Part shown: positions 1 to 64,000 of the stretch, in pieces
Layout of the letters: each line of letters opens with the position of its first letter
How positions within the stretch are numbered: the stretch's first letter is position 1
NCBI GenBank assembly: GCA_963666305.1
Contig: OY762722.1
Span: forward strand, 4,707,073-4,771,072
DNA from: Candidatus Poribacteria bacterium
GTDB taxonomy: Bacteria > Poribacteria > WGA-4E > WGA-3G
Length of the DNA: 64,000 nt
Reading direction: 5' to 3'
Position numbers and translations under genes: made by a program
The notes under the pieces: model-generated
Seen by the model: only the letters and a program-made list of their open reading frames with translations
The model's database searches: none
What the model was told of the DNA's origin: nothing

Positions 1-409
1 TTAAGCCCCATTCCTGCGGATGCATCGTAAATCGCTGTGACGTGCATCCATTCCTTTACAGGTAAATCGAAGCCTCCGGTTGTCAATGACCCCGCTGCGC
101 CCTCGGCATATCCCCATGCGCCCAATGAAGCATTAGCACCGTGAATAACCAAATTGAATCGTCCTTCCTGACCAATGATTGACCAGAAGGTTTCACGGAC
201 TGGTAGCTCTTCAAAATAGATCCATGCTTCGGCGGTCAATCCCTCAAACTGTTCATCGGGAAACCACGCCTCGATAGTAGCGACAAAATCGTGTGTTCCA
301 TCCAATCTCAGTATGCCACCGCCTGCAGGTGACAGGGGTGGCAATGCTTTAGCACTTAATGGAATGAATGCCAGCGCAAAGAGATATGTAAGGATGTGTC
401 GGTATATCA
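1..409 (-). CDS. Secreted hypothetical protein, 5' part only (gene runs off window start). N-terminal signal peptide MIYRHILTYLFALAFIPLSAKA; body is LamG/concanavalin-like (..WMHVTAIYD..)
   Basis: ATG at 409..407 preceded by AAGGAG RBS (rc of 414-419); manual translation gives a signal peptide then a beta-rich domain. Not in the ORF track because it is truncated by the window edge. Confidence 0.4.
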
Positions 410-412
410 TTT

Positions 413-805
413 TTAATCTCCTTTATCCGCAACCGTATAGAATTGAACCTTTTCAATGCGACCGGCTCCAGTCATTGCGTGTTTTATAATTTTGACAGCA
501 TTAGTCCTGGCGATAAGCGGAATTTCATAGGGGAACTGAATTCCGCCCGGTACTTTCTTAGCGGGTGCCCATCGATTTCTCTTATCACGCACGTGAATTT
601 CGATGTTCCGGATTTTGCCAGAGCCAAGAAGCACAATTTTCCGAATGTTTGCTCTTTCTGGAAGCGAATAAATTTCTCCGTGGAAAGTTGCCTTTTCTTT
701 TACATCGCGATCGATGAGAACATACGTCTGCTCCGTTAGCAGTGCCGCACAGCCAATTTGTGACAAACAAGCAAGTATAAAGAGTAAGTATTTCCATCTG
801 TTCAT
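413..805 (-). CDS. Small secreted/lipoprotein-like hypothetical protein (MNRWKYLLFILACLSQIGCAALL...)
   Basis: ORF 413..955 trimmed to the internal ATG at 805, which has an AAGGAG RBS 7 nt upstream; the upstream part of the called ORF is translation of a repeated leader element. Confidence 0.5.
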   Translation of the reverse strand: MNRWKYLLFILACLSQIGCAALLTEQTYVLIDRDVKEKATFHGEIYSLPERANIRKIVLLGSGKIRNIEIHVRDKRNRWAPAKKVPGGIQFPYEIPLIARTNAVKIIKHAMTGAGRIEKVQFYTVADKGD

Positions 806-1075
806 GATTGTTCTCCTTACACACGGTTTTCGGATTGATAGGTGGAGCGATGCAGCAATTGAGATATGGGAAAACCTATTGCATCGCTCCGTATTTTCCA
901 AGGAGGAAGGCTCTCCCGATTGGTTCACAGTATTAAAAGCATGAGCAATTTTCATGCCAAAGGCAATTCAGGTGAGAAATCGGTTTAAAGGCAGTTTTCT
1001 CGCCACGCTACCAGAAAGAATATATTTAAGTGTTCAATTTATGGACAGTTTTGTTCAAAACTGAGGAAGGTACTG
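806..1075 (-). promoter_or_regulatory. Conserved structured leader element, copy 1. Contains an 11-bp perfect stem GGAGCGATGCA/TGCATCGCTCC with a 25-nt loop, an anti-SD-like CCUUCCUCCUU on the transcript strand, and a TTGAACA-N14-TTGAACA direct repeat
   Basis: About 85% identical to 5485..5760, in the same orientation, upstream of an unrelated minus-strand gene. Confidence 0.5.
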
Positions 1076-1109
1076 CGGTGGGAAACCCAGTTAACATTCT
1101 GGGTTTTAT

Positions 1110-1195
1110 AAGGCTATTCGTAATAGGACTTACACATTTCCTCAAAGTCCCCCTGATAAGAGCGGATATAGGGGTTGAGGATTGAGAGAGAAAAA
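1110..1195. repeat. Short intergenic repeat (GGACTTACACATTTCCTC..CCCTGATAAG..) also present at 10963-11040, partly at 22394-22410
   Basis: Direct sequence similarity between the loci. Confidence 0.4.
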
Positions 1196-1283
1196 TAAAA
1201 CGAAACACTCTCACCGTAAGGAATTTACAGCAAAGTATTTCGTTTCTCTGTTCAACCGCACAAACTGGGGCATTCTTTAGATT

Positions 1284-2246
1284 CTATTGCACGAAATGGG
1301 GCGTATTTCGCTTAAGCATGCCCCAGAGCACCATCTGTGTATTCTCGCTTGGTGAAACACCAAACGCAGATGGCACCCAGGCAGGAGAAAATTCCTGTCC
1401 GGGACCTTGCGTCAGTTTTCGGAGTCCACCACCCGCCGCACGAATGAGATAGATGCCTTTATTTTCCTCTTGAACGGATACGTAGGCAATCCACTGACCA
1501 TCAGATGACGCATCAGGTTCTTCGCACGCGTGTTCAACGTTCGTCAATTTTTGGGCGTTTCCTCCGTCAATATCCACCGCAAACAGTGTCGGCACCTTTA
1601 CGCCGCCGAGCTTCTCGCTGGAAAAATAAATTTGCTTTCCGTTAGAAGCCCACGTGGGACTTGTTGCTGAAACTTGTGTGAGTGCTCTTTGTTTTTCACC
1701 ATCAGCGTTCATGACATGGATACCACCAATGCCGTCCAGCGTGGAACGAAACGCGATCCACTGCCCATCTGGTGACCAGGCAGGCGTTGAATTGTGTCCA
1801 CCTTTATTTGTGAGTCTCTGAACTTTCTTACCGTTCACGTCCATTATGTAGATGTCAGTGTCCGCGGCATGGTCGCGCGCTTGGTTAGATGCGAACGCGA
1901 TCCATTTTCCATCCGGGGACCATGCGGGATTGATATCGGTAGCGCGATGGTTTGTCAGCCGCCGAGATTCCTTCGTATCCATATCCATTACATAAATCTC
2001 TGGATTCCCGTCTCTGTTTGAGACGTAGGCAAAAGCGCGACCGTCTGGGGACCACGTCGGCGAGAAGTCCTCTGACGGGTGATTGGTTAAGTTGGTGAGA
2101 ATCTCACCATTTATATCTATGGTATAGATGTCAAGATTTCCTGTCCTATCGGAGGTGAAGGAAACCCTACTGCTGCCCCAGACGTTCATTGTCAATAGGC
2201 AGCTTGTGAACAGTAACGTAAACAGAAATAATATTCGTCTCATCAA
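1284..2246 (-). CDS. TolB-like periplasmic beta-propeller protein (PD40/WD40-like repeats)
   Basis: Repeated ..SP(D/T)WSPDG(K/Q)WIAF.. motifs typical of TolB/PD40 propellers; signal peptide; TTG/ATG start at 2246/2243. Confidence 0.75.
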   Translation of the reverse strand: MMRRILFLFTLLFTSCLLTMNVWGSSRVSFTSDRTGNLDIYTIDINGEILTNLTNHPSEDFSPTWSPDGRAFAYVSNRDGNPEIYVMDMDTKESRRLTNHRATDINPAWSPDGKWIAFASNQARDHAADTDIYIMDVNGKKVQRLTNKGGHNSTPAWSPDGQWIAFRSTLDGIGGIHVMNADGEKQRALTQVSATSPTWASNGKQIYFSSEKLGGVKVPTLFAVDIDGGNAQKLTNVEHACEEPDASSDGQWIAYVSVQEENKGIYLIRAAGGGLRKLTQGPGQEFSPAWVPSAFGVSPSENTQMVLWGMLKRNTPHFVQ

Positions 2247-2268
2247 TAAGACTTCTCCTGAATCGAAT

Positions 2269-5088
2269 CTAAGATTGTGTCCCTAATTTTCGCTTGAGAA
2301 TAGTGCCGTGTGCACCGATCACAACTATCCCAAGCCCTTCAACGTAGTCAACATGGTACAAATCTTCGTCGGTGCCGGATTTTTCAATTTCCCATGTTGC
2401 ACCACGATCCTTAGTGTGTAGGATGAGTCCACCCGCTCCAACAATCCAACCTTCCATTTCGTTGATGAAAGTGACATCATAGAGATGTGTACTTACTCCG
2501 ACATCGACCGCTGACCATCTCAAGCCTCCATTTGACGTACGGAGGACGATCCCATCCCTGCCGACAGTCCATCCCTTTCGGCGATTTAAGAAAGATACAC
2601 CGTACAGATCATACCCAGTGTTGGTCGTCTGAAGGTGCCATGTGGATCCTTGGTCGTTTGTCCAGAGAACCTTTCCCCAGGACCCAACAGCCCAACCGTA
2701 ATACTCACCGACCATCTGGAGGTCGCGATAGGATGCCGAGGTTTCGTTCTCTCGATGTGTCCATATTGTGTTTCCATCCCTGTTATGGAGGATAACGCCT
2801 TGTTCACCAGCAGCCCACCCTTCACCGAAACCTTGGAAGTATGCTGTGTAAAGTTGACACGCTTCTTCTATGCGTTGACTGTTTTGGTCGTAGCCACTCA
2901 TTACTGGTTTCGTGGCTTCGTTCAAAACCTGCCATGTCCTTCCACCGTCGGTGGTAGATAGGAAACTCGCGTCTTCGGTAAGCAGCCAACCGATCTCTGA
3001 GGAGACAAAATGCACGGCAACCAGTGGGGTATCTACCGGAGATTTAACGCTCTTCCAAGTGTTGCCGCCATCTAAGGTGTGGAGCATCGTTCTGGAATTA
3101 CCGACTGCCCACCCTTCAATAGGGTTAATGAAGGAAATATCCGTTGATTTCATACCGGTATCCACACCCATTATCCGGAAGGGTCCGTCGTTGCGTAAGA
3201 TGTCCCATCCTGCATCAATTTTTGGCAGTTCGGTTTCGGTCTCATCAAAGGACCGTTTACGTGGTGTATATTTTGATATTGACGGAATCGTATAAGCGAT
3301 AGCGATGCCGTCTTCACCAACGGCAAATAATTTATCCTCCGTGACACTGATGTCCCTAAGATTTTTGTCCGTTCCACTGGTCTCCCGTGCCCACGTCTTG
3401 CCTCCGTCCTGTGTGAGTAAAAGTGTTCCTTCGTCACCAACCGCTATTCCTACCGTGGGAGAGACAAAGAAGATTTTATTGAGATTCGCCTGTGTACGCG
3501 AGTATTGCGTCTTCCATGTTTTACCTCCATCGGCGGTATGAAGGATGAGTCCATATTGTCCAGAAACCCAGCCGAGGTTAGCGTCCAGAAAGTAAACCGA
3601 GTAGAGTTCGTTAAATGTCCCGCTCTCTTGGGGTTCCCATGTTTTCCCACCGTCGATGGTATGGAGGATTTTGCCGGGCCAACCGATAGTCCATCCCTCA
3701 TTCGGGGACACAAAGCAGAGGCCTTTTAAAAGTTCAAAGATATAACCGCGTTGCTCAATCCAGTTTTCGCCCCCGTTGTTGGTATAGAAAATACCTCCCA
3801 TATCACCAACAGCCCAACCGCGATCGCGATTTAGGAATTGGACATCGTGCAAACCGATCCAGTCATATCCTTTTTGGACTTCCCACGTTTTTCCATCTTC
3901 GGTATGTAAAATATAGCCGGAATCGCCGATTGCCCATGCTTCTTCTTCGTCCACGGCGGTCACTTTATTTAAACCGACAGAGAGTCCACTTTCCTGCCGT
4001 TCCCACGAGCGTCCTTCATTTTCGGTCCGGTAGATTGCCCCACGATTCCCGACTGCCCAGCCGCGTCCACCTTCTGTCATGTCCACACCTGCTAAGGGTT
4101 CGGCACTGCTTTCCGCGTCGATTGTCCACGTTTTTCCACCATCAGTAGAGTGAAGCATCGTTCCGTAACTGCCAACCGCCCAGATATGTTTAGCATCAGG
4201 CGAATGCACAGCCAACAGATCGCTATGTGTGCCTGTCTGATGGACTGCCCATGTCTGTCCACCATCTTGCGTGTGCAGTACTTCTCCAGCTTGCGCTGCC
4301 AACCACCCTTTTTTAGCATCGGTAAAACAGAGATCGAAGATTGCGTGTGTGTCCTCAATGTCAGGTTCCCCGCGGATCCATGATTTCCCGCCGTCTGTTG
4401 TTGAGAGAACAGTCGCCCCAATTCCGACTGCCCAGCCCGTCTTTTGATTGCGATCAAAGTGTATATTGAGCAAACTATGCTCAGGTGCTACCGTCTCAAC
4501 GCCCCATGTTTTCCCGCCATCCGTCGTGTGCAATGCGGTGCCGAGTTGTGCGATCAACCAACCTTCGCTTCCATTGACGAAGTGGACACCGACGAGTGCT
4601 TCGCCGACACCACTGGGTCGGAACTTCCACGATTTTCCACCGTTTGCGGTATAATAGAGTGCCCCGCCTTCTCCGGTTATCCATCCCCGTAGGCCGTCCA
4701 AGAAGTGAAGGCTGATGAGACTTCCGTCTGTGATAACCTGTTGCCGCCAGTGTTCGCCCCCGTCTTCTGTTTTTAAAAAGATTCCCTCGTCTCCGACAAT
4801 CCATCCACGTTTTTTATCTATGAACTGCATCTTATTTAGGCGTGCTTCAGTGCCACTATTCTGTGTTTCCCAATTTTTTCCGCCATCCGCCGTATAGAGG
4901 ATTGTCCCTTTCTCCCCGATGACCCAACCGTGCTTTGCATCGAGAAAGAAAACGTCCCTAAATTCTACTTCCCAATCGGCGCGCCTAACAATTTCCGCCT
5001 TGACAGGCGCGCGCTGTTGTAAGAGTGATTTCACGCCGCACCCACTAAGCAGCACGAGCAACGAGATAATTATTGTAGTGATGCGCAT
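2269..5088 (-). CDS. Large lipoprotein with about 20 BNR/Asp-box (Ycf48/sortilin-like) repeats (TxDGGKTW)
   Basis: Lipobox LLSGC at the N-terminus; many ..T(T/A)DGG(K/R)(T/S)W.. repeats at regular spacing. Confidence 0.75.
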   Translation of the reverse strand: MRITTIIISLLVLLSGCGVKSLLQQRAPVKAEIVRRADWEVEFRDVFFLDAKHGWVIGEKGTILYTADGGKNWETQNSGTEARLNKMQFIDKKRGWIVGDEGIFLKTEDGGEHWRQQVITDGSLISLHFLDGLRGWITGEGGALYYTANGGKSWKFRPSGVGEALVGVHFVNGSEGWLIAQLGTALHTTDGGKTWGVETVAPEHSLLNIHFDRNQKTGWAVGIGATVLSTTDGGKSWIRGEPDIEDTHAIFDLCFTDAKKGWLAAQAGEVLHTQDGGQTWAVHQTGTHSDLLAVHSPDAKHIWAVGSYGTMLHSTDGGKTWTIDAESSAEPLAGVDMTEGGRGWAVGNRGAIYRTENEGRSWERQESGLSVGLNKVTAVDEEEAWAIGDSGYILHTEDGKTWEVQKGYDWIGLHDVQFLNRDRGWAVGDMGGIFYTNNGGENWIEQRGYIFELLKGLCFVSPNEGWTIGWPGKILHTIDGGKTWEPQESGTFNELYSVYFLDANLGWVSGQYGLILHTADGGKTWKTQYSRTQANLNKIFFVSPTVGIAVGDEGTLLLTQDGGKTWARETSGTDKNLRDISVTEDKLFAVGEDGIAIAYTIPSISKYTPRKRSFDETETELPKIDAGWDILRNDGPFRIMGVDTGMKSTDISFINPIEGWAVGNSRTMLHTLDGGNTWKSVKSPVDTPLVAVHFVSSEIGWLLTEDASFLSTTDGGRTWQVLNEATKPVMSGYDQNSQRIEEACQLYTAYFQGFGEGWAAGEQGVILHNRDGNTIWTHRENETSASYRDLQMVGEYYGWAVGSWGKVLWTNDQGSTWHLQTTNTGYDLYGVSFLNRRKGWTVGRDGIVLRTSNGGLRWSAVDVGVSTHLYDVTFINEMEGWIVGAGGLILHTKDRGATWEIEKSGTDEDLYHVDYVEGLGIVVIGAHGTILKRKLGTQS

Positions 5089-5139
5089 GTGTCCTCCTTG
5101 CTTTTACAGTTTAATTTTTGATGAAGTAAGACTGATTTG

Positions 5140-5484
5140 TTAATGGTTTAACAATTCACTAACACCAAGTCCTTCAAATACTCGCTTGACGACAGGACTC
5201 GCGCCACGGACTTCAATGCGCATGTTAGACCGCTTGGCATCTTTCAAAAAGGCTACCAATCCGACGGCTGTAGAAGGATCCAGTAAAAAGACGTCCACCA
5301 TCTGAAAACAAATCGTCTGCTCAGCCCTATACTTCAATAAGGATTGTAACGTTCCGCAGATCGTGTTTCTGAGTGTCCGGTCGAGTCTACCGAAGAGTCG
5401 AACAGAAATATCTGTATCTTGATAACCAACTTTGAGCCATCCTTCTGGACGCGTTACCGCCACTTTCTTCTTCCAAAATAACAT
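5140..5484 (-). CDS. STAS-domain protein (anti-sigma factor antagonist SpoIIAA-like)
   Basis: ..ICFQMVDVFLLDPSTAVGLVAFLKDAKRSNMRIEVRGASPVVKRVFEGLGVSELL fits a STAS fold; start set at ATG 5484 because upstream residues are translation of the repeat leader. Confidence 0.65.
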   Translation of the reverse strand: MLFWKKKVAVTRPEGWLKVGYQDTDISVRLFGRLDRTLRNTICGTLQSLLKYRAEQTICFQMVDVFLLDPSTAVGLVAFLKDAKRSNMRIEVRGASPVVKRVFEGLGVSELLNH

Positions 5485-5760
5485 TTTAGCACCTCTCAAC
5501 GATTTTACAAGATCTAAAGACGATTTTTGGATTGATAGAGGGAGCGATGCAGCAACTGAGATATAGGAAAGCCCATTGCATCGCTCCATAATTTCCAAGG
5601 AGGAAGGCTTTCCGGGTAGTTCACAGTATTAAAAATATGAGCAATTTCCATGCCAAAGGTATCGGAACGAGAAATCACGTTTGAAGGCGAATTTTACCGA
5701 TCTCCTGCGATAAAGGATTTGTTCTTTGTTCAATTTCTGGACAGTTATGTTCAAAAGTAG
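5485..5760 (-). promoter_or_regulatory. Conserved structured leader element, copy 2 (same hairpin stem, anti-SD-like tract and TTGAACA-N14-TTGAACA repeat as 806..1075)
   Basis: Stem is 11/11 identical to copy 1 while the loop differs at 4 positions; TGTTCAA at 5727-5733 and 5748-5754 on the plus strand. Confidence 0.5.
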
Positions 5761-5950
5761 TGTCTCTCTTTTCGCTATTAAGATTTGTGGACCCCAAAAG
5801 GAGTGTTCCTACCATCCATCTATATATTTTGATAATTCACCATAAATAGTCTCGCATAAACACAGGACTATTTAGTTTTCGGTTCCGATCTTGGTTTTCG
5901 TCCACAGATGTTTAGGGTTTCGCGCAATATCGCGAGCATGAAGAAATTGA

Positions 5951-5990
5951 GGAAATACCCTATCAAAAACCCCAAGCAAAAACACTCGCT
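5951..5990. repeat. Intergenic mosaic repeat, family E (..CCCTATCAAAAACCCCAAGCAAAAACAC..)
   Basis: Core CCCAAGCAAAA(A)CAC recurs at 29732-29766, 31441-31466, 48721-48770 and 63620-63657. Confidence 0.5.
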
Positions 5991-6066
5991 CCTACAGCGG
6001 AAAAATGTTCACGCACATAAAGTAAATATGTAAAACTAAATGACCTTGGCATAAACATTGAAGCTA

Positions 6067-6095
6067 TTGACATTCATCTATTTTCCAAGTATACT
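6067..6095 (+). promoter_or_regulatory. Sigma70-like promoter: TTGACA, 17 nt spacer, TATACT
   Basis: Consensus -35 at 6067-6072 and -10 at 6090-6095, about 45 nt upstream of the epimerase ATG. Confidence 0.4.
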
Positions 6096-6141
6096 AAGCA
6101 GTAGAAATAAATTTCATCATTTGAACGGATTGGAGACATCC

Positions 6142-7179
6142 ATGCGGGTTTTGATTATTGGTGGTACGGGGCTGATTAGTACGGCAATTACCCGCGCTCT
6201 GGTTGCGCGTGGGGACGATGTGACGCTCTATAACCGTGGGCAGACTGAGGCTGATATTTCAGAAGGATATGCCACCATTACTGGCAATCGGAAAGACTAC
6301 GCCGCGTTTGAAGCACAGATGACGGAAGCGGCGAATTTCGACGTTGTCATCGACATGATCGGTTTCGTTCCTGCTGAGATTGAGAGTGCCATACGCGCGT
6401 TTCGCGGCAATATCCGACAATTCATCTTCTGTAGCACGGTCGATGCCTATACGAAACCTGCCCGGCACTACCCTATTCGCGAGGATGCAGCACGGGAACC
6501 GATGCCATCTTTCCCGTATGCCTACAATAAGGCAAAGTGTGAGCGACTTTTAGAGGAAGCACACGAACGTGGCGATTTTCCAGTCACGATTATCCGTCCG
6601 GCACACACTTACGGTGAGGGACGCGGATTGATTCATTCGTTTGGACTCGGTGGTGCGTACTACTTCGACCGTATCCGTCACGGCAAACCGATTATTACAC
6701 ACGGTGATGGTTCTTCTCTCTGGGCGGCGTGTCATCGTGACGACGTAGGACAGGCGTTCGCTGAAGCGGTCGGCAACAACAAGACATTCGGCAAAGGGTA
6801 CCACACAGCGAGCGAGGAACCGATGACTTGGAATCAATACCATCAAGCAGTTGCAGAAGCCATGAAAGCACCAGAACCTGAACTAATTCACATCCCGACC
6901 GATTTTCTATTTGAGATCGCGCCTAAGGCAGCAGAATGGTGCAGAGAGAATTTCCAATACAACAATATCTTCGATAATACAGCGGCAAAAACAGACCTGA
7001 ACTTCCGCTATACCATTCCGTTCGTTGAGGGTGTGCGTCGCATTGTAGGTTGGCTTGATGCCCGTGGGCGCATTCACGATAAAGATGAACCCGAAGTCTA
7101 CAGCGAAATTATTGAGAGATGGAGAAATTTTAGTACGAAAGGGGCTTTTTTCGGAGGGTCTGATAATGCGAAGGCATAA
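6142..7179 (+). CDS. NAD-dependent epimerase/dehydratase (SDR family)
   Basis: MRVLIIGGTGLIS Rossmann motif; GGAG RBS; start trimmed from ORF 6058. Confidence 0.75.
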   Translation: MRVLIIGGTGLISTAITRALVARGDDVTLYNRGQTEADISEGYATITGNRKDYAAFEAQMTEAANFDVVIDMIGFVPAEIESAIRAFRGNIRQFIFCSTVDAYTKPARHYPIREDAAREPMPSFPYAYNKAKCERLLEEAHERGDFPVTIIRPAHTYGEGRGLIHSFGLGGAYYFDRIRHGKPIITHGDGSSLWAACHRDDVGQAFAEAVGNNKTFGKGYHTASEEPMTWNQYHQAVAEAMKAPEPELIHIPTDFLFEIAPKAAEWCRENFQYNNIFDNTAAKTDLNFRYTIPFVEGVRRIVGWLDARGRIHDKDEPEVYSEIIERWRNFSTKGAFFGGSDNAKA

Positions 7180-7306
7180 GTGCAGTATCCACTTTTTCTG
7201 TTTTCCTTCGGATCGGAACTTGAGAGTTTCGTTTCTTGTGGCAATATTGACGTTTTTTACTATGATTCTGACACCATCCAACTTGCTGGTAGAAGGGGTT
7301 GAGGAA

Positions 7307-8167
7307 ATGAATCCCAAAAAGATAATATTTGAGACCGATATGTGTACCGATGTAGATGATGTTGGGGCATTGGCTATGTTGCATGCTCTTGCAGATAACA
7401 GAGAAGCAGAAATCCTTGCGATCTCCTACAATGAAGTGCATCCGAGCGGTGCCGGCACCATCAGCGCGATAAATACATGGTACAACAGAGGTGATATCCC
7501 CATCGGCATCTATAAGGGAGACCTCGCAGATCCTGATGAATCGAGTTATCTGGAGAGTATCGCGGCTAATTTCCCACACGATCTCACGGCTACTCCAACA
7601 CCCAGCTCCCTGGAACTCTATCTACAAGTGCTTAGCGAACAACCGGATAACTCGGTGACGATCATCAGCGTTGGGTTCCTTAACAACCTCTACGATCTGC
7701 TGAAAGCCGATCCCAACCTCGTTGCTCAAAAGGTTACCGAACTCGTGGTGATGGCAGGGCTTGTCGATGACCCCTACAACACGGTCCGCCACGATCTGGT
7801 TGATACATCGGAATATGTTATCCGTAATTGGCCCACACCACTTGTTATCAGCCAACATGGAGAATCTGTTTACACTGGAGCGAAACTCGCAGATACTCCT
7901 GCTGAGAATCCTGTACGAGAAGCGTTTTATCAGCGGTTCAACGGGCAGTATAAGGGACGTTCCAGTTGGGACCAAATCGCCGTTTTATATGGCGTGCGCG
8001 GTCTCAGCGACTATTTCACTGAAATCACAGATGGCAAAGGCAGGTTATCGAATGGGTATGCGTGGGAGATGAAATTCGGTTTCCGGTCTTATCTGGAAGT
8101 TCAATTGTCAGATAGTGAGTTTGTTCGTATTATCGAAGATATGATGATTAAACCACCGCGAAGATAA
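7307..8167 (+). CDS. Inosine-uridine-preferring nucleoside hydrolase family protein
   Basis: N-terminal ETDMCTDVDDVGALAM (DxDxxxDD) motif. Alternative upstream starts at 7166 or 7262 would add a hydrophobic leader. Confidence 0.65.
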   Translation: MNPKKIIFETDMCTDVDDVGALAMLHALADNREAEILAISYNEVHPSGAGTISAINTWYNRGDIPIGIYKGDLADPDESSYLESIAANFPHDLTATPTPSSLELYLQVLSEQPDNSVTIISVGFLNNLYDLLKADPNLVAQKVTELVVMAGLVDDPYNTVRHDLVDTSEYVIRNWPTPLVISQHGESVYTGAKLADTPAENPVREAFYQRFNGQYKGRSSWDQIAVLYGVRGLSDYFTEITDGKGRLSNGYAWEMKFGFRSYLEVQLSDSEFVRIIEDMMIKPPRR

Positions 8168-8211
8168 TACTCTCCTGTTTTTTTATCAAACTTACGTTTT
8201 CATAGATGCGC

Positions 8212-9357
8212 TTATTTTAACCCTTTCGGTGCCAATTCCCCAATGGAACTTTCCAGAATATCGGATGCTTCGGTGGGTATGTGCTTAGCCGTTGGCGGAA
8301 GCGGTGTATCAAAGAAGTAGTCAGGATCGGTTTTCTGTCGTTGCCAAGTCTCGCGCATTTCGCGCCAAGCCCCGAAAAACGTTCGCAGTTCGGGCATATC
8401 TTCGGCAATTAAGTGATGCAATTTTTTCAAATTGTAGCAAGGCACTCCTGCAAACATGTGATGCTCAATGTGCCAATTCATACGCCAATACAAAAACTCC
8501 GCCAAAGGGTTGAGTTTGATTGACCGTGTGCATTTGCGGAAGTCGGGGTCATTTTCCTTTAAACCACAATGTTGAGGCAGAGAAACGGCGTAGGATCCCC
8601 AGTTTGCAATAAATGCACTAACAGTGATAATGAGCGGGAAAACCCAATACCCCGTGGCGAGTGAAACAACAAACAAACTGCCGTGAAAAAGGAGTAGAAT
8701 CCAAGACCACCCCATCGAATTTTTATGTTCTTCGGGTTGATCAACATGTAATGATGCCAACCATTCCTGACTCGGAATTTCTGACGGTCCCTCTTTGCCA
8801 AAGGCACTACGGATGGTGCAGATAACTGCTGCAATAAGACCGCCTTTGCTAAAGGTGCGACCGGGTTGTGTGAATAAATTTACAGTAAACAGTTGAAAAA
8901 CGAATAAGGATCCGAGCTTGGGTTCAAGTGGGAGAAGGTTTTCGCGATCCCCTTCGGGGTATAAGGTGTAGCGGTGATGATAGGTATGGCTACTGGCGTA
9001 GTCAAAATGATCCCACCAACTGATGAGACTAAAGAGGTAAAGAAAAAATTTGTTCAGCCATTTGGTCCGAAACACGGTGCCGTGCCCCAGTTCGTGATTG
9101 GCTGTCCCTTTGAAAAAACTGGCGACTGTGCCATGAAAAAATAAGGCAATGCCAAAGCCGAGCCACATCGCCTGTGCCCAAAAGAGGTAGACCACACTAC
9201 CCGTCAATAGCCAGAGGGCAAGATGCCCGCCTGCCTGAAACCAGCCTTGTGCGTCGCTTCGTTTCGATAGATTTCGCAAGGTTGTGCGGTCTATTTTGCT
9301 TCGGTACCATTTTACATAGAGTGTCTTTCGTACTTCAGAAAGGGATTGATATGTCAT
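8212..9357 (-). CDS. Membrane fatty acid desaturase
   Basis: Histidine boxes HELGH, HTYHH, HIEHH and multiple TM segments. Confidence 0.8.
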   Translation of the reverse strand: MTYQSLSEVRKTLYVKWYRSKIDRTTLRNLSKRSDAQGWFQAGGHLALWLLTGSVVYLFWAQAMWLGFGIALFFHGTVASFFKGTANHELGHGTVFRTKWLNKFFLYLFSLISWWDHFDYASSHTYHHRYTLYPEGDRENLLPLEPKLGSLFVFQLFTVNLFTQPGRTFSKGGLIAAVICTIRSAFGKEGPSEIPSQEWLASLHVDQPEEHKNSMGWSWILLLFHGSLFVVSLATGYWVFPLIITVSAFIANWGSYAVSLPQHCGLKENDPDFRKCTRSIKLNPLAEFLYWRMNWHIEHHMFAGVPCYNLKKLHHLIAEDMPELRTFFGAWREMRETWQRQKTDPDYFFDTPLPPTAKHIPTEASDILESSIGELAPKGLK

Positions 9358-9449
9358 TTGAATACCGTTGTGTAGGACTTAACAAAACCTCAAGAACGTA
9401 TAAAAATCTACATATTCTTGAGATTGTGCCATACTTCCTGCTTCAACGT

Positions 9450-9640
9450 CCACTGCCTACCAACGAGGTCTTACACGGACTCTACAGGCATTTATTGGAA
9501 AATGGCGAGTTTCGTGAGGCTTCGGCTCACGAAACGTTACCTTTTGCTTGGCTTTCGCGAGCAAAAGTCGCCATTTTCCGCACGTCTCCTCGCAACTCGT
9601 GGCGACGGTTCAAGGTCAAGCGGGACACAAGTTGATAGCA
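9450..9640 (-). ncRNA. Putative TnpB omega-RNA (reRNA) scaffold overlapping the tnpB 3' end and right end
   Basis: Strongly structured nested palindromes immediately 3' of tnpB on the same strand. Inference from known TnpB biology; boundaries are approximate. Confidence 0.3.
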
Positions 9641-10704
9641 GCGTTGAGATCTCTATCGCATTCAAAGCCACACTTTAGGCAATGATAGATGCGATCCGAG
9701 AGAAACAACTCTTCTTTCTTGTGTCTACAATTGCTACATGTCTTACTACTGGCAAAGAACCTATCTGCCTGTGTTATCGGTATTCCACGCCTTTCGGCTT
9801 TATATTTGAGCATAGTGAGAAAGCGTGAGAGTGCAGAGTCCGACAACGCTTTTGCTAACTTACGATTGCGTAGCAATCCACTGATATTGAGGGTCTCAAC
9901 ACCGATAGTAGAGGCTTTGCGAACAATCTTTGTTGTGGCTTGGTGGTGAGCGTCTTCACGGATAGAAGCGATACGAAAGTGGAGATTCCCAAGCCGTCTT
10001 TTCGCTTTGTGCCAGTTATTTGACCGAAGCACCTTACGCGATAAAGCACGATTGGCACGCGCTAACTTCCGTTCATACCGCTTGAGAGGGCGTGGATTAT
10101 CGTAGGTATCACCATTAGAGCATGTGGCAAGTGTATTGATACCTACGTCAATGCCAATGGGTTCTTTCTCGTCAAACAAAGGCGGTTGGTGGTTATAGTT
10201 GTTGCTATCGCACCGCACAAGGATTGAGGCATACCAGCGATTGTTACGTTTAGATACCACAACTTTCGTGATTTCACCGGTATATCGGAGTTCCTCATGC
10301 ATTCGCACCCACCCGATCTTTGGGAGGTTGATACGCTTTTTATAGAGTTCAACAGTTCCTGCTCCATTGTCTGCTTGGTAAGAACATTTACCAGCTCGTC
10401 TCTTATAGACAGGAAAGTTGTTTTGTCCACTTTTCCAGCGGGCTATCGCATCACCGAAGTTGTGGATAGCGTTTTTTGAGGCATTCTGTGATAACTCCGA
10501 ACACCAGTGAAACGTATCACGCTTCACAGCATTGAACTCACGTTTGATGTCAATATAGGTTCGCCATTCGTCATTCTCACGTCCGGCTTTAAATGACGAT
10601 AAAGCGAAGTTGAACGCAACACAGGCATAGCCAGCGTGTTGAGACATACACGTAGATTGCTTGTTATTCGGATTCAGCTCTATTTGCTGTGTTCGTAAAG
10701 GCAT
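9616..10704 (-). CDS. tnpB: TnpB (OrfB_IS605) RNA-guided endonuclease / transposase accessory protein
   Basis: N-terminal MPLRTQQIELNPNNKQ, RuvC-like IGIDVGI and a C-terminal zinc finger CSNCRHKK..CLKCGFECDRDLNAAINL. Confidence 0.85.
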   Translation of the reverse strand: MPLRTQQIELNPNNKQSTCMSQHAGYACVAFNFALSSFKAGRENDEWRTYIDIKREFNAVKRDTFHWCSELSQNASKNAIHNFGDAIARWKSGQNNFPVYKRRAGKCSYQADNGAGTVELYKKRINLPKIGWVRMHEELRYTGEITKVVVSKRNNRWYASILVRCDSNNYNHQPPLFDEKEPIGIDVGINTLATCSNGDTYDNPRPLKRYERKLARANRALSRKVLRSNNWHKAKRRLGNLHFRIASIREDAHHQATTKIVRKASTIGVETLNISGLLRNRKLAKALSDSALSRFLTMLKYKAERRGIPITQADRFFASSKTCSNCRHKKEELFLSDRIYHCLKCGFECDRDLNAAINLCPA

Positions 10705-10962
10705 GAATTCTCACGTATCACGCTTTTACCGCTTTTCACTGTCGGTTGGCGAGGAGGCTACCCTTGCAGATAGGTGAAAAGTCCTCGCCACGTGATATAA
10801 TTATCATAGCACTTTCTCAAAGTATTGTCAAAAAAAAAAACGACATAACTTTAGATTCTAACAGGTTCTTATAGGTTTTTATACGAAATTGCTAACTGCG
10901 ACATACCCTCTCGATCTTTGGCGTGCAGACATCATATACAGATGGTCGCCAATTCAATATTT

Positions 10963-11040
10963 CTTGGACTTACGTATTTCCTCTTAAAGTACCCCTGATA
11001 AGGTGGATTTAGGGTAAAATAATTGGAAAATGGCTATCGG
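10963..11040. repeat. Copy of the short repeat seen at 1110-1195
   Basis: GGACTTACGTATTTCCTCTTAAAGTACCCCTGATAAGGTGGATTTAGGG versus GGACTTACACATTTCCTCAAAGTCCCCCTGATAAGAGCGGATATAGGGG. Confidence 0.4.
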
Positions 11041-11124
11041 AGCCACACCAAGGTGTTCTCTATGAATATCCTATAACTTTTCTGTGAAATTGACAACTTT
11101 TTTTTGCGCTTGTGGAGGCACTTA

Positions 11125-13584
11125 ATGATAAGATACATTTTGCCAAGAGTAATTTTTGCGATTGCGTTTTCGCTCGTAAATACACACTCTTTAACAACAA
11201 GTTTTGGAAACCCACAAGATGCACCAAAATCGGAGGTGAATATGGTTGAACGCTGGGGAGTATATGAAGTAACTCTGAGTGGACCGGACACAGGAAATCC
11301 GTTCACTGAGGTTGAATTAACAGCAGAATTTAAACACCGTGATACAAACGAAGGGCAGATGTTCGAGCCGCAGGGTTTCTACGACGGAAATGGGATTTAC
11401 AAAATCCGATTCATGCCCGACGCAGTCGGCGAATGGACGTACACCACAAAAAGTAACACGGCTGAACTCAACGATAAGGCTGGGCAGTTTACGTGCGTTG
11501 CACCGTCCGAGGGAAATCACGGACCTGTCCGCGTCTATAAAGATTTCTATCTCCGGTATGCCGATGATACACCCTACCATCAATTCGGAACGACGTGTTA
11601 TGCCTGGGCACATCAAGGGGAAGCGATGGAAAAACAGACGCTCGAAACCCTTGCTGAGGCACCGTTCAACAAGATGCGGATGTGTATTTTTCCAAAAGAC
11701 TATTCCTATAACAAAAATGAACCCGTCTACTATCCATTTGAAGGGGAACCGTTGAAGGATTGGGATTTCACCAGATTCAATCCAGAGTTCTGGCATCATT
11801 TCGAGCAGCGGGTGCAAGACCTCTTGAACCTCGGTATTGAAGCGGACATCATCCTATTTCATACCTATGACCGATGGGATTTTGAGAATATGGATGCTGA
11901 AAGCGATGATCGCTATATCCGTTACGCCGTTGCGCGACTGGCGGCGTTCCGAAACGTCTGGTGGTCCCTCGCAAATGAATACGACTTCATGCCCGCGAAA
12001 GAGGAATCTGATTGGGATCGGTTCTTCCAGATTATTCGCGATTATGATCCGTATCAGCGGCTACGCGGGATTCACAACGGTAGACGTTGGTATGACCACA
12101 ATAAGCCGTGGGTGACACATACCAGCATCCAAACCTCCAACATGGCACAAGGCATCCGCTATCGCGCGCAGTATGGAAAGCCTGTTATCTATGATGAGTG
12201 TCGTTACGAGGGCAATATTCCGCAAGGATGGGGAAATATTACAGCGGAAGAGATGGTTCAACACTTTTGGGCAGGGACGGTCTCTGGATGCTATGTCGGA
12301 CATGGAGAAACTTACAAACACTCCGAAGACTTGCTTTGGTGGGCGAAAGGCGGTGTGCTCCGAGGTGAGAGTCCATCACGGATCGCGTTTCTCAAAGATT
12401 TCATGACAAACGCACCTGCGTTTGATACGCTTGAGCCGATTGGCGACGAAACGGGACGATACATCCTTGCGAAACAGGGGGAGTATTATCTCGCTTACAC
12501 GACCGAACCGCAAACGATAACACTGGACTTGAAAGGGGAACAGCCCTATAAAGTCGATCGCGTGGATACATGGAACATGAAGATTGTCCCTGTTGGCACA
12601 GCACACCCCGGAGAATATACGTTCGCTTCGCCGCAAAACGGTGTCGCGTATCGTTTTACGCCATACTCACCGGGTGAGAAACTCCGTCCAGAGGCGAGAG
12701 CGTCCGCCGATGTTCTTCAAGGCAACGCCCCGCTTACAGTGAATTTTTCAGCGGCAGGGGACCTGTCACACCACTGGAATCTTGGAGACGGTACGACGAG
12801 CACTGCGTCGAACCCGACGCACGTCTACGAAAACCTTGGAGGGTACGTCGCAACGCTCACGGTGATGGACCCGGAGGGTGACACGTCAACAACATCCCTT
12901 GCGATCCATGTATCACCGGCGGCACCGGCTGACATCGGGACACACACGGAATTTCCCGGCTCTCACGATGGGCTTGTTTTTCTCTGGCACAGCGCGCTTG
13001 AAGGTAGTGGAGAGATTGAGCCGCATGGCGATGCGAAAATCGGTGCGGATGGACAGATGGATCTCACCGGTGGTTCATTCTTCACCCAAAACGTGAATGA
13101 CACACTTCTGGAAGCATGTCAGGCAAGCAACCAATTGACGCTTGAGTGTCTCGTTACGACGGACAACCTGGATCAGGACGGTCCGGCACGGATTATTTCG
13201 TTCTCGAACGATTCAACCCATCGTAACTTCACCTTAGGGCAGAATGGAAACCGTTTTGCTGTGAGGATCCGCACGCCGCGTACCGGGACGAATGGCATGG
13301 GCAGCGAATTCTCTTTCGGTCAGATTGAAGCGGGGAAACCGACGCACGTCATCGTCAGTTACTTTGACCGGAACGTCTACTGCTACATCAATGGTGAACT
13401 TGTCCATGTTAGCAACGGAATCCAAGGGGATTTCAGCAATTGGGAACTCTATCCGCTGCTTTTTGGTGATGAAGCAAGTGGTGGTCGAAACTGGGAAGGT
13501 AAGCTGAGCCGCATTGCGATTTATAGCCGATTCGTCGGTGTAGAAGAGGCAACGCACAAGTTCAAGTTGATTCAAGGTGAATGA
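11125..13584 (+). CDS. Secreted glycoside hydrolase (DUF5060 N-terminal beta-sandwich plus DUF4038/GH140-like TIM barrel) with C-terminal PKD and LamG-like domains
   Basis: Signal peptide MIRYILPRVIFAIAFSLVNT; ..CIFPKDYSY..WWSLANEY.. catalytic core; PKD motif NFSAAGDLSHHWNLGDGTTS..HVYENLGGYVATLTV; LamG-like C-terminus. GGAGG RBS. Confidence 0.6.
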   Translation: MIRYILPRVIFAIAFSLVNTHSLTTSFGNPQDAPKSEVNMVERWGVYEVTLSGPDTGNPFTEVELTAEFKHRDTNEGQMFEPQGFYDGNGIYKIRFMPDAVGEWTYTTKSNTAELNDKAGQFTCVAPSEGNHGPVRVYKDFYLRYADDTPYHQFGTTCYAWAHQGEAMEKQTLETLAEAPFNKMRMCIFPKDYSYNKNEPVYYPFEGEPLKDWDFTRFNPEFWHHFEQRVQDLLNLGIEADIILFHTYDRWDFENMDAESDDRYIRYAVARLAAFRNVWWSLANEYDFMPAKEESDWDRFFQIIRDYDPYQRLRGIHNGRRWYDHNKPWVTHTSIQTSNMAQGIRYRAQYGKPVIYDECRYEGNIPQGWGNITAEEMVQHFWAGTVSGCYVGHGETYKHSEDLLWWAKGGVLRGESPSRIAFLKDFMTNAPAFDTLEPIGDETGRYILAKQGEYYLAYTTEPQTITLDLKGEQPYKVDRVDTWNMKIVPVGTAHPGEYTFASPQNGVAYRFTPYSPGEKLRPEARASADVLQGNAPLTVNFSAAGDLSHHWNLGDGTTSTASNPTHVYENLGGYVATLTVMDPEGDTSTTSLAIHVSPAAPADIGTHTEFPGSHDGLVFLWHSALEGSGEIEPHGDAKIGADGQMDLTGGSFFTQNVNDTLLEACQASNQLTLECLVTTDNLDQDGPARIISFSNDSTHRNFTLGQNGNRFAVRIRTPRTGTNGMGSEFSFGQIEAGKPTHVIVSYFDRNVYCYINGELVHVSNGIQGDFSNWELYPLLFGDEASGGRNWEGKLSRIAIYSRFVGVEEATHKFKLIQGE

Positions 13585-14477
13585 AGATGTTTTGTAATCA
13601 TCTCTGCCCCATTAACCGGATCGAGGCTATAACCGCCCAACGCAATTAGTGTCACATTACCTTTTGGTGGGTTATCAAGGCAGTTTGGGTTAACAACAAA
13701 AAGTGGTAGATTCAGATCGAGTGCTGCTTTTGCAGTAATAAAGGTACCGCTCATTTTGCCTTGAGTGTCCCGCTCAGGTCCTGATTCAATAACGACAACC
13801 GCCTTAGAGAGGGCACACAGAAGTTGATTTCGCTCTATCGAATACCACGCGCTCCGCGTGGTATCTGGGTCATATTGTGAAACCGCAAGCACATCTCGAT
13901 CCCAATTGAATTTCTTAAAGGCACTTTTTTGACGCAGTTGCTTGATGCCATCAGATAGAACGACAGTTGTTGTTCCGTCCGCTTCTAACGCACCGAAGTG
14001 GGCATCTGCGTCAACACCTTCGGCATATCCAGAGACGATATTTATTCCCTTCCCTACAAGGTCAGTCGCCAGATTTCTCGTAATACGAACCCCTTTATCC
14101 GATACATTCCGCGCCCCAACAATCGTGACGCTATCTGACCTGAGGCGTTTTTTCTCTCCTTTGACAAACAGGATTGGTGAAATGTCAAGGAGCTGTGGCG
14201 GGAAATCAGAGTGCCCCGGATAGATAATATCAATGTTTTGTCTTTTGAGTTGTTCGTATTCTGCGGATATCTTTTCTCTATCTTCTTCCCACATTTTTCC
14301 TTTAAGGATTTCCGCTAATTTGGGAAATTGGACCGAGAGGCCGCTCTGGTTGAGTGGCAGCATTTCTGGGTTTAGGTTTTCTGCTTCCAATATTTTAGCA
14401 ACAGACACCAGAAGTTTGGGACCTATACCTCGCGTCTTAAAGAGTCGGAACCAGAAATAATCTCTGGTACTGCTCAT
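13572..14477 (-). CDS. dprA: DNA processing protein DprA (Smf)
   Basis: ..GKGINIVSGYAEGVDADAH.. Rossmann-like DprA signature; overlaps the 3' end of the convergent hydrolase gene by 13 bp. Confidence 0.8.
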   Translation of the reverse strand: MSSTRDYFWFRLFKTRGIGPKLLVSVAKILEAENLNPEMLPLNQSGLSVQFPKLAEILKGKMWEEDREKISAEYEQLKRQNIDIIYPGHSDFPPQLLDISPILFVKGEKKRLRSDSVTIVGARNVSDKGVRITRNLATDLVGKGINIVSGYAEGVDADAHFGALEADGTTTVVLSDGIKQLRQKSAFKKFNWDRDVLAVSQYDPDTTRSAWYSIERNQLLCALSKAVVVIESGPERDTQGKMSGTFITAKAALDLNLPLFVVNPNCLDNPPKGNVTLIALGGYSLDPVNGAEMITKHLHSP

Positions 14478-14609
14478 TTCTCTGTCCTTGTTTGGATTAG
14501 TTTTGGTGACTTTTGTCTCTACGTCCGTGACAATACCCGCTAACTCCTAAAGTAGTATGGCAATGCTCTGTTCTCCTTGAAAGAGGTCACCAAAGAGTTC
14601 GGGAGAAAA

Positions 14610-15635
14610 TTAGACATCTATCCGGTATACACGAGCGGCGGTGTCGTGGAATAGGTCGGCGCGTTCATCGTCCGAGTAGCCAGATGATAACCGTTTGAAC
14701 GCATTATACATCACGTTGTAGGAGAACGAGACCTTATCAACAGGGAAGTTGCTTTCAAACATACACCGTTCTGGACCGAACTGCTCGATACAGTAATTCA
14801 TGAAGGGTGCCATAGACTCGGCTAACTCTTCAGAACCGATCGGCTGTTCCCGTTCATGCCAATCGAAGCCGGTGCGCGGCATCCCAATGCCACCGAGTTT
14901 CATGTGAACGTTCGGACAAGCCGCGACTGCAGAGATACCGTTTCGCCAAGTTGCTAATACTTCATCATCTCTACCACCATAGGGACCGACCCGCAGTAAA
15001 CCGCCGATATGGTTCGAGATAATTGTCAGGTCCGGCACTGCTCTCGCGAAATCAGCGAGTTCAGGGAGTTGAGGGAAATATAGCCAAGCCTCGAAAGACA
15101 TACCCATGCCCGCCAGCACCCGCGCCCCTGCACGGAAATCTTCACGTGTCAACTGTCTCTCTGTTCTGTATGTAGAAGTACCATCTATCTCCGGATGGGG
15201 ATCCCAAGTGACAGAATGACGGATACCTCGAAACCGATTCGGACTTGCCGCTTGTAAGGCTTCTAATACCGGTTCGACGCGTTCACCCAAGTTCAGGTTC
15301 GCGTGCCCGACGATCGCAGCAGCGGCACGACTTTCACCGTATAAACCACTCGCACTTGCAGCTGCGAGTCCTTGCACGAACTCGACTTCGCCGACCGGTC
15401 GCATTTCCGCTGGTCCATCGGTTCGGTACATCGCCCTTGCTTCGACAAACACGGTAGAACGTACATTGTGTCCGCTGTCAATGTCTGCAATCAGCTCGTG
15501 GAGTAAATACCGTTGGTAAGGGATACGCTCGTTTCGGAAATCCCAAAAGTGGTGGTGAGGGTCGCAGATCGGCATTTCCGGTTCCAGTATCGGTTCCTCG
15601 GTTAAAGCGAGCCAGTCATTGTCTCCAAATGGCAT
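14610..15635 (-). CDS. Amidohydrolase-2 family metal-dependent hydrolase (ACMSD-like TIM barrel)
   Basis: CDPHHHFWD metal-binding motif; start trimmed to the ATG with a GGAGG RBS. Confidence 0.7.
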   Translation of the reverse strand: MPFGDNDWLALTEEPILEPEMPICDPHHHFWDFRNERIPYQRYLLHELIADIDSGHNVRSTVFVEARAMYRTDGPAEMRPVGEVEFVQGLAAASASGLYGESRAAAAIVGHANLNLGERVEPVLEALQAASPNRFRGIRHSVTWDPHPEIDGTSTYRTERQLTREDFRAGARVLAGMGMSFEAWLYFPQLPELADFARAVPDLTIISNHIGGLLRVGPYGGRDDEVLATWRNGISAVAACPNVHMKLGGIGMPRTGFDWHEREQPIGSEELAESMAPFMNYCIEQFGPERCMFESNFPVDKVSFSYNVMYNAFKRLSSGYSDDERADLFHDTAARVYRIDV

Positions 15636-16028
15636 TATGCATACCTCCATCTCTATGGTCAATTCAAATTACTCGTTGTGTTTCTTGATGTCCACTGTAG
15701 GACATGGGCAGATTTTTGTCAAACACTTTTTAACGGATGAACACTCCAAAATTGTTTAGAGGTGATAGCACACTTGTGTAATTTTTTTAAGGGATGCACT
15801 GATAATATGCGTCACATAGTTATAAGCACTCATGATGGTTTTTTATGGGAAAATCAGGGATGATCGGTAAGGGTAATCTCCGAATCGAGATGTTGACGGC
15901 TAAATGAACCTGTCCGTAATTGCGCATTTCTTGCTTATGCAGTGTTTTTATGGCATAATAAAAACAAAATGGCGAAAACAGTCTTAAGATTGCGAAACGC
16001 AAACTTAGATGAAAGGGAGACGGTGGAA

Positions 16029-19000
16029 ATGATGAAGCGAACAGATGAAAGTAAGCCTTGGATTACCGGACGCAAATGCCAATCTTTGTACGCTACTTCG
16101 ATAGCACGCGCCCTGTTGTTGCTGTCCTTCTGTATGATTGTCGGATGTGGACCCCTGATAACCAGTGATCCGCAATCTGGTCTTCCTTATGATGGTTCCA
16201 AGACAGATGCGGTGTCTGCAAAGACATTGCCCGTGGAACGAACGCTCGTCAGCAATGAGGTCAATTGTATTGCGACAGATTCAGACAATGTATGGATTGC
16301 GACAGCACGGGGCGTTTCCCGCTGGGACCGTCAACAGGATAAGTGGCTTCACTATACGATGGAAGATGGGTTGTCGAACGATATGGTGAATGCTGTTGCT
16401 GTTGATGGACAATGGGTCTGGTTCGCCACGGATGAAGGTGTAAGCCGCTACGATATGCAAACAAACACCTTTGCGACCTTCCGAACCATTGATGGTTTAG
16501 CGAGTGACCAAGTCTCCTCAATTGCGGTGGACGGAAACTACGTCTGGTTTGGAACATCCGAAGGGTTGAACCGTTATGACAAAACGATTGACAGTTGGGC
16601 GGTGCGTACCCGGAAAGACGGCTTAGTCAGCAAGGTAATTACAACAATCGCTGTCGAGCCAGAGTATGTCTGGGTCGGCACTGATAGAGAGATAAATCCG
16701 GATCCGCATGGATGGGACGAGGATCCGAGGTTCAGCAGAGGTGGCGTGAGTCGCTACCATCGAGATACCGATTCTTGGAATAACTATACGAAGTCAGATG
16801 GCTTAATAGACAGCGAGATCGCTACGATCGCAGTGGACGATGACAGCGTTTGGTTTGGTACCGAAGATGAGGGTGTCAGTCAGTACAACCAAATTGACCA
16901 GACGTTCATCAAAACATATACGAAAACGGATCTGCTGAAAAGCAATATGATCACTTCCATTCGCGCAGATGGATTCCAAGTTTGGTTTGGAACTGCCAAT
17001 GCGGGTGTACATCGGTTCATTAAGCCTGTCAATACATGGGTACATTACACCAAAGCAGATGGGCTGTCCAGCAATCATGTGAGTTGGATTACGACCCAAG
17101 GCAACGATGTTTGGTTTGGTAGCAAAGAAGATGGTGTGAGTCGATTTGATAAGGTGAGCGGCGAGTGGACGATTTACAAGCAAGCCGAGTTCCTCGCCGA
17201 TAACGATGTCCGCTATATAACGCGTGATGCTGACGGGAACATTTGGACGGCAACGGTTGCAGGGATTTCGATTTACTCTCCTCAAACGAACAGTTGGGAA
17301 ATCATTTCCAGAGAAGATGGGCTGCCGACCCGCTACATCACGTCAATACTTATTAGCAGTCAGCAAAATAACGGTCAGCAGTCAGCAGTCAGCAGTCAGC
17401 AAAACAGCAATCAGTCGTCAGCAATCAGCAGTCAGCAAGAAAATTCTACTTCATCAGAAACCGATGGTCCCGGACAGTCGATGGTTTCCGAGAGTCATTC
17501 TTCCGAAAGCCGAAAGTCAACATCCGTTTGGATTGGGAGCGATCGAGGGCTTGGCACACGAACGTATTTGGGTGGTGATTGGACATTTCATACCCCACCC
17601 CGGGAGCAGACAAAAGGCGAAGCTTTTGTAACGTCTGTTGATATGGATGCTGCGTCCCCGAACGACTACATCTGGCTCGGTACGAGTTCCGGTCCTGCGA
17701 TGTATGATGCGACTTCCCAAGAATGGATGCAACTTGTACTGCCAGATGCCCCCAAAAACCCGCTCATATCCTCCGTTCTTGCTCGTGATGAAAGGGTCTG
17801 GTTTGGTGGTGCGGAAGGTGTTTGGCAGTATTCGATCGCCGATAAGCAGATGCACCGTGTTGCCGATAGTCTTCCGAATCCGTACGTTAATGCGCTGCTT
17901 TCTACAGGTGAAAATGAAGAACAAACGCTTTGGGCAGGGACACGTCAAGGACTGGCAAGATATGACGAGGTCCGCCAGCGTTGGATCCCGTTGTCCTTTA
18001 ATGACCAATTGCCGTCGTCCAATGTCACCGCACTCGCCTTTCGAGATGGTATTCTCTGGATCGGCACCCCCCAGGGGCTTGGAAGCTACACGATTGCTTC
18101 GGGTTCTTGGAATTCTCTCTCAAATGTGCCGTATAACGTTCGCGACATCCTGTGTGAGACAGATGGAACACTTTGGTTGGCGACAGATACGGGGCTCGTT
18201 GAATATGACTCACAAAGTGGGAGAGAGGTGTTACATCAATCCCGTCCGGTGCGGGAGCCGTTCCTTGAAACGATGGTTTCAAATATCAAGTTTGATGGCG
18301 ATTACATCTGGTTCAATAGTTGGGGGGATTCGCCGAACGGTGCGCTTGTGCGGTTCCATCGCTCAACCGCGACGTGGCGGCGTTTCACGCGCTTAGATAT
18401 TCTGCAGTCCACTCAGAAAAGGTCCATGACATTAATACGTTGGACCCATGTGGATACTGATGCTGTCTGGTTCACGACGGACTACGGTGTTCTCCGTTAC
18501 GATAAAATGACGGATACGTGGCAGCATTTTACAACAGAGGATGGGCTCTCTACAAACGATGTGAATAAAATTGCTGTGAGTGAGCAGAGCGTCTGGGTCA
18601 TTCCGATGATAGGTTTGGAATTAAACCATTATAATAAAGCGGCTGGGACATGGGAAGTGGTTGAAGAAGAAGATAACCGCGAGATTGAGCGTATAAAGGC
18701 ACTTGGGGTTGATGGGCCGAATGTCTGGTTTGCATCTGGGCGTGGACTGACTCGTTACAATGAGATTACCTGTGAATGGAAGGATTTTGGTCCCAGAGAT
18801 GGACTGGCAGGTAGAGGCGGGGAATGGATTACTGTAGATGACGATTTCGTCTGGGTTGCGCGTTCGGAATGGGACAGAGGCAGCAACCGTCCATTATCAC
18901 GATACGATAAAAAGACAAAGAAGTGGACGACGTTTTCAACGAATGACGTGCTTGCGGCGAAAACTATTAGACGCATTATCGCAACAGAGAACGATGTTTG

Positions 19001-20351
19001 GATACTCTACAGACCGTGGGAAGATGTAGGTGTTACCCGATATGACAGACGGAACAAGGAATGGACCACAATCCGATCGGGACGCGGAACGCTCGAACTG
19101 GCGGCAGACGAGGATTATCTCTGGTTAGCCGCACCGAATAGTGGGCTTCGACGATTTCATTTCGCCTCTGGCACCTGGGCAGCGTTTAGAGATATCAAAG
19201 GGCTGCTCCATAACCATGTGGGTGAGTATGGGCTTGCCGTTGATGAGGATTATGTATGGGTAGGAACCTTGCGTGGGCTTTCCCGTTATGATAAACGGAA
19301 GGAATCCTGGACCCCTTTGACAGCACTCCCAACCCTTGTTGGACGCACCATTCGGACAGTGGCTACAGATGAGCGTTTCGTTTGGGTCGGGACTGATAAA
19401 GGTATGTCACGCTATGACAAGGCTTTAGGAACATGGAAGAATTATCAGCAGGAGGGTGGCTCCGAAAATATAGAGACCCACGATGGGCATTGGCACGAGC
19501 ATCGGCGGAAAAAGAGAGACTGTCTCTCCGATGACGTTGTGAGTTCTATTGTGGTTGATGAGCAGTACGTTTGGGTCGGAACGCGGGATGGTGCGAACCG
19601 CTTTGATAAGATTGCACTGCGGTGGGATCAGTACAAAACTGAGCATGGATTGCCTGCCAATAATGTGACTTCTGTCAGCAGCGATGGCGATAGTATCTGG
19701 GTTGGGACGAATTCCGGGATTGGGAAGTACCCCCGCACAGCGGATGACCTCAACGCATGGATTACCTACACATCGGGCACTGAAATCCAACCGTCTGCCG
19801 TGTCCAAAGAGTTTGCCGAATCGTTGGTTACCGATCAGATTTGGTGTATTACGGCGAGCAAGAAATACGTCTGGGTCGGGACACGCCGCGGGGTCAGCCA
19901 ATACGACATCAGTCGGGATATCTGGAAGACGATTACAGTAGAAGATGGACTTGCCAGCGATGAAGTGAGTTGTATCGAGATTGATGGCGACAATGTTTGG
20001 TTTGGCAGTGACCGCGGTGTGACGCTTTATAATGAAAAAACAGAAGTTTGGGCTGCCTATACGACGGAAGATGGACTCGCCAGCAACAAAGTGACCACTA
20101 TCGGTGTTGATGGTACAGAGCTATGGATCGGTACCTACAATGCCGGTGTCAGTCGGTTTGATCAATTGACGAATACTTGGACGGCTTACACTCGAGAGGA
20201 CGGTTTGGCGCATAACGGTATCCTCTCCATGGCGGTGGATAGCCCCTATGTCTGGTTCGGTACCTATCGTGGTTTGAGTCGTTTCGATAAACACACGGGC
20301 ATCTGGACAACCTTCACAGAGTCTTACGGACCCGAGGATATTTTGAGATAG
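16029..20351 (+). CDS. Giant lipoprotein with about 25 two-component-regulator propeller (Reg_prop) repeats and a Q/S-rich low-complexity linker; no kinase or output domain
   Basis: Lipobox MIVGC; reiterated ..(D/Y)VW(F/V)GT..G(L/V)(S/N)RYD.. repeats; SSQQNNGQQSAVSSQQNSNQSS linker encoded by tandem CAGCAGTCAGC units at 17340-17440. Confidence 0.7.
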   Translation: MMKRTDESKPWITGRKCQSLYATSIARALLLLSFCMIVGCGPLITSDPQSGLPYDGSKTDAVSAKTLPVERTLVSNEVNCIATDSDNVWIATARGVSRWDRQQDKWLHYTMEDGLSNDMVNAVAVDGQWVWFATDEGVSRYDMQTNTFATFRTIDGLASDQVSSIAVDGNYVWFGTSEGLNRYDKTIDSWAVRTRKDGLVSKVITTIAVEPEYVWVGTDREINPDPHGWDEDPRFSRGGVSRYHRDTDSWNNYTKSDGLIDSEIATIAVDDDSVWFGTEDEGVSQYNQIDQTFIKTYTKTDLLKSNMITSIRADGFQVWFGTANAGVHRFIKPVNTWVHYTKADGLSSNHVSWITTQGNDVWFGSKEDGVSRFDKVSGEWTIYKQAEFLADNDVRYITRDADGNIWTATVAGISIYSPQTNSWEIISREDGLPTRYITSILISSQQNNGQQSAVSSQQNSNQSSAISSQQENSTSSETDGPGQSMVSESHSSESRKSTSVWIGSDRGLGTRTYLGGDWTFHTPPREQTKGEAFVTSVDMDAASPNDYIWLGTSSGPAMYDATSQEWMQLVLPDAPKNPLISSVLARDERVWFGGAEGVWQYSIADKQMHRVADSLPNPYVNALLSTGENEEQTLWAGTRQGLARYDEVRQRWIPLSFNDQLPSSNVTALAFRDGILWIGTPQGLGSYTIASGSWNSLSNVPYNVRDILCETDGTLWLATDTGLVEYDSQSGREVLHQSRPVREPFLETMVSNIKFDGDYIWFNSWGDSPNGALVRFHRSTATWRRFTRLDILQSTQKRSMTLIRWTHVDTDAVWFTTDYGVLRYDKMTDTWQHFTTEDGLSTNDVNKIAVSEQSVWVIPMIGLELNHYNKAAGTWEVVEEEDNREIERIKALGVDGPNVWFASGRGLTRYNEITCEWKDFGPRDGLAGRGGEWITVDDDFVWVARSEWDRGSNRPLSRYDKKTKKWTTFSTNDVLAAKTIRRIIATENDVWILYRPWEDVGVTRYDRRNKEWTTIRSGRGTLELAADEDYLWLAAPNSGLRRFHFASGTWAAFRDIKGLLHNHVGEYGLAVDEDYVWVGTLRGLSRYDKRKESWTPLTALPTLVGRTIRTVATDERFVWVGTDKGMSRYDKALGTWKNYQQEGGSENIETHDGHWHEHRRKKRDCLSDDVVSSIVVDEQYVWVGTRDGANRFDKIALRWDQYKTEHGLPANNVTSVSSDGDSIWVGTNSGIGKYPRTADDLNAWITYTSGTEIQPSAVSKEFAESLVTDQIWCITASKKYVWVGTRRGVSQYDISRDIWKTITVEDGLASDEVSCIEIDGDNVWFGSDRGVTLYNEKTEVWAAYTTEDGLASNKVTTIGVDGTELWIGTYNAGVSRFDQLTNTWTAYTREDGLAHNGILSMAVDSPYVWFGTYRGLSRFDKHTGIWTTFTESYGPEDILR

Positions 20352-20434
20352 TTGTCAGCTGTCAGCAGTCGGCTTTCAGTTAAGAAACGCCTTTTGTAAC
20401 TCTCACTGCGAGGCAAACTGAAAACTAATAAGAT

Positions 20435-22387
20435 ATGAACATAAAAACAGGTATCCGAAAGTGTCTGATTCCTGGCTTCTTCCTCTTACTGTTAAACTGT
20501 TCTCTGATGTTCTATGCCGAGGCGGAGGATGTCTACAGTCTATTTGGCAAATTGTTCCTTTCCGGACGTGTTGAATACGATTTCACGAACAGGCGAAATT
20601 TCCTCGCGGAGACAGAAGAAGAACGAGTCAGGCAAGACGAGTTCGATTTCGATCGCCTCTTTCGACGTGGTTTCCACAGCGTCATGGTGATTGAGGAGAC
20701 CGCAGGCAGTGTGAAAAATATCCTGAGCCTCGGAGAGGTACCGACGACCTTCACGAAATTCACCTTCGATCAGATCGATCTGAGTGGTGTCCGTTGGGAA
20801 GTCCGCTCTAACCGTACGGATTGGACAATCCTAATGGTCCCGGGTTTGCTTAACCGACTGAATGGGCAAGAGGGAAGTATGGAAGGCTCCGGGATCGGTT
20901 TGCGCGAGGTCACAAAGTTCGGTAAGTCGCAGTTAGGACTCTCTTGGTATTTCCGCAAGGTACCCGTATGGGCGGTGGATCTGGAAACCAATTTCACCAA
21001 CTACGGTATAAAAGCCGAGGTGGCTGTCACGCCGAAAAGCGCGCTGCAAAAAAACTTGGGTTCACGTTTCGATGCGACGACAACAGTTCTCAAAGCCTTC
21101 CAAACTGCTGGTGATACGATTTTCCAGGCGGAAGCGTATCGTGTCGGTCCGAGGTTCGATGCCTCCCGTTCTGTCGGTGATAACGACGATCAGGACCGCT
21201 ACTCTGATAACACCCCGCTCGATCCTCCCTCTCTGATTATTCCTGGAGACCTTGATAAAAATAACAATGGCATCTTCGATTATGAGGATGATATTCTGCT
21301 TTTCGATGTCGATGAGGATTTCTTGGACGAAAGCGATCTGAACAACAACGGTATCCGAGACGAGGAGGAGAACGATCAGGATCCGAATTACGAGTTCGAT
21401 GTTGGACTGCAAGGCATACGGCTTTTCATGAACCGTAAAATAAGTCGTCAGGTGAGTGTCGTTGACTTAGATCTGGGGTTACAAATTGAAGAGAATCTCA
21501 GACTCAGAAATACACCCTCTTCAACGAAAGCGTTCGCGAATCTCGTTTACCGGAAAGAACTCGCAAAGGCTTCTTCCCTCGTTTTTGAGAACGAACTAAA
21601 GTTGGTAAAAGATCGGATTCCTGACGAGACATGGTATTTTGCTGGATTCTTAAGCAGAACCGAGGAGCAGCTTTATCGGGCACAGCCAGAAATCAGGAAA
21701 ATGGAGAGAGACGGGGCGGTGCAGTTCTTCGGTATTGATGGCGGCACCGAAGTCGAAAAACGGCGTAAGGACCCGCTGCTGATGCAGAATGACCTGATTA
21801 ATACTGCTAAAATTACCTATGAATACTTGGGAATCGACCGGATGGTCACGACGGCTCGCGCCAAAATACAATACGACTACGATTTTGAGAAAGACAATCA
21901 ACATTATGAAGTCGGTATCTTCAAAACCCTGTACCGTCTGCGTCCTTCTAAATCACTGGAAATCAGTCCGATGTTTAAGTCCACCATCCGTAACGGCTTC
22001 CGAATGGCGGACGATCGGCTTGAATACCTCTCCTTAAACGCGGAAATCGACGGTAGGGAGGTCTTCCGACGACTCCGATTGCGCCAGTTTGAACGTGCGA
22101 ATGTCAGGGATATGGCTTCAGCACTTATCCTGAAGGTCGTCTATCAGTTTACGAAAACCATCAAACTCACGGGTGGTGGGCAAATCCTCCTCTTCAATGA
22201 TATGCGCGATAATGATAACGACTTTGTCCGTCAAGCATTGTTGGCTGAAATGGAGAAGAGTTTTGTCGCTTACGAGAAGCGGATGTTTTTGCATATCGGT
22301 GCACGTTACATAGATCAACGCGCAATCGGGGATGTGAACGATCAGAACTACATGGAAATTTTTGTGCGCGTTTTTGGGAAATTTTAA
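20435..22387 (+). CDS. Putative outer-membrane beta-barrel protein with Asp-rich calcium-binding-like repeats
   Basis: Signal peptide; DxDxNGxxD-like repeats (DLDKNNNGIFDYEDD, DLNNNGIRDEEEND); C-terminal ..FVRVFGKF ends in Phe as in OMPs. Confidence 0.45.
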   Translation: MNIKTGIRKCLIPGFFLLLLNCSLMFYAEAEDVYSLFGKLFLSGRVEYDFTNRRNFLAETEEERVRQDEFDFDRLFRRGFHSVMVIEETAGSVKNILSLGEVPTTFTKFTFDQIDLSGVRWEVRSNRTDWTILMVPGLLNRLNGQEGSMEGSGIGLREVTKFGKSQLGLSWYFRKVPVWAVDLETNFTNYGIKAEVAVTPKSALQKNLGSRFDATTTVLKAFQTAGDTIFQAEAYRVGPRFDASRSVGDNDDQDRYSDNTPLDPPSLIIPGDLDKNNNGIFDYEDDILLFDVDEDFLDESDLNNNGIRDEEENDQDPNYEFDVGLQGIRLFMNRKISRQVSVVDLDLGLQIEENLRLRNTPSSTKAFANLVYRKELAKASSLVFENELKLVKDRIPDETWYFAGFLSRTEEQLYRAQPEIRKMERDGAVQFFGIDGGTEVEKRRKDPLLMQNDLINTAKITYEYLGIDRMVTTARAKIQYDYDFEKDNQHYEVGIFKTLYRLRPSKSLEISPMFKSTIRNGFRMADDRLEYLSLNAEIDGREVFRRLRLRQFERANVRDMASALILKVVYQFTKTIKLTGGGQILLFNDMRDNDNDFVRQALLAEMEKSFVAYEKRMFLHIGARYIDQRAIGDVNDQNYMEIFVRVFGKF

Positions 22388-22700
22388 AAAATTAGGACTT
22401 ACACACAAAACAGATAGTGAAGGATGAAAGATTGGAACCCTCCGCTTCGCTTTGAAGCCGAAGAATCTCGCAAATAAACGAAGGCATCTTACGTAAGCGC
22501 TATATAATTTCACAGTTTTCATAGCAAACCGAGAAATCATTAGGTTTCTCGAAAGGCTATAAACCCATACCACGCTTGTATCTTGGACGGTTTTGGTCAA
22601 AATTTGCTATGAAGTTTGCTATGAAAATTTCGTGAATCAAGTTTATGAGCAAACAAATTCTGTAGAATTGGACGTATCCGATATTTCGTAGGTAAGTTTC

Positions 22701-24617
22701 ATGTCAAGTTCCTTTTTTGCGATTTTACTCGCTCTCAGCTGCGTAGTCTCCGTTGCCACCGCACAGGAGGAAATTATGTCTAACGAAGGTCCCACCGAGA
22801 TAAACGACAAGGCATTGATCGTGAACATGGTGCGTGCAGCGGGCAGCCGTTCCGAGATTAATGTTAATCCGCTGTTGCGTCGTCAGGAAAAATCGGAATC
22901 TATCGAAGCAGATGAAGCGATTAAGAGATGGATTGACGATAACGGAGAATCGATCATCGGTACTCGCGGCGGTCCATTTGAACCTACTGACCAATATGTA
23001 ACGACCTATAAGGATGGCAGAATCTACGTTCATGTGCTTTCTTGGAATGGCAAAAACAATATTACCCTCCCAGCTATTATTGATCGGGTGGTGAAGAATG
23101 CGTGGATTCTGGGAAACCCCCAAGCAGATGGCACTTCGTGGGGAATCGTGCGACAGCATCCGTGGGGACTTATAGTTGTCGTCCCAAGGGAATATCAAAG
23201 CGGTGTTGATGACATCGTCGTCCTTGATATTGAGGGAGATCCGGCTACCCTTAAGAAGCCGCGATTGGTTGAGGCGGATCCGTCAACAGTTATCTATCTT
23301 TTGGGAGAGAATGCGAAGGTTGATGACGGTCTTGTGCACCTACAAGCACAAGATTGGATTGAAGGCTGGAACGAAGAATCAGGTTCGATTTTATGGAAAA
23401 TGAGACTCCCAATGCCTTCTGATTGCGAACTTGCAGTGACCTATACAGCGGATACCGATGCGATAGGCTCAGCGTTCGAGATTGTTGCAGGACAAAACAG
23501 AATCACTGGCACAGTCCACGAAACAAGCGGATGGGCAGGAGATTCGCAGAACTTTGAAAGGAGACCGCTTCCCGGAACATTGCATCTCCCGGCAGGTGAA
23601 AGCACAATTACGCTGCGTCTCATCGGAGAGGCAAAATCCAAGTCAAACGTGAAAGTCCATTCGCTTGAACTGATTTCCCCCACTGCTAACGCGGCAATGA
23701 TTGCTTCAACGGAGCGCGCGAAAAAGACGCGTGCAAGTACCGATTGGTTCGTTGAGGCGAAGTACGGCGTGATGTTCCACTGGTCGGTAACGACACAACC
23801 TTTGCGTGGACCTCAGAAACCTTATCCAGAGGCAGTGGACACGTTTGACCTCGATGCTTTCGCTGATATGGTGCGTGAGACCAGGGCTGGCTACGTCATT
23901 TTCACGTCTGTACACGGAATTATGCATTTTCCTGCCCCTTTAAAATCGATCGAAACGGTTATGCCGGAACGCATCTGCAAACGCGATCTGATTGGAGAAA
24001 TGGCTGACAAGTTGCAAGAACGCGGCATTCCACTCATCATCTATTTCCATCACGGTGTTGGAGATCCGGAGTGGGAGGAAGCCGCTGGATTTCTAAATCC
24101 GGACAGGTCGAGATTCTTCAAAATCGAATGCGACATTCTTACCGAGATCGGACACCGATACGGCAAAAAGATTACGGGATACTGGTTTGACGATAGGTAT
24201 CCGATTCAACCGTTTGAGGAACTGTATAAGGCGACCAAAGTTGGTAATCCGGACCGAATTGTCTCTTGGAACAGCTGGATTCTTCCGAAAACGACTGAAT
24301 TTCAGGAATACTATGGTGGTGAGTTTGGCGGTGCTTTCGTAAATCCGTCAGCAAGTTTCTTTGCCGAAGGTGGCGCGGCAGGTGGTTTACAACCGCACGG
24401 TATGATTTTTCTGGACGATCCATGGCAGCACGGATATCCGGACACCGACATTGGTCCACCCCTGTTCACCAATCAACAGCTTATTGATTACATGCAGACG
24501 TGTATTGCCCAGAAGCTCGTAATTACAATGAATATGGGAATCACTCAGGATGGAAAGATCTCGTCCGCGACCCTCGAACAGCTGAGAGCCTTGCGACAAG
24601 CGATCCGAGGAGAATAA
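22701..24617 (+). CDS. Secreted glycoside hydrolase, alpha-L-fucosidase (GH29)-like TIM barrel with an N-terminal beta domain
   Basis: Signal peptide; ..KYGVMFHWS..AGYVIFTSVHG..PLIIYFHHG..GYWFDD.. resembles a GH29 core. Family assignment is tentative. Confidence 0.45.
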   Translation: MSSSFFAILLALSCVVSVATAQEEIMSNEGPTEINDKALIVNMVRAAGSRSEINVNPLLRRQEKSESIEADEAIKRWIDDNGESIIGTRGGPFEPTDQYVTTYKDGRIYVHVLSWNGKNNITLPAIIDRVVKNAWILGNPQADGTSWGIVRQHPWGLIVVVPREYQSGVDDIVVLDIEGDPATLKKPRLVEADPSTVIYLLGENAKVDDGLVHLQAQDWIEGWNEESGSILWKMRLPMPSDCELAVTYTADTDAIGSAFEIVAGQNRITGTVHETSGWAGDSQNFERRPLPGTLHLPAGESTITLRLIGEAKSKSNVKVHSLELISPTANAAMIASTERAKKTRASTDWFVEAKYGVMFHWSVTTQPLRGPQKPYPEAVDTFDLDAFADMVRETRAGYVIFTSVHGIMHFPAPLKSIETVMPERICKRDLIGEMADKLQERGIPLIIYFHHGVGDPEWEEAAGFLNPDRSRFFKIECDILTEIGHRYGKKITGYWFDDRYPIQPFEELYKATKVGNPDRIVSWNSWILPKTTEFQEYYGGEFGGAFVNPSASFFAEGGAAGGLQPHGMIFLDDPWQHGYPDTDIGPPLFTNQQLIDYMQTCIAQKLVITMNMGITQDGKISSATLEQLRALRQAIRGE

Positions 24618-24637
24618 TCAGTTAAAGGGGTTAATGG

Positions 24638-25271
24638 ATGAAGTGTGAACAGCACCTAAATTTAGTAGGACTTATCTTTGCTTCCATATTTATCGTGGTA
24701 TTGCTCCGGTCGCTATCTCGGTGGACCTCCAACCTGAGATCGATTTTGAGACGCAAATCTTGCCCATCCTCAAAAATCGTTGTTTCAGTTGCCATAGCGC
24801 ACCAACAGCAGACCCCAGCGGGACCATCAGAAAACTGAAGGGTGGTGTCCAACTGGATAGTGTGGAAGGCATTGAGACGAGCCTGCACGGAGAGGTTATT
24901 GTCGCTGGTGCGTCTGAGGATTCCCTTCTCTATCAGCGTATTACGTTGCCTGAAGGCGATACTGGTATCATGCCACCGTCAGATGAAAGTGAACATTTAT
25001 CGAAGAAGGAAATCGACCTTATCCGAAAGTGGATTGACAACGGAGCAGATTATGGAAAATGGGTAGGAAACCAATCGGAGTCCAAGCCTCAATGACCGAC
25101 ATCCATCCGCACCAACCTACAGTCATGCCACCGATAACTTCTCTGGCGTTTTCCCACGATGGAAAATTTGTCGTTGCGTGTTCACAGGCAGGATTGCACG
25201 TTTACGATTTTTCTACGCTTAATCTCCAGTGGATGATTGGTGGAGCGAAAATAAGACGGTGGATTCTTTGA
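24638..25271 (+). pseudogene. Decayed PSCyt1 (Planctomycete cytochrome c)-WD40 gene: signal peptide, PSCyt1 domain and WD40 fragment lie in three different frames
   Basis: Frame 2 signal peptide MKCEQHLNLVGLIFASIFIVVLL (24638-); frame 1 ILPILKNRCFSCHS PSCyt1 motif (24721-25095, no ATG, GTG only); frame 3 WD40-like LAFSHDGKFVVACSQAGLHVYDFS (25059-25271). Confidence 0.45.
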
Positions 25272-25366
25272 GAAAACCGCAGTCGCTATGAAACCGAGGT
25301 TTCCCACGCCTTTAGGCGTTGGGTGCTATCGCTATAATATCACGTTATACTTCAGGAGAGTTATAA

Positions 25367-26191
25367 ATGCGGAAATACCAATGGATAGTTATTATCACTC
25401 TAATTGGTTGTATGGTTTCTTTTGCGAGTTGCACGAAAGTGCGGAAAAAGTCAACATCTATTGGATCTGGTGTATCGGATACAGGCGAGGTAGATCCTCC
25501 GATGGATGTATTGATTTATACAGGTAGTGCCTCGTGGATAATATTGGAAAATGCGACAGTTGAAGCAAAAACGACAAAAAAACTTTTGGAATCCAATGGC
25601 ATTCGTGTGGTGATTACAGAAAGTGAAGGGTCTCTTAAAAACTGGATGGTTGAAACAACAGCAAACGGTGCCGTGAATGTATGCATCCTTTATGGTGTTT
25701 TACCCGCATCAATCTATGCCGCGGGGAATGTCCAGTCTGATGGATCTGTAGCAGAAAACTGGATCGAAACAACCGATGGTGATACGATTTTGAATCATGC
25801 AGATTACTTGGGATATCACAGTTCAGATGGCACACCAAATAACAAAGCACCTCTACAAAACCTTATGGATCTCCCACATGTTGATATAAATGTTGAGGAA
25901 ATTGAGAACCTTAATATGCTGGTCACAGGAGATGGAAAAATGGTAGCACCAAGTTTAGTCAATTTTAAATCTAACAGACCCTTTCCATTGGAGCAACTCA
26001 AAGCTGAGTGGTACGCTGAAAAAATATATGCAAGTGATACGGGTAGTATTGAAGCGACATTAGCAGATCCAATTATTCTTCGTAATGGAATTCATGGTAG
26101 ATTGGCGATGGTCTACCAAACACATCATGGAGATAATCCGAAAGGGCAGGTTGCAGCAGAGATAATCATTAACTATCTTTTAGCTAAATAG
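25367..26191 (+). CDS. Hypothetical lipoprotein
   Basis: Lipobox TLIGC; no recognisable catalytic motif. Confidence 0.5.
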   Translation: MRKYQWIVIITLIGCMVSFASCTKVRKKSTSIGSGVSDTGEVDPPMDVLIYTGSASWIILENATVEAKTTKKLLESNGIRVVITESEGSLKNWMVETTANGAVNVCILYGVLPASIYAAGNVQSDGSVAENWIETTDGDTILNHADYLGYHSSDGTPNNKAPLQNLMDLPHVDINVEEIENLNMLVTGDGKMVAPSLVNFKSNRPFPLEQLKAEWYAEKIYASDTGSIEATLADPIILRNGIHGRLAMVYQTHHGDNPKGQVAAEIIINYLLAK

Positions 26192-26413
26192 AATTAAACA
26201 GATAGAACGTTTAAGACACTCATCTGTGGTGGCTTGTCATCAAACCATTTCAGCGACAATGCCGAAGTCTTTCGCTTCCGCCTCTGCAAGTACCACAGAT
26301 GCAGCAACTGCATCTTGCACCGCCACACCTACCGATTGAAAACGTGATTTCCTTCTCTAACTGGCATCTGGACTTGTCTCCGTTGGCAACTTCACCGACG
26401 CTTCTGACACATT

Positions 26414-27355
26414 CTATTGAGCACGCAAGGCTTTAAGCTTGATGCGAAAAGTCTGCATATCATTGATTCTTGCTGCCCCGATGGCACTAATGACACGGTC
26501 ATAAGCGATTGCCCCTGCCCCTCCAACAAACAGCGGAATATGCTCTTGGATTCCGCGTCGAAGTTTTCGCAATTCATTTGCCAAGTGTTGGTCATCTGTC
26601 GGATAAATGATACTCACCCCAATTGCCTTTGCGGCATTTTGCACTGCACACCCAACAATTTCTTCAGCTGGCAGGTTAGGACCGAGATAGGTGACTTGCC
26701 ACCCTTCTGAAGCCGCAGCCGTCCCTGCAATTAACGCGCCGATTTCGTGGAGTTGACCCCGCGGGGTTGCGACCACTAAGTTTGGCATTGAGGAGGATAT
26801 ATCAAATCCTTGCCAAATATTGCCCAACAGTGTCCGGACAACTGCTGTGGCAAGATGTTCATGTGCAATACGCAAAGTTCCTGCTCTCCACTGTTCACCA
26901 ATTTCTCGCATCAGCGGTGCGACCAACTTTTCGAGAAAAACAGGCTGGCTAAAGGCGACTGATGCAGCAAAGAGGGTCGACTCGAGTGTTTGCGCCTCAA
27001 ACTGCTTAACCGCTGCGATGCACGAAGCGATGTAAAAACGAAGGGATGTTTCTTGTGAAACATCCTCTTTCGCGATGGCAGAGGACTGCGCAATCATTCC
27101 CTTCGTTCCAATGAGTTCCAGAAGTTCTTCGATCGGCAAGTTTGCTATTCGTCCAATACTATGCCCCGCCTCAGTCGTCAGACGCAGCAACGTAAGTCGC
27201 GATATATCCGCATCGGAATAGAGACGACGATTCGTTTCGGTTCGCAGCGGTGTGACCACGTTGTATCGCTTTTCCCATGCCCGAATCGTAAATTGTGTTA
27301 ACCCCGTCTGGATGGCAACGGTTTTTATGCCATGTTTCTGTTCATCCGTCATCAA
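26414..27355 (-). CDS. carH: CarH/LitR-type light-responsive transcriptional regulator (MerR HTH plus B12-binding domain)
   Basis: N-terminal MerR HTH (IKTVAIQTGLTQFTIRAWEKRY); C-terminal cobalamin-binding domain with exact Wx9EH motif (WRAGTLRIAHEH); divergent from the carotenoid operon. Confidence 0.75.
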   Translation of the reverse strand: MMTDEQKHGIKTVAIQTGLTQFTIRAWEKRYNVVTPLRTETNRRLYSDADISRLTLLRLTTEAGHSIGRIANLPIEELLELIGTKGMIAQSSAIAKEDVSQETSLRFYIASCIAAVKQFEAQTLESTLFAASVAFSQPVFLEKLVAPLMREIGEQWRAGTLRIAHEHLATAVVRTLLGNIWQGFDISSSMPNLVVATPRGQLHEIGALIAGTAAASEGWQVTYLGPNLPAEEIVGCAVQNAAKAIGVSIIYPTDDQHLANELRKLRRGIQEHIPLFVGGAGAIAYDRVISAIGAARINDMQTFRIKLKALRAQ

Positions 27356-27745
27356 TCTTTTCCTCTGTTATCTTTCCTTTGTTTTCCATTATTGGAAGCT
27401 CAATGTTTCTTCAGTGTCGCTGCATCAACATTGAGAGAGGTATATTAAAATATAATTTAAATTGAATCCCTCTACACGAATTCACCCAACAATTGTAAAC
27501 CGAATCGTAAATGCTCACGTTCCTACATCTAAACCTTACAATTTAATATAACATTATGTATATTATTTGTCAACAATTTCGTCAAAAATTATATCCGCCT
27601 AAATTTCAGAATTAAACGCAGAAAACCTCGGTGTTCTTTTGAATTATCTACCTTCAGTGAATACTATGTGAGCAATCTGATCCTATCCTACGACATAAAT
27701 TCTATACAAAATATGAGTTGTAGTGAAAATTGTATAAATTATTTA

Positions 27746-27774
27746 TTGACAAAATATAGACAATATGTAATAAT
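27746..27774 (+). promoter_or_regulatory. Candidate light-regulated promoter for the carotenoid operon: TTGACA -35, TAATAAT -10, overlapped by 11-bp-spaced direct repeats ending in ACA (CarH-operator-like)
   Basis: ACA at 27749-27751 and 27760-27762 (period 11) overlapping the -35; 16-17 nt spacer to TAATAAT at 27768-27774; lies in a 530-bp AT-rich divergent intergenic region. Confidence 0.35.
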
Positions 27775-27882
27775 ACTATATATAGTGATTCATGCCCCAA
27801 TTTAACTTGGAAAATCATACCCATCAGGGTTGAAGGCAGATTGGTTTATGAAGCATAACCGATGAAAGGAAATAAGAAATAA

Positions 27883-28422
27883 ATGATGCAAGAACATGTA
27901 ATACTCGTCGACCACACGGGAAGAGAAATCGGCACTCAGGAAAAGATGCAAGCACATCGTGATGGTAAATTACACAGTGCATTTTCGATTTTTGTCTTTA
28001 ACACCATAGGCGAATTGTTGCTTCAGAAGCGAGCGCAGACTAAGTATCATTCCGGTGGACTGTGGACGAATACGTGCTGCAGTCATCCACGTCCGGGTGA
28101 AAGTTATCATCGCGCGGCGAGACGACGACTCAACGAGGAAATGGGATTCGACTGTGAATTGACTGGACTCTTCAGTTTTATTTATCACACCCAACTCAAC
28201 AATAGCCTATTTGAGCACGAACTTGATCATGTCTTTGTTGGATATTATGATAGTCAACCGACTCCAAATCCTGACGAAGTTGACGATTGGAAGTGGGTCA
28301 ACGTCCTTACGTTGAGGCAAGACGTTCGAGAGAACCCTCAGAGTTATACACACTGGTTCAAATTGATACTCGACCGTGTTGTTGAAGAATATCAACAGGT
28401 GGGTTTTCACAATGAAACTTAA
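27883..28422 (+). CDS. idi: Isopentenyl-diphosphate delta-isomerase, type 1 (Nudix)
   Basis: ..HSAFSIFVFN..LLLQKRAQTKYHSGGLWTNTCCSHP.. matches type-1 IDI. Confidence 0.85.
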   Translation: MMQEHVILVDHTGREIGTQEKMQAHRDGKLHSAFSIFVFNTIGELLLQKRAQTKYHSGGLWTNTCCSHPRPGESYHRAARRRLNEEMGFDCELTGLFSFIYHTQLNNSLFEHELDHVFVGYYDSQPTPNPDEVDDWKWVNVLTLRQDVRENPQSYTHWFKLILDRVVEEYQQVGFHNET

Positions 28423-28987
28423 TCGATTCATACGTATAAATTTAGCATTGATTCTACTTTTCTCGTTTTGGGGGAATGAGGTTGCGGCTGGTGCGTCGGT
28501 AGAAGAAACACTGGAAGTCGCACGAAAGCAATTCTATACCGCAGTTGAGGATGAGGAGCACATTGAACCGACAATTAAACTTCTTGAACGCATTGCGCGA
28601 ATAGAGCCGAGCTATACTGGGCGGACGCAAGTTTACATCGGGGCACTTGTTGCCCTTAAAGGCAAGCACGCATTCCTGCCCCACACGAAGTTCAAGTGGG
28701 CAAAGCGCGGTTTAGCAATTATGGATGGCGGCTTGCAGAAAAATCCGAACGACATTGAAGCTTTGTTCATTCACGGTACGACCTGCTACTATCTTCCGTT
28801 CTTCTTCAGGCGTGGTGATGATGCACAGCGCGATTTCAGACAAATTATCAAATTGATACCACAACAGATGGATACCTATGCCCCGAAGTTAATCACAAAT
28901 GTCGTTGTGTTCTTACTTGAAAATGCGAAACTGACGGATGACGAGAAAATATATCTCCAAACGTTGAAAGACAAACTACAATCGTAG
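28412..28987 (+). CDS. Hypothetical secreted protein (helical)
   Basis: Signal peptide MKLNRFIRINLALILLFSFWGNEVAAGAS; start overlaps the idi stop (ATGAAACTTAA). Confidence 0.45.
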   Translation: MKLNRFIRINLALILLFSFWGNEVAAGASVEETLEVARKQFYTAVEDEEHIEPTIKLLERIARIEPSYTGRTQVYIGALVALKGKHAFLPHTKFKWAKRGLAIMDGGLQKNPNDIEALFIHGTTCYYLPFFFRRGDDAQRDFRQIIKLIPQQMDTYAPKLITNVVVFLLENAKLTDDEKIYLQTLKDKLQS

Positions 28988-29004
28988 CACCTAATCGAGC
29001 ATCA

Positions 29005-29697
29005 ATGAAATTTGAATACCTCTTGTTTAATCTCATCGTCATCGTTGGACCGGTAGTATCCCAATTCAACCGCCAAATTAAGCATATATCATATTGGCGA
29101 TTAAAATTGCTCACGAATACAATCGTCATGATTCCGTATATTATATGGGATGTGCTTGTCACCGGTTCGCATTGGTGGTTCAACGAGGCGCATACGCTTG
29201 ATTTTCGACTGTTAGGTTTGCCGATTGAGGAATGGCTCTTCTTTCTCACAGTTCCGTTTGGGTGCTTGTTAGTATGGGAAACACTGCCCGATGCGAAACT
29301 ATCAACGCGACTTCAAACCCTTCGGCATGTCAGAACAGCTTTATACACGGCGCTGCCGGTGGGTATATGGGTTTTCAGCACGGGCAAACAGTACACAGGA
29401 TTAGTCTTGTTTTGCGTTGGGCTTGTTGGACTGACAGACACATTGTTAAGAACCGAGCTGCTTATGCGACTGAAGACTTATGTCTACTTAGCAATTGTTT
29501 CTATTTTGATTGTGATATTCAACGGTTATCTTACGGCGCGTCCTGTGGTTTTATATGACGAGGCGTATCAGATTGGCTACAGGGTTTTGACGATTCCCAT
29601 TGAGGATTTCGGATATGGATTCACACTGATGCTCTTTAACGTGATGCTCTACGAAAAAGTTTTTAATATTACCTTGCGGAGAAACAACGAGTGTTAG
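29005..29697 (+). CDS. Lycopene cyclase domain protein (fused CrtYc/CrtYd-type heterodimeric cyclase)
   Basis: About 230-aa polytopic membrane protein with two similar halves, as in lycopene_cycl-domain cyclases; located in the crt cluster. Confidence 0.65.
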   Translation: MKFEYLLFNLIVIVGPVVSQFNRQIKHISYWRLKLLTNTIVMIPYIIWDVLVTGSHWWFNEAHTLDFRLLGLPIEEWLFFLTVPFGCLLVWETLPDAKLSTRLQTLRHVRTALYTALPVGIWVFSTGKQYTGLVLFCVGLVGLTDTLLRTELLMRLKTYVYLAIVSILIVIFNGYLTARPVVLYDEAYQIGYRVLTIPIEDFGYGFTLMLFNVMLYEKVFNITLRRNNEC

Positions 29698-29731
29698 GAC
29701 TGTTGCGTGCGTTTCTCAAATCTGAAGAAAT

Positions 29732-29790
29732 GGAAACGCCCTATCAAAAACCCCCAGCAAAAACCCTGCGCCGATGTTGCAGGCTGCTGT
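29732..29790. repeat. Family E repeat plus a 25-bp arm (CCTGCGCCGATGTTGCAGGCTGCTG) that is the inverted repeat of 31506-31530
   Basis: 23/25 reverse-complement match with 31506-31530; flanks the first crtI-family gene. Confidence 0.5.
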
Positions 29791-29899
29791 CTTGGGTAAA
29801 CTAAAGCGCGTAGCCCGTAATGTAACGGAGGGCGGTTTTACATCAAGGCGCGTTATTTACTTAACCGCTCTGAACGAACCGATAGGAATAATTAAAAAT

Positions 29900-31381
29900 A
29901 TGGAAAATAAAACAGTAGCGGTCATTGGAGGTGGACTTGGAGCATTGAGTGGCGCGATCCGTCTCGCACGACTCGGATTTTCTGTCCAGTTATTTGAGAA
30001 GAATCCGAAAATCGGTGGAAAGGTGAACGAAGTGATTTTGGGAGACTATCGGTTTGACACCGGGGCATCGCTGTTAACGATGCCATCTGTCATCGACGAA
30101 CTGTTCGATTTCGCTGGATTCAAGCGGTCAGATTATCTCGACTTTGTACCGATTGATCCAATATGCCGATACTTTTTCCCAGATGGTTCGGTGATGGATG
30201 CGAGTGCTGATAAGAGGAAGATGAAAGCCGCTATTGCGCAACTATCGCCGAACGATGTGAAGGCATACGAACGGTTTTTGAAATACACAGAACGCATTCA
30301 CGATCTAACAGCCGAAATCTTTATGTTTACCCCGATCCACGAATTTAGGAAACTCCTGCGACGGCGGTATTTTCGGACGCTGTTCAGGCTCCATCAAATT
30401 GACCCATTTCGGACGGTTCATCAGAGTGTATCACGTTTTTTCTCAGATCCGCGCCTCGTTCAACTTTTTGACCGCTACGCAACTTACAATGGCTCCGATC
30501 CATTTCAAGCCCCTGCTACTCTTAATATAATTCCATATATTGAATACGGATTGGGTGGGTATTACATCAAAGGCGGAATATACCGTTTGATTGACGCATT
30601 GAAAGCGGTGGCGTATGAATTAGGTGTTCAGATTCATACATCGGCGACAGTCGAAAAAATCTGCCATGATGGTAAACAGGTGAGTGGTGTGCGAGTTAAT
30701 GGTGAGAAAATTGAGGCGAATTACGTACTCTGTGGCACGGATGCAGTCGTAGCACATGACAAATTGATTGATGGACATCAGATTCGGCAAAAAAGACTCA
30801 ATCAATTGGAACCGTCATTGTCTGGAATGGTATTCCTATGGGGTGTTAGAGCGAGACATCCAGAGTTAGCACACCATAACATTATCTTCTCCAGCGACTA
30901 CGATGCGGAATTCGATCAGATTTTCAGAGATAGGCAAGTACCGGATGAACCGACGATTTACATTGCCATAACCAGCAAAGCGGATGCGGCACACGCGCCA
31001 ACTGATGGCGAAAATTGGTTTGTATTATTGAACATGCCATATATGGTTCCTGGGCAGATGTGGGAGAAGGAAAAAGTTCGGATGCAGAAGGTTGTTTTGG
31101 ATAGATTAAAGCAACTCGGTTTCGACATCGCAGATCAGATTGAAGTGGAGCAAATCTACACACCAGAGGATTTCTCTGAACTTTACGCCAGTAATCAGGG
31201 CAGTATCTACGGTGTATCGTCGAATAGCAAAACTACAGCGTTCAGACGGCTACCGAATCGGAGTCGTCTCCTTGATGGACTTTACTTCGCAGGGGGTTCA
31301 GTGCATCCGGGGGGCGGAATTCCGTTGGTAATATTGTCTGGGAAAATGACTGCGACATTAATTGCTGAAAACAGTTTTTAA
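29900..31381 (+). CDS. Phytoene desaturase family oxidoreductase (CrtI/CrtD-like; possibly a 3,4-desaturase)
   Basis: FAD motif VAVIGGGLGALSGA; ..EKNPKIGGKVNEVILGDYRFDTGASLLTMP.. CrtI-family signature; leader GGAATAATTAAAAATATG is near-identical to that of the next gene. Confidence 0.75.
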   Translation: MENKTVAVIGGGLGALSGAIRLARLGFSVQLFEKNPKIGGKVNEVILGDYRFDTGASLLTMPSVIDELFDFAGFKRSDYLDFVPIDPICRYFFPDGSVMDASADKRKMKAAIAQLSPNDVKAYERFLKYTERIHDLTAEIFMFTPIHEFRKLLRRRYFRTLFRLHQIDPFRTVHQSVSRFFSDPRLVQLFDRYATYNGSDPFQAPATLNIIPYIEYGLGGYYIKGGIYRLIDALKAVAYELGVQIHTSATVEKICHDGKQVSGVRVNGEKIEANYVLCGTDAVVAHDKLIDGHQIRQKRLNQLEPSLSGMVFLWGVRARHPELAHHNIIFSSDYDAEFDQIFRDRQVPDEPTIYIAITSKADAAHAPTDGENWFVLLNMPYMVPGQMWEKEKVRMQKVVLDRLKQLGFDIADQIEVEQIYTPEDFSELYASNQGSIYGVSSNSKTTAFRRLPNRSRLLDGLYFAGGSVHPGGGIPLVILSGKMTATLIAENSF

Positions 31382-31440
31382 TTTTACCTTGCGGTTCGGT
31401 CAGGTGGACTTGATACATGAGTGCCTCTCCGTATATCTAA

Positions 31441-31530
31441 GGGAAACACCCAAGCAAAAACACCTCCACTTCGTTACGGACTACAATTGAGAAAATCATC
31501 AAAATCAGCAGCCTGCAACAACGGCGCAGG
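31441..31530. repeat. Family E repeat plus the inverted-repeat arm CAGCAGCCTGCAACAACGGCGCAGG
   Basis: See 29732..29790. Confidence 0.5.
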
Positions 31531-31595
31531 CAACTCGACAGGAGAGACCTCAAGTTACAAATATCGTCGTTACTCCGCAAGGAATAGTTAAAAAT

Positions 31596-33089
31596 ATGAA
31601 GCGCAAAATTGTCATCATCGGCTCAGGGTTCGGCGGACTTGCGGCAGCGATTCGACTGCAAGCCAAAGGCATGCGAGTCACACTTCTGGAAAAGAATGCG
31701 AAAGTTGGGGGTCATGCTTATCAACTGGTTAAGGAGGGCTACACCTTCGACATGGGACCCTCTATTATCACCGCTCCTGACTTGATTCAACGTGTATTTG
31801 CGTGTGGTGGCACACGGATGGAAGATTACCTTGATTTGGTGAAACTTGACCCATTTTATCGTATCTATTTCCATGGCGGTACATCTCTCGATTACACAGA
31901 TGACAGCGAACAGATGAAACAGCAGATGGCACAGTTCAGCACAACGGATGCCGATAACTACGATCGTTTCATGGCGCATACCTATCAACTTTACGATGCT
32001 GTCATCACGGACGGGTTAGGCGCGACCGCATTTGATTTGCCGACGATGCTCAATTTTCTGCCACGCGCTTTACGGCTTCGAGCATTGATGCCTGCCTACG
32101 ACTTTGTTAAGAGATATTTTGAAGATTCGCGTCACCGTTTTACCTTCTCGTTCCATCCGTTGTTTATAGGGGGCAATCCGTTCCGAGCACCAGCGGTTTA
32201 CCTGATGATCCCGTATCTTGAAAAAGCTGGAGGGGTGTGGTTCTGCAAAGGCGGTATGTACAACCTCGTTCAGGCATTAGAGAGCGTATTTAAAAAACTC
32301 GGCGGTATCGTCGAGACTCATACAGAGGTTGAACAGATTATTGTTGAAAATCGGTGCGCAAAGGGAGTGATTGCCAACGAACAATTTTACGAAACTGATG
32401 GTGTTATTTCAAATGCCGATCTCGTACATACCTACGGAACACTTGTTAAATCCGAACATCGTAGGAAATGGTCTGACAAGAAACTTAGAAAGACGCAATA
32501 TTCGATGAGTGCCTTCCTGCTCTATCTCGGTGTCCGTAAAAAATATCCGCAACTCAAGCACCACACACTCATTTTGTCCGAAAGATACAAAGGATTGGTA
32601 ACCGATATTTTTGACAATAAAGTACTTCCGAAGGATTTTTCAATGTACCTACACATTCCATCACAAACCGACCCGTCAATGGCACCGGAAGGTTGTGAGA
32701 GCATATACGTCTTGATTCCTGTGCCAAATTTGGAGAGTAGTGTCAACTGGGCAAAGACGAAGGAGGCGTATACGGACAAAGTGCTGACATTCTTGGAAAA
32801 TGACTTTGGACTGACAGACCTAAAGCGTTCTATTGAAGTGCTCGAAACGTTTACGCCTTCAGATTTCAAAAGGCAACGAAACAACCATCTCGGCAGCGCA
32901 TGGGGCGTTGAGCCAAAACTGACACAAACAGCGTATTTTCGACCGCATAACCGAAGTGAAGATATACAGAAACTCTACTTTGTCGGTGCAAACACGCATC
33001 CCGGTGCAGGCGTGCCGGGTGTCTTGCTGACAGCAGAAACGACGGTAAAACTTGTCGTCAAGGATTTGATTGAGGAGAGCTCATCATGA
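31596..33089 (+). CDS. crtI: Phytoene desaturase CrtI
   Basis: IVIIGSGFGGLAAA..LEKNAKVGGHAYQLVKEGYTFDMGPSIIT classic CrtI N-terminus. Confidence 0.8.
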   Translation: MKRKIVIIGSGFGGLAAAIRLQAKGMRVTLLEKNAKVGGHAYQLVKEGYTFDMGPSIITAPDLIQRVFACGGTRMEDYLDLVKLDPFYRIYFHGGTSLDYTDDSEQMKQQMAQFSTTDADNYDRFMAHTYQLYDAVITDGLGATAFDLPTMLNFLPRALRLRALMPAYDFVKRYFEDSRHRFTFSFHPLFIGGNPFRAPAVYLMIPYLEKAGGVWFCKGGMYNLVQALESVFKKLGGIVETHTEVEQIIVENRCAKGVIANEQFYETDGVISNADLVHTYGTLVKSEHRRKWSDKKLRKTQYSMSAFLLYLGVRKKYPQLKHHTLILSERYKGLVTDIFDNKVLPKDFSMYLHIPSQTDPSMAPEGCESIYVLIPVPNLESSVNWAKTKEAYTDKVLTFLENDFGLTDLKRSIEVLETFTPSDFKRQRNNHLGSAWGVEPKLTQTAYFRPHNRSEDIQKLYFVGANTHPGAGVPGVLLTAETTVKLVVKDLIEESSS

Positions 33090-34015
33090 AAAAATTCTGG
33101 AAAGCAGAAGAGAATCGGGTTGCCTTTGAGTATGCTCGCAGGATAACTGCCCATTATTCAAAAAGTTTTTACTTCTCAACAAAGATGCTGCCCAAAGAAC
33201 AACGTTGGGCAACTTATGCGTTATACGGTTTCTGTCGACACTGCGACAATCTGATTGATACGCCGCGTCAACGGACTGAAACAGAAATCGTTAGAGAGAT
33301 ACAACTCTTGACAGAAGAATTACAGGTTGCTTACAATACAGGTGAGTCTCAACATCCAATTATTCGTGCATTCATTCTCGTTGCCAAGAGCTATGGTATC
33401 CCTATTGAATATCCGCTCGATTTGCTCAAGGGGGTCGCCATGGATGTCCAGCAGACGCGGTATAAAACGATTGATGAACTCTCTCTTTTCTGTTATCGGG
33501 TTGCCGCCGTTGTTGGACTGATGATGACCCATGTCCTCGGCTATAAGGACGAGCTTGCCTTTGGTTATGCCAAGCAACTCGGAATTGCCATGCAACTCAC
33601 CAACATCCTGCGTGACATCAAAGAGGATAAGAATATGGGACGCATCTATCTACCACAAAAGGATTTGGTGAGATTCGGTGTCTTGGAGCAAGACATCTTA
33701 AAAGAAAAAGTGACACCTCAATTGAAAGAACTGATGAAATTTCAAATTGAACGCGCAGATCACTATTACACCGAAGCCATGCCCGGCATCTCTTTACTCG
33801 AAACGGAATCACAGTATGCGATCTATTCAGCCGCTAAAATTTACCGCGGGATTTTAAGGAAGATTGAAGAGCACAACTATAACCCATTTTTAAGTCGAGT
33901 CTTTGTGCCGTCGAGTCAGAAAATCGGGATTCTGTTACACGAAGGACTTCGGGCAAAATTTCTATCGGCACAGGAGAAACTATTTCCAGTCCATTCAGGA
34001 ATAATCAACAAATGA
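33086..34015 (+). CDS. crtB: Phytoene synthase CrtB
   Basis: Squalene/phytoene synthase motifs (YGFCRHCDNLID..; ..GIAMQLTNILRDIKED..); ATGA overlap with crtI. Confidence 0.85.
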   Translation: MKKFWKAEENRVAFEYARRITAHYSKSFYFSTKMLPKEQRWATYALYGFCRHCDNLIDTPRQRTETEIVREIQLLTEELQVAYNTGESQHPIIRAFILVAKSYGIPIEYPLDLLKGVAMDVQQTRYKTIDELSLFCYRVAAVVGLMMTHVLGYKDELAFGYAKQLGIAMQLTNILRDIKEDKNMGRIYLPQKDLVRFGVLEQDILKEKVTPQLKELMKFQIERADHYYTEAMPGISLLETESQYAIYSAAKIYRGILRKIEEHNYNPFLSRVFVPSSQKIGILLHEGLRAKFLSAQEKLFPVHSGIINK

Positions 34016-34671
34016 TTCGGGCACAGCACCGTCTTTGGGCAGACATCATCTTTCAACCGTATCTAACCTGGTTGTTCAAGCGAAATTTTCACGAGATTCA
34101 GTTGTTAGGGACACCACCGAAAATACCTGACAAGCTACCGGTGCTGCTACTGCCAAATCACAGCACATGGTGGGATGGGTTCTTCGTTTATCTGCTCAAC
34201 AAAAAAATCTTTCGTCGGACTCCCTATCTGATGATGTTAGAAAAGCAACTATCGAAATACAAATTCTTCGCGAAAATAGGTGCTTATTCAATTGAACCGG
34301 AGAATCGACGGAACATCATTGAATCCCTTGAATACACCGTGGAATTATTGAATCAAGAGATGCCGCTCATCTCCGTTTTTCCGCAAGGACAACTCGTCCC
34401 GTGGCATACGCGACCTCTTGGATACAAACGCGGTGTTGAATGGATTTTACGGAAATACGGGAAACCTGTCGCTGTGCTTCCGTTGGCAATTCGCACAGAG
34501 TTTCTCGGCGAAAAGCGTCCAAGTGTATTCTTCCTGTTCGGTGCTGTCCATTCATTTGACGCGGGGACATTTCAAGGGATGGATTGGCTCGAACAGACTG
34601 AAACTGAACTATTAGATGATCTTGCTTTGCGGATTCTTCATGAAGAAAAGGGACAAAATCTGCTGGATTGA
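34012..34671 (+). CDS. Lysophospholipid-type acyltransferase (candidate carotenoid glycoside acyltransferase, CruD-like)
   Basis: HxxxxD motif (NHSTWWD) of the PlsC family; inside the crt operon next to a GT2. Confidence 0.6.
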   Translation: MIRAQHRLWADIIFQPYLTWLFKRNFHEIQLLGTPPKIPDKLPVLLLPNHSTWWDGFFVYLLNKKIFRRTPYLMMLEKQLSKYKFFAKIGAYSIEPENRRNIIESLEYTVELLNQEMPLISVFPQGQLVPWHTRPLGYKRGVEWILRKYGKPVAVLPLAIRTEFLGEKRPSVFFLFGAVHSFDAGTFQGMDWLEQTETELLDDLALRILHEEKGQNLLD

Positions 34672-34686
34672 AAGGTTGGTATTGCT

Positions 34687-35808
34687 TTGTTTATCCTGAT
34701 GCTTATTTCGATGGTTCTATTGACAGTTATTCTAACAGTCACACTGTTTAATGCTGCGACCGCACCGATGCTAAAAAAAACGTTTGGTCTCCAGAGTTGT
34801 CCACGCGTTTCGGTGTTGATCCCGGCGCGCAATGAAGAAACCAACGTTGGTGCTTGTATTGAAGGGTTCCTGTCTCAAAACTATGGTAACTTGGGGGTTC
34901 ACGTCCTTGATGACCAATCGACAGACCGCACGGGTGCGATTATCGAAAAAATCGGCGAACAGTATCCTGAAGTTCAGGCGATTCACGGTAAACCATTGCC
35001 AGCGGGATGGCATGGAAAAAACTGGGCATGTCATCAATTGAGCCAATACGCGGATGGAGAGATACTCATTTTTACCGATGCGGATAATCGTCCGGCACCA
35101 AACGCGATTGCGAATACTGTTGCCTACATGCAGAAGTTGGAGCTTGGATTCTTCTCGGCGTTTCCAGAAAAAGTAACAGGAACTTTGGCAGAAAAACTCG
35201 TCGTGCCGGTAGTGGATATGTTCGTTTATGCCGGGCTCCCGTTATGGCTTACCTACTTCAGTCGTTTTCCGTCGCTTGCAGCGGCGAGCGGTCTCTGGAT
35301 CGCATTCACCCGCGAGGCATATCAACAGGTTGGTGGACATCAAGCAGTATCAAATCAGATTGTTGAAGACGTTGAACTCAGCCGATTGGCAAAAAAGCGG
35401 GGTATCAAAATCTTGACCTCGGCGGGAACGCGCGTGGTGTCTTGCAGGATGTATCATTCGTTCAAGGAGGTCTGGGACGGATTTTCCAAAAACCTTTTTG
35501 GACTGGTCGGCTACAAAATGATACCGTTTTTTATTTTAGTTCTCGGTCTGTTTACAATGTGTGTGTTACCCTATATCACTGTCTGGTTTGCACCACTTAG
35601 AGGACTGGCAATTGTTGCTATCGTTATGAATATCGTTATTCGGATGGTGCTGGCATTCAAATATAGGCACCCCTTCTTCACAAGCGTAATTTTACATCCG
35701 TTTGGCATTCTATTAACCTTGCTGATTGGTATCAATTCATTCTGTCAAGTTAGAAGTGGTCGTCTGCAGTGGAAAGGGCGACAGATTGATCTGCAAACGA
35801 CTGAGTAA
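34687..35808 (+). CDS. Family 2 glycosyltransferase (candidate carotenoid glycosyltransferase, CruC/CrtX-like)
   Basis: GT2 motifs (VSVLIPARNEE..DDQSTD..FTDADN) plus C-terminal TM helices; TTG/ATG start uncertain (34687/34699/34711). Confidence 0.65.
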   Translation: MFILMLISMVLLTVILTVTLFNAATAPMLKKTFGLQSCPRVSVLIPARNEETNVGACIEGFLSQNYGNLGVHVLDDQSTDRTGAIIEKIGEQYPEVQAIHGKPLPAGWHGKNWACHQLSQYADGEILIFTDADNRPAPNAIANTVAYMQKLELGFFSAFPEKVTGTLAEKLVVPVVDMFVYAGLPLWLTYFSRFPSLAAASGLWIAFTREAYQQVGGHQAVSNQIVEDVELSRLAKKRGIKILTSAGTRVVSCRMYHSFKEVWDGFSKNLFGLVGYKMIPFFILVLGLFTMCVLPYITVWFAPLRGLAIVAIVMNIVIRMVLAFKYRHPFFTSVILHPFGILLTLLIGINSFCQVRSGRLQWKGRQIDLQTTE

Positions 35809-36483
35809 GTGAATATATTCGTGAATAAACTAAAAACAGGGGCGCTTTATCTACTTTTAGGTGCGGGTGGATTGTGGCATGTACTCGGTGTGTTGCAAGA
35901 AGTCATGCGCGTCCTTGCTTCACCGATCATGTTCGGTTTGGGTGTATGGCTCTTTTGGGAATGCTGGCGGGTATATCCACGGAATGAACGACTGAAATTT
36001 ATCATCGTCAGTATAGGGGTTGTTTTCGTGAGTCTTGGGATTGAATGGATCGGTGTCTGGACAGGCGACATTTTCGGTTCATACCTGTATGGACAAACCT
36101 TACAGCCGTCGATCGGTGGTGTCCCCATCAGCATTGGGTCTGCTTGGTTTGTGACGCTCATTGCCTCGACCGCTGTTGCTCAGAAAATTGTCCCTAAATC
36201 CTTAGCAGAAGGTTTCCATTTCAAAATAGCGTTTTTGGTGGCTTTGCTAATGGTCTGCTTCGACCTGCTTATGGAACCAGCGGCAGTGAAATTGGATTAT
36301 TGGACCTGGATGAGCGACCATATCCCCTTGCGGAACTATTTAGCGTGGTTCGGATTAAGCTTCATCTTTGCGATGGTAGGTTTTCAAATTGGCGTGTTTC
36401 GTCAACAGTTACCTCGAATTGCTTTTCACTGTTATTTTGCGCAACTTCTATATTTTGGATTGGTTAATCTAAGCGGCTTATGA
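35809..36483 (+). CDS. Polytopic membrane carotenoid-biosynthesis protein (CruF/Caroten_synth-like; candidate 1',2'-hydratase)
   Basis: Six or seven TM helices, in-operon; family call is from memory of CruF-type proteins and is tentative. Confidence 0.35.
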   Translation: MNIFVNKLKTGALYLLLGAGGLWHVLGVLQEVMRVLASPIMFGLGVWLFWECWRVYPRNERLKFIIVSIGVVFVSLGIEWIGVWTGDIFGSYLYGQTLQPSIGGVPISIGSAWFVTLIASTAVAQKIVPKSLAEGFHFKIAFLVALLMVCFDLLMEPAAVKLDYWTWMSDHIPLRNYLAWFGLSFIFAMVGFQIGVFRQQLPRIAFHCYFAQLLYFGLVNLSGL

Positions 36484-37196
36484 AATCGACAAATAAGGGT
36501 TTATTCATTGCGTTAGGAATTATTGGTTTATGGGGAGTGAGTCTCTCAATTCTCCTCACACTTGATGCTCGTCGCGCTCACTTTGTGGTGCTACCTTTGG
36601 GCATGCTTTGTCAGACATTTCTGTACACGGGTCTGTTCATCACAGCGCACGACGCGATGCACGGTTCAATTTGTCCTACGCATCCGCGTATCAACAATGT
36701 AATGGGAGCACTCGCTGTCAGGTTATATGCCCTGTTTTCATATCGTAAATTACAGAAGAAACATTGGGAACATCACCGAACACCCGCCAGTGATACAGAT
36801 CCAGATTTTCACGATGGAAAGCACAGTGGGTTTTTGGCGTGGTATTTCCATTTCATGAGAGAATACCTGAGTTGGCAGCAAATCGTCGGTATGGCAATTG
36901 TATTTCAAATTATGGAATACGTTTTAGGGATCCCGACTTTCAAACTGATACTCTTTTGGGTTACTCCGGCATTGCTTAGCACACTCCAGTTGTTTTACTT
37001 TGGGACATATTTACCCCATCGAACGCCGGAAACTGGATATGATAACCGGCATCGTGCGCAGAGCAATGCGTATTCAACATTCTGGTCGTTTATCTCGTGT
37101 TATCACTTCGGTTATCACTGGGAACACCATGAGTATCCATACATCCCGTGGTGGCATTTGCCAGCAATACGTAGAATGAGGACGCGCCTCCAATGA
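36480..37196 (+). CDS. crtW: Beta-carotene 4-ketolase CrtW
   Basis: His boxes HDAMHG, HWEHH, HWEHH as in CrtW. Confidence 0.75.
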   Translation: MKSTNKGLFIALGIIGLWGVSLSILLTLDARRAHFVVLPLGMLCQTFLYTGLFITAHDAMHGSICPTHPRINNVMGALAVRLYALFSYRKLQKKHWEHHRTPASDTDPDFHDGKHSGFLAWYFHFMREYLSWQQIVGMAIVFQIMEYVLGIPTFKLILFWVTPALLSTLQLFYFGTYLPHRTPETGYDNRHRAQSNAYSTFWSFISCYHFGYHWEHHEYPYIPWWHLPAIRRMRTRLQ

Positions 37197-37909
37197 ACCT
37201 TATAATCTCAGTTGCTGGAACGTTTGCTGTGGTGATATTGCTGTGGTTGTTCTTTAGACCGCCGTTCGGAAGGAATATTGTTCGCCTGAACACGGATCAG
37301 CGGGTTGTCGCGCTCACCTACGACGATGGACCGAATCCGCCCTATACGGATCAATTGCTTGATGTCCTTGCGAAACACGATGTTAAAGCCACATTCTTCA
37401 TGATCGGAAACCGGATCGAAAAGCATCCCGATACGGTAAATCGGGTTATTACTGAGGGACATCAGATCGGCAATCACACCTATAGCCATCCGTTGTTGGG
37501 TTTCTTGCCGCCACCCTATGTCCGACGGGAGATTGAACGCACGGACGACCTCCTACAGAGATTGCTTCGCAGTGAGAACCCTACAGGAGTTTTCAAGGCA
37601 GGTGAAGTTGTGTTTCGTGCGCCAATGTTGACGCGGTTTTTGCCGGTAGCATGGGTGCTAGCGAAAGGTGGCCGCGCGCATATCAGTTGCAATGTGTGGA
37701 GTTGGGATTGGACGACACAGAATCCCGATAAAATCACTGAAACGGTATTGAAGAAGACAAGCCCCGGTTCGATTATCGTTCTACATGATGGGAAAGCAGA
37801 GAATAAAGAGGCAAACCGTTCAGGGACGATTGAAGCAACAGACAAAATCATCACGGCACTTAAACGGGATGGATATCAATTTGTGCGGGTGTCAGAGGTC
37901 AGTAATTAA
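37193..37909 (+). CDS. Polysaccharide deacetylase (CE4, NodB domain)
   Basis: LTYDDGP..ATFFMIGN..HTYSH motifs; N-terminal TM anchor. Confidence 0.75.
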   Translation: MNLIISVAGTFAVVILLWLFFRPPFGRNIVRLNTDQRVVALTYDDGPNPPYTDQLLDVLAKHDVKATFFMIGNRIEKHPDTVNRVITEGHQIGNHTYSHPLLGFLPPPYVRREIERTDDLLQRLLRSENPTGVFKAGEVVFRAPMLTRFLPVAWVLAKGGRAHISCNVWSWDWTTQNPDKITETVLKKTSPGSIIVLHDGKAENKEANRSGTIEATDKIITALKRDGYQFVRVSEVSN

Positions 37910-37919
37910 TAACTGTTCC

Positions 37920-40016
37920 TCAGTCTGTCACTTCCACAGAAATTTTTGCGTGAAAGGCATTTATATGTCCCTTTTCACCGTACCAGTCCCCTGTGGCTCC
38001 AAACTTAAAGACTTTGCCTCGCGCGAAACGATGCCTGATTTTTCCTGCTGTACTGGGTCTAATTCCCCACGCGGAGGTAAGTGCGTCAGTAGGATAGCCT
38101 TCTGTCGGCAGTTCGGTGTCGTCATCAAAGAGATCAAACGAACCGGAAGTGTCAGCACTCCCGACATGGATATCAATAATTAGCGTCCCACCATCTTCAA
38201 ATGCCGTAGCATCAATATTGACGACAGTGTAATCCTGATAACCTTCTCCGGGTGCTCGAAAAGCGTCTAATATTTCCTGTGACGGTTGCGTTTTGCTCAG
38301 TACAACATTCAGAACACTTAACGGTGCCTCTGGCGCGTCCTCGTTCGATTCAGAACGTTTTTCTTCTAAGGGTTCCTTTTGATTCTTCTCTACAGAAATT
38401 CTCGCCTTAAAAGCATTTGTGCTGCCTTTCTCATTCCAACTGTGATGCGCAGTAGCACCTAATGTAAAAAACGCACCTCGGTCAAAGCGATGCGTGAGTT
38501 GCCCTGTCTCATCAGGCCTGAGCGATACCCGGTCAAGTTTCTTATCTTGAGGCACCCAGTCATCCATAGGAAGCCGGCTGTCACCATCAAACAGAAGGAA
38601 CACACCTTTTGCCTCGGCTCTACCGACTTCAATATCAACGGTTAGTGTGCCACCATTTTCAAACGCCCTTGTATCAATGACAACAATGGTGTAATCCTGA
38701 TAGCCAACCACTGGTGTTCGGAAAACATCAAGGACATCCTGAGAAGACCCCTCGCTGTTCAGGGTTATATTCCCCAACCCGGGCTGTTGTCCTTCTAAAG
38801 CTTCCTTAAGAAATATAAGGTAACCCTCCTGCCACCGGAGTTTTCTACGCCATGTGTCGTCAATAAAATCATTGACAAGCAGCCTGCCCATCAGTTCAAA
38901 ATCGGGTGATATGACGAAACAATCCACGGGTGAACCCTTCTTCGATCCGGTCTTCCACCCCTTTATAATGGCTTGTGCCAACGGATGGCTTGTATCATAA
39001 GTCTTACCCTCGCGCTCGCGTCGCCTTGCAATCGGTTCTCGCAAACTATGGATACGCCCCAATTCAGCATTTGCTACCCAAGTGTTGATAAAATTTTCGT
39101 TCAAGAATGCTATGATTCCATCGTCATCGAGGACACCTGTCCTCAGGCTTTTGCCACTCCCTCAGCAGGATTCGTCGAAAAGTGGTCCACTTATTGAGAT
39201 GGCATGGATTGGTTTCTGTTGTGCAGGTGCCATCTTCAAGGCTTCTTCCAGCGATACCCAGTTAATTCGCGCCGACTTGTAAAAACGTAACATCAGTGCT
39301 TGCAATGCTTCTGCTTGGAGGATCGCTTCTGTGAATTTAGCATCTTGCAAAACGTCTTGTTTTCCTGCACAGAGTTCCATTTGCGGACAAAAGCCGATGT
39401 CCGCGGCGCGGCGTTCATTTCCAAATATCCTCCAACGTACATCAAAGTTCAGTGTGGCTTCCGGAACGTGCATCTTGAAGGAGGTAACCTTCTTTTTTAG
39501 CTGGTCAATAACTACATGTCCGGCAAACTGCGATGGGGCAAACCAACCTTTTTCTAAAACGAATTCCGCGTGGATACGAAACAGAATCTCAGCAAACTCA
39601 TCATTGTAGGCGCGTAGACATGCCCACAAACCGTAAGAATCCCCTCCACCAACCTCCAATTCCAATTGTGGACGCGGATTGAGTTGCCGCAGCAGCGTTA
39701 ATGCCCCCTCTTCTTCAATCTGCCAGCATTCACCCACCGAAACCGGTTCCTGTGGCAAAAATGCTTGAAAAACAGAGGCTGCATACTGCTTCTCCGGTTC
39801 AGCAGCCCGCAAATTCGCCAATTCGTCCCAATCCACGTGATAGTTACGTTGGGTGTATTCAATCGGTGCAATGACACCTGTGACGGACACTTCTGCATCA
39901 TCATCAAGCTTAAGTGCAATTTTATTGTTGAAAGTTTTCACTTTTCGGTATGAATTTCCTTTTCGGTATAGGATACCATTGCCATTAGAAGGAAGCAATG
40001 ATTCGCTTATACACAT
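37920..40016 (-). CDS. Candidate selenoprotein A. One continuous reading frame through an in-frame TGA at 39162-39164: an unknown N-domain, a thioredoxin-like segment (..KPIHAISISGPLFDESC-U-GSGKSL..FLNENFINTW..) and two tandem beta domains
   Basis: ORFs 39162..40016 and 37920..39104 are in the same frame separated only by TGA. The codon-level substitution pattern against the paralog continues uninterrupted across the TGA. A hairpin GAGGAC-AGGU-GUCCUC (plus 39129-39144) sits 17-33 nt downstream of the UGA, as a bacterial SECIS would. Confidence 0.45.
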
Positions 40017-40077
40017 TCTCGGATGCGCTCATGTATACTAAAGTTTAGACAATTCGTGTTGCGTGCAAGTTGAGTTT

Positions 40078-40605
40078 TCAAAGTGTTTCGCTCGCGTCTT
40101 CAAGCACAGCGTCGATCAACCTACTGCTGAGTCGGAAGCCTTTCTGCTGGAGTTGTAATAGTAACGGGCGAACCGCTCTAATTTTGCCTTTCTTTTTCGC
40201 AAACAAAAGAAAACCTGCTACACCGACTGCTTGCAATCCTAAAGACTGAGCAACTTTTCGCCCGCGTAGGTCATCAACAAACACATTCGTTACACCCAGT
40301 TCTGTTGCTAATACCAGCGTTTCAGCCTCGCCTTTATCTAGTGTTGCCATTAGCATTGTAACTGCTGATGTGTTAGAAACGGTTTGCCTTCCAACAAAAG
40401 TCGCTTGTCGTAATTCTTTTTCTCCCGGTCTCCCTTCTCCTCGTTCAGCAACTTCCTCCCAAACTTTGTCCGCGATGATCAACGTTTCGACAAGTGTTTT
40501 CAAAGCATCCCACTGTTGGCAAAGAGAGATACCAATTACAAATGAGGCATCAGCTACAGCTATCAACTTGCTTGCATCGGTTACTTTGTTTGTTGTATTA
40601 AGCAT
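40078..40605 (-). CDS. DUF3368 PIN-like toxin
   Basis: Paired with and overlapping a UPF0175 gene; PIN-like acidic residues. Confidence 0.55.
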   Translation of the reverse strand: MLNTTNKVTDASKLIAVADASFVIGISLCQQWDALKTLVETLIIADKVWEEVAERGEGRPGEKELRQATFVGRQTVSNTSAVTMLMATLDKGEAETLVLATELGVTNVFVDDLRGRKVAQSLGLQAVGVAGFLLFAKKKGKIRAVRPLLLQLQQKGFRLSSRLIDAVLEDASETL

Positions 40606-40865
40606 TCGACAGTCTTCAATTCCTGTTGGATTTCCTCATCATCGTATTCAGCAATCGGGATATCGTGCTGACTCAGCAGCCGAATAAAATCCCATAAGTG
40701 TAGTTCTGCCAATTTTGCAGCTTGCCCTAAAGAGAGAATGTTCCGCTCGAAGAGAGAGATCGCAAGCACCTGTTTTGCCTCCTCAGTCAGTTTCTCTCGA
40801 TTATAGCCGGAAATAGAAAGTGGGGTTGAAAGTTCACTAGGGACATCCAATGTGATAGAACGCAT
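40581..40865 (-). CDS. UPF0175-family antitoxin
   Basis: Small helical protein ..ISLFERNILSLGQAAKLAELHLWDFIRLL.. typical of UPF0175; 25-bp overlap with the downstream toxin gene. Confidence 0.55.
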   Translation of the reverse strand: MRSITLDVPSELSTPLSISGYNREKLTEEAKQVLAISLFERNILSLGQAAKLAELHLWDFIRLLSQHDIPIAEYDDEEIQQELKTVECLIQQTK

Positions 40866-41037
40866 GATTCTTACCTCTATATCGCCTTAAGAGTAGCACC
40901 AAAATGTAGTTCGTTTTGATTATAAAACATCGCTCATAGGTTCAGTAACATTATACCATCTTTCACAAGAAAACATAATTTTAATTTGCCCAAACTTTAC
41001 TAAAAATAAATCATGTATCAATACAGGCTCGCAAATG

Positions 41038-42597
41038 CTATAGAGACAGAGAATTTTCTGTTGACTCCACAGAAGCTTTAGCGCGAAAAGCGTTGATGCT
41101 TCCTTTCTCGTTAGATGCCCAACCCAGAGCGACCAATTTAAAGATCTGTCCTCGTTCAAAATGATGTGTCATTTCTCCCGTTTCATTAGGACCCAACCAA
41201 CCTGTGTCGTGCGATGCCTCAAGAAGGATTCCTTCGGGACGTTTGTAATAAGGATCAAAGGTAAGTCTGTGATCGGCATCCAGCAGATGAAAGGACCCGT
41301 ACGCCTTTTCATCACCTACTTCAATATCAATGATGAGTGTACCGCCTCTTTCAAACGCTGTGGTATCAACTACGACAACCGTGTAGTCTTGATGTCCATA
41401 TTCTGGGGTGCGAACAACGTCCAATATCCGTTGCGAGGGTTGCTCGGGTGTGAGAACAGTGTTCCCGAATCCGGGGAGTTTTCCTGCTAAGGCATCCGCG
41501 AGGAAGAGAAGGTAATTCTCACTTTCCAAAGTGCCATCTTTACGTCTGTTGTTCCCAAGGTAATCATTGACGGCTACATGTCCTATCGCTTCGAGTTCAG
41601 GGGATATAACCCATGTATCTACTGGACCTCGCCGCCATTTGTTACTAATGATTGTGCGTGCCAACGGAGATACTCCGTCAAATCCTATAGTATCGCGCAT
41701 GTGCCTCAGGTCAATATTGCGTATCCACGTATTGATAAAATTTTCGTTCAGAAATTTGATAATCCGTTCGTCGGAGAGGACAACTGCCCTCAAGCTTTTG
41801 CCGCTCCCTCAGCATGCCTCGTCGGCGAGCGGTCCATCTATTGAAATAGCATGGATCGGTTTCTGCATTTTTTCTGCCATTTCCAGTGCTTCTTCGAGCG
41901 ATACCCAGTTAATTCGTTGCGATTTGTAGAAACGCCGTATAAGCGCGCATTCCGCTTCTTTTTGTGTGATGGATTCGGTATATTCAGAGTTCGGAATTTG
42001 TATTCCTGTAAGGAGTTCCATTTGTGGGCAAACACCACCACCTGTAGTAAAACCCGAGTGATCTTTGTGTTTCTTCCAGTTGACATCAAACCATGTATTT
42101 TCAGGAACGCGCATCTGGAAAAACACGACACTTTTCTTCGGACAGTCAATAACCAGATGTCCAGCAAGCTGAGAAGGTGTGAACCAACCGTCCGTTAAGG
42201 CAAACGCCGCATGGATCCGAAACACGATATCAGCGAATTCATCATTGTAAGCGCGTAGACACGCCCACAAACCACGGGAATCTCCTGCATTAATGTGCAT
42301 ATCCAGATTCGGATTGGGTTGAAACTGTTCCAGCAAGGCACGCGCGCCTTGGTCGTCAATCTGCCAAGACTCTCCAACGGAGACAGGCTTATCTGGAAGA
42401 AACGCTCGGAAAACCGAGGTAGAATACTCCTTTTCTGGTTCAGCAACACGTAAATTTGCCAACGTATCCCATTCTTCATGGAAATTCGGATCCATGTCCT
42501 CAATCGGTGCGATGAACCCTTTGACGGACACTTCTGTGTTATTGTCAAGATTGAGAGCGATTTTGTCTGGTAAAGTTTTCATTTTGGGATTCCTCAT
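41038..42597 (-). CDS. Candidate selenoprotein B, paralog of 37920..40016. In-frame TGA at 41809-41811 within ..KPIHAISIDGPLADEAC-U-GSGKSL..FLNENFINTW..; single C-terminal beta domain
   Basis: ORFs 41809..42597 and 41038..41793 share one frame across the TGA. 25/27 nt around the TGA are identical to paralog A, with only synonymous differences. Hairpin GAGGGC-AGUU-GUCCUC (plus 41775-41790) retains pairing through a G.U wobble. Confidence 0.45.
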
Positions 42598-42741
42598 TTA
42601 TGCCAACCTGACTTGCTGGAATTTTGGGTATGGAATGTCAAGGATTTTAGCCATTTGAACCTGGATTTGGTCGTAAGCTTGACTGCTGAAATTTTCGACT
42701 AAAGTTCCAAACAGATCGAATATAACAGCTTTGTAGGGCAT
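42598..42741 (-). pseudogene. Truncated HAD-hydrolase N-terminal fragment (47 aa, MPYKAVIFDLFGTLVENF..) abutting the start of selenoprotein-candidate B
   Basis: GGAG RBS, HAD motif-I-like FDLFGTL with the second Asp lost; its TAA is immediately followed by the ATG of the next gene. Confidence 0.35.
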
Positions 42742-42927
42742 TTTTGCTCCTTATGTTTAAGGTTTGGAGGATTTTTTAAGGTAGCAGTGAGCATATTACG
42801 ATTAACCTATAAACACCAAGCTTCTTCAAATCTTTTTCGGATGCGTCCAGATAGGTAAGATAGTTAATAGGTTGGATTGAACGCAGTAAAACCCAACTAA
42901 CTTCACCGCGGGCTGTAATAAAAGTTC

Positions 42928-42949
42928 GGTGCGGTTAGGAAACCGCACC
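42928..42949. repeat. Palindromic intergenic element GGTGCGGTT-N5-AACCGCACC (family C)
   Basis: Near-identical hairpin at 53494-53514. Confidence 0.45.
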
Positions 42950-43028
42950 TAATTGAACGGAAGGATGGAATTAGGAAATCCCACTGGAGCATACCCAATT
43001 GATGCCTATAGACAGGAATGTTGTGGAA

Positions 43029-43619
43029 CTATGACGGATTCTGGTTCTCATAAGCGGCAATGTCCGCTTCATACTGCAAGGTCCAGCCGATTTCGTCCAG
43101 TCCGTTCAGGAGGCAGTACTTCTCAAAATCGCCGATTTCAAAAGTGTGTGCAGTGCCATCAGCGCAGATCACCGACTGCTGGTCCAGGTCTACCATCAAT
43201 TGGTAGCCTTCAGTGTCATGTGCCTCTTGACTGAGCAAGGTGATAACATCTGCAGGCAAAGCGATCGGGAGGATACCGTTTTTGTAGCAATTGTTGCGGA
43301 AAATGTCGGCAAACGAGGGCGCGAGAATTGCTTTGAATCCGTACTGCTGGAGTGCCCACGGTGCGTGTTCGCGGGAGCTGCCACAACCGAAGTTTACGCC
43401 TGCGATGAGAATACTCGCATCTGCGTAACGTGGGAGGTTCAATACGAATTCTGGGTTCGGATCACCATTCTCAAGGTAACGCCAGTCGTTAAAGAGAAAT
43501 TCACCGAAGCCGGTGCGTTCAATCCGTTTCAGGAATTGCTTCGGGATAATTTGGTCGGTATCAACGTTAATCCGGTCGAGCGGGACAACACGTCCCACAT
43601 GTTCTTGGAATGCTTCCAT
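43029..43619 (-). CDS. leuD: 3-isopropylmalate dehydratase small subunit
   Basis: Full-length LeuD similarity (..[17 protein letters not shown]..). Confidence 0.9.
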
Positions 43620-43676
43620 TTTTTTATTTCCTTGTAATAACTACTAAATTTCGGACAATTTTCAGTCAAAACTGGA

Positions 43677-43883
43677 CTATAATTCACTTTCTTCAATGCC
43701 ACAGATCTTCATAAAATGCCGCTGCAAGCCGCGTTTGAGTGTCTTATTCCCGTGAACAGGGACGGAGAGACGTACTGGAATTCCATCTTTACCGTAAATG
43801 TGATGGCTGCCTTTAATTCGTTTTAGCTGCCAACCCCGCTTTTCCAATAAGCGGCAATAGGCTCTACCGCTTAAGGCCTTCAA
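43677..43883 (-). CDS. hicA: HicA-family mRNA interferase toxin
   Basis: ..LEKRGWQLKRIKGSHHIY.. HicA motif. Confidence 0.8.
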   Translation of the reverse strand: MKALSGRAYCRLLEKRGWQLKRIKGSHHIYGKDGIPVRLSVPVHGNKTLKRGLQRHFMKICGIEESEL

Positions 43884-44083
43884 ACCGCTATCTCCATTAC
43901 CCTATCTTTCTCTGTAATTTGTAGTGCTGCAACATCCACAGATAAACATCCCTCAATGGCTTCATAGATGTTTTCAAGCAATTCTTCAAACGTCTCGCCT
44001 TGTGTAGCACATCCCAAGATTGCTGGCACTTCTGCCCAATATCCACCCTCTTCGGCTTCATGAATGACGACCTTTAGTTTCAT
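43880..44083 (-). CDS. hicB: HicB-family antitoxin (UPF0150)
   Basis: MKLKVVIHEAEEGGYWAEVPAILGCATQGETFEE.. HicB/UPF0150 N-domain; 4-bp overlap with hicA. Confidence 0.7.
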   Translation of the reverse strand: MKLKVVIHEAEEGGYWAEVPAILGCATQGETFEELLENIYEAIEGCLSVDVAALQITEKDRVMEIAV

Positions 44084-44127
44084 AGTTTACCTCCGCTCTT
44101 TGTTTATCAAGGACGACCACATTTAAT

Positions 44128-45531
44128 CTACTGAAACTGTCGGATATCCACAAAGTGGCCTGTGACTGCAGTCGCAGCCGCCATCTGTGGACTCACGAGG
44201 TGCGTGCGTCCACCTTTGCCCTGTCTGCCTTCAAAATTCCGGTTTGATGTGCTGGCACAGCGTTGCCCCGGCATTAGAGTATCAGGATTCATACCGAGAC
44301 ACATACTACAACCGGCTTCGCGCCACTCAAAACCGGCGGCACGGAAAATCTCGTCAAGCCCTTCCGCTTCCGCTTGGCGTTTGACCGCCTGTGAGCCGGG
44401 GACGACCATCGCACTGACAGTATCTGCGACTTTCCTACCCTTTGCGACTTCCGCGGCAACGCGTAGATCGCTGATACGGGAGTTGGTGCAACTCCCGATG
44501 AAAACCCTATCTACCGGAATATCTGTGATTGGCGTGCCGGGTTTGAGATCCATATATGCTAAAGCGTGCTCGGTAGCAGTCTTTTCGTCGGTTGTCGCCA
44601 TGTCTGTTGGATTCGGGACGCGCCCTGTCACATCCGTCACCATCCCTGGGTTTGTGCCCCACGTCACCTGTGGTGCGATTTCTGCGGCATCGAGTTGCAA
44701 GATCCGATCGTAGGTCGCGCCTTCGTCAGTCGGAAGTTGCTTCCAGCGTTCAACTGCGGCATCAAACGCTTCACCTTTCGGTGCAAAGTGTTTGCCAGCG
44801 ATGTATTCATAAGTAGTGTCATCGGGAGCAATCATACCCGCACGTGCCCCGGCCTCAATGGACATATTGCAAACGGTCATCCGTTCCTCAATGCTGAGGG
44901 CGCGGATCGCTGAACCTGTGTATTCAACGACGGCACCGTTACCGCCGTCAATACCGATATGTCCAATGATAGCGAGGATAATGTCTTTCGCAGTCACACC
45001 GTAAGGAAGTGTTCCATCAATCCGAATCTCAAAGGTTTCTGATTCCTGTTGTAAGAGGCATTGCGTGGCGAGTACATGCTCAATCTCGCTGGTGCCGATG
45101 CCGAAAGCGAGGGCACCGAGTGCGCCGTGCGTTGAGGTGTGGCTGTCTCCACAGACGATAGTCGTGCCGGGCAACGTGATACCGAGTTCGGGTCCAATGA
45201 CATGTACAATACCTTGTTCAGGACTATCTATGTCGTAGAGCGGAATGTCAAACTCGGTGCAGTTTTGCGCCAGCGTTTCCATCTGCTTTGCGGCAATCAA
45301 ATCGGTGATGGGCAGCGATCTATCCGTTGTCGGGACGTTGTGATCCATCGTGGCGAACGTTAGATCCGGACGACGGACCTTCCGATTGTTGAGTCTTAAC
45401 CCCTCAAACGCTTGTGGGGATGTGACTTCGTGAACGAGGTGTGTGTCGATATAAAGAATCGGCACTTCGTCTGCGGAAGCGCGCACAAGATGCGCCTCCC
45501 ATATCTTTTCGTACATCGTTTGTGTTTTCAT
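44128..45531 (-). CDS. leuC: 3-isopropylmalate dehydratase large subunit
   Basis: Aconitase-family motifs; full length. Confidence 0.9.
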
Positions 45532-45611
45532 AGTTTATACGCTTCCAATAAATTAGATTTTTAGATTTCCAGAACTTATCACACGAAGGCTACCGACGAG
45601 TTATCCTTTAC

Positions 45612-46757
45612 TCAAAAAGGTTGTAATATGCCATCCTTTACTATCAGTGCCTTCAGGTCGTAAGCAGCGTCCCCATTGACATCAAAAGAGAATTTACCCA
45701 GAACTGTGTCAAAGTCTCTGATATTCGCCAACGCGTCTCGGATCGAGATCGAATCGGTTGATTGGGCGTTCCTAATCGCCTCTGCCAAAATATAGACGGA
45801 AGCATACGACGCCGTAGCAAAGACGTTTGGCTCCATACCGAAAGTTGCCCTGTAATTTTGAACGAAGGCTCGATTCCCGGGCGTATCATCTGTAGGGAGC
45901 CAACCGATAAAAGTTATCGCGCCTTCGGCAGCGGCACCCGCGGCTTCTACTTCAACACTGGTTAATGAACTCACAATAAACGGAACGGATATGCCGAGTT
46001 CGTGTGCTTGAATCAGGACGATCGGTTTTTCGGGTGGCAACGCCGAGACAAAGATAGCATCCGGATTCAACGCCTTTATCCGAGTTAGCTGCGCCGAGAA
46101 GTCCGTATCACCGCTCTGGAAGACCTCAGTCGTTAGTACCTCAATATCGTTCGTGGTGAATGCCTCTCGCAACGCCTCGTCTCTATCTGTCGAAAAGAGA
46201 TCGGTTTCGTCATAAATCGTAGCGACCCGTTGATAGCCAAGTTTTGCATGCGTTGCCTCGACACCTTTAAGCGTCACAATATTAGTTGCGAGCGGAACAC
46301 GAAAAACGAAATCACCGATTGCGCTGAGACCGCGTGCCCCTGACGTTGGGCTAATCGCCACAACCTGATTTTCTTGTGCGACCGGAAAAGCGGCTTGGGT
46401 CGCACTTGAGGTAGCGGGACCGAGAATAACAGACACGCCATCTTCGTAAATCAGTTTATTGAAAGCAGCAACTGCGCCCTCTGGGATACTGGTATTATCT
46501 TCAATAATGAATTTAAGCTTTGTATTACTGAGTTGTGAACTGTTAATTTCATCGAGGGCTAAGTTAAGACCTTGCTTCATGAGTTGCCCTGTAGAAACTT
46601 GGTGTCCCGTCAAGGGTAAAACGACCCCGATGGAAATTACGCCACTTTTACGTTCTATTTCAGGTGTAGCGGGTTGGACAATGTGCGATACTCGCTCGCA
46701 AGCAGAGACGCCTACTATTGAGATCACAATTGCCACGATAAACATGAATGGTTTCAA
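45612..46757 (-). CDS. Branched-chain amino acid ABC transporter substrate-binding lipoprotein (LivK-like)
   Basis: Periplasmic-binding-protein type 1 fold; lipoprotein signal ..VGVSAC. Confidence 0.8.
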   Translation of the reverse strand: MKPFMFIVAIVISIVGVSACERVSHIVQPATPEIERKSGVISIGVVLPLTGHQVSTGQLMKQGLNLALDEINSSQLSNTKLKFIIEDNTSIPEGAVAAFNKLIYEDGVSVILGPATSSATQAAFPVAQENQVVAISPTSGARGLSAIGDFVFRVPLATNIVTLKGVEATHAKLGYQRVATIYDETDLFSTDRDEALREAFTTNDIEVLTTEVFQSGDTDFSAQLTRIKALNPDAIFVSALPPEKPIVLIQAHELGISVPFIVSSLTSVEVEAAGAAAEGAITFIGWLPTDDTPGNRAFVQNYRATFGMEPNVFATASYASVYILAEAIRNAQSTDSISIRDALANIRDFDTVLGKFSFDVNGDAAYDLKALIVKDGILQPF

Positions 46758-46855
46758 TTTAATGTGTTCCTTTCTTTTGTGGGCATCAGTTATCGACTTT
46801 CAGCAAGAGCCGAAACATCGTCGACGGTTATCTTGCCGACTGCTGACGGCTATTA

Positions 46856-48649
46856 TCAAACCCGCATAACAACTGGGAAAATGAGCGGGGACCGTTGCGT
46901 CTGTTTCGAGAAAAACCGGCGGAGCGCGCCTCGGATCTCGTCTTGGACTGTCTCCATTTCCTGTTTTTGTTCATCGCTCAGGTTCTCGATGACGCTTCGG
47001 GTAATTTCTTTCGCTTCTTCTATGAGTTCTTCCGATTTGTCCATATAGACGAACCCACGCGAGATAATTTCTATCTGCCCGGCGTTCAATCCCGTTTCGG
47101 ATGGGATGTCCGTCTGCACAATTCCATCAACACCTTCAATGCCATTCAGCATATTTTTCAAGTTGCTTTTGTTGTCTGTGGTGCTTATGTCCGCACCTAT
47201 ATCGCTGTGCAGGACGATAATCGGAACAACGATGCCGTCTTCGGAAAGTTGGATACGGTCGCGTAGGACGATATCTTCAAGTTCAAATTCTGGCTTGCCA
47301 TCAACAAGGACGCGTCCGGAACGTCCCTCGCGTCCAAGGACCTCGCACGTTTCAGAGGTAAGCCGAATGAGTTCGCCATCTTCAGCGACTTTAATGTTGG
47401 CACTCGGTATACCTACAGACTCGGCGAGTTCGGCATGTCGCATTAGATTTTGATATTCACCGTGCACAGGCATGAAAAACTTAGGCTGTAAAAGATTGAG
47501 CATCAACTTCAGATCCTCGCTTGACCCATGACCTGATACATGAACATTTGCATTGCGTTCATGGTATATTTTCGCGCCACGTCTGAGCAGATGGTTTACG
47601 ACGTTTCCGATAGCCTTTTCGTTGCCGGGGATGATTCTTGCGGACATAACGACCGTATCGCCACGTTCTACCTTTAGAAACGGGTGATTGTCAAGTGCCA
47701 TCAGTGACAAGGCAGAGCGGGGTTCACCTTGGCTTCCGGTACACAAAATCACGACCTCGTGCGGTTTGAACATGGACGCATCACGAGCGTCAATGAGATA
47801 ATCCGGGTTCAGGTTGAGGTAACCGAGTTCAGAAGCGGTGCGCACATTGTTGAGGAGAGAACGCCCGGTGACAGCGACAAGCCGCCGGTGTACATTTGCC
47901 AATTCAATGAATTGCTGGATCCGATGCAGACTCGAAGAGAAGGTGCAGAGGAACAACTTCTGATCCGCTTTCTGAAAGATATTGTCTATCGTCCCATAGA
48001 TGCTTCGCTCGGAGGCGGTCTGTCCGAGTCGTTCTGAATTTGTACTATCGGAGATGAGCAGATGGACACCTTCTGAACCCAAACGTGCGAGCGTCTGAAT
48101 ATCACTCATTTTGCCATCAACAGGAGTCATGTCAAACTTAAAATCGCCTGTATGGACGATAACGCCGATCGGTGTGCGTAGCGCAATTGATACGGTATCT
48201 GGAATACTATGTGTAACATGGATGAATTCGGCAGAAAAATCACCCAATTCGACCGTATCGCCGGGGGCAACCGTATTGAGTTGTGCCTTGCCGAGGACAT
48301 TGTATTCGCGTAATCTTCCACTCGCGATCGCAAGCGTAAGTTGCGTGCCGTAAACCGGTACGTCTAACTGCCGTAGAACATAGAATAAGGCACCAATATG
48401 ATCCTCATGTCCGTGGGTTAGAAGAATACCGCGAACCTTCTCTTTTCGTTCAACCAGATAGTGGATATCTGGAAAAATCAGATCGACACCGGGCATGTCA
48501 GCATTCGGTAGCATGAAACCGGTATCAATGACGATAATGTCATTTTCGGTCTCATACACCATCATATTAAGCCCAAATTCGCCTAAACCTCCCAATGGCA
48601 CGAGTGAAACATTTCCATTGGTTTCTTCAAATTCTAAATCTTCTGTCAT
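46856..48649 (-). CDS. rnj: Ribonuclease J
   Basis: Metallo-beta-lactamase HGHEDHIG motif, beta-CASP and C-terminal domain. Confidence 0.85.
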   Translation of the reverse strand: MTEDLEFEETNGNVSLVPLGGLGEFGLNMMVYETENDIIVIDTGFMLPNADMPGVDLIFPDIHYLVERKEKVRGILLTHGHEDHIGALFYVLRQLDVPVYGTQLTLAIASGRLREYNVLGKAQLNTVAPGDTVELGDFSAEFIHVTHSIPDTVSIALRTPIGVIVHTGDFKFDMTPVDGKMSDIQTLARLGSEGVHLLISDSTNSERLGQTASERSIYGTIDNIFQKADQKLFLCTFSSSLHRIQQFIELANVHRRLVAVTGRSLLNNVRTASELGYLNLNPDYLIDARDASMFKPHEVVILCTGSQGEPRSALSLMALDNHPFLKVERGDTVVMSARIIPGNEKAIGNVVNHLLRRGAKIYHERNANVHVSGHGSSEDLKLMLNLLQPKFFMPVHGEYQNLMRHAELAESVGIPSANIKVAEDGELIRLTSETCEVLGREGRSGRVLVDGKPEFELEDIVLRDRIQLSEDGIVVPIIVLHSDIGADISTTDNKSNLKNMLNGIEGVDGIVQTDIPSETGLNAGQIEIISRGFVYMDKSEELIEEAKEITRSVIENLSDEQKQEMETVQDEIRGALRRFFSKQTQRSPLIFPVVMRV

Positions 48650-48659
48650 ATTTTTTAGT

Positions 48660-48770
48660 AGCCGTCAGCCGTCAGCAATCGGTTCCGTCAGTCACAAGAG
48701 GAAACTTTTGTTAAACGAGGGAAACGCCCAAGCAAAACACCTCTTAACTGAAAGCCGACAGCCCAAAACC
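48660..48770. repeat. Mosaic intergenic repeat: module F (AGCCGTCAGCCGTCAGCAATCGG) plus module E core plus CTTAACTGAAAGCCGAC
   Basis: rc(48745-48762) equals 20375-20392 (GTCGGCTTTCAGTTAAGA); the CTGACAG/CTGACGG module also occurs at 20360-20382 and 46832-46852. Confidence 0.5.
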
Positions 48771-48787
48771 ATTCCTGTTGATAATTA

Positions 48788-51343
48788 TTAAACAACTATA
48801 TTGATAAGGTTACGTTTCGACACGACGATGACTTTCCGAATCGGTTTCCCTTCGATGAACCGCTGAACCCGCTCATCTGCGAGTGCGGTTTCCTCAATCT
48901 CTTTGTCGGTTGCATCGGCAGGAAGTTCAAGCCGGTTGCGGAGTTTTCCATTGACTTGGGCAATAATGGTTACGGTGGCACTTGTGAGTACAGCCTCATC
49001 ATGTGTGGGCCACTGTGAAAGCGCGATAAATCCTGTTTCGCCAAGACGATGCCACAACTCCTGCGCAATATGCGGTGCATAAGGGGAGAGCAGATGCAGG
49101 AAAATTTTCAAAATCTCCTTGGGTAACGACTTTGCTTGCGTAGCAGTGTTAACGAAAATCATCATCTGGCTAATCGCCGTATTCATTTTGTCAATAGACT
49201 CCGTGTCTTCCGTTACCTGCTTGATGGTCTTATGAAGTTCCCGCCAAAGTTCGGATTCCGTTGTGCCAGCAGCGTCGGTTAACTTCTCACTGAGTTCGCC
49301 GCTGTCTTCGTCAATTACAAGCCTCCAGGTGCGTTGAAGGAACCGGTAGACGCCCTCTACACCGGCATCCTGCCACGGTGTGCTGGCTGTGAATGGACCG
49401 ATAAACAGTAGGTAAAGGCGCAGGGAATCCGCGCCGTAATTGTCAATTACATCGTCCGAGTTGATGACATTAAAACGGGATTTGGACATCTTCTCTATCT
49501 GCGTTTGGAGGGACACACCAGAGGCTTTCGCAACGCATTCACCATCTTTTTCCTCGGCTTCGTGCGGATAGTAGTATTTGCCCTTAGCATCTTGGTAAGA
49601 TTGCGCGAGGATCGTCCCTTGGTTGAGTAGCCCTTGGAACGGCTCTTTTGTAGAGACTAATCCACAGTCGTAAAGCACCTTATGCCAAAAACGTGCGTAG
49701 AGCAGATGCAAAACGGCGTGCTCAGCACCTCCCATGTAGGAATCAACCGGCATCCAGTAGCGTTCAAGTTCAGGATCAAAAGGTGCCTCGGTATTGTGTG
49801 CGTCAAGGAACCGGAGGTAATACCAACAAGAGCCTGCCCATTGTGGCATGATGTTCGTTTCTCGCGTCGCTGTTTGACCATCGGGTAGCGTCACTTTCAA
49901 CCAGTTTGCGTCTGCGCGGGCAAGTGGCGGTTTGCCATCCTCTGTCGGTTTATAAGCATCAATAGGCGGTAGTTCAACTGGCAATTCCTCGTCTGGTAGT
50001 TGAACAATAGTGCCATCCTCAAGATGCGCAAGTGGGAAGGGTTCACCCCAATAGCGTTGCCGCGAGAAGAGCCAATCCCGTAACCGGTATTGAACTTGAC
50101 GCGTGCCTCTCTCCTCACTTTCGAGCCATGCGATCATCTTCTCCTTCGCATCAGCAACGCGCAAACCGTTGAGAAAATCGGAATTGACGCAAACACCGTC
50201 TCCTTCAAAAGGTGCTTCTTCTATCGGTTTTTCGCCTCCACTAATAACTTCGACGATGGGAATACCGAAAGCTGACGCGAATTCATGGTCGCGTTCATCA
50301 TGTCCGGGAACAGCCATGATGGCACCCGTGCCGTACGTCATCAGGACGTAGTCTGCAACCCAGATCGGGATAGGCGCGTTGTTGCACGGGTTGATCGCGT
50401 AGGCACCCGTGAAAACACCAGTTTTCTCTGTGGCGAGGTCTGTCCGTTGGAGATCGGATTTGTTGATGGCTTCTTTTACATAAGCATTAACAGCAGATGC
50501 AGCATCAGGGTGTGCTATCTCGGAGACGAGTGGATGTTCAGGTGCCAATACACAATAAGTTGCGCCGAAGAGTGTGTCTGGACGCGTTGTGAAAACGGTG
50601 AAGGTCTTATCACTATCCTTAATCTTGAAAGTGATGTCTGCGCCTTCCGATTTACCGATCCAGTTCCGTTGCATCTCCTTGAGACCCTCGGGCCAGTCCA
50701 ATACATTCAAGTCTTCCAGCAATCTGTCCGCATAGGCAGTAATTTTAAGCATCCATTGCCGCATCAGACGGCGCTCCACCGGATCTCCCGTTTCAACATA
50801 CTTTCCGTCCTTTACTTCTTCGTTTGAGAGGACGGTGCCTAACGCTGGACACCAGTTGACGGGGACATCAGCGAGATATGCCAGACCTTTTTCATAGAGT
50901 CGGAGGAAAATCCATTGCGTCCACCTATAATATTCTGGGACAGAGGTATCAATTTTACGGGACCAGTCGTAAGAGAAGCCGATGCGTTGCATCTGTTGCT
51001 GAAAGGTTTCCGTATTCCGTTCTGTAATGTGTGCCGGGTGTTCGTTTTCACGCACGGCTGTTCGTTCGGTCGGAAGTCCGAAAGCATCCCATCCCATCGG
51101 GTGCATGACGTGATACCCCTGCATCCTCCGAAAATTAGCAAATACATCGGACGGTACATAGTTCTTCGCGTGCCCGACGTGCAGTCCGGCACCCGAGGTA
51201 TAGGGAAACATTCCAAGCACATAAAATTTGGGCTTAGTCTTGAGTGTCTCGATATCGTTTGGTATTTTAAATGCTGATTTTTCTTGCCACTCGGCTTGCC
51301 AATAGGGTTCTATTTCTGCCGGGGCGTAAGGATGGTTCTCCAT
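48788..51343 (-). CDS. leuS: Leucyl-tRNA synthetase
   Basis: HVGHAKNY (HIGH) and KMSKS motifs; GGAGG RBS. Confidence 0.95.
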   Translation of the reverse strand: MENHPYAPAEIEPYWQAEWQEKSAFKIPNDIETLKTKPKFYVLGMFPYTSGAGLHVGHAKNYVPSDVFANFRRMQGYHVMHPMGWDAFGLPTERTAVRENEHPAHITERNTETFQQQMQRIGFSYDWSRKIDTSVPEYYRWTQWIFLRLYEKGLAYLADVPVNWCPALGTVLSNEEVKDGKYVETGDPVERRLMRQWMLKITAYADRLLEDLNVLDWPEGLKEMQRNWIGKSEGADITFKIKDSDKTFTVFTTRPDTLFGATYCVLAPEHPLVSEIAHPDAASAVNAYVKEAINKSDLQRTDLATEKTGVFTGAYAINPCNNAPIPIWVADYVLMTYGTGAIMAVPGHDERDHEFASAFGIPIVEVISGGEKPIEEAPFEGDGVCVNSDFLNGLRVADAKEKMIAWLESEERGTRQVQYRLRDWLFSRQRYWGEPFPLAHLEDGTIVQLPDEELPVELPPIDAYKPTEDGKPPLARADANWLKVTLPDGQTATRETNIMPQWAGSCWYYLRFLDAHNTEAPFDPELERYWMPVDSYMGGAEHAVLHLLYARFWHKVLYDCGLVSTKEPFQGLLNQGTILAQSYQDAKGKYYYPHEAEEKDGECVAKASGVSLQTQIEKMSKSRFNVINSDDVIDNYGADSLRLYLLFIGPFTASTPWQDAGVEGVYRFLQRTWRLVIDEDSGELSEKLTDAAGTTESELWRELHKTIKQVTEDTESIDKMNTAISQMMIFVNTATQAKSLPKEILKIFLHLLSPYAPHIAQELWHRLGETGFIALSQWPTHDEAVLTSATVTIIAQVNGKLRNRLELPADATDKEIEETALADERVQRFIEGKPIRKVIVVSKRNLINIVV

Positions 51344-51402
51344 ATTTTAAACTATGGCCTCCTGGACTGTCCTTCTTGTGCAAGCCTATAGAGGCTTACG
51401 GT

Positions 51403-51455
51403 TAACCATCTACTCGTCTCTGATACAATATCTAAATGCACGAGTAGATGGTTAA
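51403..51455 (-). promoter_or_regulatory. Long perfect hairpin in the leuS 5' leader (15-bp stem TTAACCATCTACTCG/CGAGTAGATGGTTAA, 23-nt loop), flanked by two smaller hairpins
   Basis: Seen directly; no T-tract; no T-box consensus recognised. Confidence 0.35.
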
Positions 51456-51781
51456 AATGTTTCGGGCAGGTTTTCGGTGAATCCGCGTCCGCTTCGGACA
51501 CCTGTAAGGTTTCTGTTCTCCATTTTTTATCTTGTTCATAGTGCTTTACAAGAATAAATTTTAACACAACTTCGCTGTATTGTCAAGCGGGCTATTCTCA
51601 GAGGTTTCTATAAACACGTCTCAGTGAAGAAAACGAAGCAGTTGATGATTTGTCATAATTTTTTGAAAAAAAATCAAAAGTATTGTAGAATGTTAAAATG
51701 ATACTTTATTAGACAGATGAAAATATTCCACCTACTACACAAGGACCTGTATTACTGTTTTAACGCTTGGTGAGGCACTTT

Positions 51782-53275
51782 ATGACTTCTACACAGCAAG
51801 TTTCTGCTCGCAAGCAGCGCAGAAATAAATTATCTCGACGGCAATTTCTACGTTATGGCACACTCTCGGCTGCATCTACAGCAGTCAGTCTCGGATTTTT
51901 AGGGTGTAGCCGAGCCTTGATTCAAAATGTACCGGGCTTCAGACCTGAACCGCCCTTTGAGTATGCGCCGAGTCCAAATCGTCTCCTTGACCTCCCCGAA
52001 GGATTCACCGCCCATGCCTTTTCGAGAACAGGTGAAAGCATGGACGACGGACTGTGGGTGCCGGGTGGACACGATGGTATGGCAGCTTATCCAGGTCCTA
52101 ACGGCAAGACTCTCCTCGTCCGAAATCACGAATTGACCGCCCCATCCAAAAACGTCGGACCTTTTGGGTGGAATAATGAGAAACTGGAACGTGCTGCCAT
52201 CGGCAATTTATACGACGCTGGATCCGGTGAATTACCTTGTATCGGTGGGACGACAACGCTCGTCTATGACACGCGAACACAAACGCTGGAGAAACACTTT
52301 CTCAGTTTAGTCGGGACGATCCGGAATTGTGCTGGCGGTTTAACCCCTTGGAACACATGGATAACCTGTGAAGAAACCATGCAGAAGGCAGAGGAAACGT
52401 ACGAGGTGGACCATGGGTACAATTTTGAAGTGCCTGCCTCCGCTGACATAGGATTGGCGGATCCGATCCCGTTGAAGGCAATGGGACGTTTCAATCATGA
52501 GGCAGTCGCTGTTGATCCCAAAACTGGAATTGTCTATCAAACGGAAGACAGAGGCGATAGTTTAATCTATCGGTTTATCCCAGAAACGCAGGGAGAACTC
52601 GCGGCAGGTGGCAAACTTCAGGCACTGAAAATTCGAGATACGAAGCGCGCGGATACCCGAAACTGGCAAAGTCGGATGCAGAAGATTTTCCCATGGACCT
52701 ACGACCCAATCCCAGTCGGAGAAACATTCGCCGTCGAATGGGTGGACATTGAGAACGTGGAATCGCCAGATGATGACCTCCGTATCCAAGGTGCTGAAGG
52801 CAAAGACGCGGCGAAGTTCGCACGCGGAGAAGGGATTTGGTACGGCAGTAATCAAGAACACGGAGAATTCTATATTGCCTGCACGAATGGCGGTATTGCG
52901 TACAAAGGGCAGATATGGAAATATATGCCGAGTCCTCATGAAGGCACAAGCCGCGAGGCGCAAGAGCCCGGCACACTCCAACTTTTCGTCGAACCCAACG
53001 ATAGGAATCTCATGGAAAACGCCGATAACCTGACTGTCACCCCCTGGGGCGATCTGATTATCTGCGAAGATGGTCCAGAAGAGGAGTTTCTGATCGGGAT
53101 AACGCCTGAAGGACATATTTATAGATTTGCTCGAAATGCTGGCAATATGTCTGAACTTGCGGGTGCGACCTTCTCGCCTGACGGCACAACACTTTTTGTG
53201 AACATCCAGAGCCCCGGAATTACGTTGGCACTTACCGGTCCTTGGCACGAGATTCGGCAGCGCCCCCTGGCATAA
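51782..53275 (+). CDS. Tat-secreted PhoX-like (DUF839) beta-propeller phosphatase family protein
   Basis: Twin-arginine motif SRRQFLRYG; ..NCAGGLTPWNTWITCEE.. and ..TPWGDLIICEDG.. motifs recalled for PhoX/DUF839; GGTGAGG RBS. Confidence 0.55.
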   Translation: MTSTQQVSARKQRRNKLSRRQFLRYGTLSAASTAVSLGFLGCSRALIQNVPGFRPEPPFEYAPSPNRLLDLPEGFTAHAFSRTGESMDDGLWVPGGHDGMAAYPGPNGKTLLVRNHELTAPSKNVGPFGWNNEKLERAAIGNLYDAGSGELPCIGGTTTLVYDTRTQTLEKHFLSLVGTIRNCAGGLTPWNTWITCEETMQKAEETYEVDHGYNFEVPASADIGLADPIPLKAMGRFNHEAVAVDPKTGIVYQTEDRGDSLIYRFIPETQGELAAGGKLQALKIRDTKRADTRNWQSRMQKIFPWTYDPIPVGETFAVEWVDIENVESPDDDLRIQGAEGKDAAKFARGEGIWYGSNQEHGEFYIACTNGGIAYKGQIWKYMPSPHEGTSREAQEPGTLQLFVEPNDRNLMENADNLTVTPWGDLIICEDGPEEEFLIGITPEGHIYRFARNAGNMSELAGATFSPDGTTLFVNIQSPGITLALTGPWHEIRQRPLA

Positions 53276-53329
53276 CGCTAACGTGCCCTTTTGACTGTTT
53301 CATTTGATTGAAGCCTTCCAGAATGAGTA

Positions 53330-53380
53330 AACCCAACACTTCATAAACGAACTTAAGTTGATTGAGGTGTTGGGTTTCAC
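53330..53380 (+). terminator. Hairpin after the PhoX-like gene (11-bp stem AAACCCAACAC/GTGTTGGGTTT, 28-nt loop)
   Basis: Perfect inverted repeat, followed by a T-rich stretch. Confidence 0.3.
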
Positions 53381-53493
53381 TATAATATCTATACTGCTGC
53401 CTACAAGATTTTAGTTAAGAGGTTTCCTGCGTTTTAGTATCGCAAACTATATGAGGTTTCAGAATTTAAATCGGTAATTTCTTAATGAGATCC

Positions 53494-53514
53494 GGTGCGG
53501 TTGCAAACCGCACC
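53494..53514. repeat. Palindromic element GGTGCGGTTGCAAACCGCACC (family C copy)
   Basis: Matches 42928-42949. Confidence 0.45.
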
Positions 53515-53858
53515 TACCGGGTCTGGGGAATGTATCAAATTACCGAAATATTTATTTAAACTTCATTTAGTTTGCGAACGTAGGGAAACCAGACTAACAG
53601 TCTATGCTACAACAATTGGCATAACCTAACAGATTCTGTACACGGGCAATAATTTAGGTGATTGCAGCGTCTATATGGCAACCTAAATGAATGGGCGTTC
53701 AATCCCTTTGCAGGTGCTGACACGACGTATCAGGTCGCTCAAACGTTATTTCGGAATTCTGTTGGCATTGAAATTTTCGTTTAGCATATCAATTAGCGAA
53801 AGAGAATATCAACTCACCACACGATCAAAACTGCGTGAGCTCTATCGAGAAATTCAGC

Positions 53859-54599
53859 ATGAAACGTATTACACCAAAAGAGATCACTGATTATATTGAG
53901 ACGAACATTCAAAACTTTTACCAGAGAAGATTGGATAAACTCCAAAATCTGAAGTTAATGGATATCGTCAGGCAAAAAAATCCGTATCTATTTAAGACGA
54001 AAAACATTAGCATCGCACCAGAATTTGTAAAGATCCTCTTGGATGACCATCTATCCTTGCAAGAAGAAACGACTTTGGGTAAGTTTCTGGAGAAACTTGC
54101 GATTTTTATTTCTGCAGAGGTATACGGCGGTCAAAAGTCTTCTACAGAAGGGATCGACTTAGAGTTTGAAAGAGATAATATAAGATACATTGTATCAATT
54201 AAATCTGGACCAAACTGGGGAAATAGTAGTCAAGTCGCAAAACTGCGAGACAACTTCAGGAAAGCGAAACGAATTCTTAGAACGAATACATCATCGGCAA
54301 ATGTTGTCGCTGTCAATGGATGCTGCTATGGAAAAGATGGAACACAGGATAAGGGAGACTACCTGAAATTGTGCGGACAAAAATTTTGGGAATTTATTTC
54401 AGGTAATAATAACCTCTACACTGACATCATTGAACCGTTGGGACATCAAGAAAAAAAGAAAAAGGAGCAGTTTAGTGAAGAGTATGATAAAGCCCTGAAT
54501 AGGCTTAACTTTGAATTCATTGGAAAATTTTGTGATGCAGATGGAAGCATGCTTTGGGAGGAAATCGTCAAATTTAATTCGGCAGAGACCACACCTTGA
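53859..54599 (+). CDS. Orphan PD-(D/E)xK nuclease, type II restriction-endonuclease-like, in an AT-rich islet
   Basis: ..GIDLEFERDNIRYIVSIKSGPNWGNSSQ.. fits a D..ExK nuclease core; GC is far below flanking genes; no methyltransferase nearby; GTG at 53835 is an alternative start. Confidence 0.35.
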   Translation: MKRITPKEITDYIETNIQNFYQRRLDKLQNLKLMDIVRQKNPYLFKTKNISIAPEFVKILLDDHLSLQEETTLGKFLEKLAIFISAEVYGGQKSSTEGIDLEFERDNIRYIVSIKSGPNWGNSSQVAKLRDNFRKAKRILRTNTSSANVVAVNGCCYGKDGTQDKGDYLKLCGQKFWEFISGNNNLYTDIIEPLGHQEKKKKEQFSEEYDKALNRLNFEFIGKFCDADGSMLWEEIVKFNSAETTP

Positions 54600-54670
54600 A
54601 AACTAATTCGGACTCAATTCACTCCAACCTACCTTATCAATAACCCAAGTTGCCACCTAATTTATAGACA

Positions 54671-54751
54671 TAGCACCCCTACGGGGTGCGGTTGCTTAAA
54701 TATGCCGTTTTCTATTCTCACTGCGAAGCAATAGCACCCCTACGGGGTGAA
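54671..54751. repeat. Two copies of palindromic TAGCACCCCTACGGGGTG (family D), the first fused to GGTGCGGTTGC of family C
   Basis: Direct repeats 54671-54688 and 54734-54751; stem CACCCC/GGGGTG. Confidence 0.45.
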
Positions 54752-54856
54752 AAAGTGCCCGAAAATCTTCTTAAAACGTTCAAAACTCATTAGTAGCAAC
54801 TTGGGTTATCAATAGCTTAACCCCTAACGAAAACCATACACCCTAACCGCGCAACA

Positions 54857-57643
54857 TCAATGTGCTCGCCTTTTGGCGGCTAAGAGTCGAGTCATCGAAG
54901 CTTCTGCGGGTTGTGGAGGCGTTGTGTCTTCTGCAACGCGTCTATTCGATGGCATAGTGTCGTCTATAGGTACGTGTATGGTTTGGACCTCTGCGGGACC
55001 GCCCACGGATTTTCCACGGAATCGAGCGAAGAGTCGCGATTCGGAGATCGCTCCTACAAGACGGTGCGTTATGCTGAAACGCCGGAGGATCATCTCTAAC
55101 ACAAACAAAATAGCGGCGACAACCAATAATGCTTGTGCAAGTGAAGCCTGTCTTTCGATTGGCATCCCCGCCGGTGCCGCTATCTGTGCGGGTGTCGGTT
55201 CGTGAATACCAGCGGTGGCAGTTGTGAGCATCTTTAACGAGGCAGTGTTGACGTTAAACTCTGCATATTCTGCCGGATAAGGGAGCGACAGGGTTTCGAC
55301 GCTTCTACGCGTATCGCCTTCACGCTCGGCTGTGACGATATAGGACCCACTGTCCTGCATCTGAAATGTGCCGCTGTAACGTGTCGGTGTAACCTGCTGG
55401 ATTTCAACGATCTCGCTTGCGCGATCTGGATCTACGACGTGTACCTTATAAGACGCTTCTGATGGTATTCGCGTATCAATATTGACCTCCGCCACGCCGT
55501 GGTGCATAGACACCCTGAGATCGAAATCAGAACCTGCGTCTACCGCGGGTAGCGTCCAATTGATAACCTGTCCCCAAAATTTTCCGAAGTTATGCCACGG
55601 AATCCACGATTTTGCCCACGCTGATTTAACATCTGATGTCCACGCGATCGCTTTTCCCAAGCCGAAATTCCAACCAGCGAGGATCGGTTCGTCTTTATGC
55701 GATTGGATGAACACCTGTGCAGTCTCTTTTTCTGTTGTCGCGACATATCCATGGAGTGGTGGTGGCGTGCCGATACTTGCCACAATTGATTCAGTTGCCG
55801 TAGCAATAACGGGCTGAAAGGTTTCTTGAACGATGTAACGCTGCGTTTCTCGGACGGCTTCCGTCAAAATCACTGGCAATTGTTGAACGTTTTCCACAAA
55901 CACCGCACGCCCATCACCGCTCTCTGCGAACTGCATGAGAAGTTTCTTGTTCGCGTCGCCTATCGCGATTGTTGTAATGCCGATCTGTGCTTTAGCAATC
56001 TGTTCGGCTAAACCAAGAAAAGCGAACGTATCACCATCAGATTTACCGTCTGATAAGAGAACGATGTGCTTCCGTTTCGCGTCGTTTGATTTGAGCATCT
56101 CGTATGCTCGTTTCGTAGCCTCTTTCATCTTCGTGGTGCCACCTGTCGGTCTAAGCCGACTTACGGTTTGGCGGAGTGCATCGTGATCCGATGTAAGATC
56201 AGAGATAGTGTGAACATCTATGTTGAAACCGAGAATTCCGGCTTCATCTTCCTCATCAAGATTGCGGATGCCGGCACGAACCCCTTCAATTGCGAGTCCA
56301 ATTTTCTGCCGCGTCTCGACGTAGTTTGCCATACTCCCCGATGTATCAAGCACAAAAACAATTGCGACAGCATCTTTGCGTTCACGTGGTATCATTTCCA
56401 CGGGTAATGCGCGTTCCAATGCTGTATCGGTATAGCCTCCGGGCCCGAATGCGTGTTCGCCACCAATCACCACTAATCCGTGTCCGAGGTCTCGGACATA
56501 ATTCTCAATGCTTTGCAACTGCTCAGATGAAAGCGTCTCTGCAGAAACGTTGCTCAGAATTAGTACCTGGCTGCGTTGGAGTTCCACTAACTCCGCTGGC
56601 ATCTCTGTAAGGGATATTGCCTCGACGACGAAGCCGTTCTCCTCAAGGACAGTTTCCAGTGCCGCAGTGTATGCCATATCTCCTTCTACGTATAGGGCGT
56701 GTGGTTTATCCTGAATTGTCACAACCCCATGCCCCTGATTATTCTCGGGAATTTCGTCGGTTACGTTTAGCTTCAGCGTATATCTATGGTTTCCTTCTTC
56801 TAAAAACTGTTTAGGTTCAGGGGTTAAGGAAAGGCGGTGTATCCCGCTTGGCAATGTCCATTCAAATTCGTCAGTTGACCTGTCATTATGATAGAGAGTG
56901 GCGGTTAACGTGAGGATACTACCATCAGTTTCGATCACTGTACCCATCTCAAAACTTTGTCCTTTGCGAACTTGAGACGGCATCTGCAGCTGTACGACGC
57001 GAACTGCATCGTTAACAGTACCGAGAGGTGTCGTTAATATCTCAACATTGCTTGCCGAGAGCAACGGAAGGAAATCTTTGAGGGATATTCCGCCAGCGTT
57101 GTGGATTCCATCGCTAAATAGGACTATCCGTCGATGGTAATTGTCTGGTAATAAGGCGATTGTTCGCTTGAGCGCGGTAAGTACATCGGTGCCATCTCGC
57201 CGGATCGTTCGTTCTGCGAGTGTTTCCGAGGTCACTATAGACGCGATTTCCGTTGGTTGATTTTGTTTCTGGCGGATTTCCAGTAGGACCCCGGTTTTCC
57301 TTGCAAAACTGATAATGCCGAATTTGTCAGTTGGTTTCAATTTTGAGACAGCGGCGTTTATCTGTTTAGATACCTCTTCGTATTGTGTGGGAGGGATGCT
57401 TTCGGAAGCATCAATTAGGAAAACGACAGCGAGACGTTGTTCCTTGTGCGTCCGGTGCAGATTGGCTAAGGCGAGGATTGCACATAGAAGTGCGGCACCC
57501 CTAAGGAAGAAGGTTACGCGCTTTCGCCACTTCGCTGTGCTGAGGCGTGCTCTCCGCTGCCCAAAGATTAACACAGGAATCGCAGCGAGTAGGATCAGGA
57601 AGAATGGGGTTTGAAAATCAAACATTTTGAGAAGGTAAGCCAT
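54857..57643 (-). CDS. BatA/BatB-like protein with N-terminal TM helices, two VWA domains and a C-terminal TM anchor
   Basis: VWA MIDAS motifs (DASES..; DTSGSM..); N-terminal FDFQTPFFLILLAAIPVL as in BatA; start ATG 57643 is 1 nt after the upstream gene's stop. Confidence 0.7.
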   Translation of the reverse strand: MAYLLKMFDFQTPFFLILLAAIPVLIFGQRRARLSTAKWRKRVTFFLRGAALLCAILALANLHRTHKEQRLAVVFLIDASESIPPTQYEEVSKQINAAVSKLKPTDKFGIISFARKTGVLLEIRQKQNQPTEIASIVTSETLAERTIRRDGTDVLTALKRTIALLPDNYHRRIVLFSDGIHNAGGISLKDFLPLLSASNVEILTTPLGTVNDAVRVVQLQMPSQVRKGQSFEMGTVIETDGSILTLTATLYHNDRSTDEFEWTLPSGIHRLSLTPEPKQFLEEGNHRYTLKLNVTDEIPENNQGHGVVTIQDKPHALYVEGDMAYTAALETVLEENGFVVEAISLTEMPAELVELQRSQVLILSNVSAETLSSEQLQSIENYVRDLGHGLVVIGGEHAFGPGGYTDTALERALPVEMIPRERKDAVAIVFVLDTSGSMANYVETRQKIGLAIEGVRAGIRNLDEEDEAGILGFNIDVHTISDLTSDHDALRQTVSRLRPTGGTTKMKEATKRAYEMLKSNDAKRKHIVLLSDGKSDGDTFAFLGLAEQIAKAQIGITTIAIGDANKKLLMQFAESGDGRAVFVENVQQLPVILTEAVRETQRYIVQETFQPVIATATESIVASIGTPPPLHGYVATTEKETAQVFIQSHKDEPILAGWNFGLGKAIAWTSDVKSAWAKSWIPWHNFGKFWGQVINWTLPAVDAGSDFDLRVSMHHGVAEVNIDTRIPSEASYKVHVVDPDRASEIVEIQQVTPTRYSGTFQMQDSGSYIVTAEREGDTRRSVETLSLPYPAEYAEFNVNTASLKMLTTATAGIHEPTPAQIAAPAGMPIERQASLAQALLVVAAILFVLEMILRRFSITHRLVGAISESRLFARFRGKSVGGPAEVQTIHVPIDDTMPSNRRVAEDTTPPQPAEASMTRLLAAKRRAH

Positions 57644-57644
57644 A

Positions 57645-59348
57645 TTATTGGCTGCGGAGTTCCTCGAAATATGCTTCTGCTGTTTTCGTTTCTGCGGCGT
57701 GCGACATGTTATAACGTTCGCATAACGCGATGTATTCATCAATCAGCGTCTGCCGTTTCTGAGCTGGCATCTCGCCACCGGCAACGATCCTTGCCTTGTA
57801 GGCGGGGATAGAGGCTTTCTCCACACGCGCCCGGATTTCTGGTTTCTGGGAAACCAGTGCTAACGCTTGTTGGAAATAGTCAAAGATAGTCTGTGTGCTT
57901 TCTGCGTCTAAGCCGATATCTTCTGGGGTCGGGAAGCACCGTGGGTGAAGACTTCTCGCCTCAACGTTGTCGTGAAGGTAGGTGATATACTCCAAAATTG
58001 GAGGTGCCGCGGCTTCGTAGTGGAGATTCACAAATTCGGTTAAAAGCGCGTTCGCGTCAAGATGTGGGTTCCAGATGAGGTGCGAGATTAGGTAATTCCG
58101 TAGATCGGAAAATTCGCCTGTTAACCCATTGCCGTTTGCCTGCATGAAAATCCCCTTGGCGTTGTTGCGCAAGAAATAACGGACATTGGGAGCAATACTC
58201 TGCAGATTCGGGAACGGCAAATCGTAGGCGCGGAAATTGGTATTGTAATTCCAGATCCAGATGTCGTTACAGATTCTTCCCCACTCAATGGTATCTTGAC
58301 AGAAGGCTTGATTCTGTTCACAGTCTGGATTGTCAATGGCGTGAAGGGTGCAACATTCGATGCTACAGAGCTGAATTTGCACGTTGTACCGCGGTGTCAC
58401 CGTCTTCGGTGGTTTGCGTGTATACCAATACGCCAATGTACCGATCTTGACATGCGGATGCCCTTTCTCAATACGTTCTGCGACAGCATTGACGAATGTC
58501 AATTGTGATCCCATGGGTGAGCCTTCTGCTTCATTGAGTGCCTCGCACGGTTCACACCGACAGTATGCCGCCGTATCGGCTTGACTCACACTGATATTGG
58601 TGGCTTCTGGACGCTCTGTAAGCTGCTGAATTGCGGATTCCGCAGCAATTTCGATAACTTCGGGATTCGTTACGCATAACTGAGGTCCTCCGCCGTGTGT
58701 ATCTGTATCCCGCTTTCCATCTACGAGGGCATAATACTCAGGATGACTTTCGCCGTACGCGCCGTAAGGCACTAATGCGTGAAACGAATGGTTGATAAGT
58801 TGCTGTTGGGTTTTCCCACCAAGGTTTTCTGCATCCGTGACGGTATTGACTTTCCGTTTAGCGGCGAATTCCGGGACTTCTGAGTTCTCTCGGTAATAGC
58901 TCCATCGGAACGAAAAAGGTGGAGCGTAAGTATAACGACCAGATGGGATTTCGAGTGCAGATGCATCGGAGACATGAGTATGCCCAGCGGTTAAAAATCG
59001 GATATCGACGAGTTCCTCAAGGAATTGGTACACGGCGTAAAGCGTTCCACGCGGTCTACCCCCGTTAATTTGAATCTGTCCATCTTCAACGATGATTTCG
59101 ATATCCTCATCGCCCAGATCAGTTGACCCACTGATGATGATTTTCCCACGATTAGCGTCGGGGTCATCACGCTGTGTATCCAGTGATAAGGTCAGTCCAG
59201 TCGCTTGGCTAAACCATTTTTGGAACTCTTCGGCAGCGTAGCGTTCAGCAGCGGTAGCATCATCGGAGACAATGATATACCAATCCTGCCTCGCCGAAAT
59301 TGATACATTCCCACCAGCCGGGTGAAAAACGAGGGTTTTGTGAGTTGA
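57645..59348 (-). CDS. DUF4838-like (GH20-related) protein, probable glycoside hydrolase
   Basis: Size and the ..YAPPFSFRWSYYREN.. region recalled for DUF4838; tentative. Confidence 0.45.
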   Translation of the reverse strand, partial: STHKTLVFHPAGGNVSISARQDWYIIVSDDATAAERYAAEEFQKWFSQATGLTLSLDTQRDDPDANRGKIIISGSTDLGDEDIEIIVEDGQIQINGGRPRGTLYAVYQFLEELVDIRFLTAGHTHVSDASALEIPSGRYTYAPPFSFRWSYYRENSEVPEFAAKRKVNTVTDAENLGGKTQQQLINHSFHALVPYGAYGESHPEYYALVDGKRDTDTHGGGPQLCVTNPEVIEIAAESAIQQLTERPEATNISVSQADTAAYCRCEPCEALNEAEGSPMGSQLTFVNAVAERIEKGHPHVKIGTLAYWYTRKPPKTVTPRYNVQIQLCSIECCTLHAIDNPDCEQNQAFCQDTIEWGRICNDIWIWNYNTNFRAYDLPFPNLQSIAPNVRYFLRNNAKGIFMQANGNGLTGEFSDLRNYLISHLIWNPHLDANALLTEFVNLHYEAAAPPILEYITYLHDNVEARSLHPRCFPTPEDIGLDAESTQTIFDYFQQALALVSQKPEIRARVEKASIPAYKARIVAGGEMPAQKRQTLIDEYIALCERYNMSHAAETKTAEAYFEELRSQ

Positions 59349-59361
59349 CATAACTATTACC

Positions 59362-60627
59362 TCAATTATGTGCTCGCAGGTCTTGTTCGACTGCTTCTGC
59401 ATCCGCCTGATATTTTTCCTCGTTGAATAGCAGGATGAAAACGATTGCAGCAAAAACTGTTACGACAATCGGCACCATAAAAATTTTCGCCCACGCGTGC
59501 CCACCTTCTGCGTAAGCGAAGAAGTCATGCACACGACCGCTGACAATATGTCCTACTAACATCCCGAACCCATTCGTGACAAAGAGGAGTAGGGATTGAG
59601 AACTCGCTCGAATATCTTGCGGACTCAGCCGTTCCACAGCGATCATTCCACCGACGAAAAAGAACGAATAGCAGATACCGTGCAATGTCTGAGCACCGAT
59701 AACCAACCATACGGGTTCCCCAATGGCGAAGATAGCGTAACGAACGGGCCATGCAAGGATGCCCAAAAAGATAGTAAACCGCATACCAAACCGCCGTAGA
59801 CACGGAAATAGGAGGAGCATCAGCAGTACCTCGGCAACTTGACCGAGACTCATCGCTAAATTGGCACTACTCCCCGCTAAACCGGCACCGTGTTCTGCCT
59901 CGGTCAGAAACAGGTATGTCAAGTTGTAATAGAATGGAAGTTCAATAGCAACGACAAAGGAGATAATCAGTAAAACAGCGAAGTTCCGGTTTGAGACGAG
60001 CGAAAATGCCTCAAGAAAAGCGTAAGGATTTTTTGCCTCTTTGCTCGGCGGGGTGTTTGGCAACGTGAAGCAGTAGGCACCCATAATGAATGAAAGGACG
60101 GCTCCAAAGAGGAGGCAGTCGCCGACGTGGGGAAGTGTTGTCTCTTGTCCTTCCCAAAATCGGAGATACAGACTCAATATCCAATTAATCGCGATCCAGC
60201 CGAGCGTTCCGAAGACCCGTATGTTTCCGAATTTATCTGACTGCCCCATGTGGTGGAAAGCGATCGCGTTCGTCAAGGCGATTGTCGGCATGTAGAGAAT
60301 GGCGTGCAGGAAAATTGCCCCCCACATCATCGGGAAGCTGGTCTGCTTCCATGCGAAAAGCAGACAGACACCGCCAAGGAGGTGCGAGATCGCGGCAAAG
60401 ACTTGTGCTGGCATGAGTCGATCCGCAATCCATCCTGCAACGATTGGGGAAATTATTGCACCGATAGCAGTCGTGCCGAAGACGTAGCTAATCTGTTTAC
60501 CGGTAAACCCAAGATTTTGCATGTGCCCAGCAATGAGCACTGCCCACGCCCCCCATATAGCGAACTGTAGAAACATCATCCCGGATAGCCGTATGTAGGT
60601 TCCTAATTCTGTCTGTCGATTTTCCAT
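59362..60627 (-). CDS. MFS transporter
   Basis: 12 predicted TM helices; AGGAAGGAG RBS before ATG 60627. Confidence 0.75.
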   Translation of the reverse strand: MENRQTELGTYIRLSGMMFLQFAIWGAWAVLIAGHMQNLGFTGKQISYVFGTTAIGAIISPIVAGWIADRLMPAQVFAAISHLLGGVCLLFAWKQTSFPMMWGAIFLHAILYMPTIALTNAIAFHHMGQSDKFGNIRVFGTLGWIAINWILSLYLRFWEGQETTLPHVGDCLLFGAVLSFIMGAYCFTLPNTPPSKEAKNPYAFLEAFSLVSNRNFAVLLIISFVVAIELPFYYNLTYLFLTEAEHGAGLAGSSANLAMSLGQVAEVLLMLLLFPCLRRFGMRFTIFLGILAWPVRYAIFAIGEPVWLVIGAQTLHGICYSFFFVGGMIAVERLSPQDIRASSQSLLLFVTNGFGMLVGHIVSGRVHDFFAYAEGGHAWAKIFMVPIVVTVFAAIVFILLFNEEKYQADAEAVEQDLRAHN

Positions 60628-60685
60628 AGCGGGTCTCCTTCCTATTTTGTTCTGGTGTCGCGCATGGTGCCTCGCGACTGCTTGT

Positions 60686-61735
60686 CTAAATCCAACGCTC
60701 AATCGGTTCTGTTGACTGCACCACGTGCATCCCGGCATCCGAAACTTTGGCGAAGGCTTCGTCTGCTGGTTCCGTGAAGTCCACTACTCCAGGCACAACA
60801 ACGGGTGAAGTCAAGTCATCTACGAGATAGATTCTCTTGGCTAATTCAGCATCCGTTCGCTGAATTTCCGTAAGTAGATCGCTAACGGTCCAAGCGACAC
60901 AGTGGCTCTTTGCCTGTCCAGCGATAATCACCCGATCGTATCCGAGCAGCATTTCAAGGAAGGCACTATTTTTCTGGTCAATTGGTTTACCATCGGGGTC
61001 ACTGAGGACTTCCGGACGCAAGACTGAATAGTTTTCAGTCAACGGATTCTGTCCTTTAATTTCATAATGTATCTGGGTCCTACGAGCAATAGCGTGGAAA
61101 AAGCAGGCTTCCTCAACTGCAGAGACAACGGCATGCCCAATCCCGCCGAGCATTGCATGGTAGGGCCATATTGCGAGCGGATATTTCCCATCTGCGGTGA
61201 GCGTCTTGACGTAGTGTTCGCCGTACGCCTTGAGCCACGCGTATTGATTGGATTCTGTAACTTGGGGCGGGAAATTTAGGCTGCTGACAACAGCAGGATT
61301 AACGTGCCATCTACCGGCCTCAATATCTGCCAGTGTGATGAAGGTTTGTAACGGTGCCGGGTGCTCACCTGCGTCGTTAATCCAGAAAACTTCGTGGAAT
61401 ATCTGCATCGCTGTATGTGTGTCCAGCGTGCAAGCGATTCTGGTAATGTGTGGTAGATTGCGATAAATAAACTGACATAATCGGATGTTATCTTCTACCG
61501 CACCATTTCCTGATCTGCCGCCGACGAAAAGTTCAAAGTCGGGAATACAGAATGTATTTTGCACATCAACAAGCAGCAAACAGGTCCGAAAACTATCCTC
61601 GAATGTCGGAAGAATTGCATGCTCCTGCGCCCATGCCTGTGCCTCGTGTTGACGTTCCTGATACGGAATCCGCCAGACTTGGTTTACCTGACCGGCATCG
61701 AAATGGGATGGGACGGGCAGTTGTGGTATAGACAC
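60686..61735 (-). CDS. Isochorismatase-family cysteine hydrolase (nicotinamidase-like)
   Basis: ..LLLVDVQNTFC.. and ..AGQAKSHCVAWT.. catalytic D/K/C arrangement; GTG start with AAGGA RBS. Confidence 0.7.
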   Translation of the reverse strand: MSIPQLPVPSHFDAGQVNQVWRIPYQERQHEAQAWAQEHAILPTFEDSFRTCLLLVDVQNTFCIPDFELFVGGRSGNGAVEDNIRLCQFIYRNLPHITRIACTLDTHTAMQIFHEVFWINDAGEHPAPLQTFITLADIEAGRWHVNPAVVSSLNFPPQVTESNQYAWLKAYGEHYVKTLTADGKYPLAIWPYHAMLGGIGHAVVSAVEEACFFHAIARRTQIHYEIKGQNPLTENYSVLRPEVLSDPDGKPIDQKNSAFLEMLLGYDRVIIAGQAKSHCVAWTVSDLLTEIQRTDAELAKRIYLVDDLTSPVVVPGVVDFTEPADEAFAKVSDAGMHVVQSTEPIERWI

Positions 61736-61963
61736 TTTTTAATTTTCCTTGCGGTTCGATGAAGTCGGTTTGAGCATTGGCAGTTATTTCCATAGAGTCG
61801 CCTTCCACTTCGTTTCAGGCTTGCGATCTTTGGTAAGAAGAAAGACAGACTGCCGATAACTGACAACTGTTATTGAGATTTTATAGGATTCCACGGTTTT
61901 TATCAACCAAAATCGCTTGATATATGTCATAAGATGCGTTAAAATTAAACAAACACTCCGTAG

Positions 61964-62575
61964 ATGGTACCCGTTATGAAAAAATTTTTTAAGCCACTCC
62001 CAGATTTAGATGAAAGACTCGATCGCGTAGATGATCGGATGCGGCAGGTGCGTAGGAGTCTTGACCGACAAGTAGACGAGGCACTCATCCCGCTTGATAT
62101 TCAGGAGGACTTCACTATCTCTGAATTGGAAGGCGATGTAATGCTCGTTTCGCGGAACGACGATTTACACGACAAAGTGAGAAATCTTCTCCGTTCCGAA
62201 GGCTATGGGTGCGATATTCCAGAACGGACTTCGGAAGCCATCGGTTTGTTGAAACTGCGCAAATATCGGATGGTAATTGCCGACTATACCCGCCGGCGGC
62301 GAGGGAGGCTCTTTGAATATATCAAGAGGTATCAACCTCATGTCAAAATCGTCTCTATTGTCCGGAATAATGATGAAGGGCAACGGGTAATGAGAGCCGG
62401 TAGTTACAGTTACCTGTTAGGACGTGGTTTTGACCCAGAGCAGTTGCGTACTTGTCTAATAAGTTCGCTTAAATTACGGCATCGTGTCTGCTGGCTGTTA
62501 GCGCATGGAGAACGTTGCAACCGCTCGTGTGTCGATAGTTTTCAGTCTGATGAGGATTTCGGAGAAATTGAGTAA
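61964..62575 (+). CDS. Stand-alone receiver (REC)-like domain protein
   Basis: CheY-like alternating pattern (..VMLVSRNDD..RMVIADY..) with an N-terminal coiled-coil extension. Confidence 0.45.
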   Translation: MVPVMKKFFKPLPDLDERLDRVDDRMRQVRRSLDRQVDEALIPLDIQEDFTISELEGDVMLVSRNDDLHDKVRNLLRSEGYGCDIPERTSEAIGLLKLRKYRMVIADYTRRRRGRLFEYIKRYQPHVKIVSIVRNNDEGQRVMRAGSYSYLLGRGFDPEQLRTCLISSLKLRHRVCWLLAHGERCNRSCVDSFQSDEDFGEIE

Positions 62576-62576
62576 A

Positions 62577-63125
62577 ATGGCAAAAAATTTAGAATACAAG
62601 GGACAGTCTCAGTCGCTTGACGGACTCTATCCAAAACTGGCTGACTTAAATGCGATACAGCATGAAACTGTACACCAAATTGATACGTATTTCCATGTAA
62701 CGAAAGTAAAAGACTTTCCAAAATCAGGAGCGTGCGAACCTCGGTTCAAACTACGCGAAGTCAACGGATGGTCTGAAGGGTGGCTCATTTATTATGAGCG
62801 TCCGAACCAAGATGGATCTCGCTACAGTCAATACCAACTCTGTGAAATCGCCGATCCGGTGTCCATCAAAGGTTTGCTAACTGTTGCACTTGGGATCAAA
62901 ACAATTGTAAAAAAACAACGAGAAATCTGGATGTTCAATCACACTCGCATCCACCTCGATACGGTTGCCGATTTAGGGCAATTTGTCGAATTGGAGACAG
63001 TGTTTCGGGGGCAAACCGAAGCTGAAGCGATAGATGAGCATCAACACGTTAAAGACGTACTTCATTTGGATATTGTGGAGCCGATTGCTGTTTCTTACAG
63101 TGATCTTATTATGCAAAAGTCATAA
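62577..63125 (+). CDS. CYTH-domain protein (class IV adenylyl cyclase / triphosphatase family)
   Basis: N-terminal LEYK (ExExK) motif; GGAG RBS; start 1 nt after the previous stop. Confidence 0.6.
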   Translation: MAKNLEYKGQSQSLDGLYPKLADLNAIQHETVHQIDTYFHVTKVKDFPKSGACEPRFKLREVNGWSEGWLIYYERPNQDGSRYSQYQLCEIADPVSIKGLLTVALGIKTIVKKQREIWMFNHTRIHLDTVADLGQFVELETVFRGQTEAEAIDEHQHVKDVLHLDIVEPIAVSYSDLIMQKS

Positions 63126-63155
63126 CCGGTTTTACGGACGCTTACCTCATAAAGA

Positions 63156-63368
63156 TTGGGAAAATTTAATATGAATTATTCTATATATCAGAAAATTTTG
63201 GAAAGCTGTGAAGACATGGATAGTATAAGACAGGGTAAACTCCTGCGGATTTATTTACATATCCCGTCCCTACCGAGATTGCGGGCTATGCAGGCATCAT
63301 TGGTAGAGATTAAAAGGACATTAAGACGTAGAAATGGTTCGCTGATGCGTTTTTCAAATGGGGAATAA
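63156..63368 (+). CDS. Small hypothetical protein
   Basis: ORF only; followed by a terminator. Confidence 0.3.
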   Translation: MGKFNMNYSIYQKILESCEDMDSIRQGKLLRIYLHIPSLPRLRAMQASLVEIKRTLRRRNGSLMRFSNGE

Positions 63369-63427
63369 TATATCGTATTTTTGTAGCATAATGCCAAATT
63401 TAACAATGAACCGATTGCGTATCCTGA

Positions 63428-63460
63428 GAAGCGCGCCTTGATAGCGCGCTTTTCTTTTGG
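63428..63460 (+). terminator. Rho-independent terminator (AAGCGCGC-cttgata-GCGCGCTT then a T-tract)
   Basis: 8-bp GC-rich stem followed by TTTCTTTT. Confidence 0.55.
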
Positions 63461-63619
63461 GTGGAACTTTTTAATAGTAATACACGGCTTAATAAAAACG
63501 TGAGTTTGATAAAAGTGGAATGTCGGGTTTCGCTACCGGTATTTAGGCAGAAAGGGTTTCCTTGAAAAGTAGCATATTCGTCCCAATACTAAGGCTTTTG
63601 GTGTGTATTTACCACTCTA

Positions 63620-63657
63620 CCTGTAGGAAACACCCAAGCAAAAACACCTACAGATTT
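63620..63657. repeat. Family E repeat embedded in a hairpin CTGTAGG..CCTACAG
   Basis: GGAAACACCCAAGCAAAAACACC core. Confidence 0.45.
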
Positions 63658-63695
63658 ATTTTCAAACTGGCGTTAACAATAATATACCGCACCCT

Positions 63696-64000
63696 CTACA
63701 ACCGAGACAAAACTGCTTGCGCCAAAAGCGGAATCATCAGCTCATGATGTCCTGTGAACGTATACCCTTTACCACCCATCTCTGTCGGACGTTTGACGAC
63801 ATTCTCTACCGGGCGGTATTGTTGGTTCATATCGAAGTTGGCGGCGGTGAACTGAGACACTGTATGCCCTAAGTTTCGCGCGATTGTCAATGCCTTCAGG
63901 AAAACTTCAGGCAGTATTACTGCCGAACCCAAATTTAACACAACGCCACCACCTTCCAAATCCTTCACTAACGCCGTTAGGAGTCGGAAATCGGTGAAAC
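63696..64000 (-). CDS. Deoxyhypusine synthase-like protein, C-terminal part only (gene continues beyond window end)
   Basis: ..GGGVVLNLGSAVILPE..TAANFDMNQQYRP..GHHELMIPLLAQ.. resembles a DHS/homospermidine-synthase C-terminus; tentative. Confidence 0.35.
   Translation of the reverse strand, partial: FTDFRLLTALVKDLEGGGVVLNLGSAVILPEVFLKALTIARNLGHTVSQFTAANFDMNQQYRPVENVVKRPTEMGGKGYTFTGHHELMIPLLAQAVLSRL

Follow-up and report, generated by a model that had tools for sequence, protein, structure and literature searches.

A putative sigma-54 promoter cassette with a candidate structured 5' leader RNA upstream of exported-protein genes in Candidatus Poribacteria

This study analyzed a 64-kb stretch of Candidatus Poribacteria DNA (hereafter, the window) in which the flagged region probably represents a three-part control cassette comprising an enhancer site, a sigma-54 promoter, and a conserved folded leader RNA of approximately 100 nt. 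The sequence comparisons point to a phylum-restricted sigma-54 promoter cassette combined with a cis-acting 5'-UTR RNA motif. The order, spacing, orientation, conservation, and base-pairing pattern of the modules were observed directly. Poribacteria are uncultivated sponge symbionts, and the cassette would provide a concrete, sequence-defined regulon for them, whose members have in common a sigma-54 promoter, a particular enhancer motif, and one type of leader.

Copies of the cassette and the genes they precede

The flagged region (copy A, 823-1060) and a second region (copy B, 5520-5756) were aligned by blastn over 241 nt with 79.7% identity (E=5e-52). Both copies had been recognized in the earlier note and are real, whereas the identity of about 85% given there was slightly high. 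The two cassettes lie on the minus strand, each pointing at its own gene, and blastn revealed no third copy in the 64-kb window. The identity between copies A and B was 32% upstream of the enhancer site (the TTGAACA block), 93% within that site, 51% in the 72-nt spacer between the enhancer site and the promoter, 94% in the 16-nt promoter block, 81% from the promoter to S1a (the 5' strand of leader helix S1), 88% from S1a to the conserved tail, and 57% from the tail to the ATG. This modular identity suggests separate functional modules rather than one continuous RNA.

Copy A precedes a minus-strand gene (413..805) encoding a 130-aa lipoprotein with a predicted signal peptide and a lipobox-like Cys19; this protein had no Pfam or NCBIfam match. 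Copy B precedes a minus-strand operon (1284..5484), for which Pfam and NCBIfam matches identified a STAS gene (5140-5484), a BNR/Ycf48-like lipoprotein gene (2269-5088), and a gene for a TolB-like PD40 propeller (1284-2246). The over-extended reading frames that had been reported to run through the element (413..955 and 5140..5598) are both on the ORF list, demonstrating that ORF callers can over-extend genes through leaders of this kind.

We searched a genome collection containing one genome per species for the promoter followed by N25-50 and CCTCCTTGG. The scan returned 68 loci, and the whole element was present in 37 of them (35 titled Candidatus Poribacteria and 2 titled 'uncultured bacterium'); the rest were unrelated promoter-like chance matches in other phyla and one Poribacteria locus, L049. 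A covariance model based solely on the leader core yielded 52 full-length sense matches with scores of 58-116 bits, exclusively in loci carrying the element, together with one truncated remnant and one degenerate copy; its antisense scores were at most 27 bits. Four more copies were found in two further chromosomes. A metagenome scan anchored on the leader hairpin returned 5 loci, including one chance match (L081). Sponge metagenomes and Poribacteria assemblies together contained 22 contigs with the exact 130-aa protein; copy A was 98.5-100% identical on these contigs, and copy B and most of its operon were deleted in strains carrying this exact protein. Among the copies collected, the cassette appears to be confined to DNA of sponge-symbiont Poribacteria.

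The most common target was a family of 129-130-aa lipoproteins forming two paralogous groups and about 200 clusters, in which every organism name given was Candidatus Poribacteria. In its AF2 model (pLDDT 79.5), the lipoprotein folds as a beta-sandwich, for which weak matches to CBM32 and F5-8 type C domains were obtained. The other targets were the STAS-BNR-PD40 operon, stand-alone TolB-like PD40 propellers, LamG proteins, a WD40 + FlgD_ig protein, and a BNR protein. Tandem units were frequent, each with its own promoter and leader, with two or more per 8-20 kb. These targets suggest that the proteins expressed from the cassette are exported and form a set specific to Poribacteria, and the cassette would mark an exported protein family as co-regulated. 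Such targets fit the known association of sigma-54 regulons, in the typical case, with the cell exterior (Francke et al. 2011, PMC3162934).

All 52 full-length copies were intergenic and shared the strand of the downstream gene, and the copies were always followed, at a distance of 10-100 nt, by a start codon that has a strong Shine-Dalgarno (SD) sequence. The description in the earlier note of a structured 5' leader common to unrelated transcription units, in constant orientation to the gene, was borne out by these copies; random orientation and placement within genes were checked for and were not found, and some compensatory changes were present. The same placement bears on whether the element is a non-functional dispersed repeat, or whether two promoters came to share it recently by duplication or gene conversion. 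The presence of several copies per genome and of truncated remnants (L033:6999-7056 and L001:8172-8219) would be compatible with a repeat, but the consistent orientation toward downstream genes, the conservation across dozens of Poribacteria species-level genomes with diverged flanks, and the lack of terminal repeats of the cassette's own render this explanation extremely improbable, and we regard it as largely refuted.

The candidate sigma-54 promoter and its upstream hexamers

The promoter block of copy A, TGGCATGAAAATTGCT (944..959, minus strand), has GG at -24 and GC at -12, and that of copy B, TGGCATGGAAATTGCT (5640..5655, minus strand), is a perfect consensus match. In both blocks, exactly 10 bp separate the GG from the GC, in agreement with the consensus TGGCAC-N5-TTGCW. 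Perfect matches to TGGCAY-N5-TTGCW occurred only twice on both strands of the 64 kb, and both were located in copies A and B and aimed at their genes. The -24 GG, the -12 GC, and the TGGCAC-N5-TTGCW arrangement are shared with known sigma-54 promoters (glnAp2/NtrC, nifH/NifA, and pspA/PspF). A scan for sigma-70-like promoters identified 0 sites in positions 780-1300 around copy A and, for copy B, just one weak 9/12 match overlapping the start codon.

The -24/-12 element was present in every full-length copy, most of the copies having been gathered by a pattern containing CCTCCTTGG and the promoter. Eleven copies came to light only through the leader model; since they fall outside the promoter-containing pattern, they constitute an unbiased test of promoter conservation, and the same -24/-12 element was identified in 11/11. 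The promoter was located 12-32 nt before the leader core in 10 of these 11 copies. The eleventh (L071) carries a ~125-bp insertion with inverted ends between the promoter and the leader core. This insertion is itself truly MITE-like and is quite unlike the cassette.

The sequence, the spacing, and the conservation independent of how the copies were collected argue for a sigma-54 promoter. The -12 C lies at 945 in copy A and at 5641 in copy B, from which transcription starts are predicted near 933 and 5629, respectively, approximately 12 nt past the GC, and the leaders measured from these predicted starts would be about 128 nt (A) and 145 nt (B) in length. A motif scan and tblastn identified no rpoN or bEBP genes in the window or in ~600 kb of Poribacteria loci, and a literature search on Poribacteria and sigma-54 returned nothing. 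Another perfect sigma-54-like site, with neither a leader nor a gene directly downstream, was observed at L049 in a Poribacteria chromosome.

Upstream of the promoter, both copies carry TGAACA-N4-TGTCCA-N5-TGAACA on the minus strand (1031..1058 in copy A and 5727..5753 in copy B). The earlier note had reported a TTGAACA-N14-TTGAACA direct repeat, which is present in both copies at these positions; a middle hexamer, inverted, lies between the two TTGAACA repeats, and the three hexamers are one helical turn apart. The hexamer triple was part of no search pattern. It was kept in 36 of the 53 tabulated model hits (in the form TGAACA-N4-TGTYCA-N5-TGRACA), and in these 36 copies its end was always 70-73 bp upstream of the -24 element, with a poorly conserved spacer between them. 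In about 12 copies, the same promoter and leader were preceded by a different conserved block, which suggests a second activator. Given its modular conservation and its fixed distance to the promoter, the TTGAACA repeat is better regarded as part of an enhancer-like DNA site than as leader RNA.

Phased hexamers ~85-110 bp upstream of the start are the usual look of a sigma-54 activator binding site, and the hexamer triple is presumably the binding site of such an activator (bEBP). In the mechanism that we propose, the activator would bind the TGAACA/TGTCCA triple at this distance, and sigma-54 RNA polymerase would use the -24/-12 promoter and start ~12 nt past the GC. We infer the use of the enhancer site and promoter by this polymerase and its activator from the sequence. 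Phased inverted hexamers ~100 bp upstream and targets linked to the cell exterior are also features of glnAp2/NtrC-type promoters; unlike these promoters, the promoter of the cassette is coupled to one conserved structured leader in every copy. We know of no described sigma-54 regulon with one structured leader at every promoter, and a sigma-54 regulon in which each promoter is fused to one such leader would constitute an unusual two-layer control.

The whole ~250 nt, including the TTGAACA repeat, had been read in the earlier note as a single structured RNA leader or riboswitch. The similarity between copies A and B is contiguous, as such a reading would have it, but the conservation differs from module to module, with only 51% identity in the spacer, and the upstream half holds both a perfect sigma-54 promoter and, always equally far from it, hexamers in helical phase. 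Moreover, the distance from promoter to core ranges from 10 to 32 nt, a variation that is expected at a boundary between DNA and RNA modules, and the leader-core model works without the upstream part. We consider a single continuous RNA very improbable. The part of the claim that stands concerns the downstream ~130 nt, which would be leader RNA; positions ~935-1075 of the window would instead act in control at the DNA level.

A predicted pseudoknot in the leader

The leader core (~95 nt) is predicted to fold as an H-type pseudoknot consisting of a 9-bp helix (S1) and a hairpin (P2), in the order S1a - L1 (UNCCUCCUUGGAAAAUAY, 18 nt) - P2a - 3 nt - S1b - L3 (13 nt) - P2b. The hairpin had been described in the earlier note as an 11-bp stem with a 25-nt loop. 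The corresponding pattern, GGAGCGATGCA-N25-TGCATCGCTCC, occurs twice in the window (844-890 and 5541-5587), with 0 expected from shuffles, and the loops of copies A and B differ at 4 positions, as claimed. The hairpin is thus real; its loop, by contrast, does not appear to be free, as nine of its nucleotides, GGCUUUCCC, are complementary to the upstream GGGAGAGCC and would pair with it as S1.

In copy A, all parts of the core lie on the minus strand. The S1 5' strand, GGGAGAGCC, occupies 909..917 and would pair with 876..868; the linker L1, UUCCUCCUUGGAAAAUAC, occupies 891..908 and contains the 16S-like anti-SD tract CCUCCUUGG at 906..898. The stem pattern, the fold, and the alignment place the P2 5' arm, GGAGCGAUGCA, at 880..890 and the P2 3' arm, UGCAUCGCUCC, at 844..854, and the S1 3' strand, GGUUUUCCC (868..876), lies inside the P2 loop. 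A tail conserved in most homologues, CUAUCAAUCC, follows just after P2 (832..841) and is shared with copy B (5529..5538, minus strand). The core of copy B (5541..5614, minus strand) scored 100.4 bits with the covariance model, and its parts are S1a at 5614..5606, CCUCCUUGG at 5603..5595, P2a at 5587..5577, S1b at 5573..5565, and P2b at 5551..5541. Within L1, CUCCUUGG was near-invariant, also where it was absent from the search pattern; the variants observed were CCGCCUUGG, UCUCCUUGG, CUCUUUGG, and CCUUCUUGG.

The hairpin P2 alone had folding energies of -19.8 (A) and -21.9 (B) kcal/mol, with z scores of -3.6 and -3.1, respectively. In 47 distinct copies, 98.1% of the S1 cells, 97.7% of the P2 cells, and 97.9% of the cells of both helices were paired, compared with 33-53% in a control in which the partner strands were slid by 1-3 columns. 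Double-sided changes were observed in 14 cells versus 3.6 +/- 1.5 in column shuffles, and the covariation score was above those of all 500 shuffles (0/500). At the top of P2, the compensatory changes were A-U to G-C (6 copies), C-G to U-A (3 copies), and G-C to A-U (1 copy); compensatory changes were also present at the first S1 pair, and at the S1 centre G·U alternated with A-U. In the most divergent copy (L051), S1 was perfect as GGAGAAGCC/GGCUUCUCC through two double substitutions. The stem was thus kept, with some compensatory changes, over 50 distinct copies.

This support is of a limited kind: only 4 of the 20 pairs had double changes, these came from closely related sequences, and the remaining pairs were mostly invariant or changed on one side. 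Members of the adjacent lipoprotein family share at least 65% identity, and the copies are close relatives; the covariation is modest and its statistical support moderate because the sequences are very similar. The stems were conserved in sequence as well as in pairing, and protein recognition or a role at the DNA level would therefore also be possible.

One such role would be that of an operator, in which the inverted repeat binds a dimeric repressor downstream of the promoter as DNA and forms no RNA hairpin. The almost invariant 11-bp arms and the palindromic TGCA cores accord with an operator. A gap of 25 bp between operator half-sites would be unusual, however, and the complementarity between the loop and the upstream strand in S1, which is kept through changes including those of L051, has no rationale at the DNA level. 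Furthermore, G·U cells numbered 77 as opposed to 16 A·C/C·A cells, and the pairing was 967/997 in the sense strand and 906/997 in the antisense strand. The excess of G·U over A·C suggests that the pairing signal belongs to the transcript in gene orientation rather than to a DNA palindrome. We consider the operator improbable and retain the pseudoknotted leader RNA as the preferred reading.

Several additional elements were considered and rejected. A hairpin P0, formed by GGGAG with CUCCU of the linker in RNAfold and RNAalifold predictions, was not supported, with the variants GGGAA and CCGCC breaking the pairing uncompensated; P0 is possible as an alternative local state of the leader. An inner extension of P2 (the GCAAU/AUUGC register) was unsupported by variants such as those in L012 and L026. 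The alignments revealed that pairing between GAUUG of L3 and CAAUC of the tail, and between a 5' CUGAG and CUCAR of L3, was inconsistent across copies. The reading frame of a leader peptide, AUG-CAA-UAG, within P2 was not conserved, and an ORF of 22 codons that follows CCAAGGAGG on the opposite strand was rejected because it lies within the variable segment between promoter and leader.

Possible action of the leader on translation

In copy A, the SD sequence AAGGAG is located at 813..818 (minus strand) and is followed by the ATG at 805..803. The strong SD sequences (AAGGAG and GGAGG) lie 60-75 nt downstream of the linker tract and 40-55 nt downstream of P2. CCUCCUU is the core of the 16S anti-SD sequence. 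The earlier note had pointed to a tract, CCTTCCTCCTTGG, complementary to the SD sequence, and this tract was found in both window copies. The further suggestion that CCUCCUUGG could sequester the SD sequence describes a possible but weakly supported pairing: it reached an RNAfold probability of at least 0.5 in just 4/20 scorable leaders, and copy B would form ~4 bp. Complementarity between the linker and the SD sequence is in itself trivial, since any CCUCC tract pairs with any SD sequence.

Three segments of the leader are of GGAG type (S1a, P2a, and the SD sequence) and three are of CUCC type (L1 and S1b/P2b), and several mutually exclusive folds would therefore be possible. Such alternative folds, as modeled, would be compatible with a switch. 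A terminator scan revealed no intrinsic terminator in 780-1300 or 5460-6150, and the sequence after P2, ACCUAUCAAUCC, is without a U run; the lack of a terminator after P2 renders transcription attenuation unlikely. We infer that the leader acts in cis after transcription, and gating of translation is our best guess as to how. In the proposed mechanism, the transcript would begin with a 5' UTR of ~125-150 nt, the 95-nt core of which would fold as the H-type pseudoknot, and the 18-nt linker would display CCUCCUUGG, a copy of the 16S anti-SD sequence. Either the exposed linker or partner-swapping CUCC/GGAG segments would pair with the SD sequence downstream and gate translation, and a trigger (a ligand, a protein, or temperature) would set the balance of this pairing. 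That the leader represents a new, Poribacteria-restricted class of RNA switch, responsive to a ligand or protein and hard-wired to sigma-54 enhancer promoters, is a tentative proposal that we consider unlikely on present evidence. If it were true, the phylum-specific exported lectin-like and beta-propeller proteins, plausibly used for dealing with the sponge host matrix, would need two signals for their expression, namely firing of the activator ATPase for transcription and opening of the leader for translation.

A special case of the preferred reading is that the leader is the aptamer of a new class of ligand-sensing riboswitch, in which a metabolite or ion stabilizes S1 and P2 and alters access to the SD sequence. 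The compact pseudoknotted fold, the near-invariant linker and loop nucleotides, the occurrence of several copies per genome before different genes and always in the 5' UTR, and the lack of a match to known RNA families would all suit an aptamer. Nevertheless, the downstream genes encode exported proteins and include no transporter or biosynthetic gene that would hint at a ligand, the SD sequence lies outside the fold, the stems vary less in sequence than riboswitch helices usually do, and the leader is without an intrinsic terminator. We view an aptamer as doubtful. The strict conservation of both stems and loops would be accommodated by a different reading, in which an RNA-binding protein, such as a GGA binder resembling CsrA or a regulator dedicated to this RNA, uses the leader as a platform and represses or activates translation throughout the regulon. 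The repeated GGA/GGAG motifs (at UUGGAAA, ACGGAGC, and the SD sequence) and the presence of one leader type before unrelated genes are consistent with such a platform; on the other hand, no candidate protein was identified, and the GGA motifs lie outside hairpin loops, unlike classical CsrA sites. A protein platform likewise seems to us rather unlikely.

The preferred reading, a cis-acting leader that may gate translation, has parallels among known RNA regulators. Similar to the SAM-II, preQ1-II/III, guanidine-III, and fluoride riboswitches, the leader would form a small pseudoknot in the 5' UTR by pairing a hairpin loop with a flanking strand, and it shares with SAM-II-type riboswitches conserved linker nucleotides and a possible link to SD access. 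It differs from SAM-II-type riboswitches in that its SD sequence lies 40-55 nt past the fold, its genes offer no metabolic clue, and no Rfam 15 covariance model matches it. As in the ROSE and fourU thermometers, a pyrimidine-rich anti-SD tract in the leader is complementary to the SD sequence; in contrast to these thermometers, the tract is 60-75 nt from the SD sequence and forms no simple hairpin with it, and the predicted pairing is inconsistent among homologues.

Searches against Rfam 15 at the gathering threshold returned 0 matches in the window and 18 Poribacteria loci, and at E<=10 over positions 700-1300 only four unrelated chance matches were returned. A literature search combining Poribacteria with riboswitch, RNA motif, or gene regulation retrieved no reports. 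The Poribacteria-1 RNA motif, a candidate structured RNA from Poribacteria, was reportedly described by Weinberg et al. in 2017; no family of that name was among the matches at E<=10 over 700-1300, and provided that this motif is in Rfam, the present leader is distinct from it. At about 95 nt, the leader core is a compact RNA candidate whose predicted pseudoknot is open to experimental test.

Alternative upstream region and insertion in the cassette

In about a dozen copies of the cassette, the TGAACA-type enhancer site upstream of the sigma-54 promoter was replaced by a second conserved region, which reads …GCTGCACTTCTTCGGGCATTTTTT…TTTTTGTGCAATTTAACAGC…ATTATGGGCATATTT…TTGGCAT|TGGCATGAAAATTGCT. 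Among the loci collected in the database scans (L-numbers, with local coordinates), this region was located at L014:6400-6590, L025:7160-7350, L065:7360-7547, L067:1540-1727, L084:12390-12585, and L085:9680-9875. A different activator presumably acts there.

In one copy (L071:6622-6745, minus strand), an insertion of approximately 125 bp separates the sigma-54 promoter from the leader. The insertion has inverted ends (TAGGACTTACGCA...TGCGTAAGTCCTA) and looks like a miniature transposable element. Its end-word recurs in the window at 1124-1136 and 22393-22405 and in related strains at L001 ~7940 and ~8113, and a conserved AAGTCCCCCTGATAAG tract adjoins the recurring word.

Variant leaders and the surroundings of copies A and B

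A short duplication (CCTTGGATTGGAAAAAA) was identified within the leader linker of a single copy (L040:7720-7821, minus strand); therefore, 6 additional nucleotides are tolerated in the length of linker L1. The leader at L033:6999-7056 (minus strand), which lies 5' of a STAS-like start codon, is cut down to its half containing helix P2, lacks a promoter, and is a decayed copy.

In strains carrying an identical gene for the 130-aa lipoprotein, a deletion has removed copy B, the entire STAS gene apart from its start, and the greater part of the BNR gene (L001:8172-8564 versus window 2269-5484). Two remnants persist, namely 48 nt comprising the leader end and the STAS start, and an 81-aa ORF that represents the N-terminal portion of the BNR lipoprotein.

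A hairpin (AAACCCAG-N8-CTGGGTTT, window 1083-1107) located between the PD40 gene end and the enhancer site of copy A may act as a terminator of the upstream operon, but it received no call in the terminator scan.

Products of the regulon

Several proteins encoded downstream of the cassettes share a short C-terminal motif, T-x-(L/T)-W-(G/A/S)-x-L-K, with a tail of 4-8 residues behind it, most of them basic or polar. The carriers include the product of window 1284-2246 (…MVLWGMLKRNTPHFVQ) and PD40, LamG, and BNR proteins in L012, L025, L027, and L066. No Pfam or NCBIfam model covers the motif, which is possibly an unrecognised sorting tag. The 130-aa lipoprotein (window 413-805) likewise had no match in Pfam or NCBIfam; its structural model is a beta-sandwich with a weak likeness to carbohydrate-binding CBM32 and discoidin domains (TM about 0.5).

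What the first reader, a model, noticed from the sequence alone, without database searches (positions are those of the whole stretch)
37920..42597. Two paralogous genes with a conserved in-frame TGA and a SECIS-like hairpin: candidate new selenoprotein family with a Cys-Sec dyad in a thioredoxin-like motif
In both paralogs a about 270-aa N-domain ORF ends ..PIHAISI(S/D)GPL(F/A)DE(S/A)C-TGA. The next ORF follows in the same frame with no usable ATG, continuing GSGKSLR..VL.D..II.FLNENFINTW. Around the TGA, 25 of 27 nt are identical between paralogs that are otherwise only about 55% identical. The few differences there are synonymous third-position changes (AGT/AGC, CTG/TTG), as if the frame were translated straight through. 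A hairpin GAGGAC-AGGU-GUCCUC (paralog A) or GAGGGC-AGUU-GUCCUC (paralog B, pairing kept by a G.U) lies 17-33 nt downstream of the UGA. Position and loop (AGGU, G-U in the apical loop) resemble the E. coli fdhF bacterial SECIS. The peptide around the TGA (W.SLEEAL..A...KPI...SI.......C[U]..........LNENF) resembles the DUF255/YyaL thioredoxin-like motif, with the CxxC region replaced by C-U. A Cys-Sec dyad is otherwise known mainly from the GCUG C-terminus of thioredoxin reductase. Both fused architectures (N-domain, Trx-like-U segment, one or two beta domains) are undescribed to my knowledge.
Basis: partly seen in the sequence, partly recalled or inferred. Interest (0 to 1): 0.88.

Follow-up and report, generated by a model that had tools for sequence, protein, structure and literature searches.

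The report
Bacterial selenoprotein N genes, two copies
The two genes are real selenocysteine-encoding genes, but they are not a new family: they are bacterial relatives of animal selenoprotein N (the human muscle-disease protein SELENON), greatly multiplied in sponge-symbiont Poribacteria and missed by gene callers, Pfam and NCBIfam.

Summary
Two minus-strand paralogs (40016-37920 and 42597-41038) each carry an in-frame TGC-TGA followed by GSGKSLR, with a 6-bp hairpin 20-35 nt after the UGA.

Evidence that the UGA is decoded as selenocysteine:
- In 80 related Poribacteria loci plus the window, 198 of 201 copies keep TG[CT]-TGA.
- Codons after the UGA vary synonymously, while the hairpin codons are frozen and show compensatory base-pair changes.
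- A structure-first scan of 1.65 Mb found 241 sites of this family and one other.
- Homologs with Cys-Cys at this position exist.
- Published tables list SelA, SelB and SelD in Poribacteria WGA-3G, a genome that carries a family member.

The "new family" reading fails. A profile of the family hits Nematostella selenoprotein N (E 1.4e-32). Paralog B aligns to primate SELENON at E 4e-30, with C-U on the SCUG column. The middle domain is a thioredoxin fold of the DsbD-gamma/DsbH/UAS type, with Sec at the N-terminus of helix 1.

These bacterial proteins differ from animal SELENON: no EF-hand or membrane anchor, one or two extra C-terminal beta-sandwich domains, an in-ORF bacterial SECIS, and tandem arrays. 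I found no paper describing bacterial selenoprotein N. The Sec machinery of the window's own genome, and selenium incorporation itself, were not tested.

The parts
37920..40016 (-). Paralog A. One gene of up to 698 codons read through the UGA. The maximal ORF starts at ATG 40016; the family-consensus start is GTG 39941. The terminal stop is TGA at 37922-37920.
   Evidence: The N-terminus matches the family pattern (V/M)KTFNNKIALxLD.
39162..39164 (-). Sec codon (UGA) of paralog A, in the motif D-E-S-C-U-G-S-G-K, i.e. SCUG.
   Evidence: TG[CT]-TGA is kept in 198 of 201 family copies. It aligns with Cys in the C-C homologs and with the SCUG column of animal SELENON.
39129..39144 (-). SECIS-like hairpin of paralog A: GAGGAC-AGGU-GUCCUC, at +20 to +35 from the U of the UGA.
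39327..39941 (-). Paralog A, N-terminal beta-rich SelN-core domain. The boundaries are approximate.
   Evidence: Alignment to the AF2 model of homolog P0001. Homologous to the region of SELENON after the EF-hand.
38769..39326 (-). Paralog A, thioredoxin-like (DsbD-gamma/DsbH/UAS-type) domain holding the C-U centre.
37923..38768 (-). Paralog A, two tandem C-terminal beta-sandwich domains joined by an acidic linker (about 38768-38379 and 38321-37923).
   Evidence: Internal repeat visible in the alignment. The fold resembles collagen-binding / pre-peptidase C-terminal domains. Coordinates.
41038..42597 (-). Paralog B. One gene of 519 codons from ATG 42597, or 514 codons from the likely true start ATG 42582. 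The terminal stop is at 41040-41038.
41809..41811 (-). Sec codon (UGA) of paralog B, in the motif D-E-A-C-U-G-S-G-K.
41776..41791 (-). SECIS-like hairpin of paralog B: GAGGGC-AGUU-GUCCUC, with one G.U pair.
41974..42582 (-). Paralog B, N-terminal beta-rich SelN-core domain. The boundaries are approximate.
41461..41973 (-). Paralog B, thioredoxin-like domain holding the C-U centre.
41041..41460 (-). Paralog B, single C-terminal beta-sandwich domain.

Best explanation
Each paralog is a single gene encoding one polypeptide (about 514 and about 673-698 residues). An internal UGA is decoded as selenocysteine by the bacterial SelB/tRNA-Sec pathway. A short SECIS hairpin directs this; it lies inside the coding sequence 20-35 nt after the UGA, with a 6-7 bp stem and an apical loop AGGU or AGUU.

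The proteins are bacterial members of the selenoprotein N (SELENON/SEPN1) family. They have a beta-rich N-terminal domain and a thioredoxin-fold domain whose active site [S/A]-C-U-G sits at the N-terminus of helix 1. They also have one (B) or two (A) C-terminal beta-sandwich modules that animal SELENON lacks. There is no signal peptide, so they are probably cytoplasmic.

Inferred mechanism: the adjacent Cys and Sec cycle between a selenolate/thiol state and a vicinal selenenylsulfide, as proposed for the GCUG centre of thioredoxin reductase. The protein would then act as a thiol/selenol oxidoreductase on a substrate that the beta-sandwich module probably helps to bind.

What is shown: one reading frame under protein-level selection across the UGA, a conserved and covarying hairpin, Cys-for-Sec homologs, homology to SELENON, and the fold. 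What is inferred: selenium insertion itself, the redox chemistry, the substrate and the cellular location.
For: **One translated frame across the UGA.**
- Codons +1 to +4 (G, S/T, G, K) are invariant as amino acids but vary synonymously: GGG/GGA/GGC/GGT, AGC 82 / AGT 75, GGC/GGT/GGA/GGG, AAA/AAG.
- 77 of 177 unique copies have CTG, and 4 have a Phe codon, at the only nearby candidate restart position.
- TG[CT]-TGA is kept in 198 of 201 copies from 80 loci.

**RNA-level constraint on the hairpin.**
- Codon choice is frozen there: Gly+9 is GGT in 111 of 111, Ala+8 is GCA in 159 of 161, Arg+7 is only AGR, and Leu+11 is CTC in 170 of 176. The same amino acids elsewhere use other codons.
- Mean MFE is -9.0 kcal/mol, against -4.3 for synonymous recodings of the same peptides.
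- 171 of 177 unique sequences form a perfect 6-7 bp stem in one of three registers.
- Compensatory changes occur: pair 23-32 is GC 115 / AU 16 / GU 13, and pair 24-31 is GU 102 / GC 27 / AU 15.
- When the peptide changes (RAVELS, RARVLS), the stem is rebuilt in a shifted register.
- The scan for UGA plus hairpin plus open frame found 241 family sites and 1 other in 1.65 Mb.

**Cys homologs.** P0126, P0131, P0139, P0144, P0148 and P0186 read ..DE[SA]CC[GA][ST]GK.. (P0148: CCKGSGK).

**Site-specific recoding.** TGA is the commonest ordinary stop in the window (14 of 32 long ORFs), and it is also paralog A's own terminator.

**Sec machinery in the phylum.**
- Table S4 of PMC5649159 lists SelA 2, SelB 1 and SelD 1 for Ca. 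Poribacteria WGA-3G. Locus L071 is from that genome and carries a TGC-TGA copy.
- Sec-type [NiFeSe] hydrogenases are reported from Poribacteria (PMC13582414).

**SELENON membership.**
- The family profile hits Nematostella XP_001632268 at E 1.4e-32. That protein's relatives are named Selenoprotein N.
- BLASTP of paralog B against Pan SELENON gives E 4e-30 over about 400 residues, with the C-U column on the SC[U]G column.
- The SCUG motif is described in PMC8584023.

**Fold.**
- The AF2 model of homolog P0001 has pLDDT 80.8. The residue at the Sec position is 309, directly before helix 310-319.
Against: - No selA, selB, selD or tRNA-Sec lies in the window or in the 1.63 Mb of fetched loci. The window's own genome could not be searched, so the machinery is shown only for the phylum, and only from the literature.
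- There is no experimental evidence of selenium incorporation.
- No Rfam SECIS family matches. This is expected, because bacterial SECIS elements are gene-specific.
- The hairpin is short (6 bp, about -9 kcal/mol), and its apical loop lies about 5 nt further from the UGA than in E. coli fdhF (my recollection of that sequence).
- The few contiguous close relatives have Gly or Trp, not Cys, at the Sec position (C-G, S-G, C-W, G-W). Cys forms appear only in more distant clades.
- The structure was modelled on a non-Sec homolog, not on the window proteins.
Confidence: 0.88

Rival explanations
1. The TGA is a genuine stop. The locus encodes two separate proteins per paralog: an N-terminal protein ending ..DEAC, and a C-terminal protein restarted at the TTG/CTG Leu codon six codons downstream. 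The GGGAG just after the stop would serve as a Shine-Dalgarno sequence, giving translational coupling.
For: - Public gene calls split almost all members in exactly this way. N-halves end at profile position 308 and C-halves start at position 315.
- GGGAG lies about 10 nt upstream of the TTG in many copies.
Against: - The G-S/T-G-K codons between the stop and the putative restart are conserved as amino acids with free synonymous change. Some variants (GGC ACC GGC AGA, or GCA AGT) remove the GGAG.
- 77 of 177 copies have CTG and 4 have Phe codons at the putative start.
- Contiguous homologs with Cys, Gly or Trp at the position, and animal SELENON, show a single polypeptide.
- The split would cut a thioredoxin fold between strand 1 and helix 1.
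Confidence: 0.04
2. The UGA is recoded, but not to selenocysteine. Either a SelC*-type tRNA (tRNA-ReC) inserts Cys through the same SECIS/SelB route, or near-cognate read-through inserts Trp or Cys.
For: - tRNA-ReC, which decodes UGA as Cys, is described for some Sec-using bacteria (cited in PMC13582414).
- Natural C-C and C-W variants exist.
- Nothing here measures selenium.
Against: - Keeping UGA plus a costly hairpin in more than 200 paralogs, instead of mutating to TGC or TGT (one step away), argues that the product differs from Cys.
- The orthologous position in animal SELENON is an established Sec (PMC8584023).
- SelA and SelD, which are needed only to make Sec, are listed for Poribacteria WGA-3G.
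Confidence: 0.05
3. The two genes are decaying pseudogenes that happen to share a nonsense mutation.
For: - Paralog B abuts a truncated HAD-like ORF (42598-42741), and a toxin-antitoxin pair is inserted between the paralogs. This suggests a rearranged region.
- One related copy (L017, about 6083) is clearly frameshifted.
Against: - The same TGA sits at the same codon in 198 of 201 copies across dozens of species, with intact frames of family-typical length on both sides.
- There are no other stops or frameshifts in either window gene.
Confidence: 0.01

Closest known systems
Animal selenoprotein N (SELENON / SEPN1 / SelN)
   Same: - The sequences are homologous over the whole core, covering the beta-rich domain plus the thioredoxin/UAS-like domain. 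BLASTP gives E 4e-30 and the profile gives E 1.4e-32.
- The active-site stretch is the same, [LW]xGxLDDxSC-U-GSG[KR]xLR, followed by LNExF[IV]xxW.
- Sec is adjacent to Cys. SCUG is literal in paralog A.
   Different: - There is no EF-hand and no N-terminal membrane anchor or ER targeting.
- One or two C-terminal beta-sandwich domains are added.
- The SECIS is a short in-ORF bacterial hairpin rather than a 3'-UTR element.
- The genes are multi-copy tandem paralogs rather than a single gene.
- Only about 25-31% identity.
E. coli fdhF-type bacterial SECIS / bSECIS consensus
   Same: - A hairpin lies immediately downstream of the UGA inside the ORF.
- The apical loop contains G then U, and the loop starts 26 nt from the U of the UGA. 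I recall 16-37 nt as the published bSECIS window.
- GCAGGU is shared with the fdhF element (my recollection of that sequence).
   Different: - The stem is shorter (6-7 bp) with no bulged U, and the loop is about 5 nt further from the UGA than in fdhF.
- SelB binding was not tested.
- No Rfam family matches.
Thioredoxin_7 / DsbD-gamma / DsbH / Thioredox_DsbH (DUF255, YyaL) / UAS thioredoxin-fold domains
   Same: - The redox residue lies at the N-terminus of helix 1.
   Different: - No Pfam HMM of these families matches.
- The CxxC is replaced by a vicinal C-U, with Gly at the position of the second Cys.
Thioredoxin reductase C-terminal GCUG redox centre
   Same: A vicinal Cys-Sec followed by Gly. 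The presumed chemistry is a selenenylsulfide.
   Different: Here the centre is internal, within a thioredoxin fold. It is not on the flexible C-terminal tail of a flavoprotein, and there is no FAD/NADPH domain.

Membership tests
Bacterial selenoprotein gene (UGA decoded as Sec) | In-frame UGA with protein-level conservation on both sides | tested here: met
   198 of 201 copies keep TG[CT]-TGA, and codons +1 to +4 vary synonymously.
Bacterial selenoprotein gene (UGA decoded as Sec) | SECIS stem-loop just downstream of the UGA, with G in the apical loop | tested here: met
   The hairpin lies at +20 to +35 with loop AGGU/AGUU/CGUG. It shows covariation and frozen codons, is more stable than synonymous recodings, and is specific in the scan. 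SelB binding was not tested.
Bacterial selenoprotein gene (UGA decoded as Sec) | Homologs with Cys aligned to the UGA | tested here: met
   P0126, P0131, P0139, P0144, P0148 and P0186 have C-C.
Bacterial selenoprotein gene (UGA decoded as Sec) | selA, selB, selC and selD present in the same genome | not testable with these tools
   None were found in the window or in 1.63 Mb of loci. Literature only: Ca. Poribacteria WGA-3G has SelA, SelB and SelD (PMC5649159 Table S4), and that genome carries a family member (L071).
Bacterial selenoprotein gene (UGA decoded as Sec) | Selenium demonstrated in the protein | not testable with these tools
   This needs 75Se labelling or mass spectrometry.
Selenoprotein N (SELENON) | Significant sequence homology over the SelN core, beyond the generic Trx fold | tested here: met
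   BLASTP E 4e-30 over residues 46-375 of paralog B against 90-491 of Pan SELENON. Profile E 1.4e-32 to Nematostella SelN over profile positions 67-394.
Selenoprotein N (SELENON) | SCUG redox motif | tested here: met
   Paralog A reads S-C-U-G and paralog B reads A-C-U-G. In the family, the residue before Cys is S in 100, A in 74 and G in 3. The motif definition is from PMC8584023.
Selenoprotein N (SELENON) | EF-hand calcium-binding domain | tested here: not met
   Neither joined protein has an EF-hand hit in Pfam. The bacterial proteins begin at the SelN core.
Selenoprotein N (SELENON) | N-terminal transmembrane anchor / ER-lumen location | tested here: not met
   184 of 198 Sec copies, including both window genes, have no hydrophobic N-terminal segment.
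Thioredox_DsbH / DUF255 (YyaL) thioredoxin-like family | Match to the Pfam model | tested here: not met
   No Pfam family matched at E up to 1, apart from a spurious BrnA hit.
Thioredox_DsbH / DUF255 (YyaL) thioredoxin-like family | Thioredoxin fold of this subtype | tested here: met
   [not shown]
Thioredox_DsbH / DUF255 (YyaL) thioredoxin-like family | CxxC active site | tested here: not met
   The motif is C-U-G-S-G, with Gly at U+3 in all 177 unique copies.

The most novel reading that the evidence does not exclude
Poribacteria, and other so far unnamed bacteria, hold a large and previously unrecognised prokaryotic branch of the SELENON family. There are 758 clusters at 50% identity. Up to six Sec-encoding paralogs lie in tandem, with 241 Sec sites in 80 loci, which may be one of the largest selenoprotein gene expansions in any bacterial lineage.

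On this reading the family is ancient in bacteria rather than a recent acquisition from the sponge host. The C-U centre has been combined with variable beta-sandwich modules, and in secreted forms with ECF-sigma signalling, to act on or sense many different targets.

This would give the first genetically and biochemically tractable relatives of a human disease protein whose catalytic mechanism and substrates are incompletely defined.
Probability: 0.45. Interest if true: 0.8.

Novelty: new variant of a known kind. Interest (0 to 1): 0.6.

Why it matters
**Relevance to human disease.** SELENON causes congenital myopathies. The literature read here describes it as a calcium sensor that activates SERCA2-mediated calcium uptake in a redox-dependent manner (PMC8584023). 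I found no solved structure related by sequence to the family or to Nematostella SelN. Soluble bacterial homologs include natural Cys-Cys forms that need no Sec machinery. They would be practical material for structures and enzymology of the SCUG centre.

**Relevance to microbiology.**
- Sponge symbionts invest heavily in selenium. This may explain the published observation that SelA and SelB are enriched in sponge-symbiont genomes (PMC5649159).
- Standard annotation splits every one of these genes in two and leaves both halves as hypothetical proteins. Selenoproteomes of these MAGs are therefore badly undercounted.

**Relevance to evolution.** The finding raises the question of whether a selenoprotein family so far described from animals and algae has a bacterial origin.

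Tried and rejected
**Searches that found nothing.**
- Pfam and NCBIfam scans of the joined proteins and of the halves found nothing.
- Rfam found no SECIS family, either at gathering threshold over the window or at E up to 10 on the two sites.
- ARAGORN found no tRNA at all in the window or in 60 loci.
- tblastn with E. coli SelA, SelB and SelD against the window plus 1.63 Mb of loci gave no hit. This says nothing about whole genomes.
- Sequence searches of the PDB with the family profile and with Nematostella SelN gave no relative.
- Literature searches for bacterial or Poribacteria selenoprotein N found nothing relevant. The library covers only open-access papers, so prior description elsewhere cannot be excluded.

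- The afdb50 fold library was unavailable.
- The listing of cluster members gave no organism names for the non-Poribacteria clusters. The wider bacterial taxonomy of the family therefore stays unknown.

**Ideas rejected.**
- I first took the window for cyanobacterial because of the carotenoid and leu genes. All 80 best related loci are Poribacteria.
- I suspected that the contiguous homologs with Gly or Trp at the Sec position were artefacts of translation with genetic code 25 or 4. The DNA shows real GGC, GGA and TGG codons.
- Genome-wide reassignment of UGA is ruled out, because TGA is the commonest ordinary stop in the window.

Full report
**1.

On the minus strand, ORFs 40016-39162 and 39104-37920 (paralog A), and 42597-41809 and 41793-41038 (paralog B), lie in one frame. 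A single TGA separates each pair.

- The junctions read ..DESC-TGA-GSGKSLRTGVL.. for A and ..DEAC-TGA-GSGKSLRAVVL.. for B.
- The TGA codons are at 39164-39162 and 41811-41809.
- From TGC to AGG, 25 of 27 nt are identical. Both differences are synonymous. The proteins overall are 56% identical.
- The hairpins are GAGGAC-AGGT-GTCCTC (39144-39129) and GAGGGC-AGTT-GTCCTC (41791-41776).
- A scan of the window for an in-frame TGA with at least 70 open codons on each side returned eight sites. Only these two join conserved coding sequence on both sides; one other is an ordinary gene boundary.

**2. Origin of the window**

A scan of one genome per bacterial and archaeal species found 220 stretches encoding relatives. 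The best 80 are all Candidatus Poribacteria, which are sponge symbionts, at up to 82% amino-acid identity. The window is therefore very probably from a Poribacteria genome.

The surroundings give no functional link:
- a carotenoid cluster on the other strand (29.8-37.2 kb);
- a DUF3368/UPF0175 toxin-antitoxin pair between the paralogs;
- leuCD, RNase J and leuS downstream.

**3. The UGA is read through, and the frame is under protein selection**

In the 80 loci plus the window, 198 of 201 copies of the upstream motif are followed by TG[CT]-TGA. Among 177 unique sequences, the four codons after the TGA encode G, S/T, G, K/R. Their third positions vary freely: GGG 139 / GGA 25 / GGC 7 / GGT 1; AGC 82 / AGT 75; GGC 119 / GGT 29 / GGA 19 / GGG 10; AAA 156 / AAG 14.

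The only nearby restart candidate is the Leu codon at +6. It is CTG in 77 copies and a Phe codon in 4. Some variants also remove the GGAG that could act as a ribosome-binding site.

Public gene calls nonetheless split the genes. In a search of 1.84 billion representative proteins, N-halves stop at profile position 308 and C-halves begin at 315.

**4. The hairpin is an RNA-level feature**

- Codons +6 to +11 are frozen: Leu only TTG/CTG, Arg only AGG/AGA, Ala GCA 159 of 161, Gly GGT 111 of 111, Val GTC 114 of 126, Leu CTC 170 of 176. The same amino acids a few codons away use other codons.
- The 27-nt region folds at a mean of -9.0 kcal/mol, against -4.3 for synonymous recodings of the same peptides. 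For 72% of sequences, at most 5% of recodings reach the observed value.
- 171 of 177 sequences form a perfect stem in one of three registers.
- Compensatory changes are seen: pair 23-32 is GC 115, AU 16, GU 13; pair 24-31 is GU 102, GC 27, AU 15.
- Where the peptide differs (..RAVELS....RARVLS..), the stem is rebuilt two bases along, with a 6-nt loop or a 7-bp stem.
- The loop is AGGU, AGUU, CGUG or AG[GU]UGA, with G in second position in nearly all copies.
- A scan that ignores the protein motif looked for TGA, a 6-bp stem 12-27 nt downstream, a [ACG]G[GU] loop and an open frame on both sides. It found 241 sites of this family and one other in 1.65 Mb on both strands.
- UGA is not reassigned genome-wide. 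It ends 14 of 32 long ORFs in the window, including paralog A itself.

**5. Cys homologs and Sec machinery**

More distant, contiguous homologs carry C-C at the site..DESCCGSGKALRAG.. in P0126, P0131 and P0139, and also P0144, P0148 and P0186.

A 12.7-Mb genome of unknown phylum encodes both a C-C form (P0186) and a Sec form with the same hairpin, a signal peptide and no C-terminal module (L083).

A few close relatives have lost the centre. They read C-G, S-G, C-W or G-W, from real GGC, GGA and TGG codons. Those examined carry signal peptides, and in P0010 and P0015 both redox residues are lost together. This fits two residues that work as a pair.

No sel gene or tRNA-Sec lies in the window or in the fetched loci, which is uninformative at that sample size. 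The literature fills part of the gap:
- Table S4 of Slaby et al. 2017 (PMC5649159) lists SelA 2, SelB 1 and SelD 1 for Ca. Poribacteria WGA-3G. Locus L071 is from that genome and holds a TGC-TGA copy.
- Sec-type hydrogenases are reported from Poribacteria (PMC13582414).

**6. What the protein is**

Pfam and NCBIfam give nothing.

The profile search also hit Nematostella XP_001632268 at E 1.4e-32. In that gene model, a false intron hides the Sec codon..WGALDDQS[LFLFIYCWMI]SGSGRTLRE... Its relatives are named Selenoprotein N.

Paralog B aligns with primate SELENON at E 4e-30 over about 400 residues, running from the N-terminal domain to the end of the thioredoxin-like domain. In a joint alignment, the C-U column falls on the SC[U]G column, followed by GSG[KR]xLR and LNExF[IV]xxW. 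SELENON is defined in the literature by an EF-hand and the SCUG motif, which is described as reminiscent of thioredoxin reductase (PMC8584023). Paralog A reads S-C-U-G.

**7. Structure**

AlphaFold2 on the contiguous homolog P0001 gave mean pLDDT 80.8 and pTM 0.77. The model has three parts:
- A beta-rich N-terminal domain.
- A beta-alpha-beta-alpha-beta-beta-alpha domain. The residue at the Sec position (309) lies directly before helix 310-319, where thioredoxin-fold proteins place their nucleophilic Cys. This last point is my inference, since no residue-level superposition was available.
- A C-terminal beta sandwich.

**8. How the bacterial proteins differ from SELENON**

- They have no EF-hand and no membrane anchor. 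184 of 198 Sec copies lack any N-terminal hydrophobic segment.
- They add one or two beta-sandwich modules. The same module also occurs on an S9 peptidase (P0163).
- They use an in-ORF bacterial SECIS.
- They occur as tandem arrays of up to six genes per 20 kb.
- Some secreted C-C or non-Sec forms are fused to, or lie next to, ECF sigma factors (P0131, P0209, L001, L002). This hints at a sensor role in those members.
- In a crude neighbour-joining tree, animals form one clade and bacteria several deep ones. This fits an old bacterial family better than a recent transfer from the sponge host, but the direction of transfer is unresolved.

**9. Mechanism**

Shown: a single frame, a SECIS-like element, a Sec/Cys pair, homology to SELENON, and the fold.

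Inferred: SelB delivers Sec-tRNA to the UGA. The adjacent Cys and Sec then form a reversible selenenylsulfide that reduces or isomerises a substrate bound with help from the beta-sandwich domain. The substrate is unknown. The many paralogs suggest diversified targets.

**10. Novelty**

The family (SELENON), the C-U dyad and bacterial Sec decoding are all known. The claim of a new selenoprotein family is therefore not supported.

I found no paper in the searchable library that describes bacterial selenoprotein N. Recent papers on bacterial selenoproteomes do not mention it (PMC13188914, PMC13326102, PMC12013277). One of them reports Sec-containing SelO in bacteria as a first detection of a family previously thought to be eukaryotic.

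I rate this as a new variant of a known kind, of moderate to high interest. The caveat is that a description in the non-open literature cannot be excluded.

Noticed in passing
window 40078-40865 (-): A toxin-antitoxin-like pair lies between the two paralogs: a DUF3368 (PIN-like) protein at 40078-40605 and a UPF0175 protein at 40581-40865. In related loci the paralogs are directly adjacent, so this looks like an insertion into a tandem array.
   Followed up: partly
window 42598-42741 (-): A 47-codon ORF (MPYKAVIFDLFGTLVENF..) looks like the N-terminus of a HAD-type hydrolase. It ends exactly where paralog B's ORF begins, so it is probably a gene remnant left by a rearrangement.
   Followed up: no
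window 26414-37196: A carotenoid gene cluster lies on the + strand: two CrtI-type desaturases, phytoene synthase, an acyltransferase, a GT2 glycosyltransferase, a Caroten_synth protein and a desaturase/ketolase-like protein. A MerR plus B12-binding (CarH-like, possibly light-responsive) regulator lies at 26414-27355 (-).
   Followed up: partly
window 43677-44083 (-): Two small overlapping ORFs (68 and 67 aa) look like a HicA/HicB-type toxin-antitoxin pair. I judged this by eye from the sequences; no family scan was run.
   Followed up: no
P0206 = Nematostella vectensis XP_001632268 / A7S7Z1: The public gene model of sea-anemone selenoprotein N replaces the ..SCUG.. codons with a spurious insert (LFLFIYCWMI). 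It is named only 'EF-hand domain-containing protein'. Several vertebrate models also show artefacts at the Sec position (SCHCSG, SCFSAGSG).
   Followed up: partly
L001 8630-11674, L002 8588-11662; proteins P0131, P0209: Secreted family members are genetically coupled to ECF sigma factors. The Poribacteria ones have lost Sec (C-G or S-G) and have a long ECF-sigma-like gene directly upstream. P0131 (a C-C form) and P0209 (a protein ending at the pre-Sec Cys) have an ECF sigma domain fused in the same polypeptide. ABC-2 transporter genes lie nearby in L001 and L002. This may be a redox-sensing anti-sigma module.
   Followed up: partly
L041 5842, L053 1137, L074 2782, L075 4169, L079 12427: A distinct Sec subfamily reads ..VWGCLDDESC-U-ANGKxLRAGPLS.. 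Its hairpin is GAG[GA]GC-GGGUCC-GCUCUC. The WGxLDDxSCU stretch is closer to animal SELENON than the window paralogs are.
   Followed up: no
L017 about 6083-6140: One family copy carries an indel in the hairpin region and then stop codons (..GSGKALRASCPL**..). It is a decaying pseudogene copy within an array.
   Followed up: no
L083 6001-7300 (12.67-Mb contig, GC 55%): A very large genome of unknown phylum encodes a signal-peptide-bearing Sec form that has only the two core domains and the same TTGAGGGCAGTTGTCCTC hairpin. The same contig also encodes a C-C form (P0186). The family and its SECIS therefore extend beyond Poribacteria.
   Followed up: partly
P0163 (924 aa): The C-terminal beta-sandwich module of these proteins also occurs at the C-terminus of a prolyl-oligopeptidase (S9) / PD40 protein. 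It is therefore a mobile domain and not specific to the SelN family.
   Followed up: no
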